The notes beneath the pieces are model-generated. The model made no database searches. It saw only the letters and a list, made by a program, of their open reading frames with translations, and was not told the origin of the DNA. A stretch of 64,000 bases of DNA, taken from an uncultured Eubacteriales bacterium (GTDB lineage Bacteria; Bacillota; Clostridia; Oscillospirales; CAG-272). Every line of letters starts with the position of its first letter. Positions within the stretch are counted from its first letter, which is position 1. The DNA is taken from positions 46,856 through 110,855 of the forward strand of contig UQNQ01000004.1 of NCBI GenBank assembly GCA_900542425.1, in the 5' to 3' direction. Position numbers and translations under genes: made by a program. Of the stretch, positions 1-64,000 are shown one piece after another.

Positions 1-271
1 TCATAAAACCTTTTACGATATCCCGGATGTTGATGCCTCTGTAATAGAGCTGTCCTTCACAGGGAATCTCTTTTCCCGTTTCGTCCCGCTCTTTCGCTTT
101 GATGCAGGAAACCTCTGTGAGTCCCGCGACAACGCCGTTGCCGTTGAGGTCGCGCAGTCCTCTTTTGACATCGTGTTCCAAATACATTTGAGGAACAATA
201 TGATTGCTGTTGTCCGACAGGGCGGCAAGCTCTTTGATGTAGGGGGTAATTTCAGAATAGTTCGTAATCAT
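1..271 (-). CDS. citrate synthase, N-terminal part (gene runs off window start)
   Basis: Absent from the ORF track because there is no stop in the window. The reverse-strand ATG at 271-269 is preceded by GGAGG. My translation is MITNYSEITPYIKELAALSDNSNHIVPQMYLEHDVKRGLRDLNGNGVVAGLTEVSCIKAKERDETGKEIPCEGQLYYRGINIRDIV. It resembles the N-terminus of Firmicute citrate synthases (KRGLR..NG.GV.AGLT, L.YRG..I.D). Confidence 0.7.
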   Translation of the reverse strand, partial: MITNYSEITPYIKELAALSDNSNHIVPQMYLEHDVKRGLRDLNGNGVVAGLTEVSCIKAKERDETGKEIPCEGQLYYRGINIRDIVKGFM

Positions 272-466
272 GGGTTTTGCCTCCTTTTATTTATCATACG
301 CTCGCAGAGCATGATTTCGTGTGAAGATGGAGCATACACGCTCCCGAATGATGGAGAAAAATCGCTGCCAAAGATTCAGAAATCAGATGCAGAGCCTATG
401 TCTTGATGACGATTTGTAAAACCGATTGCCCTGTATGACCGCATCATGATTCTTTTATTATATACC

Positions 467-495
467 TTGACAGCCTATTTGTAAAGTATTATAAT
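467..495 (+). promoter_or_regulatory. sigma-A type promoter for LysR gene
   Basis: TTGACA (467-472), 17-nt spacer, TATAAT (490-495), about 50 nt upstream of the ATG at 545. Confidence 0.6.
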
Positions 496-544
496 CTTAT
501 AGAGTTAATAATATTTTTGTTATAATAAATTTCCGGAGGTTGCT

Positions 545-1444
545 ATGACGATACGCCATTTAAAAATATTTATTGCCGTTTGTGAAAACGGAAGTATCAC
601 AAAAGCTGCGGAAATACTTCATATCGCACAGCCGGCGGTGAGTTTTACGATTTCGGAAATTGAAAAATATTATAAGGTAATTTTATTTGATCGTATCAAT
701 CAAAGGCTTGTGATTACCGATGCCGGTAAAAATTTGCTGCTCAAAGCAAGGGAAGTGCTGGCAAGCTTTGACGATTTCGAGAATGTCGCAAGACAGGGCA
801 GCAAGCAGCCTACCATCCGAATCGGTTCTTCTCTGACTGTCGGAAAGACGATGATTCCGGAATACATAAAAAAAATCAAGTTTTTCTATCCGGATGTCAA
901 ACTATCTGTTATCATTAACAATACAGGAATCATTGAGAGAGAGTTGGAACAGGGAAACCTTGATTTCGGAATGGTGGAGGGGCAGGTTATGTCTTCTCGT
1001 ATTCGGGCGGTTGCTTTCGGGGCTGACAGGCTTGCTGCTGTGTGTGCGGTGAATTATGAAATTCCAGATAAGACGGAGCTTTCCGATCTGCAGGCCCATA
1101 ATCTTCTGTTCCGAGAGAAAGGAAGCGCTTCACGGGAACTGCTTGACAATGTTTTTTCCCTTCATCATCTTTCGGTATCGCCTATGATGGAATCTGTCAG
1201 CAATGAAGCGATTCTTGCTGCCGCTGCCGCTGGACTCGGCATTGCGATTTTGCCCGAAGGCTTGATTTCTTCCTATCTTGCTTCGGGACAATTAAGAAGG
1301 ATTGAAATCGCAGGAATCAATTTTGACAGAGAATATTATATGATTTCTCATAAAAACAAAAAATTCAGTCCCCTTCAGAGGCAAATATACGACCTGTTCC
1401 GGACGGTGATTGCCAAGGACGACAATCGAAATGCATTTGCATAG
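545..1444 (+). CDS. LysR-family transcriptional regulator
   Basis: 299 aa. N-terminal wHTH MTIRHLKIFIAVCENGSITKAAEILHIAQPAVSFTISEIEKYY is typical of LTTRs, followed by a C-terminal substrate-binding domain. RBS GGAGG. Divergent from citrate synthase. Confidence 0.9.
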   Translation: MTIRHLKIFIAVCENGSITKAAEILHIAQPAVSFTISEIEKYYKVILFDRINQRLVITDAGKNLLLKAREVLASFDDFENVARQGSKQPTIRIGSSLTVGKTMIPEYIKKIKFFYPDVKLSVIINNTGIIERELEQGNLDFGMVEGQVMSSRIRAVAFGADRLAAVCAVNYEIPDKTELSDLQAHNLLFREKGSASRELLDNVFSLHHLSVSPMMESVSNEAILAAAAAGLGIAILPEGLISSYLASGQLRRIEIAGINFDREYYMISHKNKKFSPLQRQIYDLFRTVIAKDDNRNAFA

Positions 1445-1638
1445 AAAAACCTTAGATATCCACTTGAAATTTTGTTCCGTAAATGGTATACTGTCATCGG
1501 TTTGAAGCAAAAGTAAAGGCATATATCATTTCAGAATGAGCCGCTTCCCGTATATTCTGAGTCTGATACGGTGTTTTATAGCTTGCTCTGTCTATTTGAC
1601 AGAGGGATTTTCCTTGATGGGAAGATTGAAATACGGCG

Positions 1639-1666
1639 GCATATCGATAAAAATATATCGATATGC
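1639..1666. promoter_or_regulatory. perfect 11-bp inverted repeat (candidate operator)
   Basis: GCATATCGATA-aaaata-TATCGATATGC, located 12 nt upstream of the -35 of the hydrogenase-operon promoter. Confidence 0.45.
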
Positions 1667-1677
1667 TATATTTACAT

Positions 1678-1706
1678 TTTACTATTTTTAATTTTTATGA
1701 TAAAAT
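1678..1706 (+). promoter_or_regulatory. promoter of kinase/HydS operon
   Basis: TTTACT (1678-1683), 17-nt spacer with TGa extended -10, TAAAAT (1701-1706). Confidence 0.45.
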
Positions 1707-1760
1707 CATAATGAAACAGCATCGAAAAGAGGATGGTTGATGTTATGAGGAGGACTTTCT

Positions 1761-2528
1761 ATGAAACTTGACAAGATTCTTGCGGTCAGAAAGGGAAAAA
1801 CCGTATATCGAGACGGTGATGTTGCGATAAAGGTTTATGACGAGAGTTATTCCAAAGCTGATATTTTGAATGAAGCGCTGAATCAGGCAAGAATTGAGGA
1901 AACGGGACTTGCGATTCCGAAAATTCTTGAGGTAGGAACCGTAGACGGAAAATGGGCGCTTGCACTGGAATACATAGAAGGAAAAACGCTTGCTTCTCTT
2001 ATGGAGGAGCACCCGGAGCGGCTGGATGAATATTGGGATCTTTTCGTATCCCTGCAGGAACAGGTACACAGCAAGAAGGTTCCGCTTTTGACGACGCTCA
2101 AGGATAAAATGATACGCAAGATTTCTTATTCGGAACTTGTGGCAACGGTGCGCTATGATCTACAAATGAAACTTCGGGAAATGCCGGGACCAAGCCATCT
2201 TTGCCATTGTGATTTTAGTCCCTCAAATATTTTGATAAGAGAGGACGGCGTGCCGTTTATCATCGATTGGTCACATGCGACACAAGGCTATCCGTGTGTG
2301 GATGCGGCAATTACCTATATTTTATTTTTGTTGTCCGGAAACACGCAGTCTGCGGAAAAATATTTGACTTTGTTCTGCGAAAAATCAGGATTTGATAGGG
2401 ATTCTGTTTTAAAATGGGTTCCGGTCGCGGCAGCCTCAAAATCAATTAAAACAGAGGGAGAACGCAAAAAAAATCTGCTTTCTCTGGCAAATACTGTGGA
2501 ATATAAAAACGGAGGAATGATTTCATGA
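1761..2528 (+). CDS. APH/choline-kinase-fold protein kinase-like protein
   Basis: 255 aa. Catalytic-loop-like HCDFSPSNILI and IIDW motifs (HxDxxxxN ... IDW/F) of the aminoglycoside phosphotransferase/ChoK family. RBS GAGGAGG. The stop overlaps the next start (ATGA). Confidence 0.7.
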   Translation: MKLDKILAVRKGKTVYRDGDVAIKVYDESYSKADILNEALNQARIEETGLAIPKILEVGTVDGKWALALEYIEGKTLASLMEEHPERLDEYWDLFVSLQEQVHSKKVPLLTTLKDKMIRKISYSELVATVRYDLQMKLREMPGPSHLCHCDFSPSNILIREDGVPFIIDWSHATQGYPCVDAAITYILFLLSGNTQSAEKYLTLFCEKSGFDRDSVLKWVPVAAASKSIKTEGERKKNLLSLANTVEYKNGGMIS

Positions 2529-2764
2529 AAGTTACGGTATGCATCGGCAGTTCCTGCCATCTCAAAGGTTCACGTCAGGTTGTGGAGGATTTACGCCACT
2601 TGATTGAGGAAAATCATTTGGAAGACAAAGTTGAAATTGCAGGAACCTTTTGTCTGGGACAATGTCAGAAGGGCGTCTGTGTTACCATTGGAGACACTAT
2701 TTTTTCCGTGACTCCTGAGACGGCAGAGACGTTTTTCAAGACGGAAATTTTATCAAGGATTTGA
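2525..2764 (+). CDS. thioredoxin-like [2Fe-2S] ferredoxin (HfsA-like)
   Basis: 79 aa. Four Cys in the pattern CIGSSCHLKG ... CLGQC. Paralogue of the next ORF. Confidence 0.75.
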   Translation: MKVTVCIGSSCHLKGSRQVVEDLRHLIEENHLEDKVEIAGTFCLGQCQKGVCVTIGDTIFSVTPETAETFFKTEILSRI

Positions 2765-2827
2765 ATTGTTTCAAAATAGGATTGAAACCTTTGCAAGGTA
2801 TTTTGAAGGACGGAAAGGAGTTTTTCC

Positions 2828-3079
2828 ATGATCGTTCAGATTTGTGTCGGCAGTTCCTGCCATCTGAAGGGTTCGCATGAAATTGTGGAACGGATGAAGC
2901 AGGCGGTGTCGGAGCATTCGCTTGAAGATGAAATTACGCTTGCCGGAAGCTTTTGCATTGGAAAATGCAATCGGGTTGGTGTAACGATTCAGGTGGATGA
3001 TGAGGTTTATACCGGTGTGACACCGGCAGGTTTTGATGAATTTTTCCGGAATCATATACTGGGAAAGCTGAAATCGTAA
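2828..3079 (+). CDS. thioredoxin-like [2Fe-2S] ferredoxin (tandem paralogue)
   Basis: 83 aa. CVGSSCHLKG ... CIGKC. RBS AAAGGAG. Confidence 0.75.
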   Translation: MIVQICVGSSCHLKGSHEIVERMKQAVSEHSLEDEITLAGSFCIGKCNRVGVTIQVDDEVYTGVTPAGFDEFFRNHILGKLKS

Positions 3080-3092
3080 GGAGGGATGCTTT

Positions 3093-4766
3093 GTGGGCGA
3101 ATTTCTGAAGCTGAAAAAATCCAACTGTAAAAATTGCTATAAATGCATTCGTCATTGCCCGGTCAAATCTATTCGGTTTTCCGGTAACCAGGCGAATATT
3201 GTCGGAAATGAGTGTATTCTTTGCGGTCAATGCTTTGTAGTATGTCCGCAGAACGCAAAGCAGATAGCGGACAGCACGGAACTCGTGCGTACCCTTTTGG
3301 ACAGCGGAGAACCTGTCATCGCGAGCCTTGCTCCTTCTTTTATTGCCAATTATGAGGGTGTCGGCATTGACAGTATGCGGACGACTTTACAGAAAATCGG
3401 GTTTGCCGACGCGGAAGAAACGGCGATTGGCGCTACCATTGTCAAGCGGGAATACGAACGTATTTTGGCGGAAGGAAGACAAGACATTTTGATTTCTTCC
3501 TGCTGCCATTCCGTCAATCTTTTGATTCAAAAATATTTTCCCGCAGAGCTTCCGTATTTAGCAGATGTCATGAGTCCGATGCAGGCACATTCGGCGGATA
3601 TCAAACGAAGAAAACCCAACGCAAAAACGGTATTCATCGGTCCGTGTGTCGCCAAAAAGGATGAAGCAGATTATTATAAAGGTGTTGATGCCGTTCTGAC
3701 CTTTGAAGAGCTGACGGAATGGTTTACGCGCGAACATGTCACGCTGGAGCAGAATCAGGACAGCAATCAGGAAAGCCGTGCCAGATTTTTCCCGACGACG
3801 GGCGGTATTCTGAAAACAATGGATTGTACGGCGGCGGGATATACCTATCTTGCGATAGACGGCGTGGAAAATTGTATTTCCGCGCTGCGGGATATTGAAG
3901 CCGGCAAGCTTCATAAATGTTTTATTGAGATGTCGGCATGTGTCGGCAGCTGTATCGGCGGTCCTGTCATGGAAAAATATCACCGTTCTCCGGTACGGAG
4001 TTATATTGCGGTTTCCGAATATGCGGGAAAAGAAGATTTTGATGTGCGCCAGCCTGATTCAGCGGATACAGAAAAGCATTTTGAATACATAGAACGTAAA
4101 CTGAAAATGCCGACAGAGGAAGAAATTACGGAAATTCTTCGCCAAATGGGAAAAACAAAGCCGTCTGATGAATTGAACTGCGGTTCCTGCGGATATGATT
4201 CATGCCGTGCGAAAGCGATTGCCATTTATCAGGGGAAGGCGGAAATTTCCATGTGTCTTCCGTATCTGAAGGATCGCGCGGAAAACTTCTCGGACAATAT
4301 TATCAACAATACACCGAACGGCATTGTCGTATTGAATGAGAATCTTGAGGTTCAGCAAATCAACCGTGCAGCCCTCAGTTTGATGAATATTTCCCGTGCG
4401 TCGGATGTGATGGGCGAGCCTGTTGTTCGTATTTTGGATCCGAAAGCCTTTTTGGAGGCTAAAAATTCAGGACGCAGGATTTCAGAACAGCATGTTTATC
4501 TTGCCGAATATGACCGATATGTGGAACAAACCATCATTTTTGATAAGGACTACCGCATTTTGATCTGTATCATGAGAGATGTAACCGAGGAAGAAAACGA
4601 GCGCGAGAAAAAAGAGGAAATGAGCCGTCAAACCATTGAAATTGCCGATCATGTTGTGGATAAACAAATGCGTATCGTACAGGAGATTGCATCTTTGCTC
4701 GGCGAAACGGCGGCGGAAACAAAAATCGCCCTGACGAAGCTGAAGGAGTCGATTACCAATGAATAA
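3093..4766 (+). CDS. hydS: sensory-type [FeFe]-hydrogenase-like protein with C-terminal PAS domain (HydS/HfsB-like)
   Basis: 557 aa, GTG start after AAGGAGGG. N-terminal 2x[4Fe-4S] motifs (CKNCYKCIRHCP, CILCGQCFVVCP). H-domain motifs are divergent (ISSCCH, GPCVAKKDE, EMSACVGSCIGGPVM). There is an extra CGSCGYDSC..C cluster motif, then a PAS-like segment (NGIVVLNENLEVQQINRAAL...). Confidence 0.8.
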   Translation: MGEFLKLKKSNCKNCYKCIRHCPVKSIRFSGNQANIVGNECILCGQCFVVCPQNAKQIADSTELVRTLLDSGEPVIASLAPSFIANYEGVGIDSMRTTLQKIGFADAEETAIGATIVKREYERILAEGRQDILISSCCHSVNLLIQKYFPAELPYLADVMSPMQAHSADIKRRKPNAKTVFIGPCVAKKDEADYYKGVDAVLTFEELTEWFTREHVTLEQNQDSNQESRARFFPTTGGILKTMDCTAAGYTYLAIDGVENCISALRDIEAGKLHKCFIEMSACVGSCIGGPVMEKYHRSPVRSYIAVSEYAGKEDFDVRQPDSADTEKHFEYIERKLKMPTEEEITEILRQMGKTKPSDELNCGSCGYDSCRAKAIAIYQGKAEISMCLPYLKDRAENFSDNIINNTPNGIVVLNENLEVQQINRAALSLMNISRASDVMGEPVVRILDPKAFLEAKNSGRRISEQHVYLAEYDRYVEQTIIFDKDYRILICIMRDVTEEENEREKKEEMSRQTIEIADHVVDKQMRIVQEIASLLGETAAETKIALTKLKESITNE

Positions 4767-5931
4767 TCTTTGTGCGGATATCGGATACCGGAGCGTCAAT
4801 CATTATGGCGAAGAGCTCTGCGGGGATCATATTGATGTGATTGATCAAGGCGATGGCTCGACGGTGATTGTTCTGGCGGACGGACTTGGCAGCGGCGTGA
4901 AAGCCAGTATTCTGTCGACTTTGACGGCAAAAATTATTTCAACGATGATGTCCGAGGGGCTTTCTCTGGAGGATTGCGTGTCCACAATGGCTGCGACTCT
5001 TCCGGTGTGCTCCGTACGCGGGGTTGCGTATTCTACCTTTACTATCATTCGGTTGGTTGAAAACGAATATGCGGAAATCATTCAGTATGACAATCCCGCC
5101 GTCATTCTGCTGCGTGACGGTCACGGGGTGGAAATACCGAAAACGGAATCTGTGATCGGTGGGAAGATGATATATCGTTCCCGGATCAAACTTCAGGAAA
5201 ATGATATCTTTATCGCTATGAGCGACGGTTGTATTCATGCGGGCGTCGGGCTTGCTTTGAATTTCGGATGGGACAGGAAAGATATCGTTTCCTACATGGA
5301 GACGTTTTATGATGTTGGCTTTACGGCAAAAACACTTTCTACGATTTTGCTGGATGAGTGTAATCGTCTGTATGACGGAAAACCGGGTGACGATGCGACC
5401 GTATGTACGGTTCGGATTCGCAAAAGAGAACCGATGAATCTTTTATTTGGTCCCCCGTCAAACCGTGACGACTGCGATAAAATGATGTCCTTGTTTTTTT
5501 CCAAGGAGGGCAAGCATATTGTCTGCGGCGGAACGACTTCGTCAATTGCCGCGCGCTATCTTGGTAAAACCGTTCAGACGGATCTGAATTTCGTCGATCC
5601 GGAAATTCCGCCGATTGCTCATATCGATGGTGTGGATCTTGTAACGGAAGGCGTAATCACGATTAACAAGGTTCTTGAATATGCCAAGGATTATCTCAAA
5701 GACAATGAATCCTATAAGGAATGGAGCTATAAGCAGGATGGAGCCTCCATGATCTGCCGGCTCTTATTTGAAGAAGCGACGGACATCAACTTTTATGTCG
5801 GTCGTGCGATGAATCCGGCGCATCAAAATCCTGATCTTCCGATCAATTTCAATATCAAAATGCAGCTTGTAAGTGAGCTTTCGGAATGCTTGAAGAAGAT
5901 GGGGAAGCGAATCAAAGTCAGTTATTTCTAA
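4759..5931 (+). CDS. PP2C/SpoIIE-family serine phosphatase (HfsC-like)
   Basis: 390 aa. GEELCGDH...VLADGLGSGVKASI...AMSDGCIHAG...DDATV are PP2C-type motifs. Overlaps hydS by 8 nt. RBS GAAGGAG. Confidence 0.75.
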   Translation: MNNLCADIGYRSVNHYGEELCGDHIDVIDQGDGSTVIVLADGLGSGVKASILSTLTAKIISTMMSEGLSLEDCVSTMAATLPVCSVRGVAYSTFTIIRLVENEYAEIIQYDNPAVILLRDGHGVEIPKTESVIGGKMIYRSRIKLQENDIFIAMSDGCIHAGVGLALNFGWDRKDIVSYMETFYDVGFTAKTLSTILLDECNRLYDGKPGDDATVCTVRIRKREPMNLLFGPPSNRDDCDKMMSLFFSKEGKHIVCGGTTSSIAARYLGKTVQTDLNFVDPEIPPIAHIDGVDLVTEGVITINKVLEYAKDYLKDNESYKEWSYKQDGASMICRLLFEEATDINFYVGRAMNPAHQNPDLPINFNIKMQLVSELSECLKKMGKRIKVSYF

Positions 5932-5962
5932 GGTGATATCCAAAGGAAGGAAGGTATCGGCT

Positions 5963-7393
5963 GTGAGAAAATTCGATACAAAGATACAGCATTTAAAATA
6001 TAAAGTGCTCCGTGAAGTGGCACGTTTGGCATGGAGAGATGAATTGCTTGAACATATCACGGATATTCCCAAAACGATTGTTCCCGGGAATGAAGCGACC
6101 ATGCGCTGCTGCATCTACAAAGAAAGGGCTATTTTGTCCGAGCGTGTGAAGCTTGCCATGGGAGGAAACCGGTCAAATCCCAATGTGATTGAAGTTATTG
6201 ATATTGCATGTGATGAGTGTCCGGTCGGTGGATATAAGGTTACAGATGCTTGCCGCGGCTGTCTTGCTCATCGATGTGAAGATGTTTGCCGCCGCGGTGC
6301 CATTACCTTTGATGCCGCGCATGTTGCACATATTGATAAATCAAAATGTGTAGAATGCGGACAATGCGCCAAGGTATGCCCGTACGGAGCAATTATGGAT
6401 TTCAAGCGCCCGTGCGAGCGTTCCTGCAAGGTAGGGGCGATCTCGATGCGCGAGGATATGGCGGCGTCCATCAACAACGACAAATGTATATCCTGCGGTG
6501 CATGTGTATATCAATGCCCGTTTGGTGCAATCTCGGACAAATCCTATATCCTTGACGTGATTGACATCATCAAAAAGAGCGACAATAACCAGAATTATAA
6601 GGTGTATGCTGTTGTGGCGCCTTCGATATCGAGCCAGTTTACTTATGCAAAGCTCGGTCAGGTGATCAGCGGCATCAAGGCACTTGGATTCCATACGGTT
6701 GTGGAGGCGGCGCTGGGGGCGGATATGGTAGCATACAACGAAGCTGCCGAGCTTGCTGAGAAAGGCTTTTTGACCAGCTCCTGCTGTCCGGCATTTGTAT
6801 CGTATGTACAAAAAGCATTTCCGGATCTTGCTCCTTATGTGTCTCATAATCTTTCACCCGTCGGTACGATTTCCAAATATATCAAGGATACGACGCCCGG
6901 AGCGAAAATTGTCTTTATCGGGCCTTGTACAGCAAAGAAAATGGAATTTCAGAAACCGGAGGTAGCTCCTTATATCGATACGGTCATCACCTTTGAGGAA
7001 CTTCAGGCGCTGTTTGACAGCAGAGATATCGATATTACATCTCTTGGTGAGGATGTGCTCGACAACGCTTCTTATTTCGGCAGAATTTTTGCTCGCTGCG
7101 GCGGTCTTTCCGACGCTGTAGCGGAGGCACTTAAGGAGCAGGGCATTGATAATTTTGATTTAAAGGCGGTTTCCTGTGACGGAATTGAGGCATGCCGTAT
7201 GGCACTTCTGAAAGCTTCCAAACGTGTTTTGGACGGTAATTTTATTGAAGGTATGGCTTGTACCGGCGGTTGTATCGGCGGCGCCGGCTGCTTGACACAT
7301 GGGGAAAAGAACAAAGCAGAAGTTGACAAATACGGGATGGAAGCACATGAAAAAACCATCAAGGATGCTATTGGCGTTTTAAACATATCGTAA
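5963..7393 (+). CDS. [FeFe]-hydrogenase, multi-FeS (group B / HfsD-like)
   Basis: The track ORF is 5933-7393. I prefer the GTG at 5963, which follows GGAAGGAAGG. Several CxxCxxCxxxCP ferredoxin motifs. H-cluster motifs TSSCCPAF, FIGPCTAKKME, EGMACTGGCIGGAGC. Confidence 0.8.
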   Translation: MRKFDTKIQHLKYKVLREVARLAWRDELLEHITDIPKTIVPGNEATMRCCIYKERAILSERVKLAMGGNRSNPNVIEVIDIACDECPVGGYKVTDACRGCLAHRCEDVCRRGAITFDAAHVAHIDKSKCVECGQCAKVCPYGAIMDFKRPCERSCKVGAISMREDMAASINNDKCISCGACVYQCPFGAISDKSYILDVIDIIKKSDNNQNYKVYAVVAPSISSQFTYAKLGQVISGIKALGFHTVVEAALGADMVAYNEAAELAEKGFLTSSCCPAFVSYVQKAFPDLAPYVSHNLSPVGTISKYIKDTTPGAKIVFIGPCTAKKMEFQKPEVAPYIDTVITFEELQALFDSRDIDITSLGEDVLDNASYFGRIFARCGGLSDAVAEALKEQGIDNFDLKAVSCDGIEACRMALLKASKRVLDGNFIEGMACTGGCIGGAGCLTHGEKNKAEVDKYGMEAHEKTIKDAIGVLNIS

Positions 7394-7464
7394 TAAACGG
7401 AAAGACGGCGGACCGTATTGGCATCTGTCAGGCATGTTTTTGAAATTTTTTTGGAATAAATAAC

Positions 7465-7498
7465 AAAAAAGGACGCATTTTTTCAATGTGTCCTTTTT
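7465..7498. terminator. bidirectional rho-independent terminator
   Basis: AAAAAA-GGACGCA-loop-TGTGTCC-TTTTT, between convergent genes (hydrogenase on +, dtxR-like on -). Confidence 0.6.
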
Positions 7499-7602
7499 GT
7501 ATAATCTCAGCTTGCTGATAAACAATACAGTGCTTTTTCAGTTCTTCTGGTAACATTTTTGTCAGAATTAGGGGATGAAAAAGCCGTCGGTAAAACCGAT
7601 AG

Positions 7603-7998
7603 CTATGATTTCTTTGCGTTATCCTTTTGCATATATACATGTTTTTTAATGGCTTCAAAGCTTTCCGCACTGATAACATGTTCCATGCGGCAGGCGTCAT
7701 CAACGGCGACTGCCGGCGTGACACCAAGCGCAATCAGCCAATCAGAAATTAACGTGTGGCGTTCATACATTCGCTCGGCGATTTCTCTTCCTGTATCCAA
7801 TAATTTAATAAAACCGCCGGAATCCATTTCAATATAGCCGTTTTCACGAAGATTTTTCATTGCGATACTGACACTTGCTTTTGTAAAGTCGAGTTCATTC
7901 ACAATATCAATGGAACGCACAGAACCGTTTCGTTTTTGCAGAATTAAAATGGTTTCCAAATAATTTTCAGCGGATTCCATGATTTTCATTTTTTTCAC
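7603..7998 (-). CDS. DtxR/MntR-family metal-dependent repressor
   Basis: 131 aa. ESAENYLETILILQKRNGSVRSIDIVNELDFTKASVSIAMKNLRENGYI is the wHTH and ERHTLISDWL...DDACRMEHVIS is the metal-binding/dimerisation region. Divergent from the feo operon. Confidence 0.85.
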   Translation of the reverse strand: MKKMKIMESAENYLETILILQKRNGSVRSIDIVNELDFTKASVSIAMKNLRENGYIEMDSGGFIKLLDTGREIAERMYERHTLISDWLIALGVTPAVAVDDACRMEHVISAESFEAIKKHVYMQKDNAKKS

Positions 7999-8099
7999 CT
8001 GCTTCCTCGGTTAAGGAAAAAATTGATTTTTATGAATTATATCATAATAGCAAAAAATGTTCAATAAACTTTTTGTAAATTAGTCATAGAAAAAAAGTG

Positions 8100-8128
8100 T
8101 TGACAATCCGACTGATATGTGATATCAT
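8100..8128 (+). promoter_or_regulatory. feo operon promoter
   Basis: TTGACA (8100-8105), 17-nt spacer, TATCAT (8123-8128). Confidence 0.6.
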
Positions 8129-8135
8129 ATGAAGT

Positions 8136-8152
8136 GGTTAGATGAAACTAAC
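8136..8152. promoter_or_regulatory. candidate DtxR-family operator dyad 1
   Basis: GGTTAG-atgaaa-CTAAC, immediately downstream of the -10. The half-sites equal those of the IdeR/DtxR consensus (TTAGGTTAGGCTAACCTAA) but the spacer is 6 nt. Confidence 0.5.
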
Positions 8153-8194
8153 TCAAAAATAAATATCATTGCTAAAATGGAAAAGGAGATAAGG

Positions 8195-8407
8195 ATGATG
8201 CCTTTGGTATTAGCTGGGAACGGGGAAGAAAACATGATAAAAAAAGTAGGAGGAACTCCAGAAGTAAAAAAGCATTTGGAAGACCTCGGCTTTGTTCCGG
8301 GCGGAACGGTCACCGTTGTGACGACCGTAGGCGGCAATTTAATTGTAAATATAAAGGAATCGCGTGTGGCAATCAGTAAGGAAATGGCTGCAAAAATTAT
8401 GGTTTGA
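8195..8407 (+). CDS. feoA: FeoA family protein
   Basis: The track ORF starts at 8129, inside the promoter/operator. The in-frame ATG at 8195 follows AAAAGGAGATAAGG. MMPLVLAGNGEENMIKKVGG..VKKHLEDLGFVPGGTVTVV is an SH3-like FeoA fold signature. Confidence 0.85.
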   Translation: MMPLVLAGNGEENMIKKVGGTPEVKKHLEDLGFVPGGTVTVVTTVGGNLIVNIKESRVAISKEMAAKIMV

Positions 8408-8523
8408 GGGCAGACACGCCGTTCTTTTTGATAAGCAGGAAAACATGGGTCATGTGGACTCTTGCTATTCAACCGTAAATCAGGCGAAAGCCGTTGAAAT
8501 AGAAGATAAGGAGGAAAACAGCG

Positions 8524-8745
8524 ATGAAAACCTTGAAGCAGGCAAAAATCGGCGAAACTGTGAAAGTGTTAAAGCTCCACGGCGAAGGCGCCGTCAAAAG
8601 ACGAATCATGGACATGGGAATTACCAAAGGTGTTGATGTGTATGTACGCAAAGTAGCGCCGCTTGGGGATCCGATTGAGGTGACCGTCAGGGGCTATGAA
8701 CTGTCGATACGAAAAGCAGACGCTGACATGATTGAAGTCGAGTAA
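8524..8745 (+). CDS. feoA: FeoA family protein (second copy)
   Basis: 73 aa. LKQAKIGETVKVLKLHGEGAVKRRIMDMGITKGVDVYVRKVAPLGDPIEV. RBS AAGGAGG. Confidence 0.85.
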   Translation: MKTLKQAKIGETVKVLKLHGEGAVKRRIMDMGITKGVDVYVRKVAPLGDPIEVTVRGYELSIRKADADMIEVE

Positions 8746-8783
8746 ATGAATGAAAAATGCAAAGATTTTTATTTATGAACATT

Positions 8784-8801
8784 GGTTAGAAAAAACTAAC
8801 C
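8784..8801. promoter_or_regulatory. candidate DtxR-family operator dyad 2
   Basis: GGTTAG-aaaaaa-CTAACC, 19 nt upstream of the feoB ATG. Same half-sites and spacing as dyad 1. Confidence 0.5.
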
Positions 8802-8819
8802 TTAAAAAGGAGAACGGCT

Positions 8820-11327
8820 ATGGATACAAAGCAAATTAAGATTGCTCTTGCGGGCAATCCAAACAGCGGTAAAACAACATTGTTTAATGCGCTGACAGGT
8901 TCCAACCAATTTGTAGGGAACTGGCCCGGCGTTACAGTCGAGAAGAAAGAAGGAAAGCTGAAAAAGCATGACGGTGTTATCATTATGGACCTTCCGGGTA
9001 TTTACTCGCTGTCTCCGTATACGCTGGAAGAGGTTGTGGCGAGAAATTACCTGATTACCGAGCGCCCGGATGCGATTTTGAATATTGTAGACGGTACCAA
9101 TCTCGAACGCAATTTATATCTTACAACACAGCTTACAGAGCTTGGAATTCCAGTTGTTGTTGCCATCAATATGATGGATGTGGTAAGGAAAAACGGCGAT
9201 AAAATTGACATCGCGGAGCTTTCCCGTCAGCTTGGCTGTAAGGTTGTCGAAATATCCGCTTTAAAGGGAACCGGTATTGCGGAAGCAGCAGAAGAGGCTA
9301 TTATGGCGGCGAAAAACGGAAAAACCGTTCCTCAGCATAGTTTTTCCGGTGTGGTCGAACATGCGCTTGCTCATATTGAAGAGGCGGCTGTACATAATAT
9401 GCCTGAGGAACAGCAGCGGTGGTATGCCATTAAAATTTTTGAACGCGATGATAAAATTATGCATACGATAAATTTGCCGAGGGAGATTGCAGATCATATC
9501 GAGGCGGATATCAAAGCGGCTGAAAAAGAGATGGACGACGATGCGGAAAGCATTATTACCAATGAGAGATATATTTATATTGCTTCCGTGATAAAGAGCT
9601 GCTACAAGAAAAAGAGTAAGTCAAAGCTTTCGACTTCCGATAAAATTGACCGTGTGGTTACGAACCGATTTGCTGCGCTTCCGATTTTTGCGGCTATTAT
9701 GTTTATCGTGTATTTTATTTCCGTTACTACAGTTGGAACTTATGCAACAGACTGGGCAAACGACGGTGTGTTCGGTGATGGCTGGCATTTGCTTGGTATC
9801 GGCGATTCCGCCTCAGCGGATGCCTCTGACGAATATATGAGTGCCATGAATGCCGTGAATGCTTTTGTGGATTTAGGGGATACGGAAGCGGATGATTTTG
9901 ACGCCACTGCAGCGCTCGAAGAATTAAAAGCATTCCGGCCGGACTCTGAAAATGCTGTCGGTACGGTCACTGTCGAGGATGAAGAAACGCTTGCTGAAAC
10001 AGATATGACGGTTTATTATTCGTCTATTCCCGAAGCGGAGAAAGAAAGCGAATCGGTTGTTCCGACAACATATCTGGAAGCGGTCGCTTATTTTGAAGAA
10101 AAGGGTTTTGAGGCGCCGGATCCTGCCGACTATGGCATATGGGTGCCCGGGATTCCGGTTCTGATCGGCAACGGGCTTGATGCGATCGGATGCGCGGATT
10201 GGCTGGAGGGACTCATCCTTGACGGCATTGTTGCAGGACTCGGTGCGGTACTTGGCTTTGTTCCTCAGATTCTTGTTCTGTTTATTCTGCTGGCATTTTT
10301 GGAATCATGCGGCTATATGGCGCGTATCGCATTTGTGATGGATCGTATTTTCCGCAAATTCGGTTTATCCGGCAAATCCTTTATTCCGATTTTGATTGGA
10401 ACCGGCTGCGGTATCCCCGGAATTATGGCTTCACGCACCATTGAGAATGAACGGGATCGCCGAATGACGATCATGACGACGACATTTATCCCGTGCGGAG
10501 CAAAATTGCCTTTTATCGCAATGATTGCAGGCGCGATATTCGGCGGGGCTGCTTGGGTGGCGCCGGCTGCTTACTTTATCGGCATGGCAGCCATTATTTG
10601 TTCCGGTATTATTCTGAAAAAGACAAAAATGTTTTCCGGCGACCCTGCGCCGTTTGTCATGGAACTTCCGGCTTATCACTGGCCTACGGCCGGAAATGTA
10701 TTCCGCAGCATGTGGGAGCGCGGGTGGTCATTTATTAAAAAAGCAGGAACCATCATTCTGCTTTCCACGGTTGTTATTTGGTTTGCTACGTATTTCGGCG
10801 TTGTGGACGGAACATTCCGGATGCTTGCCGAAGATGAAATCGACCATAGCATTCTTGCGGTAATCGGAAATGCGATTGCATGGATTTTTATTCCGCTTGG
10901 CTTCGGTACCTGGCAGGCAGCAGTGGCTTCCATTACAGGACTTGTGGCAAAGGAAAATATTGTCGGTACACTTGGAATTCTCTTCGGTGGTACCGGTTCG
11001 GTATATGCTAATATTGCGGGTGCATTTACCATGCTCAGCGGCTTTACATTTCTTACTTTCAATCTTCTTTGCGCACCGTGCTTTGCGGCGATGGGTGCCA
11101 TTAAACGGGAGATGAACAATGCCAAATGGACTGCATTCGCTATCGGATATCAGTGCATATTTGCTTATGTGGTATCTCTTGTGGTTTATCAGCTGGGAAT
11201 GCTCTTTACGGGTTCAGGCAATGTTATCGGCTCTATTGCTGCTTTTCTGCTGGTTGCTCTCTTTGTTTATCTTCTTGTTCGTCCTTACAAGGCGAAAGAA
11301 ACTTTGAATGTCAAAGTGAAAGTCTAA
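8820..11327 (+). CDS. feoB: ferrous iron transporter FeoB
   Basis: 835 aa. G-domain IALAGNPNSGKTTLFNALTG, DLPGIYSL, NMMD. Polytopic C-terminal permease with gate motifs. Contains an extra acidic segment of about 150 aa. Confidence 0.95.
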   Translation: MDTKQIKIALAGNPNSGKTTLFNALTGSNQFVGNWPGVTVEKKEGKLKKHDGVIIMDLPGIYSLSPYTLEEVVARNYLITERPDAILNIVDGTNLERNLYLTTQLTELGIPVVVAINMMDVVRKNGDKIDIAELSRQLGCKVVEISALKGTGIAEAAEEAIMAAKNGKTVPQHSFSGVVEHALAHIEEAAVHNMPEEQQRWYAIKIFERDDKIMHTINLPREIADHIEADIKAAEKEMDDDAESIITNERYIYIASVIKSCYKKKSKSKLSTSDKIDRVVTNRFAALPIFAAIMFIVYFISVTTVGTYATDWANDGVFGDGWHLLGIGDSASADASDEYMSAMNAVNAFVDLGDTEADDFDATAALEELKAFRPDSENAVGTVTVEDEETLAETDMTVYYSSIPEAEKESESVVPTTYLEAVAYFEEKGFEAPDPADYGIWVPGIPVLIGNGLDAIGCADWLEGLILDGIVAGLGAVLGFVPQILVLFILLAFLESCGYMARIAFVMDRIFRKFGLSGKSFIPILIGTGCGIPGIMASRTIENERDRRMTIMTTTFIPCGAKLPFIAMIAGAIFGGAAWVAPAAYFIGMAAIICSGIILKKTKMFSGDPAPFVMELPAYHWPTAGNVFRSMWERGWSFIKKAGTIILLSTVVIWFATYFGVVDGTFRMLAEDEIDHSILAVIGNAIAWIFIPLGFGTWQAAVASITGLVAKENIVGTLGILFGGTGSVYANIAGAFTMLSGFTFLTFNLLCAPCFAAMGAIKREMNNAKWTAFAIGYQCIFAYVVSLVVYQLGMLFTGSGNVIGSIAAFLLVALFVYLLVRPYKAKETLNVKVKV

Positions 11328-11342
11328 TGGAAAGAAGGAAAT

Positions 11343-11516
11343 ATGATGGTCACATTCTTGATGAATAACTGGGGAAGTATTCTTGTCGGCACCATTCTTG
11401 CCGCTTTGATCATAGGTGTTATGATCAAACTACGGCGAGATAAAAAACAGGGAAAATCCTCTTGCGGATGCGGTTGTGAAAATTGTCCTTCTCATGGTAT
11501 GTGTCATAAAAAATAA
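11343..11516 (+). CDS. FeoB-associated Cys-rich small membrane protein
   Basis: 57 aa, below the track cutoff. My translation is MMVTFLMNNWGSILVGTILAALIIGVMIKLRRDKKQGKSSCGCGCENCPSHGMCHKK: one TM helix plus a CGCGCxxC tail. It starts 16 nt after the feoB stop and is followed by a terminator. Confidence 0.7.
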   Translation: MMVTFLMNNWGSILVGTILAALIIGVMIKLRRDKKQGKSSCGCGCENCPSHGMCHKK

Positions 11517-11525
11517 TTCAAATCA

Positions 11526-11558
11526 AAAAGACCTGGCGTGATATCGCCAGGTCTTTTT
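11526..11558 (+). terminator. rho-independent terminator of feo operon
   Basis: GACCTGGCG-tgatat-CGCCAGGTC followed by TTTTT. Confidence 0.8.
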
Positions 11559-11588
11559 GCGAGAATCCCGGATTTTCATGTCTTTATC

Positions 11589-11617
11589 TTGACTTTACCG
11601 GATGGTTACGATATAAT
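11589..11617 (+). promoter_or_regulatory. sigma-A type promoter
   Basis: TTGACT, 17-nt spacer, TATAAT. Confidence 0.6.
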
Positions 11618-11660
11618 TGGGAAAAGGAAAAACATTTTGTTGAAAAAGGAAATCCTTTGT

Positions 11661-13331
11661 ATGATAGACAAAGAGTTTCGGGTTGTCCGGAAGAATTATG
11701 CCGTCACACTGGGCAGAACCCATTTTTCGGTTGAGGCATATGGCACGTATTTTTTCACTTTTTCTCCGATCAGCGCAGTTCCGTGCGGAAATATGGAGGA
11801 TATCGACGATGCGGAATCGATGTCTTTTCAGATTTCGGAAAAAGAGGAAAATACGGTCGCTGTTTGGATGACGAGCAGCAATCTTTGGAGGCGAAAAGAA
11901 TATATACTGAAGATTGAGCCGGAAGGCTTTCATTATTCTGTTCGCGTTTTCGGCACCGGATCACCGCGTGATATCCATTATTTTTCGGGTACGGTTGTTG
12001 GGGGAAAACAGGGAGCTGTTTATGAAACCTCAGAATATATGCTGACACAGCCGCATATCGGAATAGAAAACCATTATTTTTCTATGGCGGAAGATAATAA
12101 AATTTCCATGCAGCTTATGGTTCCGCCTCCTCTTTGCTTTCCGTTCCGAACGGAAAATAGTCAAGCATGGTTCGGCATCGGACTTGTCGCAGATGCAGGC
12201 TGTTATCACTTTGATGGATTTTCTTACCGAAACATCCAGAACCGGGCTCATTTTTCCGTAGATTTATACGGTGCGCAAAAAGTGGATGGAGAATGGACAG
12301 CTCCGGGTATTTTCGGTTGTCCCGGGAAAGATGAGTGGGAAGTGCTGAGGGAATATGCGGCATGGCATTTCCGGAGCGGCTGCCATAAGACGGAAGTGTT
12401 TCCTGCACCGTGGTGGTACGGACCTTTTTTCTGCGGCTGGGGTGAGCAGGCAATTCTGAAATGGAAATATCATACGGACATTTACGGTGCGGCTTCTGAG
12501 GCGGCATATACGGAAATGTCGGAGCATCTCGACGCGCTTGGTTTGCATCCGACGGCCATGATCATTGATGATAAATGGCAGGAGAAGTACGGCACTTTTT
12601 TACCGGATCTGGTGAAATGGCCGAATTTGCGCGGATTTACAGACCGAGAACATGCGAAAGGTCGGCATGTGCTGCTCTGGTATCGCTGCTGGTCTGCGGA
12701 AGGGTTGCCTTTGGATGAATGTATTTTGCAGGATGGTAAGCCTCTTGCCGGAGATCCGACGAATCCGCGGTATATCGAGCGGGTGAAGCATACGGTTCAT
12801 ACATTGCTTTCAGAAGAATCCGGATGCTTTGGCTGTGACGGTTTTAAAATTGATTTTGCGGATCAGGTGCCGACAGGGGAAAATCTCGTGACATGGGAAT
12901 CCGGTGTATATGGAATAGAACTGGTCAAACGGCTGATTGCTTTGATTTATCATGCGGCAAAAGAAGTAAAATCAGATGCTTTGATCAGTTGCAGCGGGTG
13001 CCATCCGTATTTTGCAGATGTAACCGATATGGCAAGGCTGCATGATTATGACTTACGTTTGCGCAGTGTAGAACGATGTATGTCTTTTCGTGCAAAGCTC
13101 TATCGGATTATGCTGCCGGATGCTCTGATTGATACAGACTTTCCTGCCTTTGCCGGATATCATGACTCCATGAAATATCTGCGGATTGCTCCTTCTCTTG
13201 GTGTACCGGATTTATATCGCCTATCGGATACCGGTGAGTGCCGGTTTGAGAAGCGAGACTGGGAAGAAATCAGAATGATATGGAATGGATATACAAAGAA
13301 CATCTTAAACAAAATAAAAAATAATCCGTAA
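11661..13331 (+). CDS. putative glycoside hydrolase, (beta/alpha)8 GH31-like
   Basis: The track ORF starts at GTG 11538, inside the terminator and upstream of the promoter. I prefer ATG 11661. Motifs MIIDDKWQ, GRHVLLWY and GFKIDFAD recall GH31/GH36-clan catalytic barrels. The family assignment is unverified. Confidence 0.5.
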   Translation: MIDKEFRVVRKNYAVTLGRTHFSVEAYGTYFFTFSPISAVPCGNMEDIDDAESMSFQISEKEENTVAVWMTSSNLWRRKEYILKIEPEGFHYSVRVFGTGSPRDIHYFSGTVVGGKQGAVYETSEYMLTQPHIGIENHYFSMAEDNKISMQLMVPPPLCFPFRTENSQAWFGIGLVADAGCYHFDGFSYRNIQNRAHFSVDLYGAQKVDGEWTAPGIFGCPGKDEWEVLREYAAWHFRSGCHKTEVFPAPWWYGPFFCGWGEQAILKWKYHTDIYGAASEAAYTEMSEHLDALGLHPTAMIIDDKWQEKYGTFLPDLVKWPNLRGFTDREHAKGRHVLLWYRCWSAEGLPLDECILQDGKPLAGDPTNPRYIERVKHTVHTLLSEESGCFGCDGFKIDFADQVPTGENLVTWESGVYGIELVKRLIALIYHAAKEVKSDALISCSGCHPYFADVTDMARLHDYDLRLRSVERCMSFRAKLYRIMLPDALIDTDFPAFAGYHDSMKYLRIAPSLGVPDLYRLSDTGECRFEKRDWEEIRMIWNGYTKNILNKIKNNP

Positions 13332-13355
13332 TATACGGAATCGGAGGTAACTGAT

Positions 13356-14354
13356 ATGCCAAAAATGCAACCGGAAATTTTTTCAAGTCCGGTGATTCAC
13401 CGTTACAACGGCGGCACGCCGGTGCTTTCAAAGGAAAATATTCCTTATGCCGCTGATTGTATTTATAATGCCGGTGTTGCCAAATTCGGCGGAAAATATG
13501 TGATGGTATTCCGTGATGATTTTGAACGTGCGCCATGGGGTGGATGCCGTCATATCGTGGTCGGTGTCGCTTTTAGTGATGACGGGAAAAATTGGGATGT
13601 TAGGGAAACGCCGTTTATGACGCCGGAAACCCTAAATGATCCCGATGTGCTTCGGGTTTATGATCCGAGACTGACTGTAATCGACGGGCGCTGCTATGTT
13701 TGCTTTGCTGTGGATACTAAGCATGGTCTGCGCGGCGGAATTGCTGTGACAGACGATTTTGAAAAGGTAGAAATTCTTTCTCTGACGGTTCCGGATAACC
13801 GCAATATGGTACTGTTTCCGGAAAAAATCGGCGGTCGGTATGTGCGTTTGGAGCGCCCAATGCCGATTTATTCTCGGAATGGAAAAGATCGTTTCGACAT
13901 CTGGCTTTCGGAATCGCCTGATTTACGTTTCTGGGGAAATTCCAGATTGGTTATGGGGGTAGAGGACGTTCCTTTTGCCAACGATAAGATTGGTCCCGGT
14001 GCACCGCCCATTAAAACAGAAAAAGGTTGGCTGACCTTGTTTCATGCGGTTCACCGCGATCCAGAACGCGGCAAGCATGGCTGGGAGGAAAAATGGACAA
14101 AATGCTATAATGCCGGTATTATGCTTCTTGATCTTGAGGATCCGTCAAAAATCATCGGAAAATCAGACGTCCCGCTTATTGCACCGGAAACGATTTGGGA
14201 AACAGAAGAGGGAATGCGGACGAATGTTATTTTCCCGGGCGGAATGATTCTGGAGGATGACGGCGAGGTAAAGATTTATTATGGTGCGTCGGATACGGTG
14301 GAATGCCTGGCAACGGCGGATGTAAATGATCTTCTTTCGCTGGTATGCCAATAA
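13356..14354 (+). CDS. GH130 family beta-mannoside phosphorylase/hydrolase
   Basis: 332 aa. IYNAGVAKFGGKYVMVFRDD, VYDPRLTVIDGRCYV, GWLTLFHAV and KIYYGASDT are typical of the GH130 five-bladed propeller. Confidence 0.8.
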   Translation: MPKMQPEIFSSPVIHRYNGGTPVLSKENIPYAADCIYNAGVAKFGGKYVMVFRDDFERAPWGGCRHIVVGVAFSDDGKNWDVRETPFMTPETLNDPDVLRVYDPRLTVIDGRCYVCFAVDTKHGLRGGIAVTDDFEKVEILSLTVPDNRNMVLFPEKIGGRYVRLERPMPIYSRNGKDRFDIWLSESPDLRFWGNSRLVMGVEDVPFANDKIGPGAPPIKTEKGWLTLFHAVHRDPERGKHGWEEKWTKCYNAGIMLLDLEDPSKIIGKSDVPLIAPETIWETEEGMRTNVIFPGGMILEDDGEVKIYYGASDTVECLATADVNDLLSLVCQ

Positions 14355-14363
14355 ATCATGAAT

Positions 14364-14399
14364 AAAAAATATCGGGACTTGTTGGTTCCGATATTTTTT
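14364..14399 (+). terminator. rho-independent terminator
   Basis: AATATCGGGA-loop-TTCCGATATT followed by a T-run. Confidence 0.6.
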
Positions 14400-14593
14400 A
14401 TTAGCATACTTGGATAGCTATTTATCCTTCATGTTTCTTGTTTGACATTTCCTGATGAGATTCAAATAGCCGTCATTTATCCGCGGATAATATCAGCCTG
14501 CGCTGTAACCTCCATGGTATGTATGATTAAAATATGCCTGAAAAATCAGAGAAACGATAGGAAGAAAAAGACTGTCTTTTTTGAAAGAAGTCA

Positions 14594-14622
14594 TTGACTT
14601 TTGATGGATGTAATGATACAAT
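14594..14622 (+). promoter_or_regulatory. sigma-A type promoter for fucosidase gene
   Basis: TTGACT, 17-nt spacer, TACAAT. Confidence 0.55.
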
Positions 14623-14717
14623 AGCCGCGGGAAAAAGTATTGATATAAACTCGTGTTTTCCGGCAAAAACGGGGATTCCCGTCAATATTCACCGGAAAAG
14701 CACAGGAAAGGATTGTT

Positions 14718-15971
14718 ATGAAACTGAAACCGAAGGAAAATCAACTGAAATATTTAAGCTGGGAATTTGGTATTTTTCTGCATTTTGGCATTCGTACCTA
14801 TTGTCACGGACATCATGATTGGGATGAAAGAGCAATGGACGCGGCGTTGTTCAATCCGACGGAACTCGACTGTGATCAGTGGATGCGCGAAATTAAGCTT
14901 GCAGGTGCGAGATATGCCATTCTTACTACAAAGCATCATGATGGCTTTGCTCTTTGGCCGTCTGCTTATACCAAATATTCGGTGGCGAGCTCCGGATGGC
15001 GCGGCGGAAAAGGCGATGTTGTACGGGAATTTACAGATGCATGTCGCAGAGCGGGCCTCGGCTGCGGTCTTTATTACTCTCCGGCACAATGGGGAGGAGA
15101 AATTAACTTTTCTGATGAAAAAGCATATGATGAATATTTTATCGGACAGATGACAGAGCTGCTTGACGGCAGGTACGGAACCATTGATTATTTATGGTTG
15201 GATGGGGCATTTTCCGGTGAACACCGTTATGATACAGACCGAATCGTCGGCGTCATTCGCAAGCTCCAACCGGATATTCTGATTTTTGGTCTGGATGATC
15301 CTGATGTTTATGGAGTCGGAAATGAAGACGGCTATGTGGATACCCGCAATTTTTATACCAAGACCATTTGTCGGTTTGGAAAAGAAAAAACATCGTTTCT
15401 GGCAGCAGAAGGAGATTGCAGACTTCGTGACAGCTGGTTTTATGATCTAAATCCTCAGTCTATCAAATCTGTTGATGAACTGATCGGTATGTATGAATCT
15501 ACAGTAGGGCGCGGTGCAAATTTCCTTCTGAATATCGGACCAAATGAAAAAGGGCTTCTGGCAGAGGAGGATGTGGCACGGTTGCATGAACTCGCTGCCG
15601 AAATTAGAAAGCGGTATTTGATTCCTTTGCCGTTTGATCCGGTTACCATCAACAAAGACGGAAAATATGAGATTTCTTATTCCAAAGAAACCTATGGAAT
15701 GATATCGGATACGGTGAATCTACCTCTTGTAAGACGAGTAGTGATAGAAGAAGATATCTCAGAAGGCGAGTCGGTTAAGGAGTGGAGACTGATCGCTACG
15801 ATTCCGTCAAAATATCCGTATACCGATTGGGAAGTTTGCCTGTGTGAAGGACATGGAATCGGACATAAGCATATTTGTACGCTTCCTGCCATTCGTGCTC
15901 CGCGTTTTAAACTTGAAATTCTTGACCATGACGGAGATTATAAAATCAAAAGCATGAAAGCGTTCTCATAA
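14718..15971 (+). CDS. alpha-L-fucosidase (GH29)
   Basis: 417 aa. WEFGIFLHFG, YAILTTKHHDGFALWPS and IDYLWLDG are GH29 hallmarks. Confidence 0.85.
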   Translation: MKLKPKENQLKYLSWEFGIFLHFGIRTYCHGHHDWDERAMDAALFNPTELDCDQWMREIKLAGARYAILTTKHHDGFALWPSAYTKYSVASSGWRGGKGDVVREFTDACRRAGLGCGLYYSPAQWGGEINFSDEKAYDEYFIGQMTELLDGRYGTIDYLWLDGAFSGEHRYDTDRIVGVIRKLQPDILIFGLDDPDVYGVGNEDGYVDTRNFYTKTICRFGKEKTSFLAAEGDCRLRDSWFYDLNPQSIKSVDELIGMYESTVGRGANFLLNIGPNEKGLLAEEDVARLHELAAEIRKRYLIPLPFDPVTINKDGKYEISYSKETYGMISDTVNLPLVRRVVIEEDISEGESVKEWRLIATIPSKYPYTDWEVCLCEGHGIGHKHICTLPAIRAPRFKLEILDHDGDYKIKSMKAFS

Positions 15972-16015
15972 ATTACTTTGAAAAGCATGTTATGGATATT
16001 CGTCTCGGTGTTTAC

Positions 16016-16061
16016 AAAAAAGGATCCGCTTTTGCAGAGGCAAAGGCGGATCCTTTTTTTA
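16016..16061 (+). terminator. rho-independent terminator
   Basis: AAAAAGGATCCGC...GCGGATCC followed by TTTTTTT. Confidence 0.8.
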
Positions 16062-16125
16062 TTTCAGAATGGCTGCGTTATCATAGCGTTTGTAAAAAAA
16101 CAATAGTTCTTTTCATGCTTTTAAG

Positions 16126-16154
16126 TTGACAAAGAAGAAATCCATTGTTATAAT
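16126..16154 (+). promoter_or_regulatory. sigma-A type promoter for AraC gene
   Basis: TTGACA, 17-nt spacer, TATAAT. Confidence 0.6.
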
Positions 16155-16232
16155 AATCTTGATTTGATATAAAAAAGCATGCCCTAAAAATGCCAGACTC
16201 GGAAGAAAAATTTCGGAATCTGTGAGGAGGGA

Positions 16233-17075
16233 ATGTCGATGTTCGTCAATTCTTTTTCGGTGGAAAATCAAATGAAAACGAAATTCCGGTGCGCCGGCTG
16301 TCGTATTCTTCAAGGTGGTCAGGTGCTGAATGGCGAAAAGCTGCCGTTTGAGCTTTTTTTATATGCCGAAAAGGGGCAATTCCGTCTTTTTATCAACAGT
16401 GAAACCGTGATTTGTCCTCCCCTCGGGACGGTTCTGATTCCGTGCGATACCGTTTTCCGGCTTGAAACCGACGACGGCTGTGAACTGATTTTTATCGGCG
16501 CCGATTATCGGATTTATACAAGTTTTAGGATTTTCTCCTTGTTTTATCTTCCGATACTCATGAGCGATTCCGATGCGATAGGGAAACATTGCTTTTTGAT
16601 TCGTCAAACCGTGCTTGACAGTGAGTTCACCAATTCACGGCTTGAAAATGCTGTTTCTGTCAATGCGGCTTTATATCAGCTTGCCGAAAAGGTTCTGTGT
16701 CATGCATCTCCCAGTCCTTGGGCGGGAGAAGGCAGGATTCTCGACCGCCTTGAACGGCTATCCCCCGTGTTTGCTTATATCGAAAAGCGTCTTGACGGCA
16801 GCATTTCTGTTGAGAAGCTTGCAGAGCTCACAGATATGTCCGGGGATGCTTTCTATCGCTTGTTCAAGGAGACCGTCGGGATATCTCCGAAAGAATATCT
16901 GATCTCAGAACGGCTGAGACGGGCACGTCTTTTGCTGTTGACAAACGGTTCTCTGTCTGTCGGGGAAATTGCTCATCTTTGCGGTTATGAAAGCCCGTTT
17001 TCTTTCAGCTCGTTGTTTCATGCAAATTTTGGCTGTCCGCCGAGCATATATCGTGCTCATCTTTCTATATTTTAA
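16233..17075 (+). CDS. AraC-family transcriptional regulator
   Basis: 280 aa. N-terminal cupin-like sensor. C-terminal double HTH (AFYRLFKETVGISPKEYLISERLRRARLLL...IAHLCGYESPFSFSSLF). Confidence 0.85.
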   Translation: MSMFVNSFSVENQMKTKFRCAGCRILQGGQVLNGEKLPFELFLYAEKGQFRLFINSETVICPPLGTVLIPCDTVFRLETDDGCELIFIGADYRIYTSFRIFSLFYLPILMSDSDAIGKHCFLIRQTVLDSEFTNSRLENAVSVNAALYQLAEKVLCHASPSPWAGEGRILDRLERLSPVFAYIEKRLDGSISVEKLAELTDMSGDAFYRLFKETVGISPKEYLISERLRRARLLLLTNGSLSVGEIAHLCGYESPFSFSSLFHANFGCPPSIYRAHLSIF

Positions 17076-17103
17076 ATTTTGTGTAAAGTTGTGTAGGGAA
17101 TGA

Positions 17104-17913
17104 ATGATGGATTTTACGAAAATCAGGTTGTTTTTATTTGATATGGATGGTACGCTGTACCTTGGCAATCAGCTTTTTCCGTTTACCAAAGCGCTTCTTC
17201 AGACTATTAGGGAAGAGGGAAAAACTTATCTTTTTATGACAAATAACTCCTCCAAAAGCGTATATGATTACGTTAAAAAGCTGGAGCATCTCGGAATTCC
17301 TGCGGTATATGATGACTTTATTACGTCTTCACAAGCAACGGCGGATTATCTGATGACACATTATCCCGGAGTGAAATTCTATGTCTGCGGTACCAATTCT
17401 TTCAAAAAAGAACTTTCTTGTGCAGGCGTTGATGTACAGGATACTTATTCGGATACGATCGGCGGAGTTGTCATGGGGTATGATACGGAGTTAACCTATC
17501 AGAAATTGGATGATGTTTCCAAACTTTTGACACTTTATGATATTCCATATATTGCGGCAAATCCTGATTTTGTGTGTCCGACGGAATACGGATATGTGCC
17601 GGACTGTGGTTCTGTCTGCGGTATGATTTATAATGCAACGGGAAAAAATCCGCATTATATCGGAAAACCGCGTCCGGAAATGCCGCTTGCGGCGATAGAG
17701 CGAATCTCAAAAAAAGACGCGTCGGTTTGTCGGGATACTACGCTCGTTATCGGAGATCGGCTTTATACGGATATTGCGTGCGGCGTCGCCGCGGGTATCC
17801 ATTCTTTGCTTGTGCTCAGCGGGGAATCTACGCTTTCCGATGTGGAAACAAGTGATGTGAAACCGGAATTTATTATGCAGGACTGCGCAGAGCTTCTTGA
17901 AAAAATAAGATAA
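17104..17913 (+). CDS. HAD-IIA family hydrolase (NagD-like sugar phosphatase)
   Basis: 269 aa. FLFDMDGTLY, FMTNNSSKS, GKP, GDRLYTDI. Confidence 0.8.
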   Translation: MMDFTKIRLFLFDMDGTLYLGNQLFPFTKALLQTIREEGKTYLFMTNNSSKSVYDYVKKLEHLGIPAVYDDFITSSQATADYLMTHYPGVKFYVCGTNSFKKELSCAGVDVQDTYSDTIGGVVMGYDTELTYQKLDDVSKLLTLYDIPYIAANPDFVCPTEYGYVPDCGSVCGMIYNATGKNPHYIGKPRPEMPLAAIERISKKDASVCRDTTLVIGDRLYTDIACGVAAGIHSLLVLSGESTLSDVETSDVKPEFIMQDCAELLEKIR

Positions 17914-17942
17914 GCGGCAAAGACCGCGATGGAGGTATTGGA

Positions 17943-18515
17943 ATGGCAAGACCGAAAGGGATCCCTTTTTCTGAAGAATATGCAAGCTCTAACTATGCGG
18001 AATTTTCCGTTTCCCGCAAGCCGGATCATACAATCAAATTGCGCCGGCTTTTATTGGTTCTTTTGTATATTATTTTTGCGGCGCTTTACTGCACGCTGTT
18101 TCTTGTAATATGGAAAATGGCACCGCTTATCGCTATTTTACCGCTGCTGCTTCTGATTTTATGCTATTTTACATGGAAGTTGACAAAAATTGAATATACG
18201 TATATTGTCTGTCAGGGACAATTTCATATCTATCAGGTAAACGGCTTTAATCGTGCAAAAGAAGTATTGGATGTTAAAATCAGTGAGAACGGCGGCGTTT
18301 TCCCTGCCGGTGACGAAGAGCATGCGGATACCTTGAAGGCATGTACGGTTACTTTGGACTATTCGGACGGAAAAGATACGCAGGATTTATATGTCGGGGT
18401 ATTTTCGCGCGGAGAGGATCAGATTGCGGTGTATTTTACAGCGGCGTCAAAGTTGCTCTCGAGTCTTCGTTATTATGGCGGCGACAAAGTGATCGTTGCG
18501 TACGTTTCCCATTGA
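17943..18515 (+). CDS. hypothetical membrane protein
   Basis: 190 aa. Two adjacent hydrophobic helices (LLLVLLYIIFAALYCTLFLVIW, APLIAILPLLLLILCYF), then a soluble domain. No recognisable motif. Confidence 0.5.
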   Translation: MARPKGIPFSEEYASSNYAEFSVSRKPDHTIKLRRLLLVLLYIIFAALYCTLFLVIWKMAPLIAILPLLLLILCYFTWKLTKIEYTYIVCQGQFHIYQVNGFNRAKEVLDVKISENGGVFPAGDEEHADTLKACTVTLDYSDGKDTQDLYVGVFSRGEDQIAVYFTAASKLLSSLRYYGGDKVIVAYVSH

Positions 18516-18524
18516 GGAGCTCCA

Positions 18525-19196
18525 ATGAAGCATTTTTTCAAAACACATCGGCATATTCTGTGGGCGTTATATTTTGTTGTTTATCTTGCCGGATTTTTTC
18601 TTGTGGAAAGGATTGTGCCGACAGAGGGATATCATGTTATGTATCATCCGTTGGATGATAGAATTCCGTTTTGTGAATATTTTATTGTTTTTTATTATAT
18701 TTGGTATCTTTTCCTCGGCGGAACCGCACTTTATCTGATTTTTGCGGATGCTCCCGCATTTCGGCGATATATGTGGTTTTTAATGATTGCTTTTTCATTT
18801 ACGCTAATATTCAATGTAATATATCCCAACGGGCAGGATTTGAGGCCTGATCTTTCTGCGCTTGGAAGAGACAATCTGTTCATTCGGCTGATTGAGATGA
18901 TTTATGCCGCCGATACCAATACGAATGTGTGTCCGAGCATGCATGTTATCGGTTCGTTTGCGGCGATGTTTGCGGTTTTTGACTGCAAACGGCTGCGGAA
19001 AACCGTTGTTGCTCCTATTCTGGCTGTATTGCTTACCATTTTGGTTTCGGCATCGACTGTGCTTGTCAAGCAGCATTCCATTGTAGATGTATTCTGGGGT
19101 GTTATTGCTTCAGCGGTCGTGTTTGTTATTGTATACGGATTGCTTAGAAAAAAGGCAGATTTGCTGGAGATAAAAAAAGAAAAATCACTGATATAA
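18525..19196 (+). CDS. PAP2-superfamily membrane phosphatase-like protein
   Basis: 223 aa, polytopic. The CPSMHV and KQHSIVDV motifs resemble PAP2 C2/C3 (PSGH, SRxxxxxHxxxD). Confidence 0.6.
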   Translation: MKHFFKTHRHILWALYFVVYLAGFFLVERIVPTEGYHVMYHPLDDRIPFCEYFIVFYYIWYLFLGGTALYLIFADAPAFRRYMWFLMIAFSFTLIFNVIYPNGQDLRPDLSALGRDNLFIRLIEMIYAADTNTNVCPSMHVIGSFAAMFAVFDCKRLRKTVVAPILAVLLTILVSASTVLVKQHSIVDVFWGVIASAVVFVIVYGLLRKKADLLEIKKEKSLI

Positions 19197-19275
19197 ATTT
19201 CCGGGGAAAAGCATCTCTCGGAAGTTCAAATCTATCGATATCGCCGGAAGTTGCCGGCGGAATGGAGTGAATGGA

Positions 19276-20688
19276 ATGAGAAAGACGAAAATTGTATGCA
19301 CCATCGGTCCTGCCTCTTCTACGGAGGAGATCATAACGGAAATGGCGCTTGCCGGTATGAATGTTGCCAGACTGAATTTCTCGCATGGTACGCATGCGGA
19401 TCATCAGGAAAAAATTGATACGATAAAAAGGGTCAGAGAACGGCTGTCGCTTCCGATTGCCATTATGCTGGATACCAAAGGACCCGAGTATCGAATCGGA
19501 ACGTTTAAAGAGGGAAAGGTTACGCTTGCCGACGGAGATAAGTTCACCTTTACGACGGAAGATGTTGAGGGAGATGAGCATCGGGTTTCTGTCAATTATA
19601 AGGAGCTTTGTGAAAATCTTGCGCCGGGGGATCGGATTCTTGTCAATAACGGACTTGTCATTTTTGAGGTAACGGAGCTTTCTAAAACGGAAGCGGTCTG
19701 CCGTGTTATCGCAGGCGGGGAGATATCCAATCGAAAAAGCATGAGCTTCCCGGGAAAGCTTATGAGCGGTCCCTACCTCAGCGAACAGGACAAATCCGAT
19801 ATTCTGTTCGGTATTCGCAACGGAATTGATTTCATCGCGGCTTCTTTTGTATCGGTACGGCAAAACCTTGTCGATTTGAACAAATTCCTGCATGAAAACG
19901 GCGGTCACGGCATTGACGTGATCGCCAAAATCGAAAATCGGGCGGGCGTGGACAATATAGAAGATATTTGTGCGGAGTGCGACGGTATTATGATCGGCCG
20001 CGGCGATATGGGTGTGGAGATCCCGTTTGAGGAGCTTCCTGCCATTCAGAAATATCTCATTACCAAGTGCCGGCTTCTTGGAAAGCGTGTGATTACCGCG
20101 ACAGAAATGCTTGAATCTATGATTCATAATCCGCGTCCGACCAGAGCGGAGATTTCCGATGTTGCCAATGCCGTCTATGACGGAACCAGCGCCATTATGC
20201 TTTCCGGAGAGACGGCGGCGGGGAAATATCCTGTACTCACGGTTAAGACAATGTCTAAAATTGCGGAGGAAGCGGAACGCAACATTCGGTATGAGGAACG
20301 TTTCCGTACCAATGAATTCCGCATCAAAAACATAACGGATGCCATTTCTCACGCGACCTGCGGAATGGCGATTGATATCCGGGCGCGTGCCATTGTCGTA
20401 TGCACGATGTCGGGTATGACGGCCCGTATGGTGTCGCGTTTCCGTTCCCCGACGGATATTATCGGCATGACAACGGATGAAAGTGTTTGGAGAAAGCTTT
20501 CTCTTTCATGGGGGGTCACGCCGGTTATGGCAGAAGAGTTTAACTCGACGGATGTTCTTTTTTATCATGCGACGAGTTATGCTAAAAGACTGTTTCATTT
20601 GGAACATGGCGATAAAATTGTTATCACCGGCGGTACGACAAACGGGAAATCCGGAACAACAAACCTGATTAAAATCGAGACGATATAA
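19276..20688 (+). CDS. pyk: pyruvate kinase
   Basis: The track ORF starts at GTG 19267. The ATG at 19276 follows GGAG by 8 nt. MRKTKIVCTIGPAS, NFSHG, MLDTKGPE, IAKIEN, MIGRGDMGVEI, MLSGETA. Confidence 0.95.
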   Translation: MRKTKIVCTIGPASSTEEIITEMALAGMNVARLNFSHGTHADHQEKIDTIKRVRERLSLPIAIMLDTKGPEYRIGTFKEGKVTLADGDKFTFTTEDVEGDEHRVSVNYKELCENLAPGDRILVNNGLVIFEVTELSKTEAVCRVIAGGEISNRKSMSFPGKLMSGPYLSEQDKSDILFGIRNGIDFIAASFVSVRQNLVDLNKFLHENGGHGIDVIAKIENRAGVDNIEDICAECDGIMIGRGDMGVEIPFEELPAIQKYLITKCRLLGKRVITATEMLESMIHNPRPTRAEISDVANAVYDGTSAIMLSGETAAGKYPVLTVKTMSKIAEEAERNIRYEERFRTNEFRIKNITDAISHATCGMAIDIRARAIVVCTMSGMTARMVSRFRSPTDIIGMTTDESVWRKLSLSWGVTPVMAEEFNSTDVLFYHATSYAKRLFHLEHGDKIVITGGTTNGKSGTTNLIKIETI

Positions 20689-20781
20689 ATATTTAGGCGG
20701 AAGCGGCAGAAATGCTGTGTGACGCCGGATGATCAGAAACGCGCTGCCCTTCGGTAAATGGCAGCCGGTTTACAGAAAATG

Positions 20782-20806
20782 AGGACTGTGAAAGCAGTCC
20801 TTTTTT
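20782..20806 (+). terminator. rho-independent terminator of pyk
   Basis: AGGACTG-tgaaag-CAGTCCT followed by TTTTT. Confidence 0.7.
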
Positions 20807-21170
20807 ATTTGCGATATGCTATCGGCATTGCCGTTTGTGAGGATGGCACTATGATAGAAAAGAAAGAATATTCCGTCTGTTGTTTGACGGAACTTGACAT
20901 GTTGCATTTTTTCAGAATATTATTTCCATAGAAATAATAAAATTATTTTTTTATTCGACATGTTTTGACAAAAAATTGCTTTACAATGCGGTATGCTAAT
21001 TATAATAAGGTTTCGAATAGATGTTGTGAAAAGACAAGGTTTGTCAATCGGAATTATTTGTTGTTTTATAATCGGCAATCAGTTTTTTATGCAATTCCTG
21101 CAAAAATTTATTGCAAAAAACCTTATACGCAACTACTATAAACGGAAACAATTAAAGGAGGAACGGAGCG

Positions 21171-22028
21171 ATGAAAAAAATATGCATGTTTTTACTGGCA
21201 GCCGCCCTGCTACTTGCGATGATTTCCTGTTCTCTTATAAAAAAAGAGCCTGAACCGGTGGAGCCTATCGAAATTGATTTAGGGCTTGACTCTGTAAAAA
21301 AGGTGATTGAGGGCGACAAGACTTATCTTGTATTTTCCGATGTTTCAAGTACCGCAACAGAGGACGATTCTGCGTTTATTACACAGGTCGCCGGAGTTGG
21401 TTTCCGTTCAAAAAGTGATTTTTACAATGCGGTTACAGCCGGGGTTTTTACTTCCGAACAAAGGAGAAGTCTCTCTCAGTATGTCACCGCGGAAAATAAC
21501 CGGATCCTTGTTCCGGAACCTGAAACGATCACCGAACTTTCCCCGCGGGGAGATGATGTCTTAAGTACAATACGCTGGTACGGCGGCGATTCCTATTCGA
21601 TTCGTTATGATACCGATTCTTATTACTACTATTTTTCTACGGGAATCGATTATGAGACCGCACATGATTTTTATCTTCAGGAAAACGCGTTGAAAACCAA
21701 AAACCAGATACATTATACCGAAAACGGAATTCACTATACGCAATATGATTATATCGGTGCGGTGTCCGGCGAATATATGAGGCTTTTGCGCTGGGATTAT
21801 GAGGCGGACGAGATAACCTATTCGGTTCTGCAGACCGTTTATGCGGCGGAGGAAGAGGATATTCAAACTTCAGGCAGAAGCGGATATGAAAATTTTACGA
21901 TTGTAATCGATGATGGTGATACGATTTCTCTTGTGAATTCTGGAACTGGTGATGTCTTAAAATCGGTCCTTGTAGACGAGACTTTTGTTACGTCGTTTGT
22001 TCCGCAGGCAATGGTTTTTTCGGAATAG
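21171..22028 (+). CDS. hypothetical lipoprotein
   Basis: 285 aa. Signal peptide MKKICMFLLAAALLLAMISC with a lipobox-like Cys. RBS AAAGGAGG. No recognisable domain. Confidence 0.6.
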   Translation: MKKICMFLLAAALLLAMISCSLIKKEPEPVEPIEIDLGLDSVKKVIEGDKTYLVFSDVSSTATEDDSAFITQVAGVGFRSKSDFYNAVTAGVFTSEQRRSLSQYVTAENNRILVPEPETITELSPRGDDVLSTIRWYGGDSYSIRYDTDSYYYYFSTGIDYETAHDFYLQENALKTKNQIHYTENGIHYTQYDYIGAVSGEYMRLLRWDYEADEITYSVLQTVYAAEEEDIQTSGRSGYENFTIVIDDGDTISLVNSGTGDVLKSVLVDETFVTSFVPQAMVFSE

Positions 22029-22034
22029 TAGAAT

Positions 22035-22067
22035 AAAAGGAAGCACGGTATAACTGTGCTTCCTTTT
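22035..22067. terminator. bidirectional terminator
   Basis: AAAAGGAAGCAC-loop-GTGCTTCCTTTT, between convergent genes. Confidence 0.75.
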
Positions 22068-22079
22068 ATTCTATATTGT

Positions 22080-24584
22080 TTAAGCAAGTCCGAATTTTTT
22101 CGCGGCTTCCTCACGCATTTTATATTTGAGAATTTTTCCTGCGGCATTCATCGGAAAGCTATCTACGAAATCAACATAGCGGGGAACTTTATGCCGTGCC
22201 ATGCTTGCCGCGACGAACGATTTGATTTCTTCTTCCGTCGCTGTTTCTCCGTCTCGAAGAACGATGCACGCCATGATTTCCTCTCCGTAGCGTTTGTCGG
22301 GTACACCGATGACCTGAACATCCTTGACTTTCGGGTGTGTATAGAGAAATTCCTCAATTTCCTTTGGATAAATATTTTCTCCGCCTCGGATAATCATATC
22401 CTTAAGACGACCGGTAATTCGGTAGTTTCCGTCCGGTGTGCGGCAGGCAAGATCTCCTGTATGCAGCCAACCGTCATGATCGATGACCGCGGCGGTAGCG
22501 GACGGCATTTTGTAGTATCCTTTCATTACATTGTAGCCGCGTGCAACAAATTCTCCGTTTGTGCCGTCCGGTGCGTCAAGTCCGGTTTCAGGATCGATGA
22601 TTTTGCATTCCACATGCGGAAATGCATATCCGACGGTTTCGCAACGGATATCAAGCGGATCATCGAGTTCTGTCATCGTACAGCCGGGTGAGGATTCTGT
22701 TTGTCCGTATACGCTGACAATACCGCGCATATTCATTTCGTCCGGCATCGCTGCCCGGCGCATCAGATCTGCCGGACAGTTGGATCCAGCCATAATGCCG
22801 GTGCGCATATAGGAAAAATCCGTTTTGCGATAATCTTCATGGTTCATCATAGCAATGAACATGGTCGGTACTCCGTGGAAACAGGTAATATGCTCGTCAT
22901 TTACGCACGCAAGAGAGGATTTGGGTGAAAAGTAGGGAAGCGGCAGTACGGTTGCGCCATGCGTCATAGCGGCGGTCATGGCAAGAACCATCCCGAAGCA
23001 GTGGAACATCGGAACCTGAATCATCATACGGTCCGCTGTGGAAAGATCCATACGATCTCCGATGCATTTGCCGTTATTGACGACATTGTAGTGGGTGAGC
23101 ATGACACCTTTCGGGAATCCTGTTGTACCGGAGGTATACTGCATGTTGCAGACGTCTTGAGGAGAGACCTTTTCCGCCATTGCTTTTATGGTTTCCTCAG
23201 AGACTCCTATGCTGCGGGAAACCGCTTCCTCCCATGTCATACAACCTTTTTGACGGAATCCGACTGTAATGACATTGCGCAGAAAGGGAAGTCTTCTCGC
23301 GTGAAGCGGCTCCATCGGATCTTTTTGAGAAAGCTCCGGACAAAGTTCTGCGATGATTTCTGCATAATCGGAGTCGCGCCAGCCGTGTATCATAATCAGA
23401 GTATGGGTGTCTGATTGCCGAAGAAGATATTCTGCTTCATGAATTTTATAGGCGGTATTGACTGTGACAAGTACCGCGCCGATTTTGGTGGTTGCCCAAA
23501 AGGCAATATACCATTGCGGCAGGTTGGTTGCCCAAACGGCGACATGAGAGCCTGCCCGCACTCCCATATCGACAAGCGCTCTGGCAAAGGTATCGACATC
23601 ATCCCGGAATTCCGCATAGGTACGTGTATAATCAAGCGTTGTATATTTAAAAGCATACTGGTCGGGGAATTCCTCAACGAGACGATCCAGTACCTCAGAG
23701 AAAGTCAGATCGACGAGCGCTTCTTTCTGCCAAATAAATTTTCCTGTATGAAGTTTATTTTCATAGAGCTTTTTTTCCGCCCGCTCTAAACTTTTGTATT
23801 TCGACATATAACTTGTGAAATGCAAAAGGATGATGTCCATGTCGGTCATATCGGGCATCCACGCCGGATCCCACTCGAGAGAAATGAAGCCGTCATAGTT
23901 GATGGAACGCAGAGCAAGCATCATTTCATCCAGAGGCAGTGTACCTTCGCCAATCAGACGATATTCCGGTTTGCCGTCTATCATTTCCGAATCCTTCAGA
24001 TGAATATGTTTGATATAAGCGCCGAGGTTTTTAAGAGAGGTTTCTGCGCTTTCACCTGCTTTTCTGTAGGTGTGGTGCATATCCCAAAGCGCACCGAGAT
24101 TGTCGCAGGCAAAGCGATCAAGTACGGCGCAAAGTCTGGAGGTATCCGCATAAATTCCGACGGTTTCAAGAAGCAGAGTAACATTTTCTTTTTCTGCTTC
24201 CGGCACGAGCGCTTCCAGATACCGGCAGACTGTCGCATCTGCTTTATCCGCATCCGCGGCACATGCTCTGACACGTACATAGGGAATTTTCAGGCTTGCC
24301 GCCGTTTCGATGCAATCGACAATTTCCGCTACTGTCGTTTCAAAATCCGACATGTCGGAAATATCACGTACAGAATCGACACACGGTACGGAAATGCCTC
24401 TTTCCATTAGATTCCGATATGTCGCACGGATCATATTTTTGTCAAATACCGCATTTTTTCCGGTAAAAATACGGTTGTGAATATCATGAATTTCAATGCC
24501 GTCGTATCCCATTTCGACAGCCTTGTCGCAAAAATCTTTCCAGGACGGAACTTGCCATCCCTTGGTGGAAAACGAAAATTTCAT
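22080..24584 (-). CDS. fusion protein: xylose-isomerase-like TIM barrel + AMP-forming acyl-CoA ligase
   Basis: 834 aa. Residues 1-265 or so (MKFSFSTKGW...GYDGIEIHD...HIHLKD...ISLEWD) form a sugar-phosphate isomerase/epimerase-type barrel. The rest is ANL superfamily (YTSGTTGFPKGVMLTH, YGQTE, WLHTGD, GRLKDMIIRGGENIYP, GKILK). RBS GAGGAGG. Starts 20 nt after the LeuA-like stop. Confidence 0.85.
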   Translation of the reverse strand: MKFSFSTKGWQVPSWKDFCDKAVEMGYDGIEIHDIHNRIFTGKNAVFDKNMIRATYRNLMERGISVPCVDSVRDISDMSDFETTVAEIVDCIETAASLKIPYVRVRACAADADKADATVCRYLEALVPEAEKENVTLLLETVGIYADTSRLCAVLDRFACDNLGALWDMHHTYRKAGESAETSLKNLGAYIKHIHLKDSEMIDGKPEYRLIGEGTLPLDEMMLALRSINYDGFISLEWDPAWMPDMTDMDIILLHFTSYMSKYKSLERAEKKLYENKLHTGKFIWQKEALVDLTFSEVLDRLVEEFPDQYAFKYTTLDYTRTYAEFRDDVDTFARALVDMGVRAGSHVAVWATNLPQWYIAFWATTKIGAVLVTVNTAYKIHEAEYLLRQSDTHTLIMIHGWRDSDYAEIIAELCPELSQKDPMEPLHARRLPFLRNVITVGFRQKGCMTWEEAVSRSIGVSEETIKAMAEKVSPQDVCNMQYTSGTTGFPKGVMLTHYNVVNNGKCIGDRMDLSTADRMMIQVPMFHCFGMVLAMTAAMTHGATVLPLPYFSPKSSLACVNDEHITCFHGVPTMFIAMMNHEDYRKTDFSYMRTGIMAGSNCPADLMRRAAMPDEMNMRGIVSVYGQTESSPGCTMTELDDPLDIRCETVGYAFPHVECKIIDPETGLDAPDGTNGEFVARGYNVMKGYYKMPSATAAVIDHDGWLHTGDLACRTPDGNYRITGRLKDMIIRGGENIYPKEIEEFLYTHPKVKDVQVIGVPDKRYGEEIMACIVLRDGETATEEEIKSFVAASMARHKVPRYVDFVDSFPMNAAGKILKYKMREEAAKKFGLA

Positions 24585-24604
24585 ATGTCCTCCTCACTTT
24601 TCCT

Positions 24605-26008
24605 TTAGATATTTTCGTCATAGGCGATCTTGTTGATCGCATTCACATAGGCACGGATGCTCGAGCCGATAATATCCGTAGAAATTCCGTTCCCAGAATA
24701 AAGTTTCCCGTCGCGGCGGAGTTTCACGAGAGCCGATCCCATTGCTTCTTTTCCTTCTGTGACGGATTGAATCTGAAAATCGTCCAGTTCATATTTTTTG
24801 CCGATGATTTGATCGACCGCAAGGAATGCCGCGTCAATCGGACCATGACCGGCGCAGACTCCCTCAAGGATCTCTCCATTTTTTTCCATTTTGATATAAG
24901 CAGTGGAGGCGATTCCGCTTCCGTTTGTCACCATAAAACCAATGAGACGATACGTATCCGGTACCTGGAGAGCAACGGTAGCGATAATGGCTTCGAGTTC
25001 TACGGCGCCGACGCTTTTTTTGGCGGCTGTGCTTACGACGGACTCATAAACCTTCGCGAGATCTTCGTCGGAAAGATCATATCCGAGTTTTTTCACAGCG
25101 GCTGTAACCGTTTCGATATCGTCACCTTCACTCAGCGCTGCGATATCGTTTCGACTGTCGGGTACGGTAATTTTGTCGGCTGAAACGGAAGAAATTCCGG
25201 TTACAAGGCCGAGCGCACGCAACGACCGTTTCATTTCCGTAATCCGGATGCCGCAGCGAAGACCAATATCCTCTCCGCGGATACGAATGATTTGAGAAAG
25301 TTCGCTGAGTGAGGGAGCTGAGGAAGCATTTCCTACCGTAACTGCGGCACCCGAGGCTCCTGCGCGGAGCGCAGATACCGTGCAGGCGGCGGCAAGAGAG
25401 ATTCCGTTTGCACATTGTATTTCAAGAGGAATATCAGAAAGAGCCGGAATCTCATGTATGAGTTTTTCGATAAAAGCTGAAATTTCATCTGGCATCATAT
25501 TTCCGGCACTGTCACATATGGTGATGGTTGTGGCACCGGCGGATATTGCGGCGCTGATTGCCTGCACAAGGTAAGTAGTTTCGCTTCTGGTCGCATCTTC
25601 TGCGGCGAAATTGACGTTTTCCGTATGCGTTTTTGCATGTGAAACAAGTTCGGTGATGAGCTCGAGAACTGCTGCCGGCTTTTTCCCGCAGTTATATTCC
25701 ATTCCTACGGCGGACATCGGAATGGAAATGAAAAGCTCTGATTTTTTCGCTGTACATACGGCATTCCATGCTTCGTCTACGGATTGAATCGTATAACCCC
25801 CCGCCGGCATAGACAGCGTACTGTTTGAAACAACGGCGGCCATGGTTCTTGTCGCCATTGTATCCGGCTTCGGATTGCGGATCATGGGAAGCCGTATGGT
25901 GTCCACGCCCAGTCGGTCGAGCACCTTTGCTACTTCAACCTTTTCTTTAAAAGAAAGTGATTCACCAGATTCGGTAAGTGTGATATCGGTGAGCTTGATT
26001 TGTTTCAT
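24605..26008 (-). CDS. LeuA/homocitrate-synthase-like protein with degenerate catalytic motifs and intact LeuA-dimer regulatory domain
   Basis: 467 aa. Collinear with isopropylmalate synthase (EKVEVAKVLDRLGVDTI, FAAEDATRSE, GATTITICDSAGNMMPDE, and a C-terminal YELDDFQIQSVTEGKEAMGSALVKL...G.GISTDIIGSSIRAYVNAINK). However DTTLRDGEQ is DITLTESGE, HxHND is QCANG, and GERAGN is GNASSAPS. Confidence 0.75.
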   Translation of the reverse strand: MKQIKLTDITLTESGESLSFKEKVEVAKVLDRLGVDTIRLPMIRNPKPDTMATRTMAAVVSNSTLSMPAGGYTIQSVDEAWNAVCTAKKSELFISIPMSAVGMEYNCGKKPAAVLELITELVSHAKTHTENVNFAAEDATRSETTYLVQAISAAISAGATTITICDSAGNMMPDEISAFIEKLIHEIPALSDIPLEIQCANGISLAAACTVSALRAGASGAAVTVGNASSAPSLSELSQIIRIRGEDIGLRCGIRITEMKRSLRALGLVTGISSVSADKITVPDSRNDIAALSEGDDIETVTAAVKKLGYDLSDEDLAKVYESVVSTAAKKSVGAVELEAIIATVALQVPDTYRLIGFMVTNGSGIASTAYIKMEKNGEILEGVCAGHGPIDAAFLAVDQIIGKKYELDDFQIQSVTEGKEAMGSALVKLRRDGKLYSGNGISTDIIGSSIRAYVNAINKIAYDENI

Positions 26009-26060
26009 GTAAACCTCCTTGCGCAGCGCCTGACACGCTGATTAGCAATTTTTTAGAATA

Positions 26061-26352
26061 AAAAAAGCCGTTCCTGTGAAAATTCACAGGGACGACAATC
26101 CATTTGGCCGCGGTACCACCCCGATTACCGTTCATGAGAACGGTCTCTTTTCCCGGTTCGGCAAAAATGCTTAAACCGGTGCGGCTGTAACGGGCGCTTC
26201 CGTAGTCATCTAATCCGTTTCCGTTTCAAAGACTCCGCTCCGGAATGAGACTGTACACGCTTCCGTTGCTGTCTGCTCGCACCGTCCGCAGACTCTCTGA
26301 ACGCCGTAAAGCCATACATAATTCCATCATCGCGTTTGTTTTTTGATTACTA
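26061..26352 (-). promoter_or_regulatory. T-box riboswitch leader, specifier CUC (Leu)
   Basis: On the reverse strand: GCGATGATGGAA (K-turn/Stem I base), AGAGAG bulge, GGTGCGAG distal loop, and a specifier loop ..GTCTC-A-TTCC with CTC at 26249-26247. The T-box is GGGGTGGTACCGCGG (26120-26106). The terminator is GTCGTCCCTGTG-aatttt-CACAGGAACGGC followed by T7. Confidence 0.85.
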
Positions 26353-26358
26353 CATATC

Positions 26359-26387
26359 ACTATAACAGAAAATTTTTTGCTTGTCAA
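26359..26387 (-). promoter_or_regulatory. promoter of Leu T-box operon
   Basis: Reverse strand: TTGACA, 17-nt spacer, TATAGT. Confidence 0.6.
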
Positions 26388-26509
26388 GAAAAATCGAAAA
26401 GTTTTTTCTTGCTTTGAAAAGAATCAATTTATAAGAAAAGGTGCGGACTTGGACGATACCGGTTTATGTATTTATTTCGCCGAAAAGGCCTGGTGTGATA
26501 TGAGAAGTC

Positions 26510-27301
26510 TTAGTTCATTGGAAAGAGACGCATAAAATTTCCGGAAAAGAACATCTCGTATTCTGCCTCGGAAAGCCCGAATGTCCGAACGCGCTCAAGC
26601 TCTCCTGTGGCATCCCAAATAGGAAAATCCGTGCCGAACATGAACCGGTCAATCCCGAATTTTTCAAACATAGAAAGGGCATAGTCCCGTGAAATGAACA
26701 TGGTGGAACTGGAAGTATCAAACCAAAGCCTGTCGGAGGGAACCAGCAAATCATGTGCTTCCTGCCATCTTCTGTATCCGCCGAAATGTGCGGCGATCAC
26801 GGTCAGATCGGGGATTTTTTTCATAACTGTCGCAAGTTTTGCCGGCGAGGAGGATTCATACCGGTCGTCTCCCATATGCATTAAAAGGGGAAGACCGCGC
26901 TTCGCAATGGCGCGATAGAGAGGAAATACCTTTTCATCGTCAATGTCAAATTTTTGAAAGTCGGGATGCAGCTTGATTCCGCGAAGTCCGAGGGAAACCG
27001 CACGGTCAATTTCCTCTTCAAAATTCCTGTAATACGGATGAATGGAGGCAAGCGCTGTGAAACAATCGTGGTCTTTCGCCATTTGTGCCATAAAATCGGT
27101 GATCGTTTCTGTTTGATCCGGTGTAACAGCGGCGGAACAAACAAGATAATGAGAAACGCCGGCGGCAGTTCCGTCTTTTAACAGATTGGCAACGGAAGCA
27201 GGGGCGCAGTATTTCATTTGATAGAATCCACCGATGGATTTGGATACCTTTTCCGATATTTTATCAGGGAAAATATGCGTATGGGCATCTATGATTTTCA
27301 T
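26510..27301 (-). CDS. amidohydrolase-2 / TatD-like metal-dependent hydrolase
   Basis: 263 aa. MKIIDAHTHIFP, LHPDFQ, LLMHMGD, FGTDFP. Confidence 0.8.
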   Translation of the reverse strand: MKIIDAHTHIFPDKISEKVSKSIGGFYQMKYCAPASVANLLKDGTAAGVSHYLVCSAAVTPDQTETITDFMAQMAKDHDCFTALASIHPYYRNFEEEIDRAVSLGLRGIKLHPDFQKFDIDDEKVFPLYRAIAKRGLPLLMHMGDDRYESSSPAKLATVMKKIPDLTVIAAHFGGYRRWQEAHDLLVPSDRLWFDTSSSTMFISRDYALSMFEKFGIDRFMFGTDFPIWDATGELERVRTFGLSEAEYEMFFSGNFMRLFPMN

Positions 27302-27571
27302 GGTTTTTCACCATCCTTTTGCATTTTTGGACAAAAAAATCCGTTCCTTTTTTGAAATAGAATTGGATTTATTGTTTGGAAGAAAAAATTATAGCACTTT
27401 TTTTTCTTTTTTGCAAGAGAAAAGGAAAAAATATAATTCCCGTTTTTTTGAAATTTTGATTTTACATGTTTTTTTACTTTGTTATATATAAAGAAACAGA
27501 TATTTCTTTTTTTATAGAAATTCCGTCGAAAATTCACCGTGAAGAAGCGTAAAAAATTATTCAAAAAATTC

Positions 27572-27600
27572 TTGACAAATGTTTCGAACTGTGATATATT
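27572..27600 (+). promoter_or_regulatory. promoter of Ile T-box operon
   Basis: TTGACA, 17-nt spacer, TATATT. Confidence 0.6.
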
Positions 27601-27606
27601 CTTATT

Positions 27607-27886
27607 ATCATAATAAAAAAGCTGTGACGGAGAGGATCCGAATCTAATGCTTTCAGAGAGCCGGTGGCAGGTGAGAACCGGTGGCAGGCGATTCAAGTGG
27701 TCTATCGCTCCCGAGCTGGAATCGTGAAAATCGTGTGATGATGAAGTAGCGCTTCCCGTGATTGCTGCGTCAAGGCATGGGGCTTGTCGGAGTCCGAGAG
27801 AGGCGGTCTTTTGATCGCAATTTGAGTGGTACCGCGGATGTATTTATACACCCGTCTCAAAGAAATTGAGACGGGTGTTCCTTTTT
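27607..27886 (+). promoter_or_regulatory. T-box riboswitch leader, probable specifier AUC (Ile)
   Basis: Stem I base AGCT-GTGAC-GGAG (27620-27632) pairs with CTCC-CG-AGCT (27708-27717). AGAGAG bulge, GGTGAGAAC distal loop. ATC (27704-27706) followed by a purine lies directly 5' of the closing CTCC. The T-box is TTGAGTGGTACCGCGG (27822-27837). The terminator is ACACCCGTCTC-loop-GAGACGGGTGT followed by a T-run. Confidence 0.8.
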
Positions 27887-27963
27887 ATAAGGTGCTCGTC
27901 CGAATCTTCAAATAAAAATGCTTCTGTGTACCGGCGCACGGAGGGAAAGGTAGGAATCGGAAT

Positions 27964-30240
27964 ATGGATGCACAAACACAAACGATGTCGGGACAGCTTT
28001 TGGAGATTGCCGCGCGTATTCGGGAAATGCGGCAGGTCTCCGGTTTTACCGAGGCGGAAATGGCGGAAAAAACAGACACCAGTGTGGAGGAATACAGACG
28101 TTATGAGCTGGGAGAGCTTGATTTTCCTTTTACCTTTATCCATAAATGCGCGATCGCATTTGGAATTGCGATTGCGGATTTGTTAGAGGGAGAAAGTCCA
28201 AAGCTGTCCTCCTATATGGTAACACGAAAGGGAGAAGGACAACAAACGGCAAAGGAAGACGGTATCAGTATTCAAAATCTTGCACCTTTGTTTCGCGGCA
28301 AGCTGGCTGAACCGTATTGGGTACGTTATGATTATTCTGAGGAGTTGCAGCGCCGCCCGATTCATTTGACGACGCATTCCGGACAGGAATTTGATATTGT
28401 GCTTTCCGGTAGGCTGAAGGTGCAGGTCGGCGCCAATACGGAAATTTTAAATGAAGGCGACAGTATTTTTTACGATTCTTCCACGCCGCACGGAATGATC
28501 GCCGTAGACGGACGGGATTGTTGCTTCTGTGCCGTGGTTATCCCCGGCGAAGCGAAATCGGAGAGGGAGATCCGCGACAGCGTGGTTTCGGCACGAAGTG
28601 TGGAAAAGCTTGTGTGCAGCAAGTTTATTGAGACAGTAGAAGATGAAAACGGAACGCCGAAGGAAATCCGTTACAAAAATCCGGAACAATTTAATTTTGC
28701 TTTTGATATTGTCGATGAACTTGCGGCAAAATATCCGAATAAAACCGCTATGATACATCTTGACCGTGATAAAAACGAAAGAATTTTTACTTTTGCCGAT
28801 ATCAAACGCGCTTCTTCGCAATGTGCAAATTATTTTAAGTCGCTCGGAATTCGGAAAGGGGACCGCGTGATGCTGGTGCTAAAACGGCATTATGAGTTCT
28901 GGTTTGCTATTATCGGACTTCATAAACTCGGCGCGATTGCCATTCCCGCAACCAACCTGTTAAAGGATCATGATTATGTTTACCGTTTCAACGCCGCCGG
29001 TGTTTGTGCAATTATTTGCTCGGCAGACGGGGATATTGCGGAACAGGTAGATCTTGCTACTTCTCAGTCTCCGACGCTGAAAACAAAAATCCTTGTCGGC
29101 GGCAGGCGTGAGGGATGGTATGATTTTGACAGCAGCTATAATCTTTTCTCCGGAAAATTTGCGCGTGAAAAGGACGCACCGTGCGGTTCGGATACCATGC
29201 TGATGTTCTTTACCTCCGGTACGACGGGATATCCGAAAATAGCTGCTCACAGCTATACCTATCCGCTTGCCCATTTTGCTACGGCAAAGTATTGGCATTC
29301 GGTAGATGCCGACGGACTGCACTTTACCATTTCCGATACAGGCTGGGGGAAAGCTCTATGGGGCAAGCTTTATGGACAATGGCTATGCGAGGGCGCCGTC
29401 TTTACTTATGATTTTGACCGTTTTCATGCCGCCGATATTCTGCCGTTGTTTGCAAAATATCATATTACAACGTTCTGTGCTCCGCCGACGATGTACCGCA
29501 TGATGATTAAAGAAGATATTTCCAAATATGATTTCAGTTCTGTTAAACGCGCGACAACTGCCGGAGAAGCGCTGAATCCGGAGGTGTTTGTGCAGTTTGA
29601 AAAGGCTACGGGACTTCAGCTAATGGAGGGCTTCGGACAGACGGAAACCACGCTCACGATTGCCAACCTTACAGGAGTTGCACACAAGATCGGCGCGATG
29701 GGTAAGCCGGTTCCTCCTTATGAAATTGAGCTTCTTTCTCCGGAAGGAAAGCCAGTTGCAGACGGCGAAACAGGAGAAATCTGTATCAAAACGGAGGACG
29801 GAAAGGTTCCTTGCGGACTTTTCAAAGGCTATTGGGGCGAGCCTGAAAAGACAGCGGAGGTTTGGCACGACGGATATTATCATACAAGAGATGTCGCATG
29901 GCGCGATGAGGACGGATTTTTCTGGTATGTCGGACGGAGCGACGATGTTATCAAATCTTCCGGCTATCGGATCGGTCCGTTTGAAATCGAAAGCGTCATT
30001 ATGGAGCTTCCGTATGTATTGGAATGCGGTGTATCCGCGGCGCCGGACGAAGTGAGAGGACAGGTCGTCAAGGCGAGTGTTGTCTTGACCAAAGGAACAG
30101 AGCCTACGGAGGCGCTCAAAAAAGAAATTCAGGAATATGTGAAAGCAAAAACGGCGCCGTATAAATATCCCCGTATTGTCGTATTCAGGGATGAGCTTCC
30201 CAAAACGATCAGCGGGAAAATTATCCGCAATCAGCTGTAA
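27964..30240 (+). CDS. fusion protein: XRE HTH + cupin + AMP-forming (medium/short-chain) acyl-CoA synthetase
   Basis: 758 aa. N-terminal HTH (IREMRQVSGFTEAEMAEKTDTSVEEYRRYELGE). Cupin (HSGQEFDIVLSGRLKVQVG...GDSIFYDSSTPHGM). Then ANL motifs FFTSGTTGYPK, GFGQTET, YHTRDVAWRDEDGFFWYVGRSDDVIKSSGYRIGPFEIES, PKTISGKIIR. Confidence 0.85.
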   Translation: MDAQTQTMSGQLLEIAARIREMRQVSGFTEAEMAEKTDTSVEEYRRYELGELDFPFTFIHKCAIAFGIAIADLLEGESPKLSSYMVTRKGEGQQTAKEDGISIQNLAPLFRGKLAEPYWVRYDYSEELQRRPIHLTTHSGQEFDIVLSGRLKVQVGANTEILNEGDSIFYDSSTPHGMIAVDGRDCCFCAVVIPGEAKSEREIRDSVVSARSVEKLVCSKFIETVEDENGTPKEIRYKNPEQFNFAFDIVDELAAKYPNKTAMIHLDRDKNERIFTFADIKRASSQCANYFKSLGIRKGDRVMLVLKRHYEFWFAIIGLHKLGAIAIPATNLLKDHDYVYRFNAAGVCAIICSADGDIAEQVDLATSQSPTLKTKILVGGRREGWYDFDSSYNLFSGKFAREKDAPCGSDTMLMFFTSGTTGYPKIAAHSYTYPLAHFATAKYWHSVDADGLHFTISDTGWGKALWGKLYGQWLCEGAVFTYDFDRFHAADILPLFAKYHITTFCAPPTMYRMMIKEDISKYDFSSVKRATTAGEALNPEVFVQFEKATGLQLMEGFGQTETTLTIANLTGVAHKIGAMGKPVPPYEIELLSPEGKPVADGETGEICIKTEDGKVPCGLFKGYWGEPEKTAEVWHDGYYHTRDVAWRDEDGFFWYVGRSDDVIKSSGYRIGPFEIESVIMELPYVLECGVSAAPDEVRGQVVKASVVLTKGTEPTEALKKEIQEYVKAKTAPYKYPRIVVFRDELPKTISGKIIRNQL

Positions 30241-30929
30241 TGAGGAGAAAGGGGTGTTCTGCCTTGAATATTTCCCGTGTTACGCTGTTTGCAGGACATT
30301 ACGGCAGCGGCAAGACCAATATTGCCGTGAATTATGCCGTTTATCTTGCGGCATTGAATTATTCCGTCACCATTGCCGATCTTGATATCGTCAATCCATA
30401 TTTTCGTACCAAGGACAGTGAAAATCTGCTTACATCTCACGGCATTCGTCTGATCAGTCCCGTCTATGCAAATACCAATCTTGATCTTCCTGCGCTTCCG
30501 GCAGAAATGTACGATGTTGTCCGGGATACGGATCGTCTTGCCGTGCTGGATATCGGCGGTGACGACCGGGGTGCCTATGCCCTTGGAAGATATGCTCCTT
30601 CTATTTTGGAGGAAAACCGGTATGAGATGCTGTTTGTCGCAAATTTTTACCGTCCCTTGACAAGAAACGCAGGGGAGGCGCTTGAGGTGATGAGGGAAAT
30701 TGAATGCGCCTGCGGGATGCGGTTTACCGCGCTTGTCAACAATTCCAATCTGGGAGAAGAAACGACTGCACAGACAGTGCTCGAATCTGTTCCGGAAGCG
30801 GAGCGGCTTGCCGGTATGTGCGGCTTGCCTGTCAAAATGACGACGGTTTGCCGGAAACTTCTTCCAGAACTTTCTGACAGTATTCATCATTTATTTGCGT
30901 TGGATCTTCAAACAAAATATTATGAATAA
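30240..30929 (+). CDS. MinD/ParA/CooC-like P-loop ATPase
   Basis: 229 aa. Deviant Walker A FAGHYGSGKTNIA, and LDIGGDD. The start is uncertain: the ATG at 30240 overlaps the upstream stop, while TTG 30264 lies 9 nt after GAGGAGAAAGGGG. Confidence 0.65.
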   Translation: MRRKGCSALNISRVTLFAGHYGSGKTNIAVNYAVYLAALNYSVTIADLDIVNPYFRTKDSENLLTSHGIRLISPVYANTNLDLPALPAEMYDVVRDTDRLAVLDIGGDDRGAYALGRYAPSILEENRYEMLFVANFYRPLTRNAGEALEVMREIECACGMRFTALVNNSNLGEETTAQTVLESVPEAERLAGMCGLPVKMTTVCRKLLPELSDSIHHLFALDLQTKYYE

Positions 30930-30998
30930 ACTGCACCTTTAGATTGTTTTACGACTGCTTTGCGGCAGTGAATCTATAAAAAAGGAGATGAAAAATTC

Positions 30999-31205
30999 AT
31001 GGCAAAGCTTACATTCAAAACCGATCTTTGTAAGGGATGCGGACTGTGCGTAGATGCCTGTCCAAAGAAAATCCTTGCACTCGCAAAAGGAAAAATCAAT
31101 AAAAAAGGACACAATCCCGTTGAGGTGATTGACGAGAGCGCATGTATCGGCTGTGCTTTTTGTGCAACGATGTGTCCGGACTGCATTATCACGGTAGAAA
31201 AATAA
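30999..31205 (+). CDS. 2-oxoacid:ferredoxin oxidoreductase delta subunit (2x[4Fe-4S] ferredoxin)
   Basis: 68 aa. CKGCGLCVDACP and CIGCAFCATMCP. RBS AAAGGAG. Confidence 0.8.
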   Translation: MAKLTFKTDLCKGCGLCVDACPKKILALAKGKINKKGHNPVEVIDESACIGCAFCATMCPDCIITVEK

Positions 31206-31253
31206 AAATGACTGCGTTCCGGCTCGAATGCCGGAATGACATGGAGGGTTAGT

Positions 31254-32318
31254 ATGGCAGAAAAAGTACTTATGAAAGGGAATGAGGCGATCGCTGAGGC
31301 GGCGATTGCCGCCGGTTGCCGCCATTATTACGGCTATCCGATCACGCCTCAAACCGAAATTGCAGCTTATATGGCAAAGCGAATGCCGAAGATAGGAGGC
31401 GTTTTCCTTCAGGCGGAAAGTGAAATTGCCGCTATCAATATGGTTTACGGAACCGCTTCTGCGGGGTATCGTGTGATGACTTCTTCGTCGAGCCCCGGTA
31501 TCTCGCTTAAATCAGAAGGGCTTTCCTATATTGCAGGAAGTGATCTGCCGTCTCTTGTTGTCAATGTTCAGCGAGGCGGGCCTGGACTCGGCAGCATTCA
31601 GCCGGCACAGTCCGATTATTTTCAGGCAACTAAGGGAGGCGGTCACGGAGACTATCACATGATTGTTCTGGCGCCTGCTTCTGTACAGGAAATGGCAAGC
31701 CTGACGGTGCGCGGCTTTGATCTTGCGGATAAATATCGTATGACTTCGATGATCCTTGCCGACGGGACGATGGGTCAGATGATGGAGCCCGTTTCCTTTG
31801 AAAGCATTGAGGTGAAGAAATATGATAAGCCATGGGCATTGACTGGCACGCATGGAAAACGGGAGCATAACATTATTACATCGCTTTCTCTTGTTCCGAA
31901 GGAACTTGAAAAATGGAACTTTGATCGTTACGAGAGATACCGCCTGATTGAAGAAAATGAAGTGATGTATGAAGAATTTATGATGGAAGATGCAGAAGTC
32001 TGCATTGTTGCATTTGGTATTACTGCACGTGTATCGCAGAATGCTATCCGTATGGCACGCGAAAAAGGTATCCGTGCAGGTATGATTCGCCCGATCACGC
32101 TTTGGCCGTTTCCCAAAAAGCCTCTTGAAGCGGCTGCTGAACGTGTGAAAGCGTTTGTTTCTGTCGAGCTCTCTATGGGACAGATGATTGAGGATGTAGA
32201 GCTTGCAACGAGATGTAAAAAGCCGGTTTTGCTCTGCAATCGTGTGGGCGGTATGATTCCGTCTCCGGAGCTTGTACTCTCAAAAATCGAAGAAGCGAAC
32301 GGAGGAGAGAAAAAATGA
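31254..32318 (+). CDS. 2-oxoacid:ferredoxin oxidoreductase alpha subunit (VorB/KorA-like)
   Basis: The track ORF starts at 31236. The ATG at 31254 follows GGAGGG. MAEKVLMKGNEAIAEAAIAAGCRHYYGYPITPQTEI, QRGGPGLG, KGGGHGDY. Confidence 0.85.
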   Translation: MAEKVLMKGNEAIAEAAIAAGCRHYYGYPITPQTEIAAYMAKRMPKIGGVFLQAESEIAAINMVYGTASAGYRVMTSSSSPGISLKSEGLSYIAGSDLPSLVVNVQRGGPGLGSIQPAQSDYFQATKGGGHGDYHMIVLAPASVQEMASLTVRGFDLADKYRMTSMILADGTMGQMMEPVSFESIEVKKYDKPWALTGTHGKREHNIITSLSLVPKELEKWNFDRYERYRLIEENEVMYEEFMMEDAEVCIVAFGITARVSQNAIRMAREKGIRAGMIRPITLWPFPKKPLEAAAERVKAFVSVELSMGQMIEDVELATRCKKPVLLCNRVGGMIPSPELVLSKIEEANGGEKK

Positions 32319-33085
32319 TTGTGTTTGATAAACCGAAATCCTTAACCGACGCGCCTCTGCATTATTGCCCGGGTTGTACACACGGTATTATTCATCGATT
32401 GGTTGCGGAGGCAATTGATTCACTGGGAATCGAGGGGATTGCCGTTGGCGTGGCACCGGTAGGCTGTGCAGTATTTGCGTATAACTATTTTGCCTGCGAC
32501 ATGGTGGAAGCAGCCCACGGACGTGCGCCGGCAGTCGCAACAGGACTCAAGCGCGCGGAACCGGAAAATATTATTTTTACTTATCAGGGCGACGGAGACC
32601 TTGCTTCCATAGGAATGGCGGAAACGGTACATGCCGCCGCAAGAAATGAAAATATCACCATTATTTTCGTCAACAATGCGATTTACGGTATGACAGGCGG
32701 ACAGATGGCTCCGACTTCGCTGCCCGGTCAGGTTACGCAGACATCTCCTTATGGACGCGATACTTCGGTTTGCGGGTTTCCGGTCCGTGTTTGCGAGATG
32801 CTTTCTCAGGTGGATGGGGCAGAGTATATTGAGCGTGTTGCCGTCAACAATGTGAAAAATATCAAAAATGCAGGACGGGCAATCAAAAAAGCATTTGAAA
32901 ATCAGATAAACGGAAAAGGCTTTTCTCTCATCGAAGTGATTTCTTCGTGTCCGACCAACTGGGGAATGACACCGAAAAAAGCACTTGAATGGGTAGAAGA
33001 AAAAATGATTCCGTATTATCCGCTTGGAATTTATAAGGATCGTTCAGCAGGCATTGTATACGGAAAGGAGGGGGCCGCGAAATGA
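32315..33085 (+). CDS. 2-oxoacid:ferredoxin oxidoreductase beta subunit (TPP-binding)
   Basis: 256 aa. YCPGCTHG, GDGD...NNAIYGMTGGQ is the TPP motif. ATGA overlap with alpha. Confidence 0.9.
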   Translation: MIVFDKPKSLTDAPLHYCPGCTHGIIHRLVAEAIDSLGIEGIAVGVAPVGCAVFAYNYFACDMVEAAHGRAPAVATGLKRAEPENIIFTYQGDGDLASIGMAETVHAAARNENITIIFVNNAIYGMTGGQMAPTSLPGQVTQTSPYGRDTSVCGFPVRVCEMLSQVDGAEYIERVAVNNVKNIKNAGRAIKKAFENQINGKGFSLIEVISSCPTNWGMTPKKALEWVEEKMIPYYPLGIYKDRSAGIVYGKEGAAK

Positions 33086-33618
33086 GCACAACAGAGATTT
33101 TGATTGCAGGCTTTGGCGGACAAGGGATTTTGTTTGCCGGAAAATTTCTCGCATACAAAGGAATGCTGGAAGAAAAGCAGATCAGCTGGCTGCCGTCTTA
33201 TGGCCCCGAGATGCGCGGCGGAACGGCAAACTGCAGTGTGATTATCAGCGATACGCCGGTCGGCTCTCCGATTGTTACGACTCCGAATGTTTTGATGGTG
33301 ATGAATCTGCCGTCCTTTGATAAATATGAGAATGACGTTGTGAAAGACGGAATTATTCTTGTGGACAGCACTTTGATCGAGCGGAAAGCATCGCGGGATG
33401 ATGTCAGTGTGTTTTACATTCCCGCAACGCAGATGGCGCAGGACGCAGGTGTTCCGACTCTTGCCAATATGATTATGGTAGGTAAGCTTCTGCGGGAATG
33501 TCCTGGGATGGATTATGAAAATACAGAGGCAGCGCTTAAAAAGGTTGTTTCCGCAAAACATATGGATCTCTTTGATTTGAATCTGAAAGCGATTGACATG
33601 GGGTATCACTTTGTCTGA
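33082..33618 (+). CDS. 2-oxoacid:ferredoxin oxidoreductase gamma subunit
   Basis: 178 aa. ILIAGFGGQGILFAGKFLA, YGPEMRGG. ATGA overlap with beta. Confidence 0.85.
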   Translation: MSTTEILIAGFGGQGILFAGKFLAYKGMLEEKQISWLPSYGPEMRGGTANCSVIISDTPVGSPIVTTPNVLMVMNLPSFDKYENDVVKDGIILVDSTLIERKASRDDVSVFYIPATQMAQDAGVPTLANMIMVGKLLRECPGMDYENTEAALKKVVSAKHMDLFDLNLKAIDMGYHFV

Positions 33619-33627
33619 TTCCGTGGG

Positions 33628-33664
33628 AAATCTCTCAGGCTTTTTTGCCTGGGAGATTTTTTCT
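33628..33664 (+). terminator. rho-independent terminator of OFOR operon
   Basis: AAATCTCTCAGGC-tttttt-GCCTGGGAGATTT followed by a T-run. Confidence 0.8.
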
Positions 33665-33686
33665 TTGGAACATGCTGTCAAAGTTC

Positions 33687-33715
33687 TTGACAAACAGGGG
33701 TAACTGCGTTATAAT
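33687..33715 (+). promoter_or_regulatory. sigma-A type promoter
   Basis: TTGACA, 17-nt spacer, TATAAT. Confidence 0.6.
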
Positions 33716-33772
33716 AATCCGGATAGTAAATGAGCTTTACAAGGGGAAGGAGCGGCGGTCAGCCGGAAAACC

Positions 33773-34627
33773 ATGTTTGGAAAAAAAATCAAAGAGCTTC
33801 GTCTCGAAAAAAAGATGACACAGGCAGAGCTTGCAAAGGGAATTATTACTCGGAATATGCTCAGCCAAATTGAAAACGATGTGGCGTCTCCGTCCGTTTC
33901 GACCGCATGCGAGCTTGCAAAACGGCTGAATACACCGCTGGCTTATTTTTTTGCAGATTCCGGAACGCTTGATGATTATCGGAAAATGGATGCGATAGGT
34001 AAAATCAAACAACTGTATGCGTCAAAAGAATATGAAAAATGTCTCTCAAAGATAAAATCGCTTGGTGTATACGATGATGAAACAGAGTTCATTTTTACCA
34101 AGGCAAGTCTTGCACGCGGAATTGAGATGTATCGGGCGGGTTGTCTGGAAAGTGCTCGTTCCTATTTTCAGAGCGTGCTGTCTCATGCGGGAGAAAGTCT
34201 GTATAGTAGTTCGGAACTTGAAAATACGGCGGTACAGTATCTTGAGGCCATTTCATGGATTTATTCGGACGGGGAAACGAAAATCGAAGTTTTTGAAGAA
34301 AACGATGCGGATAGAAGGAATGTCCTTGCAGATCTTGCATATATCCAAGCGGTATCTTCGGGGAAAACGGCATTTGCATACAGCGAGGATGATTCTCCGT
34401 ATGCCAAGCATCTTGATGCACGCGCCAATATGGAAAGAGGAGATTTTCAGAGGGCGGCAAAAAAGCTGCGGGAACTGACAGCCGGTGACATAGAAGACCA
34501 ATACGCAGTCGTGAAATATTGTGCTTTGCGTGATTTAGAGATTTGTATGAGCCGAGAAGGCGATTATAAAAGTGCTTATGAATGCGCAAGTGAAAGGCTT
34601 GCTCTTTTTCATCAAATGAACAAATAA
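33773..34627 (+). CDS. XRE-family HTH regulator with C-terminal helical (TPR-like) domain
   Basis: 284 aa. IKELRLEKKMTQAELAKGIITRNMLSQIENDVASPSVSTACELAKRLN is the HTH. The remainder is helical-repeat-like. Confidence 0.7.
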   Translation: MFGKKIKELRLEKKMTQAELAKGIITRNMLSQIENDVASPSVSTACELAKRLNTPLAYFFADSGTLDDYRKMDAIGKIKQLYASKEYEKCLSKIKSLGVYDDETEFIFTKASLARGIEMYRAGCLESARSYFQSVLSHAGESLYSSSELENTAVQYLEAISWIYSDGETKIEVFEENDADRRNVLADLAYIQAVSSGKTAFAYSEDDSPYAKHLDARANMERGDFQRAAKKLRELTAGDIEDQYAVVKYCALRDLEICMSREGDYKSAYECASERLALFHQMNK

Positions 34628-34645
34628 AAGGAAATATAATAGATA

Positions 34646-36364
34646 ATGCTGAAACGATTTATTAAGTATTATAAACCTCATAGAAAACTTTTTGCACTGG
34701 ATATGATTTGCTCTTTTCTGCTTTCCGCGTGCGATCTTTTCTATCCGATGATCACAAGATCCATGCTGAATGACTACATACCGAATAAGAAGCTTCGTGT
34801 TTTAATTGTGTGGGGCGTGATTCTTCTTGTCATTTACCTGATTAAAATGGGATTTAAGTATTTTATTCAATATTACGGGCATGTTGTCGGTGTCCGTATG
34901 CAGGCAGATATGAGAAAAGAAGCTTTTGATCATCTTGAAAAGCTGCCGTTTTCCTATTTTGACAACAATAAAACGGGCTCGATTATGTCGCGTATTATCA
35001 ATGATCTTCAGGAAATTGCGGAACTTGCTCATCATGGACCGGAGGATCTTATTGTTTCCATCTTTTTGCTGATTGGTTCCTTTATTCTGATGGCAACGAT
35101 CAATCTTCCTCTGACGCTGATTATTTTTGCATGTATTCCGATTTTGGTTATTTTTGCGGCAAGAAAACGTCTGAAAATGAGTCACGCTTTCGCCGAGTCG
35201 CGCGCCGAGGTTGCGGAGGTCAACGCAACGCTGGAAAACAGCATTGCCGGCGTTCGTGTATCCAAAGCATTTGACAATGCGGCATATGAGAGTGAAAAAT
35301 TTAATCGGTTCAATAAACGGTTTGTCGGAGCAAAGTCGAAAGCATATCGTGCTATGGCGGAATTTTTCGGAGGAAACGGTTTTATTGTCGATTTTTTAAA
35401 TGTTGTGATTTTGGTGGCAGGCGGAATTTTTACATATAACGGCTATATTGATTTCGCAGATTTTGCTTCTTTTATCATTTTTGTCAACATATTTATGACC
35501 CCGATTCGGAATCTTATCAATTTTGTTGAGCAGCTTCAGGACGGTATGAGCGGTTTTGTCCGTTTTTGCGAGCTGATGGATACGCCGGTGGAAAAAGATG
35601 CGGACGATGCACGGGAACTGGAAAATGTGAAGGGAAAAATCGTATTTGATCACGTCAGATTTTCCTACGCTGAGGGAGAGAAAGAGATTCTCTCAGATAT
35701 TGACCTTGTGATAGAACCTGGCGAGACGGTGGCTCTTGTTGGACCATCAGGCGCCGGCAAGACGACGATGTGTCATATCCTGCCTCGGTTTTATGACATC
35801 ACGGGAGGAAAAATTTTGATTGACGGACAAGATATCTCGGCAGTGACGCATGCTTCTTTGCGAAGAAATATCGGAATTGTAACACAGGACGTATTTCTTT
35901 TTACCGGGACAATTTATGAAAATATTGCTTATGGCAAAGAGGGAGCCACCCGCGAGGAAGTGGAAGATGCCGCAAAGCTTGCCAATATTCATGACTTTAT
36001 TGTCTCACTGCCTGATGGATACGATACCTTTGTCGGAGAGCGCGGCGTCAAGCTGTCCGGCGGGCAGAAGCAACGTATTTCCATTGCGCGTGTGTTTTTA
36101 AAAAATCCTGCCATTCTGATTCTTGATGAGGCGACAAGCGCGCTCGACAATGCGACGGAGATTTTGATCCAAAAGTCTTTGGATTTGCTTTGCCGAGGTC
36201 GTACAACGATTGTTGTTGCCCACAGACTTTCCACTGTCAAAAATGCGGACGAGATTGTTGTGATGACGGATGAGGGAATTCAGGAGCGGGGCAGTCACTC
36301 GGCACTTCTTGAAGCCGGAGGCATTTACGCGGAACTTTATCGGTCGCAGTTTGCATCCGTATAA
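34646..36364 (+). CDS. ABC transporter, fused permease/ATPase (MsbA-type exporter)
   Basis: 572 aa. Six-TM domain, then GPSGAGKTT, LSGGQKQR, ILILDEATSALD. Confidence 0.9.
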   Translation: MLKRFIKYYKPHRKLFALDMICSFLLSACDLFYPMITRSMLNDYIPNKKLRVLIVWGVILLVIYLIKMGFKYFIQYYGHVVGVRMQADMRKEAFDHLEKLPFSYFDNNKTGSIMSRIINDLQEIAELAHHGPEDLIVSIFLLIGSFILMATINLPLTLIIFACIPILVIFAARKRLKMSHAFAESRAEVAEVNATLENSIAGVRVSKAFDNAAYESEKFNRFNKRFVGAKSKAYRAMAEFFGGNGFIVDFLNVVILVAGGIFTYNGYIDFADFASFIIFVNIFMTPIRNLINFVEQLQDGMSGFVRFCELMDTPVEKDADDARELENVKGKIVFDHVRFSYAEGEKEILSDIDLVIEPGETVALVGPSGAGKTTMCHILPRFYDITGGKILIDGQDISAVTHASLRRNIGIVTQDVFLFTGTIYENIAYGKEGATREEVEDAAKLANIHDFIVSLPDGYDTFVGERGVKLSGGQKQRISIARVFLKNPAILILDEATSALDNATEILIQKSLDLLCRGRTTIVVAHRLSTVKNADEIVVMTDEGIQERGSHSALLEAGGIYAELYRSQFASV

Positions 36365-36385
36365 ACGGGGGAGGAATATGTCGCC

Positions 36386-36583
36386 ATGGTGATAAAAAAA
36401 TTTGATGTCGGTGATATTTTGGAAATGAAAAAAGCACATCCGTGCGGTTCCAACCGTATGAAGGTTCTGCGTACCGGCTCGGATATCCGGATTCTATGTC
36501 TCGGATGCGGACGTGATGTCACGGTTCCGCGGGAAAAGCTTGAAAAAAATATCCGGCGGATTCTTCCTCCCGATGTTCATTGA
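36386..36583 (+). CDS. DUF951 family small protein
   Basis: 65 aa. GDILEMKKAHPCGSNRMKVLRTGSDIRILCLGCGRDVTVPR matches my memory of DUF951 (HPCGS...CxGCG). Confidence 0.65.
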   Translation: MVIKKFDVGDILEMKKAHPCGSNRMKVLRTGSDIRILCLGCGRDVTVPREKLEKNIRRILPPDVH

Positions 36584-36667
36584 CGGCAAAAATCACAATT
36601 TTGAAGATGTCCATTTGGCACATTTATATAAAATTAAAAAAAGAGTGTAAATTATCCTTGAAAACGC

Positions 36668-36696
36668 TTGAAAATCTCGAGAAAACAGTGTATCAT
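36668..36696 (+). promoter_or_regulatory. sigma-A type promoter
   Basis: TTGAAA, 17-nt spacer, TATCAT. Confidence 0.5.
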
Positions 36697-36771
36697 ATAA
36701 GTAACAAACGGTACCGTGATGACGAGTAGCGGTACTTGGCAAAATCATTCCGTCAAGAAAGAGGTTTTATT

Positions 36772-37179
36772 GTGGTTAAACTCATTATCGGTCTTAAGGG
36801 CACAGGAAAAACAAAAACTCTTATCGGTATGGTCAATTCTTCGGTTGATTCTTCCAATGGATCAGTTGTATGCCTTGAAAAGGGCGATAAACTTCGTTAC
36901 GATATCAAATATCAGGCACGTCTGATTGATGTTGACGAATACGGTGTTGACGATGCGCAGGCGCTGTACGGTTTTATTGCCGGAATTTATGCGTCCAACA
37001 GCGATATTACGCATATTTTTATTGATTCGGCAATTAAAATGTGTCAAAAAGATATGGAATCATTCTCAACATTTGTGCGGGAAACGGTAGCTTTTGCTGA
37101 AAAATGGAACATTGATATTGTCATGACCTCGTCTGTGACAGAGGATATGCTTCCTGATGATATCAAGAAATATCTTTAA
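36772..37179 (+). CDS. small stand-alone P-loop NTPase-like protein
   Basis: The track ORF is 36736-37179. GTG 36772 follows AAAGAGG by 7 nt. Walker A GLKGTGKT, Walker-B-like THIFIDS. About 135 aa. Confidence 0.55.
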   Translation: MVKLIIGLKGTGKTKTLIGMVNSSVDSSNGSVVCLEKGDKLRYDIKYQARLIDVDEYGVDDAQALYGFIAGIYASNSDITHIFIDSAIKMCQKDMESFSTFVRETVAFAEKWNIDIVMTSSVTEDMLPDDIKKYL

Positions 37180-37190
37180 GTGAGAATTGT

Positions 37191-37220
37191 AAAAAGCCGG
37201 TGAGATGCACCGGCTTTTTT
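37191..37220. terminator. bidirectional terminator
   Basis: AAAAA-GCCGGTG-agatg-CACCGGC-TTTTTT. Confidence 0.8.
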
Positions 37221-37276
37221 ATTTTAATGAAATAAAAAGATTTCCTTTTAAGGAGGAAGTCTTTTTTTGTTTATAT

Positions 37277-37516
37277 TTAAGGTTTTTGTACCGGAGGGGC
37301 GCTGATATCGGATTCCTCATTTAAGCCGACAAGATAATCCAAAGAGACATGATAATATTTTGCAAGCTTGATTGCAGCCCACAGTGGGAGTTCTCTATCA
37401 CCGTGTTCATAACGCTGATATACCGTGAGATGCATATTTAGGTATTGCGCGATTTCACGCTGTGTTTTATCATGATCTTCTCTTAAATCCCGAATACGTA
37501 AGGAACTGTACATCAT
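37277..37516 (-). CDS. XRE-family HTH transcriptional regulator (paralogue A)
   Basis: 79 aa. RIRDLREDHDKTQREIAQYLNMHLTVYQRYEHGDRELPLWAAIKLAKYYHVSLDYLVGL. RBS AGGAG. Confidence 0.85.
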   Translation of the reverse strand: MMYSSLRIRDLREDHDKTQREIAQYLNMHLTVYQRYEHGDRELPLWAAIKLAKYYHVSLDYLVGLNEESDISAPPVQKP

Positions 37517-37914
37517 TATGTTTCAACTCCTGTAAATACAGTATTTACCATAAATTATAATAGAATCCTTGCTGTATTCTCTTTTTGGATGCCATATGGT
37601 GTTATCATTTTGAAAGGGTAAAAGTTATATCTTTCCATTTTAAATCGTTATTCACAAAAAAGTAAATATTTTCATATCCTATAACAATTTTTAGAAAAGA
37701 ATTTACGTCCGTCTTTTTCCAAGATAATTTTTATATGGAAAAGCAGAAAGAATATGGATACCGTGGAGCTTTGATTGTGATTAGATATATTTGTACAGGG
37801 AGAAAGAAAAACTTCACATTTCTTTTTTTGTAACATACCATATAGCGAGGAGGAAGTTTGAAACGAAAGCTTTTCTCCAACAAATCAATTTGATTATTTC
37901 GGAGGGAGAATTTT

Positions 37915-38760
37915 ATGCCAGATATCAGAAATACCTCGCCGATCTGCGGCGGACCGGGCCGTGATTCGGTATATATAGACACCAATAGAATCCTCGATAG
38001 CTGCCGTGACAAGGACTGCTATGAGGATGTAGTCGTTTATCTTTCGGATGTGGGAAGCGATCTGATTGACAGAAGCGGAAGTGTGCGTACCAAAAGTGCC
38101 AAAGTAATTTGTGCAAACATACAGGTTGATACCGTACCGTTCAATCGTGGCTTTTATCAGGTCAGCATTACGATGTATATTAAAATTGTATGCGAAGTAT
38201 GTGCCTGCATCGGAAGACCGCAGGAGGTTGAGGGTATTGCTGTTGTAGAGAAAAAAGTCATTCTTTACGGCAGTGAAGGAAATGTTAATATATTCAAGAG
38301 CGAACCCGGAGCACAGAACTTCTGTGGTTGTTCCTGCGCAGAGCAGCCCGGAACCAATCTGCCGATTGCCGTATTTGAGGTAGTTGATCCGATTGTTCTC
38401 AACACCAAAATTGTAGAGGCATGTGAATGCCGCGGCTGTCATCAGAGTCTGTCTGCTGCGGATCTTCCTGAATCTGTATGCAGCTGCATCAACGGAAGAA
38501 TCTGCTGTGAACCGGCAGGGAAGATTCTTACAGTATCACTCGGTTTCTTCTCCGTCGTGAGAATTGAGCGTCCGGCTCAGTATCTTGTTCATGGAACGGA
38601 ATATACGGTTCCTGAGAAGGAATGCGTATCTCCGACAACGGATGATCCATGTAAAATGTTTAAGCACATGGCTTTCCCGATCAATGAATTTTATCCGCCG
38701 TCCCTTTGTGATGTTAAGGGAAGCACAGATAACGATGGTTGCGGTTGCGGAAGAAAATAA
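37915..38760 (+). CDS. cysteine-rich hypothetical protein (about 22 Cys in 281 aa)
   Basis: RBS GGAGGGAG 7 nt upstream of the ATG. No signal peptide or TM helix. Cys clusters DSCRDKDC, VCEVCAC, FCGCSC, ACECRGC, VCSC..ICC, GCGCG. Followed by a terminator. No family recognised. Confidence 0.7.
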   Translation: MPDIRNTSPICGGPGRDSVYIDTNRILDSCRDKDCYEDVVVYLSDVGSDLIDRSGSVRTKSAKVICANIQVDTVPFNRGFYQVSITMYIKIVCEVCACIGRPQEVEGIAVVEKKVILYGSEGNVNIFKSEPGAQNFCGCSCAEQPGTNLPIAVFEVVDPIVLNTKIVEACECRGCHQSLSAADLPESVCSCINGRICCEPAGKILTVSLGFFSVVRIERPAQYLVHGTEYTVPEKECVSPTTDDPCKMFKHMAFPINEFYPPSLCDVKGSTDNDGCGCGRK

Positions 38761-38774
38761 AGTAGCTTTTATCA

Positions 38775-38815
38775 AGCCCTCCTTTCAAAAAATGGGAGGG
38801 CTTTTCCTTTTTTGG
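38775..38815 (+). terminator. rho-independent terminator
   Basis: AGCCCTCC-loop-GGGAGGGCT followed by TTTTCCTTTTTT. Confidence 0.7.
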
Positions 38816-38968
38816 AAATAATAAATGATAAAAAATAACAAAAAATTAGAAAATACAATGAATTTCATCCACGATTCAACACCATATAGTGCTATTGTAA
38901 AAGGTAGAAAAGAAGATTTATTATAATAAATGGTAAATTCTGTAACAGAAGAATCGGGAGGAAAAATT

Positions 38969-39202
38969 GTGTATTTTTACCATCGTATCCGTGATTTAAG
39001 AGAAGATCATGATAAAACACAGCGTGAGATTGCTCAGTATCTCAATATGCAGGTTACGGTTTATCAGCGTTATGAACGGGGGGAACGGGAGATTCCGCTT
39101 TGGGCGGCCATCAAACTAGCACATTATTATCGGGTTTCCTTGGATTATCTGGTTGGACTTACGGATTGTACGGAACCGTATCCGACGTATTCCTGGCTTT
39201 AA
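38969..39202 (+). CDS. XRE-family HTH transcriptional regulator (paralogue B)
   Basis: The track ORF starts at 38930, inside the conserved promoter region. GTG 38969 follows GGGAGGAAAAAT and aligns with the paralogue A start. RIRDLREDHDKTQREIAQYLNMQVTVYQRYERGEREIPLWAAIKLAHYYRVSLDYLVGL. Confidence 0.8.
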   Translation: MYFYHRIRDLREDHDKTQREIAQYLNMQVTVYQRYERGEREIPLWAAIKLAHYYRVSLDYLVGLTDCTEPYPTYSWL

Positions 39203-39352
39203 TGGGGGCGGAAAGAAAAATGAAAATAAAACTAGAAAGTACATTGAGTCTTTTGTGATTTTTGAGACAGAAAAGGAAAAGACAGAGCGTTGGTCTGAAA
39301 AATAATAAAAAAGGGATATACATCGGTTTTTTAAATAGTTGTGCATGTCCTC

Positions 39353-39380
39353 TTGCATTTTTTCTTTTTTGTGATATAAT
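39353..39380 (+). promoter_or_regulatory. promoter of queT
   Basis: TTGCAT, 16-nt spacer with TGa, TATAAT. Confidence 0.55.
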
Positions 39381-39385
39381 ATCTC

Positions 39386-39430
39386 GCAGTGAGTTCGTAA
39401 CCATCCTCACTTAAAACAAAACTAAGGAGA
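39386..39430 (+). promoter_or_regulatory. preQ1-I riboswitch (translational, SD-sequestering)
   Basis: GTGAG-TTCGTAACCATC-CTCAC-TTAAAACAAAACTAAGGAG. Compare the Thermoanaerobacter preQ1-I aptamer CUGGGUCGCAGUAACCCCAGUUAACAAAACAAGG. The A-rich tail runs into the SD 10 nt before the queT ATG. Confidence 0.75.
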
Positions 39431-39439
39431 AAAATCACA

Positions 39440-39937
39440 ATGAAACACAAAAGCCTGCGTTATTTAACGCAAGGAGCGACTATTGCCGCTCTTTATGTCC
39501 TTTTTACTTATCTTTCTTCGCTTATGGGACTTGCAAGCGGAGTGATTCAGTTCCGACTTTCCGAGGCGCTTTGCATTTTGGCGTGCTTTACGCCGGCAGC
39601 GATTCCCGGGCTATATGTTGGATGTCTGCTTGCCAATATTCTTACGGGCTCTATTTTATGGGATATTCTTTTAGGCCCGGTTGCCACCCTGATTGGCGCT
39701 GTCGGCACATGGCTTTTACGCCGGACTCAGAATCCGTATCTTGCGGTTTTGCCGCCGATTTTGGCCAATATGCTGATTGTTCCACTTGTTTTGAAATACG
39801 CATATGCGGCCGAGGAAGCAATACCATATCTCATGCTTACGGTTGGCATTGGAGAGATCGTGACATGCGGTATTTTGGGTGTTATGCTGTATTATCTTAT
39901 CCGGCGGTACCGAAAGCCTCTTGGCTTGGACACGTGA
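39440..39937 (+). CDS. queT: queuosine-precursor transporter QueT
   Basis: 165 aa, polytopic. LTQGATIAALYVLFTYL...GVIQFRLSEAL is QueT-like. Preceded by a preQ1 riboswitch. Confidence 0.8.
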   Translation: MKHKSLRYLTQGATIAALYVLFTYLSSLMGLASGVIQFRLSEALCILACFTPAAIPGLYVGCLLANILTGSILWDILLGPVATLIGAVGTWLLRRTQNPYLAVLPPILANMLIVPLVLKYAYAAEEAIPYLMLTVGIGEIVTCGILGVMLYYLIRRYRKPLGLDT

Positions 39938-39946
39938 AGATGAAAT

Positions 39947-39990
39947 AAAAGGTCTGCTCTTCTACTTGAAGAGCAGACCTTTTGTTTTTC
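39947..39990. terminator. bidirectional terminator
   Basis: AAAAGGTCTGCTCTTC-tact-TGAAGAGCAGACCTTTT. Confidence 0.85.
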
Positions 39991-40083
39991 CGGCAAATCC
40001 ATCAAAATCAAATCTTTGTGATGAAGAGAAAAAAACATTTCGTTAGAAAATAAAATTGCTCATAACCATAAGGTTAAATATCT

Positions 40084-41466
40084 TTATTTGACCGCAATGA
40101 CACGCACAGCGCCGTCCGTGCGCGGAGCAGGTGGTTCAAACAGATACCCGCCGTCAGCTTTTCGGAATGCAGCCGGCGTGTGATCATCAAGGATGAACGC
40201 GTGTGAAAATTCCTTTTCAGAATGGAAACGGATTTTCTCCTTTATATCCGGGGTGACATAAAGATAACGATAGTCACCTTTCAAAGAGGCGGGTACGGTA
40301 CAATATTCTTCGTCTTCAAGCGGGTGTATGTTTTCCAATGCATCAAGATTGGAAGTGCGCCAAGCGGCAAAAGCATTCAGCGTGTTGATTGCTTCCTCGG
40401 GAAGCGTACCGTCTGCCATCGGACCGATATCAGGCAAATAATTGCCGCCCCATGCGATTGTTCTTGTATATTCTGCTGTAATAGAAGAAATCGGACGGTA
40501 AGGAACATCTTTCATATATGCCCAGCCGCGTGTCATCCACATGGTACAATATTCCCACCATCCTTGGGGACGGCTCTGCGCTTCTTTTACCTCACATGTC
40601 TCAAAATCGCCTGTGCCATGCAGACGGGGATTGACAACGATTCCGGGCTGAAGTTCTCTGATTTTTTCCATCGGATAAACATATCCCTCCGGCATGCCGC
40701 CGTCAAACCAAAGAAGGTCAACTTTTCCGTATTCCGTGAGAAGCTCTTCAATTTGGCCCGCGACATAAGCGCCGTATTTTTCATTTTGTATCCGGATTTC
40801 CGTATCATTCGGTAAAACAGTAGGGTTATAATCCGCATCAAGATAGGGCAGTTCGGGATTCCTTTCTTTAGCGGTGCTTACAAGGAAAGACATATAGTTC
40901 CGGTTAAAATACCAGTCCGGCGGGGAATAGTAGAATCCGACTTTCAATCCGTATTTCCGGCATGCTTCAGCGAATTCACGGACAAAATCACGTCCGCCAA
41001 GATAATTTTTGGTGCTGAAATTTCCGTATTTGCTTGGCCACATGGCAAAGCCGTCGTGGTGCCGTGTCGTGAAAACAGCGTAACGGAATCCGACTTCTTT
41101 TGCTTTTTTTATGATGTCTTCTGCATGGAAATGTTCGCCCTTGAAGTCCTTTGCCAAATCAAAATACTGATTTGGCGTAAAATGTTTGCCGATTTTTCTT
41201 TCAGAAAGCGGTTGATTCATTTCACGGATTTCTTCCTCCGTTGCTTTGCGGCCGGCAAATTCCCATCCGCATATCATGCCCCAGGAAAGATCCAAAGTCG
41301 CTTTGACGGTGGAGATTCCCCAATGAATAAAAAGTCCGAGTCCCGCTTCTGGGAACCATGCTGCACGCGGATCAGGATTGAAAAGTCCTTTATTTTCCGT
41401 AATATTTGCCACTTGAATGACATGATGCTGACCTTTTACCTCATGTTCTGCCTGTCTGTACGCCAT
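40084..41466 (-). CDS. alpha-L-fucosidase (GH29), second copy
   Basis: 460 aa. GLGLFIHWG, YAVFTTRHHDGFAMWPS, VDLLWFDG. Confidence 0.85.
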   Translation of the reverse strand: MAYRQAEHEVKGQHHVIQVANITENKGLFNPDPRAAWFPEAGLGLFIHWGISTVKATLDLSWGMICGWEFAGRKATEEEIREMNQPLSERKIGKHFTPNQYFDLAKDFKGEHFHAEDIIKKAKEVGFRYAVFTTRHHDGFAMWPSKYGNFSTKNYLGGRDFVREFAEACRKYGLKVGFYYSPPDWYFNRNYMSFLVSTAKERNPELPYLDADYNPTVLPNDTEIRIQNEKYGAYVAGQIEELLTEYGKVDLLWFDGGMPEGYVYPMEKIRELQPGIVVNPRLHGTGDFETCEVKEAQSRPQGWWEYCTMWMTRGWAYMKDVPYRPISSITAEYTRTIAWGGNYLPDIGPMADGTLPEEAINTLNAFAAWRTSNLDALENIHPLEDEEYCTVPASLKGDYRYLYVTPDIKEKIRFHSEKEFSHAFILDDHTPAAFRKADGGYLFEPPAPRTDGAVRVIAVK

Positions 41467-41631
41467 CTGTCATACCGCCTTTCCGAATTGGATAACCGGA
41501 GATTTCCGGCAACCGATATTTTCGGATATTACTATACACATAAATGATGGCAATGTCAACCTTTCTTTTGACGAATCTGTATTTTGAGCTGGGAAAAGGC
41601 TTGGCTTTTTCTATTCTTTTTGATGTTTGGC

Positions 41632-41660
41632 TTGACTTCATATTTTTAACGTGCTAAAAT
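41632..41660 (+). promoter_or_regulatory. sigma-A type promoter
   Basis: TTGACT, 17-nt spacer, TAAAAT. Confidence 0.55.
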
Positions 41661-41716
41661 AAATCGTATACGAAAGCATATTTAGGAAAAATGTTATGTG
41701 CTGAGGAGGTAATCAA

Positions 41717-42544
41717 ATGGCGTTGCGGCTTGCTTTGCAGCTTTATTCCGTAGGGGAGGATGCTAAAAAGGATTTGGATGGAACGCTTCGGCGAGTAAAA
41801 GAAATGGGATATGAGGGCGTGGAATTTGCCGGACTTTACGGGCATGATGCCGCCGAAGTTGCGGAAATGCTTTATAAATACGGATTGATTCCGGTATCTG
41901 CGCATGTGCCTCTTGAAGAATTGGAAACAAAATTTGATGAGGTGGCTGCATCATATAAGCAGATTGGCTGTCCGTATCTTGCAGTTCCTTATCTTATCCA
42001 TGCGCTTCAGCCGGTTTCCGGTAATTTTGAAGAGGCCATTTCCCGTATCGAAGCGGTGGCAAAACGATACACTGAGGCTGGTTTTATTGTTTCTTATCAC
42101 AATCATGATTTTGAGTTTAAGACCATAAACGGTGTATTGGCATTGGACTTGCTTTATGAACGTATCTCAGAGGAATACTTAAAAACACAAATTGATACGT
42201 GCTGGGCAAATGTCGGCGGGGTAGATCCGGCTTCGTATGTGCTCAAATATACTGGACGGGCGCCAACCGTGCATATCAAGGATTTTTATTTAAAGGGAAA
42301 ACCTCAGAATCATATGTATAAATTGTTGTGTGATAAAGATGACAGAAAGGAAGAGGAAGGAAACTTTTCTTACCGTCCCGTCGGATATGGTCTTCAGGAT
42401 GTCCCGAAAATTATGGCCGCCTGCAAAAAAGCAGGAACCGAATGGGTAATCGTTGAGCAAGACGGCGTCAGCCATCCGAGCGCTGTCAAAATGGATGAGG
42501 TGGCGCTCAGTGCGGAATACATTTTGAAGAATCAGTTACTGTAA
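41717..42544 (+). CDS. sugar phosphate isomerase/epimerase (xylose-isomerase-like TIM barrel)
   Basis: 275 aa. LALQLYSV...MGYEGVEFAG...YHNHDFEF...VHIKD...VIVEQD. Confidence 0.8.
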   Translation: MALRLALQLYSVGEDAKKDLDGTLRRVKEMGYEGVEFAGLYGHDAAEVAEMLYKYGLIPVSAHVPLEELETKFDEVAASYKQIGCPYLAVPYLIHALQPVSGNFEEAISRIEAVAKRYTEAGFIVSYHNHDFEFKTINGVLALDLLYERISEEYLKTQIDTCWANVGGVDPASYVLKYTGRAPTVHIKDFYLKGKPQNHMYKLLCDKDDRKEEEGNFSYRPVGYGLQDVPKIMAACKKAGTEWVIVEQDGVSHPSAVKMDEVALSAEYILKNQLL

Positions 42545-42571
42545 GGATCTATGGGCATCATGCCGGGTATC

Positions 42572-42613
42572 AAAAACGTGTGAGAAGCACAAAATTGCTT
42601 CTCACACGTTTTT
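42572..42613. terminator. bidirectional terminator
   Basis: AAAAACGTGTGAGAAGC-loop-GCTTCTCACACGTTTTT. Confidence 0.85.
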
Positions 42614-42689
42614 GTTGTTTTTCTATATGTCGCTGTTTTCGTTTTGGTTATTTGTCACACTGCCTTGTGTGGGACATCTTTTTCAAATT

Positions 42690-43463
42690 TTACATACCTT
42701 TTCGGATTCGTTCAAGAGCACTTTTTTCAATGCGGGAGACCTGTGCTTGGGAGATCCCGATTTCATCTGCGATTTCCATTTGGGTTTTTCCCTTATAAAA
42801 TCGCATGGTAATAATGGATTTTTCTCGGTTTGTCAGTTTTTTCATGGCTTCTGATACTGCGATGTTCTCGAGCCAGCTGTCGTCTGTGCATTCTTCATCA
42901 CGGATTTGATCCATGATGTAGATAGAATCGCCGCCTTCGCTGTAAACTGGATCATAAAGGGAAACCGGTTCCATAATCGCTTCCAGTGCTTCCGTTACCG
43001 CACGTGTGTCTTCTCCCAGCTCTTTTGCGATATCCTCAACGGTTGGTTCGCGAAGCATGGTTTTGGAAAGACTTTCTTTTGCGTTCAGTGCTCTGTAAGC
43101 AAGATCTCTTGTTCCGCGGCTGACGCGAAGCATGTTGTTATCACGCAGATAACGTCGGATTTCCCCGATGATCATCGGAACGGCATAGGTACTGAATTTG
43201 ACGCCGATTTCCGTATCAAAATTGTCAATTGCTTTGATAAGTCCGATACAACCTACCTGAAAGAGATCATCTGCATCGCTGCTGCGTCCTGCAAATCGTT
43301 GAATGATACTGAGCACAAGACGGAGATTACCGTCGATAAGCTTTGTCCGGGCATCTCTGTCTCCGTTTTTTACTTTGCTCAAAAGGTCGTTTTTTTCTTC
43401 GCTCGTAAGCGTTTTCAGCTTGGAAGTATTCACGCCGCATAAGTCCACCTTATTGTAATACAT
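42690..43463 (-). CDS. sigG: sporulation sigma factor SigG
   Basis: The track ORF extends to 43568. The ATG at 43463 follows AAAGGTGG. MYYNKVDLCGVNTSKLKTL...GNLRLVLSIIQRF...DDLFQVGCIGLIKAIDNFD..KFSTYAVPMIIGEIRRYLRDNN.LRVSR...GISQAQVSRIEK is collinear with B. subtilis SigG. Confidence 0.85.
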   Translation of the reverse strand: MYYNKVDLCGVNTSKLKTLTSEEKNDLLSKVKNGDRDARTKLIDGNLRLVLSIIQRFAGRSSDADDLFQVGCIGLIKAIDNFDTEIGVKFSTYAVPMIIGEIRRYLRDNNMLRVSRGTRDLAYRALNAKESLSKTMLREPTVEDIAKELGEDTRAVTEALEAIMEPVSLYDPVYSEGGDSIYIMDQIRDEECTDDSWLENIAVSEAMKKLTNREKSIITMRFYKGKTQMEIADEIGISQAQVSRIEKSALERIRKGM

Positions 43464-43644
43464 AAGCAAAACCACCTTTAAAAACAGAATTGTCTTTATG
43501 TTCAGTATTGCCGAATTCTGTCGTTTCTTATGCAAGTGGAAGTTTGCAACATATTTCCAATTTAGCAAGAAAATTGCCGAAAACTTTGTCTGAATCTATT
43601 GAAAAACCGGAGAAGTTTTGCTATAATAAATCGAATCAAGAAGA

Positions 43645-44448
43645 ATGAGAACGAAAAGGAACGATATCATGGTGAAAGGATTGAGAAGACTTCTCAGCTA
43701 TGCGAGACGTGCTGTGGATGATTATCATATGATCTCAGACGGCGACAGGATTGCAGTCGGTGTTTCCGCCGGCAAGGATTCCTTGTCTTTGCTGTATGCG
43801 CTTGCTGAGTTGCGTCGCTTCTATCCATATCATTTTGATTTGGTTGCTTTGACGGTGGATATGCGTTTTGATGAACTTGAAAACGGCAAACGTTCTGATT
43901 TTTCTCAAATTGCGGCGTTATGTCGTATGCTTGATATAGAATATCATGTAGAGCCGTCAAACATTGCAAGGATTGTTTTTGATATCCGGAAGGAAAGCAA
44001 TCCGTGCTCGCTGTGTGCGAAACTGCGGCGCGGTATGGTAAATGATACGGCTAAAAAGCTGGGATGCCGAAAGGTAGCGCTCGGTCATCATTTTGATGAT
44101 GTCGTGGAAACGTTTATGCTGAATCTCTTTTACGAGGGACGGCTTGGCTGTTTTTCACCTGTCACTTATCTTGACAGAACGGATGTGACGGTGATCCGTC
44201 CGTTTATTTATGCGCCGGAAAAGGATATCCGTTATTTTGCGTCGCAGGCGGCGCTGCCTGTTATAGACAGCGGCTGTCCCGCAAACGGAAACACGCAGCG
44301 GGAAAATATGAAAAAACTTCTTATGGATTTGGAATATCATAATAAAGGTTTGCGTCACAGAATTTTCGGCGCGATGCAGAAAGCGGGACTTGACGGATAT
44401 ACGGAAACGCGAATGCGGATATATTCTGATCCGAAAAATGAAGAATAA
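43645..44448 (+). CDS. PP-loop ATPase, TtcA-like tRNA thiolation enzyme
   Basis: 267 aa. VSAGKDS PP-loop, CSLCAKLRRG, LGHHFDD, GCPANG. Confidence 0.8.
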   Translation: MRTKRNDIMVKGLRRLLSYARRAVDDYHMISDGDRIAVGVSAGKDSLSLLYALAELRRFYPYHFDLVALTVDMRFDELENGKRSDFSQIAALCRMLDIEYHVEPSNIARIVFDIRKESNPCSLCAKLRRGMVNDTAKKLGCRKVALGHHFDDVVETFMLNLFYEGRLGCFSPVTYLDRTDVTVIRPFIYAPEKDIRYFASQAALPVIDSGCPANGNTQRENMKKLLMDLEYHNKGLRHRIFGAMQKAGLDGYTETRMRIYSDPKNEE

Positions 44449-44547
44449 ATGACGGATTTATGAATAAAAAAACAAATCTTACGAAAAATATAGGTAAAAA
44501 CCAATTTGGAGATGATTTGTTTGTCTAAGAAAAATGAGGTTCGTCAA

Positions 44548-44727
44548 ATGACATCGAGGTATTGTCCGAAACTGGATGACAATGTGGTTGTCATGATGTC
44601 GAGTGATAAAAATGGTTTTGAGAAACGTACTTGTCTTTCCTCCCATCTTTGCCATTCGGATGACAGGGCAACCTGTGATCATGATAACAATGTCACGATG
44701 GAAAATCCGCAGCAGTTTCATATGTAG
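44548..44727 (+). CDS. small Cys/His-containing hypothetical protein
   Basis: 59 aa when started at ATG 44548, which follows TGAGG by 8 nt. MTSRYCPKLDDN...RTCLSSHLCHSDDRATCDHD. No family recognised and it may be non-coding. Confidence 0.3.
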   Translation: MTSRYCPKLDDNVVVMMSSDKNGFEKRTCLSSHLCHSDDRATCDHDNNVTMENPQQFHM

Positions 44728-44769
44728 CAAATGTTATTATGCCGCTTATGCGGCGGAATTGAGGTATAT

Positions 44770-46116
44770 ATGGCTTTTATTTTTTCTGACAAATATGTAC
44801 ATGGCTTTGTTTCCGATGAGGAAATCAAGGCACTTGGCAAAGAAGTAGATGCGGCGCATCGTACGCTGCTCGAAAGAACTGGTGCCGGAAATGATTTTCT
44901 AGGATGGCTTGATCTGCCAAAGAATTATGACAGGGAAGAAGTTGCGGCAGTAAAGAAAGCCGCGGAAAAAATCCGCGGCATGTGCGATGTATTTGTGGTG
45001 ATCGGTATCGGCGGTTCCTATCTCGGTGCCCGTGCCGCCATTGAATTTATTCATGGAAATTACTACAACAACAAGAAGAAAGATACGCCCGATATTTATT
45101 TTGTCGGAAATGATATTAGTTCATCTCATTTGAAGGATATTCTTGAGCTTTGCCGGGGGCGTGATCTCTGCGTCAATGTCATATCCAAATCCGGAACAAC
45201 AACGGAACCTGCCATTGCTTTTCGTATTTTCCGTGATTTGCTGATTGAGAAATACGGGAAAAAAGGTGCGGCAGAACGAATCTTTGCTACGACTGACCGT
45301 TCGCGCGGTGCGCTTCGTTCCCAAGCGGATACATACGGCTATGAGAGCTTTGTGATTGCTGATGATGTGGGCGGCAGATATTCTGTGCTGACGCCGGTCG
45401 GACTTCTTCCGATTGCTGTTTCCGGTATTGATGTAGAAGAAATGCTGGCAGGCGCTTCCAAAGCTTATGATGATTTTCTTGGCGGAGATGTGTATACCAA
45501 CGGCTGCCTGCGATATGCCGCGCTTCGTAATCTTTTTTACAGAAAAGGGAAAAGTATCGAGATTCTTGCCGTTAACGATCCGGCACTTACGATGACATGC
45601 GAATGGTGGAAGCAGCTCTTTGGGGAATCCGAGGGCAAGGACGGAAAAGGCTTGTATCCGTCAAGTGCTGTTTATTCGACCGATCTTCATTCTATCGGAC
45701 AATTCATTCAAGAAGGTACGAGGACGATGTTTGAAACCGTCGTCAATGTAGATGTGGATGACGGCTTTGCTGTTCCTGCAGATGCGGAAAATGCTGACGG
45801 ACTGAATTTTCTTGCAGGAAAGACAATGAACTGCGTGAATCAAAAAGCGCATGACGGTACGGTTCTCGCTCATACCGACGGTGGCGTACCGAACCTTTCT
45901 GTTACGCTTACCTCCCGTACTGCCTATGATTTCGGATATCTTGTTTATTTCTTTGAAAAAGCATGTGCGGTTTCCGGTTATATTTTGGGTGTAAATCCCT
46001 TTAATCAGCCCGGTGTTGAGGCATACAAAAAGAATATGTTCGCACTTCTTGACAAACCGGGATATTCTGACCGCCGTGAGGAACTGGAAGCACGTCTTTT
46101 GAGTATTGAGTCGTGA
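44770..46116 (+). CDS. pgi: glucose-6-phosphate isomerase
   Basis: The track ORF starts at 44731. The ATG at 44770 follows [40 protein letters not shown]. Confidence 0.92.
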
Positions 46117-46166
46117 CGGAAAAAGGAAAGCTTCTTATCAAAAACTGCATATATGCAATATAGAAC

Positions 46167-46207
46167 AAAATCGAGGGGTAAGCCATACTACATACTCCTC
46201 GATTTTT
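46167..46207 (+). terminator. rho-independent terminator of pgi
   Basis: AAAATCGAGG-loop-CCTCGATTTTT. Confidence 0.65.
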
Positions 46208-46290
46208 GTCAATATGCGATATGAGTGATTGAGATACACGGGCGGGAGAAAGATTTTTCTTCTGAGCACTGACTAGAAAGGAGGCATGGA

Positions 46291-48585
46291 ATGAAAGTTA
46301 CGGATAAAAAGCGGTTTGCCGCTGTTCTTCTGATTTATATCGTTTTGTTCTCGCTCTCCTTTTTGCTGCCCGGTATTCATATGTGGCAGCTTGGGCTTAT
46401 CGCTTTGCTTTTGATTGTCGTTTTTACATTCTTTCTGTTTCACCGATGCCGTGGTGCGGAGCGCAGACGCGCATGTGCTTTGGCGGTGCTTGCGGTGGCA
46501 GCGGCATGTTTCTCCATTTTGTACAGCTGCAGCTTTCGGACCAATCAAATCGATTCTGCAGAAGCGCTGGCGGACGATACAACGCATACGGCGACAGGAT
46601 ATGTGAGTGAAATCCTTTATGAAAAGCCTTACGGGTCCGCTTATTACATAAAACTTCTTTCTGTAGACGGAAAGAAGTACAGCACGAAAATCTCGCTTTC
46701 CATTCCGTTTGCGGGAGAGCTTGAAGTTTATGATGAAATTTCCTTTTTCTGCATTTTCTATGAAAATGAGGTTCAATATGATTCCTATATGAAATCGCGT
46801 GGTGTTCCTGTTTCTGCGGAAGCCGAAGATTTTGAGGTGACAGGGACACACCATCGCGACATATCATATGTTTCTGACCGGATTGGAACGTGGATTGCCG
46901 GGAATTTTGAAGCGTATATCGGCGGTGATGAAGCGAGATTCGCGACGGCGCTTCTTACTGGAAACAGGGAACATCTGGACGGACAGACCCGCCTTGCTTA
47001 TCAAAGGCTTGGAATTTCACATATTCTTGCGGTTTCCGGACTTCATTTATCGGTTATTGTGGGCGGTGCGGACTTCCTTTTGCGCAAGCTTACGATTGCT
47101 CGGAGAAAAAAGGATATTTTCTTAATCCTTCTTACCTTTTTCTTTGCGATGGTTTGCGGTTTTCCCGCCTCTGTTATGCGTGCCGCTATCATGCTTGCCA
47201 TTTATTATATTGGGGACCTTATCGGAGAGCAGAACGATACTTTCACATCTCTTGCCTTTGCTGTCGCTCTGATTCTATCGGTATATCCGTATTCTGTCTA
47301 TGATGCGGGACTTTGGCTTTCTTTTCTCGCAACACTCGGGATTGTTATAATGAGTCCCGTGCTTGACAGCCTTTTTGCAGAGAAAAAAGACAGGAGAGGC
47401 TTCCGATTGGTTTTGTTCCGGTTTCTTCATTTTTTTGCCGGACTTTTGATGATGACATTTGCGGCAACCTTTTTCACGATGCCGGTGACTTATCTTCTGT
47501 ATGGTGGAATATCACTCATTTCACCGCTTGCTAACTTGATCTTTGTACCCCTGACAGAGTTGATTCTGTATTTGCTTGTTTTGATGACCGTATTTTCCTT
47601 TATCCCGTTTGTTCCGCTGCTTCTCGGAAGCATATGCCGCACGCTTATCACCTTTTCTGTGGATCTTGCATATCGGATTTCGGATATGGAAGGAATTTAT
47701 ATTTCTATTCGATATCCGTTTGCCGGATATGTGATCGCCGTGCTTGTCATCGGAATACTGGCGGTGCTTTTTATCAAAAAACTGAATCCCGGCTGGATTT
47801 TAGCTGTGTTTTTGGTATGCTCGACTGCTTTTGGAATCACTTATGCCGTTTTTCATACGATGACAGATTCGGATGTGAAGCTTTATGTCGAGAGCGACGG
47901 TAAAAACGATGTGATTGGGTTTGTATACGAAGGAAAGTCGATTTTAATTGATATCGGGAACGGCGGCTATACAGTACCATCGCTGGCGGCAGATACGCTT
48001 TCGGAATATTATAAGTGCGAAATTGATCTCCTTGTTCTGACGCATCTGCACTCCTACCATACAGGAACGTTAAAAAAACTTGCTGACCAAATCAAGATTC
48101 ACGGACTTCTTCTGCCGGAAGCGGAAAACGATCAGGAACGCGAGGTGATTGACTCCATTCTTTCTGCGCTTTCCGACACCTGCGAGATTTCATTTTATCC
48201 GCGTGACGGCAGTTCTTATCTTGCTTATGAAGGGCTTAAAATCCATCTTCCGCAGTATCAAACGATATCGCGTTCTGCTCATCCGGTCATTGTTTTTTCT
48301 GCTGAAATTGAAGGCTATGCAGGGACTTCTTTTGTCTATGCAGGTTCATCCGCATTTGAGTTAGAAGCGGTTTCAGCGTTGTCTCTGGATACTTCGGTCA
48401 TCGTTTGCGGTGCGCATGGACCTGTCACTAAAAATATTTTTGATGCTTCTTGTTTTGAAAATACGGAATATGTTGTTTTTGCAGATGAAGATATTGCTTT
48501 TTATATAGAGACGGATGAAATTCTCTCGAAAATTCTATTTTTAACCGAAGAAAGCGGAAGAATCCGATTTTCTTTTGAAAAATAA
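46291..48585 (+). CDS. comEC: DNA internalisation competence protein ComEC/Rec2
   Basis: 764 aa. Polytopic N-terminal part with RLGISHILAVSGLHLSV. C-terminal metallo-beta-lactamase domain (LVLTHLHSYHTG). Confidence 0.9.
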   Translation: MKVTDKKRFAAVLLIYIVLFSLSFLLPGIHMWQLGLIALLLIVVFTFFLFHRCRGAERRRACALAVLAVAAACFSILYSCSFRTNQIDSAEALADDTTHTATGYVSEILYEKPYGSAYYIKLLSVDGKKYSTKISLSIPFAGELEVYDEISFFCIFYENEVQYDSYMKSRGVPVSAEAEDFEVTGTHHRDISYVSDRIGTWIAGNFEAYIGGDEARFATALLTGNREHLDGQTRLAYQRLGISHILAVSGLHLSVIVGGADFLLRKLTIARRKKDIFLILLTFFFAMVCGFPASVMRAAIMLAIYYIGDLIGEQNDTFTSLAFAVALILSVYPYSVYDAGLWLSFLATLGIVIMSPVLDSLFAEKKDRRGFRLVLFRFLHFFAGLLMMTFAATFFTMPVTYLLYGGISLISPLANLIFVPLTELILYLLVLMTVFSFIPFVPLLLGSICRTLITFSVDLAYRISDMEGIYISIRYPFAGYVIAVLVIGILAVLFIKKLNPGWILAVFLVCSTAFGITYAVFHTMTDSDVKLYVESDGKNDVIGFVYEGKSILIDIGNGGYTVPSLAADTLSEYYKCEIDLLVLTHLHSYHTGTLKKLADQIKIHGLLLPEAENDQEREVIDSILSALSDTCEISFYPRDGSSYLAYEGLKIHLPQYQTISRSAHPVIVFSAEIEGYAGTSFVYAGSSAFELEAVSALSLDTSVIVCGAHGPVTKNIFDASCFENTEYVVFADEDIAFYIETDEILSKILFLTEESGRIRFSFEK

Positions 48586-48781
48586 ATGGGAAGTGAGGCA
48601 TCCTGCATTTTGCCGGTACTAAAAAACATAGGAGCAAAAAAACTCCCGTATCATGGCAATTCATTCGGCGATTAGTTGCCAAGAAACGGGGGTTTTTATT
48701 ATAATAAATTCCTGTGATAGAAAGCGTATTTGTCTAATCAATCTTTCAAAGTTTTATCTTGTTCTGAATTGTTTAAAACTT

Positions 48782-49288
48782 TCAGTATGGACTGATTGCA
48801 AGCGATTCGTCGTCTTCTCCCTTTTCAATTCCGCGGATGATGACATCGTAGGCATAATCCGGCGTTACGGAGACCGAGACACGGTCTCCGAGTTTTTTTC
48901 CTAAAATGGCTTTGCCGAGAGGAGATTCCTTACTGATATAGCCTTTGATGGAATCCTGTCGTAGTGTTGTGACAAGTATAATTTCCATTTCTTCATCGTC
49001 TTCTTCCATATAAAGACGGACTTTATCAAATAAACCGACAGTACCCGAATCTTCTTTTTTGGGCGATATGACGACGGCAGTGGCAATCATTTGCTGTAAA
49101 TAACGGATTCTGCTGTTGTTTTTATTGAGGTCACGTCTAGCGGCGTGATATTCAAAATTTTCGCTTCGGTCTCCAAGCTCACGCGCATGGCGAAGAGCTT
49201 CTTTCAGTTGTGGTGCCAAAACAAGCTTTCGATAATCAATTTCTTCCTGCATTTTTTTAATATCGACAGCTGTCAGTTCATCATACAT
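48782..49288 (-). CDS. greA: GreA/GreB-family transcription elongation factor
   Basis: 168 aa. Coiled-coil N-terminus with GDRSENFEYHAARRD. C-terminal domain SKESPLGKAILGKKLGDRVSV. Confidence 0.85.
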   Translation of the reverse strand: MYDELTAVDIKKMQEEIDYRKLVLAPQLKEALRHARELGDRSENFEYHAARRDLNKNNSRIRYLQQMIATAVVISPKKEDSGTVGLFDKVRLYMEEDDEEMEIILVTTLRQDSIKGYISKESPLGKAILGKKLGDRVSVSVTPDYAYDVIIRGIEKGEDDESLAISPY

Positions 49289-49418
49289 GGAATTGCCTCC
49301 AGATTTTTAAATGGATATTTTTAAGAAAAAGAGCGGGAATCTTCAATTTGTCAAATCGGCAAGAAATAATGTGGCATTGCCTCTCTGTTTTTCCGGGAAA
49401 AAGGCAGAGCGGCTTTTC

Positions 49419-50486
49419 TTAAAGAGAATGCTTTGATTCCGACATTGCTTTTTTTACCGTTTCTCCGATTGTCTTCGCCATGGCAAGATATCCTGCGTCA
49501 TTGGGATGGCAGCCGTCGGCTGTGGACTCATTGAGATAGTCTGGGTCATAGATGGTTTTGCCGTCGACAAAATACAGATGCCGGTCACCCGCTTCCAATC
49601 CGCGTCGATAACTTTCCAAAATGATTTCACGTCTTTTTTCATTGGAAACGATGTCTGCATAATAGTCGACTTTTGACGCCATAATCACGGGCGTGTCAGG
49701 TTGAGCCGACCGGAATCTTTGATATCCGTCATAATGCGTTTTTGCAAGATATTCTGCATCGGGAGCGTTGTGGTCGTAGTCGTACACAAATACGCTCATG
49801 TCAAGTCCACAGATATAATCTAGAATTGCCGGTTCTGCTTTTGCTGCTCCGGAGAAGCCGAGGTTGATAAAATCACTGTCCAGTCTGCGGGCAACAATAG
49901 AAGGATAATTGCTGCTCGGTCTGCCGGCTCCTACTCCATGTACGATAGAAGAGCCGTAAAAAACAATCGGCTTCTGATAACGGTATTCGCCTCCGAAAGT
50001 TACCTCGCATCCTTCCCGCAGCGCTACGCAAACAGAAGATATTTTTGCGAATAACGGGAAATTGATAATGATATCTTTCATTCCGGAGTTTAATCTGACC
50101 CTGCTTTCTACGTAGGATTTTCCTTCGCCCTGGGATGGCGCCATAATGGTGATAAAGCGGCAAATACCGTTCTCAACCTGATATAAGTCAAAGCCAATTG
50201 TTGTAACAGTAGAGCTTTGCGGATTTTTTTCTGCTCCTTCGATTTCCGCATGGATGACGACATAATCGGAATCCGTAGAAAAACGTAGCCTTGCGCCTGC
50301 CGTCATTGCCGCAAGATTGACCACAGCAGCACTTGTTGCGGTTGCGATTTTCTCAGGAACGCGTCTGAAAGGCTCATATAATCCGTACAGACGGAAGGGC
50401 GGCTTTGTCACATCCATAAAAACCGGATCTCCGGTTGTTATCGTTGTATCATTCGGAATCAATCCGCATGCTTTTGTGATTTTCAT
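49419..50486 (-). CDS. SGNH/GDSL-family hydrolase with N-terminal beta-sandwich domain
   Basis: 355 aa. VFYGSSIVHG (block I Ser), GFSG, and DGCHPND (block V DxxH). Confidence 0.7.
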   Translation of the reverse strand: MKITKACGLIPNDTTITTGDPVFMDVTKPPFRLYGLYEPFRRVPEKIATATSAAVVNLAAMTAGARLRFSTDSDYVVIHAEIEGAEKNPQSSTVTTIGFDLYQVENGICRFITIMAPSQGEGKSYVESRVRLNSGMKDIIINFPLFAKISSVCVALREGCEVTFGGEYRYQKPIVFYGSSIVHGVGAGRPSSNYPSIVARRLDSDFINLGFSGAAKAEPAILDYICGLDMSVFVYDYDHNAPDAEYLAKTHYDGYQRFRSAQPDTPVIMASKVDYYADIVSNEKRREIILESYRRGLEAGDRHLYFVDGKTIYDPDYLNESTADGCHPNDAGYLAMAKTIGETVKKAMSESKHSL

Positions 50487-50590
50487 ATGTTGAATATCCT
50501 TTCAAAATGATTGTTGTATCATTATAGCTGAACGACGTGGATAAGTCAAGACAAAAACAATGGGCTTTCCTTTGACGTGAGGGAAAAATA

Positions 50591-50622
50591 AAAAAACAGC
50601 GCAGCTATGCTGCACTGTTTTT
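50591..50622. terminator. bidirectional terminator
   Basis: AAAAAACAGCGCAGC-tat-GCTGCACTGTTTTT. Confidence 0.75.
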
Positions 50623-50625
50623 AAT

Positions 50626-52452
50626 TTAAATGGTAGGAAATCTCAACGTTGCCTTAAAAAGATCACCGTCAATTGAAAGGGAGAGCGTACCTTTTTGAAG
50701 TTCCGCAAGGCTTTTTGCAATGGAAAGTCCCAGTCCGCTGCCTTCCGTACTGCGGGAGCTGTCACCTCGAACAAATCGTTCCATTAGTTCGTCTGCCGAA
50801 ATGTTAAGAGATATCCGCGATATATTTTTAAAGGTAATGACCGCTTGTTTTTTTTCTTTGATTACATTCAGATAAATTCTGGTTCCGGGCTGTGAATATT
50901 TACAGATGTTATTCATAAGATTGTCGAAAACACGCCACATATATCTGCCGTCCGCCATAATTTTAACCGGTTCCTCGGGAGAAGAAACAATGGCTTCCAG
51001 CGATGCTTTTTTCAACTTTTCATCATATTCTCCGACAGTTTGTTGGAGCAGTACTCCGATGTCACATTCTGTCATATTGACAGTTAAATTTCCCGTGGAT
51101 GCTTTAGAGGCTTCGACCAAATCTTCAATCAGCTTTTTGAGTCTGGCGGATTGACGGTCAAGAACCGTGATATATTCCCGCAGCGTCTCATTTTCGACAG
51201 ACTCTTTTTTTATCAAATCAACATAGTTGATGATAGATGTCAAAGGCGTTTTAATATCATGAGAAACATTCGTGATAAGTTCGGTTTTCATTCGTTCGCT
51301 TTTAATTTGTTCCTCAACAGCATGGGACATCCCTTCACGGATACTGTTTAGACTATGACCAAACGTTTTAAAATCGCCTATCATATGAGTTGTGTCAATT
51401 TGATAAGTGAAATCACCTTTAGCGATTTTTTTCCCTCCGACCTCCAATTTGCGCAGCATGATGGCGATATAAAAAACGAGACAAGCCAAAATGAAACTTT
51501 GAATAAGCCAATATCGTATATATTGTGATAAATAAGCGCTGGAGACCAATGCGATAAGATCAGCGAAAAGAACACCTCCGACCAAAATAACGGTTTTCCA
51601 AATCAGGGGCAGATTTTCAAAAAAAATCCCCAGCTTGCGGAATATCCATGAAAATCCGCGATATATCAGCATATTTTTGATAAGACCGCCTGCTTTTAAT
51701 CTTACAGTAAAACTCATAAGGTAGGAGAGTACCAAAAGATAAAACAGAATCAAAAAAAATGAAAAAATGATAAGCCGAAAAGAAAAAGTATATCCGAAAA
51801 CATTCATGATAAAAAATAGCACGACACCGATGATACCATATAACACAGTGAAAACATCAAACGGAATTTTTTCCAGCGTTCCGTTTTTCGGTTTTGTTTC
51901 GTCTTTTCGGTATCCTGCGGAGCAGAACAGAAAAATTAAAAGCACTACAAATGCGCAGATAGCAAGAAACTCGAGAATAATCAATGTGTACCTTGCAGAG
52001 TACAGGAGCTCAACCATATACAATGCATCGGCAAAGATATTTTCTCCGGCAGAAGGAACAATATATCCAGTAATCGTATATGTTGATAACTCGCTACCGT
52101 CGGCAGTTAAATGGATTTCACGTATTTCTTCGCATTCAGGCTCCGCACCGTTGTATGTGGATAAGAGAATATTTCCGTTTTGATCCGTAATGGTAAATTC
52201 AAAATTGGTATTTTCAAAATATTGAGCGGGATCACCGCTTCCGTAAATGTAAATGTCGGCGGCTTTATCGATTTCGTCCAATATCATTTCCGATTGAACG
52301 GATTTTTTCACTTGAGTAAAGGTGGAACTGTAATAATCGTTTTCCGCCATATAGTAAATTCCGATCATTCCCGCAAGAATCACGGCAAATATGATCGCTG
52401 ATAAAAAGGCTGCGGTTGCTTTTTTTGTGAAGCTATAATGGTGTGGTTTCAT
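50626..52452 (-). CDS. sensor histidine kinase
   Basis: 608 aa. N-terminal TM, extracytoplasmic region, multiple TM helices, HAMP-like segment, H-box ITNVSHDIKTPLTSI, N/G boxes (NLMNNICKYS, GSGLGLSIAK). Confidence 0.9.
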   Translation of the reverse strand: MKPHHYSFTKKATAAFLSAIIFAVILAGMIGIYYMAENDYYSSTFTQVKKSVQSEMILDEIDKAADIYIYGSGDPAQYFENTNFEFTITDQNGNILLSTYNGAEPECEEIREIHLTADGSELSTYTITGYIVPSAGENIFADALYMVELLYSARYTLIILEFLAICAFVVLLIFLFCSAGYRKDETKPKNGTLEKIPFDVFTVLYGIIGVVLFFIMNVFGYTFSFRLIIFSFFLILFYLLVLSYLMSFTVRLKAGGLIKNMLIYRGFSWIFRKLGIFFENLPLIWKTVILVGGVLFADLIALVSSAYLSQYIRYWLIQSFILACLVFYIAIMLRKLEVGGKKIAKGDFTYQIDTTHMIGDFKTFGHSLNSIREGMSHAVEEQIKSERMKTELITNVSHDIKTPLTSIINYVDLIKKESVENETLREYITVLDRQSARLKKLIEDLVEASKASTGNLTVNMTECDIGVLLQQTVGEYDEKLKKASLEAIVSSPEEPVKIMADGRYMWRVFDNLMNNICKYSQPGTRIYLNVIKEKKQAVITFKNISRISLNISADELMERFVRGDSSRSTEGSGLGLSIAKSLAELQKGTLSLSIDGDLFKATLRFPTI

Positions 52453-52513
52453 AACGGCTACCTTTCATATCGTATCGCCTGTTATGGGAAACAGACAGAT
52501 ATTTGAAAAAATT

Positions 52514-53227
52514 TTATTCTGATGCAGACAGATTTTTTTCAATTTTGTATCCTTGTCCCCAAACCGCTTTCAGATAGCGGGGATCTGCGGGGTTGATCTC
52601 GATTTTTTCACGAAGATGGCGAATATGAACGGCAACAGTGCCTTCCGCGCCGTACGGATCTCCGTTCCAGATTTTCCGATACAAATCTTTGGGGGAAAAT
52701 ACTTCGCCCGGATTCTGCATCAGAAGCTTCAGAATTTCAAATTCAGTCGGTGTCAGAGAAATCGGGTCTCCGTCTACCGTTACCGATTTGGATTTATCAT
52801 CAAGAATGATTCCGCCGATTACATATTTTTCTGATTTTTGTACGGTATTTCCGCCGAGCTGCATATATCTTCGAAGCTGGGAACGTACTCTGGCGATGAC
52901 CTCTGCCGGTTTAAAAGGTTTTGTCACATAATCATCCGCACCGACATTGAGTCCGAGAATCTTATCAGCATCTTCTCCCTTAGCGGTCAACAGAATGACC
53001 GGTATGTTGGTATTTTCCCGAAGACGGATCATTGCCGCGATCCCATCCATTTCCGGCATCATGATATCCATGAGAATCAAATGGATATCTTCATTTTTTA
53101 TGACTTCCAAAGCTTCTCGTCCGTTATATGCCTCAAAGGTATGGTAGCCTTCGGAGGACAGATAAATTTTTAATGCGGAAACAATATCTTTTTCATCATC
53201 ACAAATCAAAATATTATACATGGACAA
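52514..53227 (-). CDS. OmpR-family response regulator
   Basis: 237 aa. ILICDDE...LILMDIMMPEMDG receiver. C-terminal winged helix (LTPTEFEILKLL...VWGQGYK). Confidence 0.92.
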   Translation of the reverse strand: MSMYNILICDDEKDIVSALKIYLSSEGYHTFEAYNGREALEVIKNEDIHLILMDIMMPEMDGIAAMIRLRENTNIPVILLTAKGEDADKILGLNVGADDYVTKPFKPAEVIARVRSQLRRYMQLGGNTVQKSEKYVIGGIILDDKSKSVTVDGDPISLTPTEFEILKLLMQNPGEVFSPKDLYRKIWNGDPYGAEGTVAVHIRHLREKIEINPADPRYLKAVWGQGYKIEKNLSASE

Positions 53228-53482
53228 ACCCCTTTATACTTTTATAAATTCCTGTGCGAAGTAGAATAACCTTTTGAACCTTATTATACATCAAAAAAGA
53301 TTAAAAACCAATAGTATTCTGAATTAAGATTTTTTTAAGAAAATTAATAGAATGTTTTAGAAATATTGAGAAAATATTGGGAAAGACATCTGTATGATTA
53401 TTACCGGATTTTGTAAAGATTCGGTATGAAAAAACATGCTGAAATCTCCTGGAGAAAAAGTGAGTTTTTCCTTTGTTTGATG

Positions 53483-53511
53483 TTGACATTGACCGTACAA
53501 TGGTGTAAAAT
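53483..53511 (+). promoter_or_regulatory. sigma-A type promoter of oxidoreductase/TIM-barrel cluster
   Basis: TTGACA, 17-nt spacer, TAAAAT. Confidence 0.55.
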
Positions 53512-53629
53512 GGCTAAGAAGATCGGACATCTGTTGAAAAACGACGGTTGTTATGAAATCATAGCCGGGAATTCGGTCGGTAAAGTATGTTTTCCGGTGG
53601 AGTTCCTTGGTTTGATATAGGAGGAAGCT

Positions 53630-54676
53630 ATGAAGCATTATGTCGGTGTAATCGGATTCGGAGGCGAGGGATATTGGCAGGCGCGTCATGCCGAACAATC
53701 GGATGTGTTGGAACTTGTCGGAGTTTCCGATATTTCCGAAAAACGAAAGGAATTTGCCGCCGAAAAAAACATAAAATTTTATGAGTCGGACGAGGCACTG
53801 ATCGCAGATCCAAAAATTGATCTTGTCATCATTGCTACGCCGAACGATTCTCATAAATCGCTTGCGATTGCTGCGATGGCTGCAGGGAAACATGTCATCT
53901 GCGAAAAACCGGTGGCGATGTCCTCCGAGGAGTTGGCACAGATGACAGAAGCCTCAAAGAGATATGGAAAATTATTTACCGTGTATCAGAACCGCAGATG
54001 GGACGGCGATTTTCTGACTGCGAAAAAAATTCTGGACGAAAATATGCTGGGGGAAGTTTATCGTGTTGAATCCAGAGTGCACGGATCCCGCGGAATTCCT
54101 GGAGACTGGCGTCAGCTTCCCGAATACGGCGGCGGTATGATTCTCGATTGGGGCGTGCATTTGCTGGATCAGATTCTGATGCTCAAAGGACAGACAAAAT
54201 TAAGTTATGTGTATGCGTCGGTATCTCATATTACCAATCAGCTTGTAGACGATGGATTTACGGCGCTACTAACCTTTGAGGATGGAATGGAATTCTTGGT
54301 CGAAGTGGGAACGAGCAATTTTATTTCTCTTCCGCGCTGGTATATCGTCGGTCAGAATGGTACCGCGTTTATTCGTGATTGGAAATCCGGAGCAGAAATT
54401 GTTTGTGCTTCCGGAACCGACGAGTATGACGTCGTTCCGGTTCACACCGCTTCGGGAATTACAAAAACCATGGCGCCGCGTCGGGAAGAGAATATTCATA
54501 AAACGGAAATCCCCGTGGTGGAAAGTTCCATTTATGATTTTTACCGCAATGTTGCGGCAGCAATCGACGGGACAGAAGAACCGGCTGTCAAGCTTCCCGA
54601 GGTTATGCGTGTTATGAAGCTTATGGAAGCTGTTAAGCAATCTGCGGATACTCATGAAATCATTCGTTTTGAATAA
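53630..54676 (+). CDS. Gfo/Idh/MocA-family NAD(P)-dependent oxidoreductase
   Basis: 348 aa. VGVIGFGGEG Rossmann motif, ICEKP, C-terminal alpha/beta domain. RBS AGGAGG. Confidence 0.85.
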   Translation: MKHYVGVIGFGGEGYWQARHAEQSDVLELVGVSDISEKRKEFAAEKNIKFYESDEALIADPKIDLVIIATPNDSHKSLAIAAMAAGKHVICEKPVAMSSEELAQMTEASKRYGKLFTVYQNRRWDGDFLTAKKILDENMLGEVYRVESRVHGSRGIPGDWRQLPEYGGGMILDWGVHLLDQILMLKGQTKLSYVYASVSHITNQLVDDGFTALLTFEDGMEFLVEVGTSNFISLPRWYIVGQNGTAFIRDWKSGAEIVCASGTDEYDVVPVHTASGITKTMAPRREENIHKTEIPVVESSIYDFYRNVAAAIDGTEEPAVKLPEVMRVMKLMEAVKQSADTHEIIRFE

Positions 54677-54700
54677 AAAACAGAATACAGAGAAAGCGGA

Positions 54701-55594
54701 GTGAAATGCATGTCTATGGATCAAATGATTAAAATCGGTACGTGCCTGCCTTACGGGGTAGCGGAAAAAATGCTTGACAGTGTGATAGATTCCGGGTTTG
54801 AAACCGGCTCTGTGAATTTTCATATGAAAGTACTGGATGAAAAATTGTTAGGTGAGCTTGCGGAAAGACTGAACCGCATCATTGACGGCCGGGATTTTGA
54901 GATTACCACACTGGGCTTTTATCTGAATCCGATTGAAAACGAGGAGCATTTTGCATTTCTCAAAACCGTCATTGACAGCGCGCATCTGTTCGGCGCTACA
55001 CATGTGAGTACGTTTGCCGGTGCCTATTCCGGACGTCCGGTTGAGGAATCCATTCCGAGATTCGGAGAGGTGTTTCGTGAGCTTGCCGCACGCGCCGAGG
55101 CTGCGGGTGTAAAGCTTGGAATTGAATGCTGTCCCATGGGAGGATGCTGGAGATCCGCGACCTGTAATATTGGTTTTAATCCCAGAGCATGGGAGCTTAT
55201 GTTTAATGAGGTGACCAGTGACAGCTTCGGTCTTGAATGGGAACCGACGCATATGATGGCACAGCTCATCGATCCTATCGCCAACTTGAAAGATTGGGTG
55301 CATAAGGTTGTCCATATGCACGGCAAAGATTCCAATGTCGACTGGGATGTTGTGAAAAAATACGGGGTATTTGGCGCTGTCCCGTTTGAACGCGGACGAA
55401 TTCCCGGTATGGGCGATACGGATTGGCGAAAGATTTTTACCATTTTGCGGGATGCCGGTTATACGGATGATATCTGTGTGGAAGGATTCCATGACCGTCA
55501 GTTCGGCAAGGAATGGGAAATGACAGGGCAGCTTCATGCACTTCGTTATCTAAAATGGTGCCGCGGAGGAAATTTTACTGTCAATCCGTGGTAA
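54701..55594 (+). CDS. sugar phosphate isomerase/epimerase-like TIM barrel protein
   Basis: 297 aa. GVKLGIECCP, WEPTHM, VHMHGKD, ICVEGFHD. Confidence 0.8.
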   Translation: MKCMSMDQMIKIGTCLPYGVAEKMLDSVIDSGFETGSVNFHMKVLDEKLLGELAERLNRIIDGRDFEITTLGFYLNPIENEEHFAFLKTVIDSAHLFGATHVSTFAGAYSGRPVEESIPRFGEVFRELAARAEAAGVKLGIECCPMGGCWRSATCNIGFNPRAWELMFNEVTSDSFGLEWEPTHMMAQLIDPIANLKDWVHKVVHMHGKDSNVDWDVVKKYGVFGAVPFERGRIPGMGDTDWRKIFTILRDAGYTDDICVEGFHDRQFGKEWEMTGQLHALRYLKWCRGGNFTVNPW

Positions 55595-55674
55595 ATGTAT
55601 AGGGAGCAAAGAAGCTTCTTGCCTGCTCATTATTAAATTTCTATTATCAATCATTATAAATGGAGGATACAATT

Positions 55675-56799
55675 ATGAATGCAAAATTGAAAGTAGGTTT
55701 TGTCGGCTGCGGAGGTATCGCAAACGGAAAACATTTTCCGGGTATGGAACAACAGAAAGATTATGCGGATATGGTTGCTTTCTGTGATATTGTGCGTGAA
55801 CGCGCGGAGCGTGCCGCAGCAAAATACGGTACGCCGGATGCCAAGGTTTACACCGATTACCGTGAGCTTCTTGCAGACAAAAGTATCGATGTGGTGTTTG
55901 TTTTGACACCCAACAATTCTCATGCGGAAATCACATGCGCTGCTTTGGAAGCAGGCAAGCACGTGCTTTGTGAGAAGCCGATGGCAGCGACGGAGGCGGA
56001 TGCGAGACGGATGCTGGAGGCTCGGGACAAGAGCGGGAAACTACTTACCATTGGTTATCAATACCGTCATTTTCCGGTCAATCAGGTTGCAAAGAAAACG
56101 ATCGATGACGGCTGGCTTGGTGATATTTATTATGCGGAATCTACTTATCTGCGCCGCCGCGGTGTTCCGACATGGGGCGTTTTCACGGATAAGTCAAAAC
56201 AGGGCGGCGGACCGCTGATCGATATCGGCACACATGCGCTTGACCTCACGCTTTTCCTTATGAATAATTATGATCCGCTGTATGTCGTGGGCACTTCGTT
56301 TGAAAAACTCGGACGGGCGCTGGATCCTGAACATCAGGGACAGACACGCCGTGATATGACGCCGGATTCATGGAATAATGAGACTTTTGATGTCGAGGAT
56401 TTTGCTGTTGGACAGATCAAAATGAAAAATGGTGCGGTCATCGATCTGAAGGCATCATGGGCGCTGAATATGGCTGCGGATGCCGGTGCTTTTGGCGATG
56501 CAAAAGTAAAGCTGTGCGGTATGAAAGGCGGCTTGGATACACATACCGGTATTGTCAGACTGAATCATGTGGTGGCAGGACAGCTTGCCATAACGGAAAT
56601 CGGGAAGAAGGTAGATGCTTATATTCCGGGCTTTACAAACGGAAAACCTCCGGTTTCACTCGAACACCAGATTTTTATAGAAGCCGTCCTCGGCAAACGT
56701 GACCTCTTTGTAACGGCTGATCAGGCATATGTTGTGACAAAGATTCTTGATGCAATCTACACCTCATCCAGAACCAACAAGCCGGTTTATTTTGATTGA
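55675..56799 (+). CDS. Gfo/Idh/MocA-family oxidoreductase
   Basis: The track ORF starts at 55660, inside the RBS. The ATG at 55675 follows GGAGGA. KVGFVGCGGIANGKH, LCEKPMA. Confidence 0.85.
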   Translation: MNAKLKVGFVGCGGIANGKHFPGMEQQKDYADMVAFCDIVRERAERAAAKYGTPDAKVYTDYRELLADKSIDVVFVLTPNNSHAEITCAALEAGKHVLCEKPMAATEADARRMLEARDKSGKLLTIGYQYRHFPVNQVAKKTIDDGWLGDIYYAESTYLRRRGVPTWGVFTDKSKQGGGPLIDIGTHALDLTLFLMNNYDPLYVVGTSFEKLGRALDPEHQGQTRRDMTPDSWNNETFDVEDFAVGQIKMKNGAVIDLKASWALNMAADAGAFGDAKVKLCGMKGGLDTHTGIVRLNHVVAGQLAITEIGKKVDAYIPGFTNGKPPVSLEHQIFIEAVLGKRDLFVTADQAYVVTKILDAIYTSSRTNKPVYFD

Positions 56800-56978
56800 T
56801 TGACGTCTGTACGCAAGGATATCTGGACAGGGCTGATACCGGAGAGGTGACAGAGCGGTTTGTCGCCGATAAGAATTTTTGGATGATATCAAAAACATCA
56901 TGCGACTGAAAACAAATCTGTAACCCGCCGCAGAGTATCCGGCGGAGCATAAAACGAATCACAAGGAGACAGAGAAAA

Positions 56979-57950
56979 ATGAAACTTGGAGTTTTGACCA
57001 ATGTAATTGGAGAAACGCCGCTTGCTGATGCGCTCGCCTATTTTAAAAGACTTGGTATACAGATGGTGGAGATTGGCTGCGGAGGATATCCCGGAAAACA
57101 GCACTGTGATCCTGATATTTTATTGAATGATCCGAGCGCTTTGGCGACTTTTCGGGAGACCATTCGCAATTCCGGAATGGAAATCAGCGCGCTCAGCTGT
57201 CATGGAAATCCCGTTCATCCGAATCATAAACTCGCTGAAAAATTTGACCGTGATATGAGAAATGCCGTTTTGATGGCGGAAGCGCTCGGTATCCATCAGA
57301 TCAACGGGTTCTCCGGTTGTCCCGGGGATTGTCCGGATTCCATGTATCCGAACTGGGTTGTCTGCGCGTGGCCGGATGACAACGCCAAAATTCTCGAATA
57401 CCAATGGAACGAAGTATTGATTCCGTATTGGAAAGATTTCGTTGCATTTGCAAAAGCACATGGTGTTGTGAAAATCGGATTGGAAATGCATCAGGCATTC
57501 TGCGTCTATAATACGGAAACGCTGCTTCGACTCCGTGAAGCAGTGGGACCGGAGATCGGCGCTAATCTTGACCCGTCTCATCTTATCTGGCAAGGAATGG
57601 ATCCGATTGCTGTTATCCGCAAGTTAGGCGGAGAGGCGATTTTCCATGTTCATGCGAAAGATACCAAGCTTGATGTTGCCAATGTTGCCGTCAACGGTGT
57701 TCTTGATTCGAAGTCTTATGCGGATGAAATTCATCGTTCTTGGATTTTCCGCAGTATCGGATATGGACACGATGAGCTTTTCTGGAAGGATTTTGTAAGT
57801 ACTTTGCGATTGGTAGGGTACGATTACGTGCTTAGCATTGAACATGAGGACAGCTTGCTCAGTAAAAACGAGGGGCTTGTCAAAGCTGTTGATGTGTTGA
57901 AGCGTGCGATTCCGTTTGAGGAAAAAATGTCTTCCATGAGATGGATTTGA
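56979..57950 (+). CDS. sugar phosphate isomerase/epimerase-like TIM barrel protein
   Basis: 323 aa. LGIQMVEIGCGGYPG, IGLEMH, FHVHAKD, LSIEHED. RBS AAGGAG. Confidence 0.8.
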   Translation: MKLGVLTNVIGETPLADALAYFKRLGIQMVEIGCGGYPGKQHCDPDILLNDPSALATFRETIRNSGMEISALSCHGNPVHPNHKLAEKFDRDMRNAVLMAEALGIHQINGFSGCPGDCPDSMYPNWVVCAWPDDNAKILEYQWNEVLIPYWKDFVAFAKAHGVVKIGLEMHQAFCVYNTETLLRLREAVGPEIGANLDPSHLIWQGMDPIAVIRKLGGEAIFHVHAKDTKLDVANVAVNGVLDSKSYADEIHRSWIFRSIGYGHDELFWKDFVSTLRLVGYDYVLSIEHEDSLLSKNEGLVKAVDVLKRAIPFEEKMSSMRWI

Positions 57951-58050
57951 AAAAACGGATACTTCCACAGGGCATTTGAAAGAACTTTAAGAGAATATGC
58001 TGCGATACGGTATAAAAGTTCGGATCGGTAGCATGTGCTTTATTCAATTC

Positions 58051-58082
58051 AAAAAGGACGGATTGTATGATCCGTCCTTTTT
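58051..58082 (+). terminator. rho-independent terminator
   Basis: AAAAAGGACGGA-ttgtatga-TCCGTCCTTTTT. Confidence 0.85.
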
Positions 58083-58177
58083 GCTTATAAAATGTTCGAC
58101 TTCTCGAACAAAATACTTGTAAAAGCATATATTATGTGCTATAATGTATTTGTAAATAAACAAAAGGAGATGATTTT

Positions 58178-58381
58178 TTGGAGGTAAGCTATAAGAAGCT
58201 TTGGAAGCTTTTGATCGATAAGGATTTGAAAAAGAGCGATATCCGAAAAATTCCGCTTAGTTCCAGTACCATCAGCAAATTAAATCATGGAGAGCTGGTA
58301 TCGCTTGAAATTCTGGTTAAAATATGCAGATTCCTCAAATGTGATATCGGAGATATCGTGGAGGTGCTTCCTGCATCCTAA
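58178..58381 (+). CDS. small XRE/Cro-like HTH protein
   Basis: 67 aa, TTG start after AAAAGGAG. KKLWKLLIDKDLKKSDIRK...SSSTISKLNHGELVSLEILVKICRFLKCDIGDIV. Confidence 0.75.
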   Translation: MEVSYKKLWKLLIDKDLKKSDIRKIPLSSSTISKLNHGELVSLEILVKICRFLKCDIGDIVEVLPAS

Positions 58382-58465
58382 CCATTTTTAAAAGAAAAAG
58401 GAGAGAAGATAAGTGACCGGAAAGCGAAAGAGAAGTCGCTTTCTCAGAAAGGACATGATTGGTTT

Positions 58466-59596
58466 ATGAAAATATCAATTATATGTGATGTGCTGGGAGC
58501 AGAAAACAACGGTACAACGATTGCGGCGATGAATCTTATCAGAAGTCTCAAGGCAAAGGGACACGATGTAAAAGTGGTATGTCCGGATGAGGATAAACGA
58601 GGAATAGATGGCTATTATGTGGTCTCTAAATATAATTTCGGTCCTTTGAACAACTATGTTGAGAAAAACGGGGTATCTCTTGCAAAACCGGATGAAGAAA
58701 TTTTAAGAGAGGTCATTACAGGTGCCGATGTTGTGCATATTCTGGTGCCTTTTGCGCTTGGACATGCAGCGGCAGAAATTGCGACTGAAATGAAAATTCC
58801 CGTTACAGCAAGTTTCCATTGCCAAGCGGAAAATTTTACAAACCATATTTTTTTAATGAATTCCGATATTGCCAATCGCGCGGTCTACCGTTTTTTCTAT
58901 AAGCATGTATACCGCATGTGTTCAGCGATTCATTATCCGACAAAATTTATTTGCGACGTATTTGAAAACGAAGTCGGTCCTACGCCTCACTATATTATTT
59001 CCAACGGGGTAAATAAAATGTTTCGGTATCATCCGGTGGAAAAGCCGGAATCGATGAAGGACGAATTTTTTGTTATGTTTACGGGACGCTATAGCAGAGA
59101 GAAATCACATAAAGTACTGATTGACGCTGTGGCACAATCCAAGTATCGGGATAAAATCCGTCTGATTTTAGCGGGGGCAGGGCCTTTAGAGGAGAAATTG
59201 AGGGAATACGCAAAAGAGAAGCTTACTTTGTTTCCCATATTCAAATTTTATTCAAGGGAAGAGCTGATTCGTGTTTTAAATCAGGCGGATTTATATGTTC
59301 ATCCGGCAGAAATTGAAATCGAAGCGATTTCCTGTCTGGAGGCGATGGTACCTGTCATTGCTGATTCTCCGCGCAGTGCTACTCGGTATTTTGCACTGAC
59401 AGAGGATAACCTATTTCATTATAATGATTCCGCATCTCTTGCCGAGAAAATTGATTTTTGGATTGAAAATCCGGAAAGAAGAAGAGCAATGCGCGATCAG
59501 TATCTTGGATATTCTGAACAGTTTGATTTTGATGTTTGTATGGATCGGATGGAACATATGCTTTTAACGGCAGCTGAAAAAGGTGCGCTTGTATAA
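58466..59596 (+). CDS. glycosyltransferase family 4 (GT-B)
   Basis: 376 aa. GAENNGTT N-terminal domain. C-terminal FTGRYSREK...AGAGP...ADLYVHPAEIE.EAISCLEAM. Confidence 0.85.
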   Translation: MKISIICDVLGAENNGTTIAAMNLIRSLKAKGHDVKVVCPDEDKRGIDGYYVVSKYNFGPLNNYVEKNGVSLAKPDEEILREVITGADVVHILVPFALGHAAAEIATEMKIPVTASFHCQAENFTNHIFLMNSDIANRAVYRFFYKHVYRMCSAIHYPTKFICDVFENEVGPTPHYIISNGVNKMFRYHPVEKPESMKDEFFVMFTGRYSREKSHKVLIDAVAQSKYRDKIRLILAGAGPLEEKLREYAKEKLTLFPIFKFYSREELIRVLNQADLYVHPAEIEIEAISCLEAMVPVIADSPRSATRYFALTEDNLFHYNDSASLAEKIDFWIENPERRRAMRDQYLGYSEQFDFDVCMDRMEHMLLTAAEKGALV

Positions 59597-59701
59597 AGAT
59601 GAAATAACACTTGCGTGCCACTCCCATTTTACGGATGATGCCGGAACAATACCTGAAAGAAAAACAGAAAAAAGCTGTAGTTTGCAATTTTCAGAAAAAT
59701 T

Positions 59702-59745
59702 CAGAGCTGTCCGCGGAATGACCCGCGGACAGCTCTGTTTGGTTT
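59702..59745 (+). terminator. rho-independent terminator
   Basis: CAGAGCTGTCCGCGG-aatgac-CCGCGGACAGCTCTG followed by TTTGGTTT. Confidence 0.8.
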
Positions 59746-59784
59746 GAGCAAACGAAAAAATTCAGAAAAATCCGTTCTTTTCTC

Positions 59785-59813
59785 TTGACTTTATCGTGAT
59801 AGTGTGATAAAAT
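59785..59813 (+). promoter_or_regulatory. his operon promoter
   Basis: TTGACT, 17-nt spacer with TGa, TAAAAT. Confidence 0.6.
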
Positions 59814-59846
59814 GCTAATATGATTGAAAAATTGGAGCGATTGAAT

Positions 59847-60974
59847 ATGATACTGGATGAAACGGTACTGAAAAGCGAAGAGCAAGCGGTATTTGAGCTG
59901 CGTGCGCTTTACAGAAAATACGGATATGTCCGATATAAGATGAGTAAATTTGAGGAATATGACCTTTATGTCAGAAACAAAGACTTCCTTGTGGGAGACG
60001 GCGTGATTACGTTTACCGACACAGATGGCAAGCTTCTTGCTTTAAAACCTGACGTGACGTTGTCGATTATGAAAAACTCCAAGGATATCCCCGGAATAAC
60101 GCAAAAGGTTTATTATAATGAGAGCGTTTACCGGATTTCAAAAAATACGCATACCTTTAAGGAAATTGTGCAAACCGGACTTGAATGCATAGGGGATATC
60201 GACATTTATTCAATGGCCGAAGTGGTCATGCTTGCCGTGAAAAGCCTTGCAGCTGTCAGCAGCGCGTATATCCTCGATCTTTCCCATATGGGAATCATTT
60301 CCGCGATGGTCGATGCTATTCCGGCATCGGAAGAGGAGAAAGCGCGTATTATCCGTTGTATCGGGGAAAAAAATGTACATGAAATGCGGGAAATCTGTAC
60401 CGGATGCGGCGCATCGGATGAACTTACAGAAAAGCTTGCTTTGTTGATTGGCATTTATGGAAAGCCACAGGAAGTATTTCCGAAATTACGTACCGTTTGT
60501 ATGGATTCCGCTTCTGCTTGTGCGCTAAATGAGCTGGAAACCATCGTTGCGTCGCTGGAATCAATTGGCTGCGCACAGGGAGTACGCATCGATTTTTCCG
60601 TTGTAAACGACATGAATTATTACAGCGGCGTTGTATTCCGCGGATTTGTAGACGGTATCCCTGAGGGGATTCTTTCCGGCGGACGATATGACAAGCTGAT
60701 GCGCAAGATGGGGCGGAAGTCCGGAGCAATTGGCTTTGCTGTCTATTTGGATATGCTTGAGAGACTTGACCGGCGGATAGACGAGTTTGATGTCGATACC
60801 GTTTTGCTGTACGATGAGAACACAGATGTGGGAGCGCTTATGAAAGCCGTAACCCGTTTGACCGAGGACGGAAAAAGCGTTCTTGCTGAAAAAACTATGC
60901 CGGAACATATCCGCGCCGGGCAAATTGTGAGATTGGAAATGAAAGGGGGCGGCAGCGTTGAACAGCATGATTAA
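59847..60974 (+). CDS. hisZ: ATP phosphoribosyltransferase regulatory subunit HisZ
   Basis: The track ORF starts at 59820, only 7 nt after the -10. The ATG at 59847 follows GGAG by 9 nt. Class-II aaRS-like (FELRALYRKYGY, LKPDVTLS, YYSGVVFRG). Confidence 0.85.
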   Translation: MILDETVLKSEEQAVFELRALYRKYGYVRYKMSKFEEYDLYVRNKDFLVGDGVITFTDTDGKLLALKPDVTLSIMKNSKDIPGITQKVYYNESVYRISKNTHTFKEIVQTGLECIGDIDIYSMAEVVMLAVKSLAAVSSAYILDLSHMGIISAMVDAIPASEEEKARIIRCIGEKNVHEMREICTGCGASDELTEKLALLIGIYGKPQEVFPKLRTVCMDSASACALNELETIVASLESIGCAQGVRIDFSVVNDMNYYSGVVFRGFVDGIPEGILSGGRYDKLMRKMGRKSGAIGFAVYLDMLERLDRRIDEFDVDTVLLYDENTDVGALMKAVTRLTEDGKSVLAEKTMPEHIRAGQIVRLEMKGGGSVEQHD

Positions 60975-61614
60975 CATTGCGCTTCCCAAAGGCAGGCTTG
61001 GCGAGACAGTATATTCGATGTTTGAGCGTGCCGGGTTTGATTGTCCCGCTATACGGGAACCCGGCAGACGCTTGATTTTTGAAAATCAGGAAAAGGGACT
61101 TCGCTTTTTTTGGGTAAAGCCGTCGGATGTGGCGATTTACGTGGAACGAGGAGCGGCGGATATTGGAGTGGCTGGTAAGGATATTTTGCTTGAATATTTG
61201 CCGGATGTATACGAGCTTCTTGATCTTGGAGTCGGAATATGCCGTATGGCAGTCGCTGCAAAACAAGGTTTCCGAGATGATACGAGCAGAACGCTGCGGG
61301 TTGCGACAAAGTTTGCCAATATTACAAAAGCGTATTATGCGGAGCGATGCCGTGACATTGATATCATTCATTTGAACGGTTCCATTGAACTTGCGCCGAT
61401 TCTGGGACTTTCCGATGTTATTGTCGATATTGTGGAAACAGGAAAAACGCTGGCGGAAAATCACTTGGAAACGATTGAAACCGTGGTTCCCATCAGTGCA
61501 AGACTCATTGCCAACAAGGCAGATTTTAAATTTAAATATGAGAAAATCGAGCAAATGGTGCAGGGACTTTCTTCGGTAATTGCGGAAAATGCTGTGTCAT
61601 GCGGAAAAGGATAA
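60958..61614 (+). CDS. hisG: ATP phosphoribosyltransferase HisG (short form)
   Basis: 218 aa. INIALPKGRL, DIGVAGKD, DIVETGKTL. Overlaps hisZ. Confidence 0.9.
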   Translation: MNSMINIALPKGRLGETVYSMFERAGFDCPAIREPGRRLIFENQEKGLRFFWVKPSDVAIYVERGAADIGVAGKDILLEYLPDVYELLDLGVGICRMAVAAKQGFRDDTSRTLRVATKFANITKAYYAERCRDIDIIHLNGSIELAPILGLSDVIVDIVETGKTLAENHLETIETVVPISARLIANKADFKFKYEKIEQMVQGLSSVIAENAVSCGKG

Positions 61615-61623
61615 GGAGAAAAT

Positions 61624-62901
61624 ATGATTCGGATTCTGGATTATAAGGAAGTATCAAAAGAACAGATTTTATCCCGCGCGGTTCCTGCGGTAGATGTTAC
61701 CGGGATTGTTACAGATATTATTTCGCAGGTTCGTACCCGCAGGGACGCGGCACTCAGGGAATACTCAGAACGTTTCGATAAAGTGAAGCTGTCATCGTTT
61801 GAGGTGACGGCGGAGGAAATGCTTGAGGCGGAATCCTCGGTGGATCCGGAATTCATCCGGATTTTAAGTGAAGCTGCGGAAAATATCCGCGCATTTCATC
61901 GCAGACAGGTGCGGGATGGTTTCCTTATAAATGAAAAAAACGGCGTTATCATGGGACAAAAGGTGATTCCGATTGAGAAAGTAGGGCTTTATGTTCCCGG
62001 AGGTACGGCGGCATATCCTTCTACCGTTCTTATGGACAGCATTCCCGCAAAAATTGCCGGATGCCCGGAACTGATTATGGTAACACCGCCCGGAAAAGAC
62101 GGAAAGGTAAACGCTGCGATTCTTGCGGCGGCACGAATCGCGGGAGTTGACCGGATTTTCAAACTTGGCGGTGCGCAAGCGGTAGCGGCGCTTGCTTACG
62201 GAACGGAAAGCGTTCCGTCTGTTGACAAAATTGTAGGTCCGGGAAATGCGTTTGTTGCGGAGGCGAAACGTCAGGTATTCGGGAAGGTGGCAATTGATAT
62301 GATTGCCGGTCCGTCTGAAATCCTCATTGTCGCTGACGGAACATGTGAGCCTGCTATCGTCGCGGCAGACATGCTTTCGCAGGCAGAACATGACAGGCTT
62401 GCATCCGCTGTTTTGGTGACGGACAGCCGTGCGCTTGCTGCGGTGGTTTCAGATGAACTTGAGCGGCAGCTGGCAGTCCTTCCGCGCAAAGAAATTGCAA
62501 GAGAATCCATTGATCAAAACGGAAAAATTATCATAACGGAAACCATTTGTGAGGCTATCGGCATTGCGAATGAAATTGCACCGGAGCATTTAGAGCTTTG
62601 CCTGGATCATCCTTTTGACTATCTGGATCAGATCCGCAATGCCGGTTCCATCTTCATGGGAAAGAACTGCCCTGAAGCGCTCGGGGATTATTTGGCAGGA
62701 CCGAATCATACGCTGCCGACGAGCGGAACTGCGCGGTTTTCCAGTCCGCTTTCCGTTGATGATTTTGTAAAAAAATCACAGTACACGTATTTTACGCGGG
62801 AAGCGCTTGCCGGTGTGGCAGAGGACATTGCATACTTTGCAGAGAAAGAAGGATTGTCCGGACACGCAAGAAGCGCTATGTCCCGATTCCGTAAGCCTTA
62901 A
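61624..62901 (+). CDS. hisD: histidinol dehydrogenase
   Basis: 425 aa. GGAQAVAALAYGTES, IVGPGNAFVAEAKR, IDMIAGPSE, SQAEHD, APEHLEL. Confidence 0.95.
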   Translation: MIRILDYKEVSKEQILSRAVPAVDVTGIVTDIISQVRTRRDAALREYSERFDKVKLSSFEVTAEEMLEAESSVDPEFIRILSEAAENIRAFHRRQVRDGFLINEKNGVIMGQKVIPIEKVGLYVPGGTAAYPSTVLMDSIPAKIAGCPELIMVTPPGKDGKVNAAILAAARIAGVDRIFKLGGAQAVAALAYGTESVPSVDKIVGPGNAFVAEAKRQVFGKVAIDMIAGPSEILIVADGTCEPAIVAADMLSQAEHDRLASAVLVTDSRALAAVVSDELERQLAVLPRKEIARESIDQNGKIIITETICEAIGIANEIAPEHLELCLDHPFDYLDQIRNAGSIFMGKNCPEALGDYLAGPNHTLPTSGTARFSSPLSVDDFVKKSQYTYFTREALAGVAEDIAYFAEKEGLSGHARSAMSRFRKP

Positions 62902-62925
62902 CAAAAATAGGAAAGTGTCGATGAT

Positions 62926-64000
62926 ATGAGCAGATTTTTTAGCAGTAAATATCAAAATTTAAAGGCATATACGCCCGGTGAACAACCGCGCGGAATGCGG
63001 TATATCAAGCTAAATACCAATGAATCGCCGTATCCGCCGTCGGAGAGCGTTCGGGCGGCAGTCGCGGAAGAAAGCGGTCGACTTGCCCTCTATTCCGATC
63101 CGGAATGCACGGATCTAATAGCGACAGCCGCTGCCCGTTTTGGTGTAGAACCGGACGAAATCCTGATGTCCAATGGCTCAGATGAAATCCTGAATTTTGC
63201 TTTTATGGCATTTTCTGATGCGGCGCATCCCGTGGTATTTCCGGATATCACCTATGGGTTTTATCCGGTTTTTGCGCAGCTTTCCGGAATTCCGTATGAG
63301 ACAATTCCTCTAATGCCTGATTTTTCGATCCGGATATCCGATTATATGGGAATCGGGAGAAATATTGTGATTGCCAATCCCAATGCACCGACCGGACTTG
63401 CCCTTCCGGTTTCCGATATTGAAAAGATTGTTTCCTCAAATCCTGGGAATGTCGTGGTGATTGATGAAGCGTATGTAGATTTCGGAGCGGAAAGCACGGT
63501 ACCGCTTATCCGGAAGTATCCGAATTTGCTGGTAACGGGAACTTTCTCCAAGTCCCGCAGTATGGCGGGTGCAAGGCTTGGATTCGGTATAGGAGACCGC
63601 GCGCTTATTCGGGATTTGAAAACTATGCAGTATTCGACCAATCCGTATAACGTCAATCGTATGACGGCGGCGGCAGGGAAAGCGGCTTTGCTTGATGACG
63701 GATATTATATGGAGAATTGCCGGAAAATTGAGCGTACCCGTGAAAAAACCAAACAGGAGCTGGAGTCTTTAGGGTTTCATGTGACAAATTCCAAAGCCAA
63801 TTTTCTGTTTGCCGGCTCTGACCGGATCGGCGGAGAAGAACTGTACCTTGAACTGAAACAGCGTGGTATTCTTGTCCGTCACTTTGATGGGGAACGGATC
63901 CGGAACTATAACCGCATCACAATTGGAACACCGGAGCAAATGGCTGCGTTTCTTGCTGCGGTAAAAGAAATTTTAGCTGAAAGAAAAGCGGAGGTTTATG
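62926..64000 (+). CDS. hisC: histidinol-phosphate aminotransferase, C-terminally truncated by window end
   Basis: Absent from the ORF track because there is no stop in the window. ATG 62926, MSRFFSSKYQNLKAYTPGEQP..IKLNTNESPYPPS...NPNAPTG...DEAYVDF...TFSKSRSMAGARLG. The frame stays open to position 64000. Confidence 0.85.
   Translation, partial: MSRFFSSKYQNLKAYTPGEQPRGMRYIKLNTNESPYPPSESVRAAVAEESGRLALYSDPECTDLIATAAARFGVEPDEILMSNGSDEILNFAFMAFSDAAHPVVFPDITYGFYPVFAQLSGIPYETIPLMPDFSIRISDYMGIGRNIVIANPNAPTGLALPVSDIEKIVSSNPGNVVVIDEAYVDFGAESTVPLIRKYPNLLVTGTFSKSRSMAGARLGFGIGDRALIRDLKTMQYSTNPYNVNRMTAAAGKAALLDDGYYMENCRKIERTREKTKQELESLGFHVTNSKANFLFAGSDRIGGEELYLELKQRGILVRHFDGERIRNYNRITIGTPEQMAAFLAAVKEILAERKAEVY

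Follow-up and report, generated by a model that had tools for sequence, protein, structure and literature searches.

Two T-box leaders that point outward on opposite strands lie in the 64 kb window (the whole stretch of DNA analysed here), and the genes behind each include an acyl-CoA ligase. An Rfam covariance-model scan matched RF00230 at two sites in the window and nowhere else, both above the gathering score of 93 bits: the minus-strand leader (26339-26085) scores 104.3 bits (E 5.8e-22) and the plus-strand leader (27615-27862) 94.3 bits (E 2.3e-19). A distance of 1,276 bp separates their 5' ends, and covariance-model alignment reads the specifier as CUC followed by A (Leu) in the minus-strand leader and as AUC followed by G (Ile) in the plus-strand leader. 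An earlier sequence-only reading, which had placed two outward-pointing T-boxes about 1.2 kb apart and assigned them these codons, is thus borne out.

The antiterminator bulge is UGGU in both leaders. Upstream of each lies a promoter-like site scoring 11/12 in the scan, in which TTGACA is separated by a 17 nt spacer from a TG-extended TATAGT (Leu leader, 26359-26387, minus strand) or TATATT (Ile leader, 27572-27600, plus strand), and the same near-consensus promoter precedes the orthologous Leu leaders of related loci. The intrinsic terminator of the Leu leader, read from the sequence (26060-26096, minus strand; hairpin and U7), overlaps the 3' arm of the antiterminator, and the 66-nt stretch that holds this hairpin has a minimum free energy of -24.0 kcal/mol (z -2.66). 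For the Ile leader, a terminator with a 13-pair stem and a U run was found by scan (27848-27888, plus strand); the corresponding 71-nt stretch reaches -24.7 kcal/mol (z -4.73), a value equalled by 0 of 200 shuffles. The two leaders are genuine T-boxes, complete with terminator and antiterminator. As had been claimed, neither is followed by an aminoacyl-tRNA synthetase, a transporter or a classical ilv/leu gene. Pfam and NCBIfam also uphold the proposed gene order, with four additions: an amidohydrolase between the leaders, an HTH-cupin N-terminus on the second ligase, a xylose-isomerase-type TIM barrel on the Leu-gated ligase, and the loss of catalytic residues from the LeuA-like protein.

Gene content of the Leu- and Ile-gated operons

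Behind the Leu leader, a 467-aa LeuA-like protein (24605-26008, minus strand) combines a degenerate HMGL-like barrel with a LeuA_dimer regulatory domain. These Pfam domains agree with the LeuA-like label given earlier, but the catalytic residues of LeuA are lost: where LeuA from the PDB has DTTLRDGEQ and HCHND, the aligned window protein reads DITLTES--GE and QCANG. All NCBIfam LeuA models score under their cut-offs. Among 72 family members conservation is concentrated in the C-terminal domain, and the catalytic positions are variable. The protein is predicted to be catalytically dead and is probably a sensor or regulatory subunit with a retained leucine-binding regulatory domain.

The second Leu-gated gene encodes an 834-aa fusion (22080-24584, minus strand; Pfam AP_endonuc_2, AMP-binding and AMP-binding_C) of a xylose-isomerase-like TIM barrel and an AMP-forming acyl-CoA ligase. 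Full-length fusions occur in 80 of 80 related loci, and in each of the 71 loci with a complete LeuA-like gene the fusion gene comes next, at a median distance of 10 nt. The best NCBIfam model, PRK12583 (cut-off 832 bits), scores 674 bits, and the ligase lacks a close characterised relative. This putative isovalerate-CoA ligase is unrelated to the Ile-gated enzyme and constitutes a second ligase class. All four canonical ligands of its TIM barrel are present in the window protein and in roughly two thirds of family members; about one third has lost two of them. In another lineage, a TIM-barrel protein is encoded by a separate gene within the oxidoreductase operon. A palindromic terminator-like hairpin with a 20-pair stem in the scan (22029-22073) lies between the ligase gene and a convergent gene of 285 aa.

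Most of the space between the leaders, upstream of the Leu leader, is filled by the gene for a 263-aa Amidohydro_2 (ACMSD-type) protein (26510-27301, minus strand; Pfam E 1.8e-33), which belongs to a metal hydrolase/decarboxylase family, has a conserved HxH...H...H...D metal site and is preceded by its own promoter-like site at 27416-27388. Of 73 related loci, 41 have a homolog (32-41% identity) 3' of the ligase fusion, an arrangement from which the window departs, its copy being upstream of the Leu leader and not downstream of the ligase.

On the plus strand, the Ile leader is followed by a 758-aa HTH(XRE)-cupin-acyl-CoA synthetase (27964-30240; Pfam Cupin_2, AMP-binding and weak HTH). Its best NCBIfam model is MbcS, the methylbutyryl-CoA synthetase of S. 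aureus, at 426 bits and below the equivalog cut-off of 850. The best PDB match is 3ETC, the medium-chain acyl-CoA synthetase MacsMa of Methanosarcina acetivorans (648 bits), to which the ligase domain is 54% identical over 524 aa. An N-terminus of about 230 aa, comprising the HTH(XRE) and cupin domains, sets the window protein apart from both. MacsMa and MbcS favour alpha-branched C4-C5 acids (PMC10455477, PMC10026030): the preferred substrate of MacsMa is 2-methylbutyrate (PMC10455477), and MbcS activates 2-methylbutyrate and isobutyrate and uses isovalerate poorly (PMC10026030). The Ile-gated protein is accordingly annotated here as a candidate 2-methylbutyrate-CoA ligase, and the poor use of isovalerate by MbcS fits the presence of another ligase class behind Leu leaders.

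The ligase stop codon is overlapped by the start of a gene for a 229-aa SIMIBI-class P-loop NTPase (30240-30929, plus strand). The protein has a Walker A motif, GHYGSGKT, matches Pfam CbiA and ParA weakly and contains no conserved Cys. Its AlphaFold2 model (pLDDT 85) retrieved the HypB ATPase and SRP GTPases in Foldseek at a TM of about 0.5. The four subunits of a 2-oxoacid:ferredoxin oxidoreductase follow on the same strand. The 68-aa delta subunit (30999-31205) carries two CxxCxxCxxxCP motifs, and the alpha, beta and gamma subunits together span 31236-33618. Alpha (31236-32318; Pfam POR_N and PFOR_II) is assigned to the VorB subfamily by NF005507 (538.9 bits; cut-off 399); in metagenome copies, gene callers choose a start 18 nt further downstream, which gives 354 aa. 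Beta (32315-33085; Pfam TPP_enzyme_C) is the thiamine-diphosphate-binding subunit, and gamma (33082-33618) matches Pfam POR at E 1.5e-35. Beta and delta each match NCBIfam models of their own subunit, but beta, gamma and delta all stay below the NCBIfam equivalog cut-offs. Neither an aminotransferase nor a Val-type ligase is encoded within the 64 kb window.

Specifiers and operon content across relatives

The locus was compared with 80 species-level Oscillospirales loci from gut and rumen, including genomes labelled Ruminococcus. The sequence-only reading had asked whether related genomes keep the same specifiers. Leaders before LeuA-like/ligase pairs read CUC in 44 cases and CUG in 10, with two unclear, so that 54 of 56 specify Leu. 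Those before HTH-cupin ligases read AUC (17), GUA (15), GUC (4) and CUC (1), and an AUC leader also precedes the orthologous Ile-clade ligase in locus L087. Rfam alignments of nine leaders all agree with these calls. Ligase paralog type tracks the codon: AUC-gated and GUA/GUC-gated HTH-cupin ligases form separate paralog clusters, the window protein falling in the Ile cluster, and a third, Val-specific (GUA/GUC) T-box gates a paralogous HTH-cupin ligase in relatives. No leader lies directly upstream of the LeuA-like gene in 13 of 67 cases; some of these genes sit within longer operons, and some apparently have none.

In 36 of 38 loci the P-loop gene lies 5' of the oxidoreductase. Most species have this block behind a Val leader; the window and loci like it have an Ile leader there, and L019, L058, L077 and L082 a Leu leader. 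In L019 and L058 the Leu-specifier leaders fall within the lineage of Ile/Val leaders, which implies specifier switching. The branched-chain aminotransferase IlvE (NF009897, 483 bits; cut-off 307) is encoded within the cluster in 37 of 80 loci. In roughly two dozen of these its gene follows gamma at a distance of at most about 140 nt, and in seven it immediately precedes the P-loop gene. Several species have a single Leu leader that controls nothing but the ligase set, the oxidoreductase and IlvE.

Such operons bear on a rather unlikely alternative, in which the Leu-gated genes process some leucine precursor other than free isovalerate and the ligase acts on that intermediate. The TIM barrel and the ACMSD-type amidohydrolase would then both be working enzymes, the former for an enolisation or isomerisation adjacent to a carbonyl group, the latter with decarboxylase, hydratase or lactonase activity. 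The intact metal site of the amidohydrolase and its frequent position 3' of the ligase, the TIM-barrel ligands retained in the window protein and most of the family, the free-standing barrel gene in another oxidoreductase operon and a ligase domain without a characterised close relative would all agree with this. Nevertheless, the minority of the family that has lost two ligands argues against it, the domain matches are all far under cut-offs and yield no candidate alternative substrate, and the minimal Leu-gated operons correspond to an isovalerate-to-leucine set.

A predicted route from branched short-chain fatty acids to amino acids

Altogether, the locus is best read, with a probability of about three in four, as a tRNA-charging-gated route from branched short-chain fatty acids to branched-chain amino acids, and the comparison of gene and leader sequences across 80 genomes strongly supports this salvage reading. 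T-box-controlled genes are expressed more strongly when their cognate tRNA is uncharged and would therefore raise the supply of that amino acid, and AMP-forming ligases run in the activation direction. For an oxidoreductase under tRNA-sensing control, the synthase direction is thereby implied. The leaders with their specifiers, promoters and terminators, the domain content, its conservation and the co-variation across species are observed; which acids are used, that the oxidoreductase runs reductively and what the accessory proteins do, we infer. Uncharged tRNA-Ile would base-pair at two points of the plus-strand leader, the AUC specifier and, by its free 3' end, the UGGU bulge; with the antiterminator stabilised in this way, transcription would run on through the genes of the HTH-cupin ligase, P-loop NTPase and four-subunit oxidoreductase. 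The ligase would convert 2-methylbutyrate to 2-methylbutyryl-CoA (ATP to AMP and PPi), the oxidoreductase would use reduced ferredoxin and CO2 to form 3-methyl-2-oxopentanoate, and a branched-chain aminotransferase, encoded in the cluster in relatives and presumably elsewhere in this genome, would yield isoleucine. The minus-strand leader would likewise respond to uncharged tRNA-Leu, switching on the dead LeuA as a probable sensor or regulatory subunit together with the fusion for the predicted activation of isovalerate.

The opposite direction, in which the cluster ferments branched-chain amino acids to branched acids, appears extremely improbable. The oxidoreductase family is reversible and, according to the literature, is used oxidatively by gut bacteria, and an aminotransferase with an oxidoreductase would make up the first two catabolic steps. 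However, induction by uncharged tRNA is the reverse of catabolic logic, AMP-forming ligases conserve no energy from the acyl-CoA, and the clusters contain neither a phosphotransacylase/kinase pair nor an ADP-forming synthetase.

It is also quite improbable that the ligases mainly supply acyl-CoA primers for branched-chain membrane fatty acids, the documented role in S. aureus (PMC10026030, PMC11167679) of MbcS, the top NCBIfam model for the Ile-gated ligase. T-box control would then arise from the normal derivation of primers from branched-chain amino acids, and the oxidoreductase and aminotransferase would interconvert pools without net amino-acid synthesis. Lipid priming has no need of co-transcription with a 2-oxoacid:ferredoxin oxidoreductase and IlvE, however, fatty-acid synthesis genes were not seen in the clusters, and T-boxes sense tRNA charging, that is, translation demand. 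Since the acyl-CoA is a shared intermediate, both uses could coexist.

Several features sit less easily with the salvage reading. Among them are the 13 LeuA-like genes with no leader directly upstream, the absence of an aminotransferase and a Val-type ligase from the window, the lack of a close characterised relative of the Leu-gated ligase, and the scores below the equivalog cut-offs of MbcS and of the beta, gamma and delta models. The dead LeuA, the TIM barrel and the amidohydrolase travel with the Leu-gated ligase and are superfluous to a simple pathway, which is a point against it. In addition, the oxidoreductase of the window stands behind the Ile leader only, so Leu starvation alone would induce a ligase without the carboxylating enzyme; the Leu branch would work by itself only through read-through, co-limitation or another oxidoreductase.

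Relation to known systems

Work by Allison, Bryant, Robinson and Peel in the 1960s-70s reportedly established that rumen anaerobes reductively carboxylate isovalerate, 2-methylbutyrate and isobutyrate to Leu, Ile and Val. The present set shares the gut and rumen setting and the predicted sequence of acyl-CoA activation, ferredoxin-dependent carboxylation to the 2-oxo acid and transamination. The classical pathway was defined by labelling and growth requirements and not by genes, whereas the system described here, with three predicted substrate-specific ligases, one oxidoreductase, IlvE and T-boxes, is defined as a gene cluster. In Methanobrevibacter ruminantium, reductive carboxylation has been proposed as a route to Ile (PMC2812497).

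The delta-alpha-beta-gamma order, domain set and Fe-S motifs of the oxidoreductase, like the above-cut-off VorB alpha subunit, are those of VOR-type four-subunit enzymes, from which it differs in its tRNA-sensing control, its dedicated 5' P-loop NTPase and, in one lineage, an accompanying TIM-barrel protein. The Ile-gated ligase, unlike MbcS, would feed amino-acid rather than lipid synthesis. In Methanococcus maripaludis, aryl acids are said to be converted to aromatic amino acids by an indolepyruvate oxidoreductase and an AMP-forming ligase, a finding credited to Porat et al. in 2004. The logic of a ligase, a reversed 2-oxoacid:ferredoxin oxidoreductase and a transaminase as an alternative amino-acid source is the same; the substrates, oxidoreductase subfamily and archaeal host differ, and T-box control is absent there. 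Firmicutes T-boxes on the ilv-leu operon, ileS, leuS and valS use the specifiers CUC, AUC and GUA. The leaders described here share their RNA architecture, specifier codons and predicted transcription antitermination, but the genes they control form a predicted fatty-acid salvage set, and one leader lineage has switched between Ile, Val and Leu specifiers as operon content changed.

No earlier description of such a T-box-gated cluster was found in the literature searched. If the salvage reading is correct, these operons would provide a gene-level handle on a rumen pathway that has been known only biochemically since the 1960s.

T-box leaders of the window

Two T-box leaders are present in the window, and no other T-box was found by Rfam within its 64 kb. 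The Leu leader lies at 26339-26085 on the minus strand and the Ile leader at 27615-27862 on the plus strand, in divergent orientation with 1,276 bp between their 5' ends. In a scan with RF00230, both aligned over the full model (1-219) and exceeded the gathering score of 93 bits, at 104.3 bits for Leu and 94.3 bits for Ile. A sequence-only reading had proposed two outward-pointing T-boxes with Leu (CUC) and Ile (AUC) specifiers from a hand fold, and covariance-model alignment returned the same codons: CUC followed by A in the Leu leader and AUC followed by G in the Ile leader, each directly 5' of the basal Stem I helix. In addition, the Stem I GA (K-turn) motif, the specifier loop, the AGAGA bulge and the distal GGUG loop were all aligned by cmscan in both leaders, which also share the conserved T-box sequence GGUGGUACCGCG and a UGGU antiterminator bulge. 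In each, a U run follows the terminator hairpin, whose 5' arm doubles as the 3' arm of the antiterminator, and the terminator-bearing stretches have fold energies of -24.0 kcal/mol (Leu; z -2.7) and -24.7 kcal/mol (Ile; z -4.7). Furthermore, promoter-like sites with an 11/12 match and a TG-extended -10 element are found for both the Leu leader (26387-26359, minus strand) and the Ile leader (27572-27600, plus strand). Binding of tRNA and antitermination are predicted, with indirect support from the specifier, which is kept across 80 related loci and changes in step with the gene behind the leader.

The space between the leaders is filled by an Amidohydro_2 gene (27301-26510), located upstream of the Leu leader and equipped with its own promoter-like site. 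The encoded amidohydrolase has a complete metal site and is distant kin of ACMSD-type decarboxylases.

Ligases, oxidoreductase and partner proteins

Behind the Leu leader, the LeuA-like gene and the acyl-CoA ligase fusion named in the sequence-only reading are indeed found, although the LeuA catalytic motifs are absent and the Amidohydro_2 gene had gone unmentioned. The LeuA-like protein (24605-26008; 467 aa) is composed of an HMGL-like barrel and a LeuA_dimer domain (PF08502, E 7e-31), and in the window 20 nt separate its gene from that of the fusion ligase. Compared with solved LeuA structures, it carries DITLTES--GE in place of DTTLRDGEQ and QCANG in place of HCHND, and thus retains neither the arginine for the substrate nor any of the three metal ligands (Asp/His/His). 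All LeuA equivalog models remain under their cut-off, the best at 283 bits versus 532. Among 72 members of the LeuA-like family, the formerly catalytic positions vary freely, and columns conserved at 90% or more make up 44% of the LeuA_dimer domain versus 14% of the barrel. Judged by these features, the protein is not a LeuA, and the preferred reading is that it would act as a sensor or regulatory subunit.

The fusion ligase (22080-24584; 834 aa) joins a xylose-isomerase-like TIM barrel (AP_endonuc_2; PF01261, E 4e-29) to an AMP-forming acyl-CoA ligase, its top NCBIfam model being PRK12583, under cut-off. All four Glu/Asp/His/Glu metal ligands are kept in the barrel of the window protein; across 80 family members, E140 is kept in 62, D168 in 57 and E237 in 54. 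The closest models for the barrel are keto-sugar epimerases and isomerases, far under cut-off, and no specific subfamily was reached. A perfect palindrome of 20 pairs (22029-22073), probably a bidirectional terminator, lies between the ligase gene and a convergent gene whose 285-aa product has a hydrophobic N-terminus resembling a signal peptide.

The second acyl-CoA synthetase anticipated behind the Ile leader is likewise present, although its fusion nature had been missed: the 758-aa protein (27964-30240) consists of a weak XRE-type HTH, a cupin and an acyl-CoA synthetase. The HTH (27964-28650) matched HTH_31 and HTH_3 below Pfam cut-offs, HTH_19 being clearer in most homologs, and the three-part fusion is widespread, occurring at full length in 120 of 120 top clusters. 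Its ligase domain shares 54% identity over 524 aa with PDB 3ETC (648 bits, E 1e-193). The best NCBIfam model is MbcS, at 426.1 bits against an equivalog cut-off of 850, and the protein is therefore a relative and not an equivalog. 3ETC is MacsMa, a Methanosarcina acetivorans synthetase for which 2-methylbutyrate is the preferred substrate (PMC10455477). MbcS of S. aureus was reported to activate 2-methylbutyrate and isobutyrate, and isovalerate poorly (PMC10026030). This selectivity fits the pattern of the loci, in which a pair of MbcS/MacsMa-like paralogs would act on the two alpha-branched acids (for Ile and Val), with a ligase of unrelated type for leucine.

An inverted-repeat search of the intergenic region for an operator of the HTH-cupin domain returned AT-rich low-complexity pairs only, and no conserved operator was found in the aligned promoter regions of 90 leaders, from which promoters alone emerged. 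The palindromes TTGTCAA/TTGACAA were considered as operators and rejected, because they are the -35 boxes of divergent promoters.

The gene for a 229-aa P-loop protein begins within the stop codon of the Ile-gated ligase gene. It is followed by a 2-oxoacid:ferredoxin oxidoreductase (ending at 33618), for which both the proposed delta-alpha-beta-gamma gene set and an alpha subunit of the VorB subfamily were found (NF005507, 538.9 bits against a cut-off of 399). The delta subunit is a 68-aa ferredoxin with two 4Fe-4S motifs (2x CxxCxxCxxxCP); models for beta, gamma and delta match in NCBIfam, each under its own cut-off, and Pfam detected POR_N, PFOR_II, TPP_enzyme_C and POR. Gating by Val, Ile and Leu T-boxes, together with an adjacent branched-chain aminotransferase gene (IlvE) in relatives, points to branched-chain 2-oxo acid/acyl-CoA activity in the synthase direction. 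The P-loop protein is a SIMIBI NTPase, and in 36 of 38 loci its gene stands ahead of the oxidoreductase genes. A fold search returned generic SIMIBI neighbours only (HypB ATPase and SRP GTPases, TM about 0.5), and sequence matches in the PDB were limited to the Walker A region. A role as a NifH-like, ATP-driven electron donor was rejected, since a comparison of 40 orthologs showed no conserved cysteine.

Immediately behind the oxidoreductase operon lies the gene for a 284-aa XRE-type HTH protein (33687-34627), with a 12/12 sigma-70-type promoter match (TTGACA, 17-nt spacer, TATAAT) in front and an ABC exporter gene (34646-36364) after it; the related loci showed no homolog of this regulator at the equivalent position. 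At 53630-57950, two GFO/IDH/MocA oxidoreductases alternate with two further xylose-isomerase-like TIM-barrel proteins, an arrangement suggestive of sugar or inositol-type catabolism and unrelated to the T-box cluster; a fifth such TIM barrel is located at 41717-42544. The first genes of a histidine biosynthesis operon (59820-62901) are a hisZ-like gene (tRNA-synt_His fold), hisG and hisD, indicating de novo synthesis of at least some amino acids by the organism. Neither an aminotransferase gene nor an ilv/leu gene was found within the 64-kb window.

Related loci and specifier switching

The fusion ligase represents a large and well-conserved family. When one genome per GTDB species was scanned for it, at least 598 stretches matched; the 80 best loci were analysed, and the full-length fusion was present in all of them. 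These loci derive mostly from MAGs labelled Acutalibacteraceae, Oscillospiraceae, Faecousia, Ruminococcus, Clostridia or Eubacteriales, with a few from other families, and the samples are, to judge by their names, of ruminant and human gut origin. The window proteins and T-box core motifs were mapped onto these loci. The specifier heuristic (purine after the codon, UGA K-turn) failed on about 25 leaders, which were read by eye, and nine leaders were cross-checked on Rfam alignments; no specifier was assigned to the incomplete leader of L012 or the ambiguous one of L078. Val leaders score 87-91 bits, under the gathering score, and were picked up in E-value mode, with E about 1e-19.

The RNA elements were found to co-vary with gene content across species. 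The LeuA-like gene precedes the fusion in 71 of 71 loci with a complete gene (median gap 10 nt), and a T-box lies directly upstream of it in 54 of the 67 loci with enough upstream sequence. The Leu and Ile codons proposed for the window hold in these relatives: 54 of 56 leaders before LeuA-like genes carry a Leu specifier (CUC 44, CUG 10), two having no assignment, and AUC precedes 17 Ile-group ligases. In L050, L061 and L085, the LeuA-like gene has no detectable leader. The HTH-cupin ligases form two paralog groups, ligase A behind AUC leaders (17 loci) and ligase B behind GUA/GUC leaders (19 loci); grouping by protein similarity coincides with grouping by specifier, and the window protein belongs to the Ile group.

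Where both paralogs occur, the order is Ile leader, ligase A, Val leader, ligase B, P-loop and delta-alpha-beta-gamma genes, as in L074, whose leaders score 98.5 (Ile), 90.9 (Val) and 113.2 bits (Leu). The window represents a reduced form, recurring in L055, L057, L065 and L081, that lacks both the Val leader and ligase B and has ligase A directly next to the P-loop gene. In some species, gene order indicates that a single Leu leader drives the whole set. L019 contains a CUC T-box, P-loop gene, oxidoreductase, IlvE, LeuA-like gene, fused ligase and amidohydrolase, with no second T-box in the 5.2 kb examined, and L077 and L082 contain a CUC T-box, LeuA-like gene, fused ligase, IlvE, P-loop gene and oxidoreductase, with 45-62 nt between ligase and IlvE. 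A third MacsMa-type ligase without HTH-cupin (559-575 aa; 44-49% identity to the window protein) was observed in L077 (17541-19259), L061, L082 and L085, downstream of the gamma gene and with no T-box motif before it. The flanks of other loci contain a THF riboswitch (L040, 6135-6232) and a cobalamin riboswitch (L060, 21453-21633).

A different arrangement is found in an abundant organism (L087-L089), with no fused ligase nearby and the order Ile leader (100.8 bits), ligase A, Val leader (GUA, 87.5 bits), ligase B, P-loop gene, free-standing xylose-isomerase-like TIM barrel, delta-alpha-beta-gamma genes and IlvE. The free-standing barrel gene (L087, 15793-16590; also in L088 and L089), lying between the P-loop and delta genes, was rejected as an ortholog of the fused domain, with 26% identity over 89 aa and membership of the same superfamily only. 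By this comparison, the cluster appears to have acquired the TIM-barrel fold on two occasions.

IlvE (NF009897, 483 bits; cut-off 307) was found in 37 of the 80 loci, many of the remainder being truncated. In roughly two dozen loci it follows gamma at a distance of up to about 140 nt, and in seven it immediately precedes the P-loop gene. The window itself holds the ligases and the oxidoreductase; in relatives, ligase, oxidoreductase and aminotransferase stand in one operon.

The leaders fall into two sequence families, one comprising the Ile/Val leaders and the other those before LeuA-like genes. Two leaders with a CUC specifier, in L019 (3936-4184) and L058 (near 1200-1460), share a mean of 58-65% identity with the Ile/Val family and up to 75% with the closest Ile leader, and about 50% with leaders before LeuA-like genes. 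Their affinity to the Ile/Val family argues for specifier switching inside one leader lineage, which looks like natural specifier reassignment alongside changed operon content.

Proposed salvage pathway and its significance

In T-box regulation, uncharged tRNA switches the operon on, whereupon supply of the cognate amino acid rises. Under the proposed mechanism, 2-methylbutyrate, isobutyrate or isovalerate would be activated to the acyl-CoA, which would undergo ferredoxin-dependent carboxylation to the 2-oxo acid and finally transamination to Ile, Val or Leu. An AMP-forming short-chain ligase, a VOR-type oxidoreductase and IlvE would have no other way than these three steps to raise the supply of these amino acids, and we infer the substrates and reaction direction of the cluster enzymes on this basis. 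In the window, the oxidoreductase lies behind the Ile leader only; the Leu branch would therefore need co-limitation, read-through or another oxidoreductase. The same three steps make up the carboxylation pathway to branched-chain amino acids in rumen bacteria, reportedly shown by labelling in the 1960s and 70s. For Ile, the genome of M. ruminantium led to a proposal of the same pathway (PMC2812497).

A further proposal, which we regard as unlikely, is that the accessory modules add a second, protein-level control and energy layer to the salvage pathway. Given its conservation pattern, the catalytically dead LeuA, with the leucine-binding domain alone under selection, could be a leucine-sensing allosteric subunit of the Leu-gated ligase. 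By analogy with BirA, the HTH-cupin N-terminus could make the Ile/Val ligases both enzymes and DNA-binding proteins, and the SIMIBI NTPase could assemble or energise the oxidoreductase for a thermodynamically uphill carboxylation. Furthermore, the leaders may represent a T-box lineage in which specifier reassignment (Ile, Val, Leu) tracks operon content.

In a full-text literature search, with most subscription journals outside its scope, no account of the cluster was found, and an earlier mention is possible. Within the literature searched, neither bacterial genes for the route from branched acids to Val, Ile and Leu nor T-box control combined with these ligases and oxidoreductase were described. 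The chemistry and the RNA mechanism are each already known; what is new is their combination, three ligases labelled by three specifiers, and the conserved partner proteins.

It has been textbook knowledge for sixty years that fibre-degrading ruminococci need isobutyrate, 2-methylbutyrate and isovalerate for Val, Ile and Leu, a requirement that underlies the feeding of "isoacids" to dairy cattle. The cluster provides a defined, self-consistent set of genes, present in no fewer than 80 species-level genomes of Oscillospirales from gut and rumen: three ligases with a tRNA-sensing switch each, an oxidoreductase, an aminotransferase and conserved partners. With it, one can test which organisms take up branched fatty acids as a substrate, these acids being host-relevant metabolites in the human gut, as well as what drives the uphill carboxylation and how T-box specifiers evolve with operon content. 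The locus would add a new functional class to the T-box regulon, namely precursor salvage through reverse 2-oxoacid oxidation.

Follow-up and report, generated by a model that had tools for sequence, protein, structure and literature searches.

Results

Gene organization of the locus

The window, the whole 64,000-nucleotide stretch of DNA that was analyzed, carries a predicted two-gene operon that reads from a promoter-like site through a Leu T-box leader into a LeuA-like gene and then into a gene for a TIM-barrel/acyl-CoA ligase fusion (Table 1). A preliminary description had placed a Leu T-box ahead of the first cistron, and the RF00230 match with its CUC specifier confirms this. The specifier is conserved as well, being CUC or CUG in 106 of the 107 homologous leaders found ahead of the LeuA-like/ligase pair. 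T-boxes respond to the uncharged form of their cognate tRNA by turning the downstream genes on, and this operon would be switched on by uncharged tRNA-Leu. The ligase gene starts 20 nt past the stop codon of the LeuA-like gene, the spacing originally reported, with a GAGGAGG Shine-Dalgarno sequence ahead of it; across loci, the gap is mostly 2-11 nt.

Table 1. Features of the LeuA-like/ligase operon and of the neighboring genes, with positions in the window
Feature	Position	Strand	Basis and remarks
Long terminator hairpin at the end of the two-gene operon	22029..22073	.	20-bp stem, terminator scan
AMP-forming acyl-CoA ligase domain and stop codon, presumed isovalerate-CoA ligase	22080..23729	-	PF00501 4e-87, PF13193
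Xylose-isomerase-like (AP_endonuc_2) TIM barrel, N-terminal part of the fusion	23730..24584	-	PF01261, 4.1e-29
LeuA-like pseudoenzyme, 467 aa	24605..26008	-	ORF call, Pfam, NCBIfam, AF2/Foldseek, alignments
LeuA allosteric/dimerization domain, aa 336-467	24608..25003	-	GxGPIDA, GxEAMG and GxGISTDII intact
Degenerate DRE-TIM (HMGL-like) barrel, aa 1-270	25199..26008	-	Metal ligands, GERAGN loop and substrate Arg gone in the window protein
Terminator of the T-box: hairpin cctgtgaattttcacagg, then a U run	26059..26090	-	Read from the sequence; the T-box model reaches into it with its 3' end
T-box leader, specifier CUC (Leu) at 26247-26249	26085..26339	-	RF00230, 104.3 bits, gathering 93, model 1-219
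Promoter-like site immediately ahead of the T-box, TTGACA-17 nt-(TG)TATAGT	26359..26387	-	11/12 consensus matches plus extended -10 TG; consensus match only
Amidohydro_2 protein, frequent neighbor of the pair	26510..27301	-	PF04909, 1.8e-33; homologue adjacent in many loci
Second T-box leader, specifier AUC (Ile)	27615..27862	+	RF00230, 94.3 bits
HTH-cupin-MbcS-like acyl-CoA synthetase fusion, presumed 2-methylbutyrate-CoA ligase	27964..30240	+	Pfam HTH_3/HTH_31, Cupin_2, AMP-binding
ParA/Mrp-like P-loop NTPase, ahead of the oxidoreductase genes in most loci	30240..30929	+	Weak CbiA/ParA Pfam matches; conserved position
Four-subunit 2-oxoacid:ferredoxin oxidoreductase	30999..33618	+	Delta 30999-31205, alpha/VorB 31236-32318, beta 32315-33085, gamma 33082-33618

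The LeuA-like protein has the fold of isopropylmalate synthase

The 467-aa reading frame and its sequence are as first described, and so is the collinearity with 2-isopropylmalate synthase (IPMS) over both domains, which is seen in the Pfam matches and in the superposition of the AF2 model. HMGL-like (PF00682) covers aa 15-225 (1.1e-29), and LeuA_dimer (PF08502) covers aa 336-461 (7e-31; profile positions 5-130 of 131) with 107.3 bits against a gathering cut-off of 24.9. The AF2 model (pLDDT 83.8), in which residues 272-287 are disordered, matches the catalytic domains of IPMS with an rmsd of 1.7-1.9 A across ~275 residues. The best Foldseek matches are IPMS, MAM and LeuA, and the full-length, Leu-bound LeuA of M. 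tuberculosis (3FIG) is also among the structural matches. The protein thereby shares the fold and the domain order of the short bacterial form of LeuA (E. coli, N. meningitidis), namely a DRE-TIM barrel, an accessory region and a C-terminal PF08502 domain, and its identity to E. coli LeuA is 25-30%. However, it is ~50 residues shorter than LeuA, and it fails all NCBIfam LeuA equivalogs, with a best score of 283.5 bits against a cut-off of at least 532.

The family to which the protein belongs is large and uncharacterized, and it is widespread among bacteria of gut and rumen. It occurs in Clostridia and Synergistaceae (Synergistes jonesii is one of the carriers), with matches in at least 586 species-representative genomes, and in a 50%-identity library ~110 full-length LeuA-like representatives split cleanly from true LeuA. 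None of the loci examined placed the gene in a leu operon context; it always stood ahead of the acyl-CoA ligase fusion. Our family sample consisted of 143 full-length intact ORFs of constant length (139 unique sequences) from 160 loci.

Catalytic parts are erased across the family

Alignment of the window protein to E. coli LeuA reproduces the three motif losses named in the preliminary description. DTTLRDGEQ has become DITLTESGE, which replaces the substrate Arg by Thr and the metal-ligand Asp by Glu; the metal-binding HTHDD has become QCANG; and GIGERAGN has given way to a shorter GNASSAPS. IPMS binds its metal through Asp81, His285 and His287 in M. tuberculosis numbering (PMC5498780); the Asp/His/His positions are Glu, Gln and Ala in the window protein. 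A further loss, absent from the preliminary description, is a deletion of ~40 residues that takes out the subdomain-I motif FAHSSGIHQDG. The accessory domain of IPMS is essential to catalysis (PMC9860122).

These losses are largely a property of the family. Among the 139 unique members, the metal-ligand Asp is canonical in none, and the two His are found in none and in one, respectively. The GER of the GERAGN loop and the subdomain-I motif (AHS..H.D; AHSxGxHQDG, His379 region) are each deleted in 139/139. The substrate Arg of DTTLRDGEQ is retained in about a third (47/139). The columns of R13, D14, E141, H202 and H204 each hold at least six residue types across the family; the equivalents of D142, R145 and D170 (E. 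coli numbering) in the barrel are invariant. Considering that the motifs are lost, one might suspect a pseudogene in decay or an error of annotation; this is ruled out by the number of intact, full-length ORFs of constant length (143 from 160 loci), by dN/dS values of 0.03-0.10, and by conserved synteny and T-box control. The gene is conserved and not decaying, and by sequence comparison its product is a pseudoenzyme.

Over 22 independent pairs, dN/dS is 0.095 in the barrel and 0.034 in the regulatory domain. A barrel value of ~0.1, together with the three invariant residues, argues that the barrel keeps some role, possibly ligand or partner binding that has no relation to leucine sensing. It is also conceivable that the protein is still an enzyme and converts an intermediate of the leucine pathway in a new reaction, either metal-independent or with other metal ligands. 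The barrel fold is intact and under purifying selection, the D142, R145 and D170 equivalents do not vary, and the operon encodes two more TIM-barrel-type domains of unexplained role; however, the known catalytic positions (R13, D14, E141, H202 and H204) vary with no new conserved replacement, and the deletion has removed the accessory subdomain, which forms a lid over the active site and without which there is no catalysis. We consider a surviving enzyme very unlikely.

The LeuA-type regulatory domain is retained

The C-terminal domain had been called intact, and the family bears this out: the GxGPxDA, GxxAxG and GxGxxTDI loops, common with E. coli LeuA, are present in 136-139 of the 139 members, and the PF08502 score given above lies far over its cut-off. 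The glycine equivalent to E. coli G462, which we take to be a feedback-resistance site, is retained in these regulatory motifs. In the family alignment, the mean frequency of the top residue is 0.80 in the regulatory domain as opposed to 0.56 in the barrel. The domain is of the LeuA type, as the C-terminal part scores 134 bits with LeuA models and 30 bits with CimA. The Leu site of IPMS is located in the regulatory domain (PMC9860122). A sequence search of the PDB with the regulatory domain alone as query gave no match; the family profile gave a weak match to the regulatory domain of L. interrogans CMS (3F6G, E = 3.7e-4).

The partner is a TIM-barrel/acyl-CoA ligase fusion

Pfam resolves the downstream partner into an 834-aa fusion of an AP_endonuc_2/xylose-isomerase-like barrel and an AMP-forming ligase, of which the preliminary description had recorded the ligase and not the N-terminal barrel. 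The two genes are adjacent in all 77 genome loci collected from the LeuA-like side and in all 78 metagenome loci collected from the ligase side. Across loci, the ligase fusion is 71-79% identical, whereas the LeuA-like protein is 45-53% identical. Of the best 150 representatives, none was a Rosetta-stone protein that joins the LeuA-like and ligase parts in one chain. The best model for the ligase is PRK12583, and its identity to the MbcS-like neighbor is ~25%.

The N-terminal barrel of the fusion is modeled with a pLDDT of 91 (AF2, on database homologues), and Foldseek aligns it at TM 0.7-0.78 with generic sugar 3-epimerase-like TIM barrels, which gives no functional clue. The E-D-H-E metal tetrad of xylose-isomerase-like domains is present in 54, 35, 57 and 39 of 64 members, position by position. 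This partial conservation weakens the idea that the domain adds a catalytic step; the window protein has the tetrad intact, which keeps the idea alive. The matches listed in a homologue search with the N-terminal domain were all shorter than 834 aa and many were labeled partial, which makes statistics on domain architecture unreliable.

Neighboring genes suggest isoleucine and valine branches and a shared oxidoreductase

On the forward strand, the second T-box precedes an MbcS-like ligase. In homologous loci, the specifiers ahead of MbcS-like ligases are AUC (19 times), GUC (4) and GUA (7). The Ile T-box ligase of the window scores 426 bits with the NCBIfam MbcS model against a cut-off of 850, which makes it MbcS-like and not an equivalog. 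The alpha subunit of the oxidoreductase (hereafter VOR, for 2-oxoisovalerate:ferredoxin oxidoreductase) exceeds the VorB subfamily cut-off (538.9 bits against 399); for the beta, gamma and delta subunits, the scores with OFOR models stay under the equivalog cut-offs. In many loci, VOR genes are linked to the LeuA-like/ligase pair, adjacent to it or co-transcribed, and they run in the same direction in L009, L026, L051, L070 and L071; in L080, VOR sits behind a CUC T-box.

Ile and Val T-boxes on MbcS-like ligases, together with a linked VorB-type oxidoreductase, point to the conversion of branched-chain acids to amino acids via reductive carboxylation. Purified MbcS uses 2-methylbutyrate and isobutyrate, and isovalerate poorly (PMC10026030), which would explain why the leucine branch has a ligase of its own. 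The operon could instead be unconnected with leucine supply. The ligase would then provide lipid synthesis or catabolism with branched-chain acyl-CoA, and the LeuA-like protein would stand apart from amino-acid supply. S. aureus MbcS indeed serves branched-chain fatty-acid synthesis (PMC10026030), and isovaleryl-CoA also lies on the route of leucine degradation. However, since T-boxes act at uncharged tRNA, the Leu specifier in nearly all leaders, the Ile and Val specifiers on paralogous ligases and the Leu T-box on VOR in L080 fit supply and do not fit catabolism; a role outside leucine supply thus appears distinctly improbable.

Discussion

The operon probably makes leucine from isovalerate. 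The ligase would activate isovalerate to isovaleryl-CoA, a substrate that we infer only from the T-box logic and the specificity of MbcS; the VorB-type oxidoreductase would reductively carboxylate isovaleryl-CoA to 2-oxoisocaproate; and transamination would then yield leucine. In the rumen, isovalerate is known to be carboxylated to leucine (PMC7356843). In parallel branches behind Ile and Val T-boxes, the MbcS-like ligases would activate 2-methylbutyrate and isobutyrate. The N-terminal TIM barrel of the fusion and the recurrent Amidohydro_2 neighbor are not accounted for by a simple scheme from isovalerate to leucine.

We propose that the LeuA-like protein is a leucine-sensing subunit that acts in trans. 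It would bind the ligase fusion and, at sufficient leucine, throttle the ATP-consuming ligase step; we infer the binding, the complex and the direction of regulation. A conserved pseudoenzyme with a LeuA-type domain, paired with a ligase and controlled by Leu T-boxes, is most economically read as a leucine-responsive partner of that ligase. By analogy with HisZ and HisG, the pseudoenzyme may give an isovalerate-activating ligase leucine feedback in trans, within a T-box-Leu operon that belongs to a VOR pathway, and we regard this proposal as evenly balanced. The preliminary description had speculated about a pseudoenzyme used as a leucine sensor or regulatory subunit for the ligase. Its pseudoenzyme part is supported by the residues lost in 139 relatives and by low dN/dS, and its tie to the ligase by the constant pairing (77/77 and 78/78 loci) and the Leu T-boxes; as a whole, the speculation is supported in part, whereas the observation behind it holds and is stronger than first stated. 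Outside the scope of that description lay the wider pathway context (VOR and the Ile/Val T-box ligases) and the Arg retained by about a third of the family.

Alternatively, the protein may be a structural partner with no regulatory function: a scaffold, a chaperone or a hand-off subunit that joins ligase and oxidoreductase or holds isovaleryl-CoA or 2-oxoisocaproate, with a C-terminal domain that only dimerizes. An obligate gene pairing with likely translational coupling would suit such a partner, and so would a barrel under purifying selection with invariant LeuA-type residues. Other HMGL-like barrels channel substrates with CoA-dependent partners (e.g., the DmpG/DmpF-type structural matches), and 2-oxoisocaproate can sit in the barrel of M. 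tuberculosis LeuA, according to the title of 3HPS. However, the strongest constraint lies on the effector-binding domain, including GxGPxDA and GxGxxTDI, which are not obviously needed for dimerization alone; the barrel has lost its contacts to the 2-oxoacid and the metal; and the Ile and Val branches share the oxidoreductase without any LeuA-like protein. A purely structural role is therefore somewhat unlikely in our judgment.

The proposed leucine-sensing subunit has a precedent in HisZ, a catalytically inactive HisRS paralogue that serves as the regulatory subunit of the short-form ATP phosphoribosyltransferase HisG. In both cases, catalysis is gone from a paralogue of an enzyme for the same amino acid, and its amino-acid-binding part survives; both paralogues are encoded with the first committed enzyme of the pathway, and feedback by the end product is proposed. 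At the gene level, the present family likewise shows catalytic residues gone, purifying selection and constant pairing with one partner enzyme. The folds and the partner differ, the latter being an adenylate-forming ligase here, and complex and allostery have been demonstrated for HisZ, whereas they are proposed for the present pair. To our knowledge, no adenylate-forming enzyme has been described with a DRE-TIM (LeuA/HMGL-like) pseudoenzyme as its allosteric subunit.

Comparison with three further systems places the locus more closely. First, CimA, with its Ile-binding regulatory domain, belongs to the same superfamily and has the same type of C-terminal effector domain; however, the bit scores side with LeuA and the T-box is Leu-specific. 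Second, S. aureus MbcS (PMC10026030) resembles the neighboring Ile/Val T-box ligases, and the whole locus would activate short branched-chain acids; yet the ligase paired with the LeuA-like protein lies in another ligase clade and has an N-terminal TIM barrel, and the MbcS-like genes carry HTH-cupin N-termini and stay under the MbcS equivalog cut-off. Third, as in the B. subtilis-type ilv-leu arrangement, a Leu-codon T-box attenuator gates genes of leucine supply; however, the gated genes here would be a module for salvage and reductive carboxylation and not LeuABCD.

Physiological work has shown since the 1960s that branched-chain volatile fatty acids are reductively carboxylated to amino acids, and the growth-factor need of cellulolytic ruminococci goes back to this reaction. 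In our literature search, no paper assigned genes to the activation step of branched-chain acid carboxylation or to its regulation, and nothing specific turned up on the LeuA-like protein, on an isovalerate-CoA ligase with VOR or on T-box-controlled acyl-CoA synthetases. Tentatively, and with somewhat less than even confidence, we put forward a three-branch, tRNA-gated system of gut and rumen anaerobes in which isovalerate, 2-methylbutyrate and isobutyrate would be converted to Leu, Ile and Val by one VOR and a CoA ligase dedicated to each acid. An amino-acid sensor would go with every ligase, and the Leu sensor would be a dead LeuA that serves an adenylate-forming enzyme in trans as its allosteric subunit. 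If true, this system would supply the genes, so far missing, behind the classic need of ruminococci for branched-chain volatile fatty acids.

The locus offers a testable gene set, with three T-box-sorted ligases and VOR, and a clean case of an allosteric domain that has outlived erased catalysis and probably regulates another enzyme. Confirmation would improve the prediction of leucine auxotrophy and prototrophy in metabolic models of gut and rumen Clostridia and provide a portable leucine-responsive module for engineering. It would also correct the label 'isopropylmalate synthase' on these proteins. JGI names are among the sources in which some of them carry this label.

Loss of catalytic residues and retention of the effector domain

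The LeuA-like ORF encodes the 467-aa protein quoted in the preliminary description, and the collinearity with 2-isopropylmalate synthase (IPMS, LeuA) proposed there holds over both domains: Pfam places an HMGL-like TIM barrel at aa 15-225 (1.1e-29) and, at aa 336-461, the LeuA allosteric/dimerisation domain in its full length (7e-31). The top NCBIfam matches are LeuA equivalogs (283.5 bits, well under the cut-offs of at least 532), and among solved structures IPMS catalytic domains are nearest in sequence (3RMJ, 8.8e-33). With 24 family members as input, AlphaFold2 gave a model (pLDDT 83.8) that fits IPMS barrels at 1.7-1.9 Å across ~275 residues and also matches 3FIG, the full-length, Leu-bound M. 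tuberculosis LeuA.

Alignment to E. coli LeuA reproduces the catalytic replacements described from the sequence: DTTLRDGEQ becomes DITLTESGE, HTHDD becomes QCANG, and the GIGERAGN loop becomes the shorter GNASSAPS. One loss had been overlooked; the subdomain-I segment with FAHSSGIHQDG is gone through a ~40-residue deletion. The metal ligands of IPMS are Asp81/His285/His287 (PMC5498780), and its catalysis requires the accessory domain (PMC9860122); thus, all elements that the Claisen condensation is known to require are absent. We aligned 139 unique full-length members, from 160 fetched loci, to E. coli LeuA, whose numbering is used here; the canonical residue is found in none of them at D14 (a metal ligand), H202, E234, R235, H295, H300 and D302, and in one at H204. 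E141, which we take to be the catalytic base Glu, is kept in 19 and R13 in 47. Because the replacement residues are not conserved (at least six residue types per lost column, with no new conserved residue in place) and the active-site cap is deleted, it is very unlikely that the protein is an enzyme with new chemistry.

The pseudoenzyme's effector domain is of the LeuA type and intact. LeuA models give the C-terminal 172 aa of the protein 134 bits, and CimA gives 30 bits; the GxGPxDA regulatory motif is kept in 132-139 of the 139 members (G425, G427 and P428 invariant, A431 in 138, D430 in 132), as are G457 (139), G462 (136) and G477, G479 and D483 (139 each). The mean top-residue frequency is 0.56 in the barrel, 0.53 in the linker and 0.80 in the regulatory domain, and dN/dS is 0.095, 0.076 and 0.034, respectively (Nei-Gojobori, 22 independent close pairs); thus, selection maintains the entire protein, and the effector-binding domain most strongly. 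For a real LeuA, the reverse pattern of constraint is expected. Since the barrel is itself constrained and the equivalents of D142, R145 and D170 are invariant, it has a role, perhaps in partner or ligand binding. The LeuA-like protein is a real, conserved pseudoenzyme; a reading of its gene as a pseudogene is refuted.

Thousands of matches emerged from 5.8 billion proteins searched, and the best 120 are all 451-554 aa long, 47-74% identical, and from Clostridia and Synergistaceae. Some are labelled 'alpha-isopropylmalate synthase regulatory domain-containing protein' at NCBI and others '2-isopropylmalate synthase' at JGI; the database names are generic or wrong. When 1.84 billion cluster representatives were searched exhaustively, ~110 full-length family representatives (roughly 450-500 aa) match in a single stretch at 230-532 bits, while true LeuA (~500-516 aa) ranks lower, at 218 bits or less and in two stretches.

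Obligate pairing with an acyl-CoA ligase under T-box control

In the window, both the Leu T-box and the acyl-CoA ligase gene reported around the LeuA-like gene are in place (see table); the 20-nt spacer before the ligase holds a GAGGAGG Shine-Dalgarno sequence.

Features of the window; empty cells, no entry
Feature	Coordinates	Strand	Basis or remark
[FeFe]-hydrogenase-like cluster	3093-7393	+	
ORF, 597 aa	11538-13331	+	no Pfam match
ORF, 190 aa	17943-18515	+	no Pfam match
ORF, 285 aa	21171-22028	+	no NCBIfam match; lipoprotein-like signal sequence at start
Terminator, 20-bp stem	22029..22073		3' of ligase fusion
Ligase fusion, 834 aa: AP_endonuc_2/xylose-isomerase-like TIM barrel + AMP-forming acyl-CoA ligase		-	Pfam
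Its N-terminal barrel, xylose-isomerase-like	23730-24584	-	
LeuA-like gene	24605..26008	-	3' of T-box
Terminator hairpin and U run of T-box	26090..26059	-	sequence
T-box leader, specifier CUC	26339..26085	-	RF00230, 104.3 bits
Promoter, near-consensus TTGACA-17-TG-TATAGT	26387..26359	-	consensus match
Amidohydro_2 (PF04909) gene	26510-27301	-	upstream of LeuA-like operon, same strand
Second T-box, specifier AUC (Ile)		+	ahead of HTH-cupin-MbcS-like gene
Span of this T-box and the HTH/cupin/MbcS-like acyl-CoA synthetase fusion	27615-30240	+	
ParA/Mrp-like P-loop NTPase	30240-30929	+	no NCBIfam match
Four-subunit 2-oxoacid:ferredoxin oxidoreductase (VOR)		+	alpha passes VorB subfamily cut-off, 538.9 vs 399
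ORF, 281 aa	37915-38760	+	no Pfam match
Stand-alone xylose-isomerase-like TIM-barrel protein	41717-42544	+	PF01261, 9.5e-13

The pairing is obligate. The family alignment, run against a set with one genome for each species, gave more than 586 loci, 80 of which were fetched, and the ligase fusion lies directly 3' of the LeuA-like gene in all 77 with enough downstream DNA; in the reverse scan of metagenomes with the ligase N-terminal domain (80 loci), the LeuA-like gene is directly upstream in all 78 with upstream DNA, mostly with a gap of 2-11 nt. No natural fusion of the two was found among the best 150 representatives of the exhaustive search. Identity across loci is 71-79% for the ligase domain, 45-53% for the LeuA-like protein and 37-54% for the ligase N-domain. 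This N-terminal barrel is sugar-3-epimerase-like (AlphaFold2 pLDDT 91, TM 0.70-0.78) and in the window protein its E-D-H-E metal tetrad is intact, but only 54, 35, 57 and 39 of 64 members retain the respective positions. This barrel, too, may be drifting toward a non-catalytic role.

The operon is controlled by a Leu T-box. Of 27 loci examined with Rfam at its gathering threshold, 20 have a T-box ahead of the LeuA-like gene, and a profile built from these finds one within 450 nt in 103 of the 133 loci that extend far enough upstream; several loci lacking one there have VOR genes upstream. Among 107 leaders ahead of the LeuA-like gene, the aligned specifier column reads CUC 98 times and CUG 8 times. 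The genes for HTH-cupin fusions of a methylbutyryl-CoA synthetase (MbcS)-like ligase carry AUC (19), GUC (4) or GUA (7), and each of three loci with two such copies (L065, L074, L079) combines an Ile leader with a Val leader. The T-box specifiers speak against a role of the operon in something besides leucine supply, which we consider highly doubtful. In one clade (L139, L140, L142, L149, L153) the Leu T-box lies farther upstream than usual, ending in the last four ~550 nt before the LeuA-like start, with intervening sequence of no assignment. One metagenomic locus, L092, has tandem leaders (4009-4225 and 4285-4502), and L079 has a THF riboswitch (5597-5697; RF01831, 74.6 bits) ~2 kb upstream of its Leu T-box.

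VOR genes, a ParA-like gene, MbcS-like fusions and an Amidohydro_2 gene recur near the pair. The VOR genes follow it in the same direction in L009, L026, L070 and L071 and precede it by 34 nt in L051; in L080 a CUC T-box stands ahead of the ParA-like/VOR genes. The ParA/Mrp-like NTPase gene, which in most loci directly precedes that of the VOR delta subunit, may encode a factor that matures or assembles the oxidoreductase. The Amidohydro_2 neighbour is unaccounted for in the module; its position varies (downstream of the ligase in ~40% of loci), its product lacks an NCBIfam match, and its closest solved relative is the uncharacterised protein 3IRS.

A proposed leucine-sensing subunit

The LeuA-like protein is almost certainly a LeuA paralogue that is non-catalytic, kept by selection, coupled to the ligase and controlled by a Leu T-box; it is best classed with enzyme paralogues recycled as allosteric subunits. 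The closest functional analogue known to us is the HisRS paralogue HisZ, likewise dead as an enzyme, which gives HisG its histidine feedback. We propose the following: three ligases would activate three branched-chain acids, and a reverse-running VOR would produce the 2-oxoacids. The LeuA-like protein would dimerise via its regulatory domain, bind leucine there as IPMS does (PMC9860122), and dock onto the ligase fusion; when leucine is plentiful, it would inhibit the ATP-consuming first step, thus placing fast metabolite feedback atop the slower tRNA-charging control. MbcS from S. aureus, as a purified enzyme, activates both 2-methylbutyrate and isobutyrate, isovalerate being a poor substrate (PMC10026030), which fits a separate ligase for the leucine branch; isovalerate carboxylation followed by amination is a recognised rumen route to leucine (PMC7356843).

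For this full statement, with the LeuA-like subunit sensing leucine and feeding back on the ligase, we see the chances as evenly balanced; a purely structural or channelling partner is a less likely alternative. The idea of one sensor per ligase, to which the leucine-sensing subunit belongs, is made more coherent by the N-terminal HTH-cupin module of the Ile and Val ligases, which may be their own sensor. Our literature search found no paper on the LeuA-like family, its partner the fusion ligase, or the module sorted by T-boxes, and the module looks like the undescribed genetic basis for converting branched-chain acids to amino acids in gut and rumen anaerobes.

The HTH of the MbcS-like fusion is XRE-type, N-terminal with the cupin, and recurs in L004, L005, L012, L043, L065, L074, L079 and others; such a sensor module, resembling a transcription factor and attached to an adenylating enzyme, recalls BirA. 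Elsewhere in the window, the hydrogenase cluster comprises two [FeFe]-hydrogenase-like proteins, one of them carrying a PAS domain, together with a SpoIIE-type phosphatase, and looks like a sensory-hydrogenase signalling unit.
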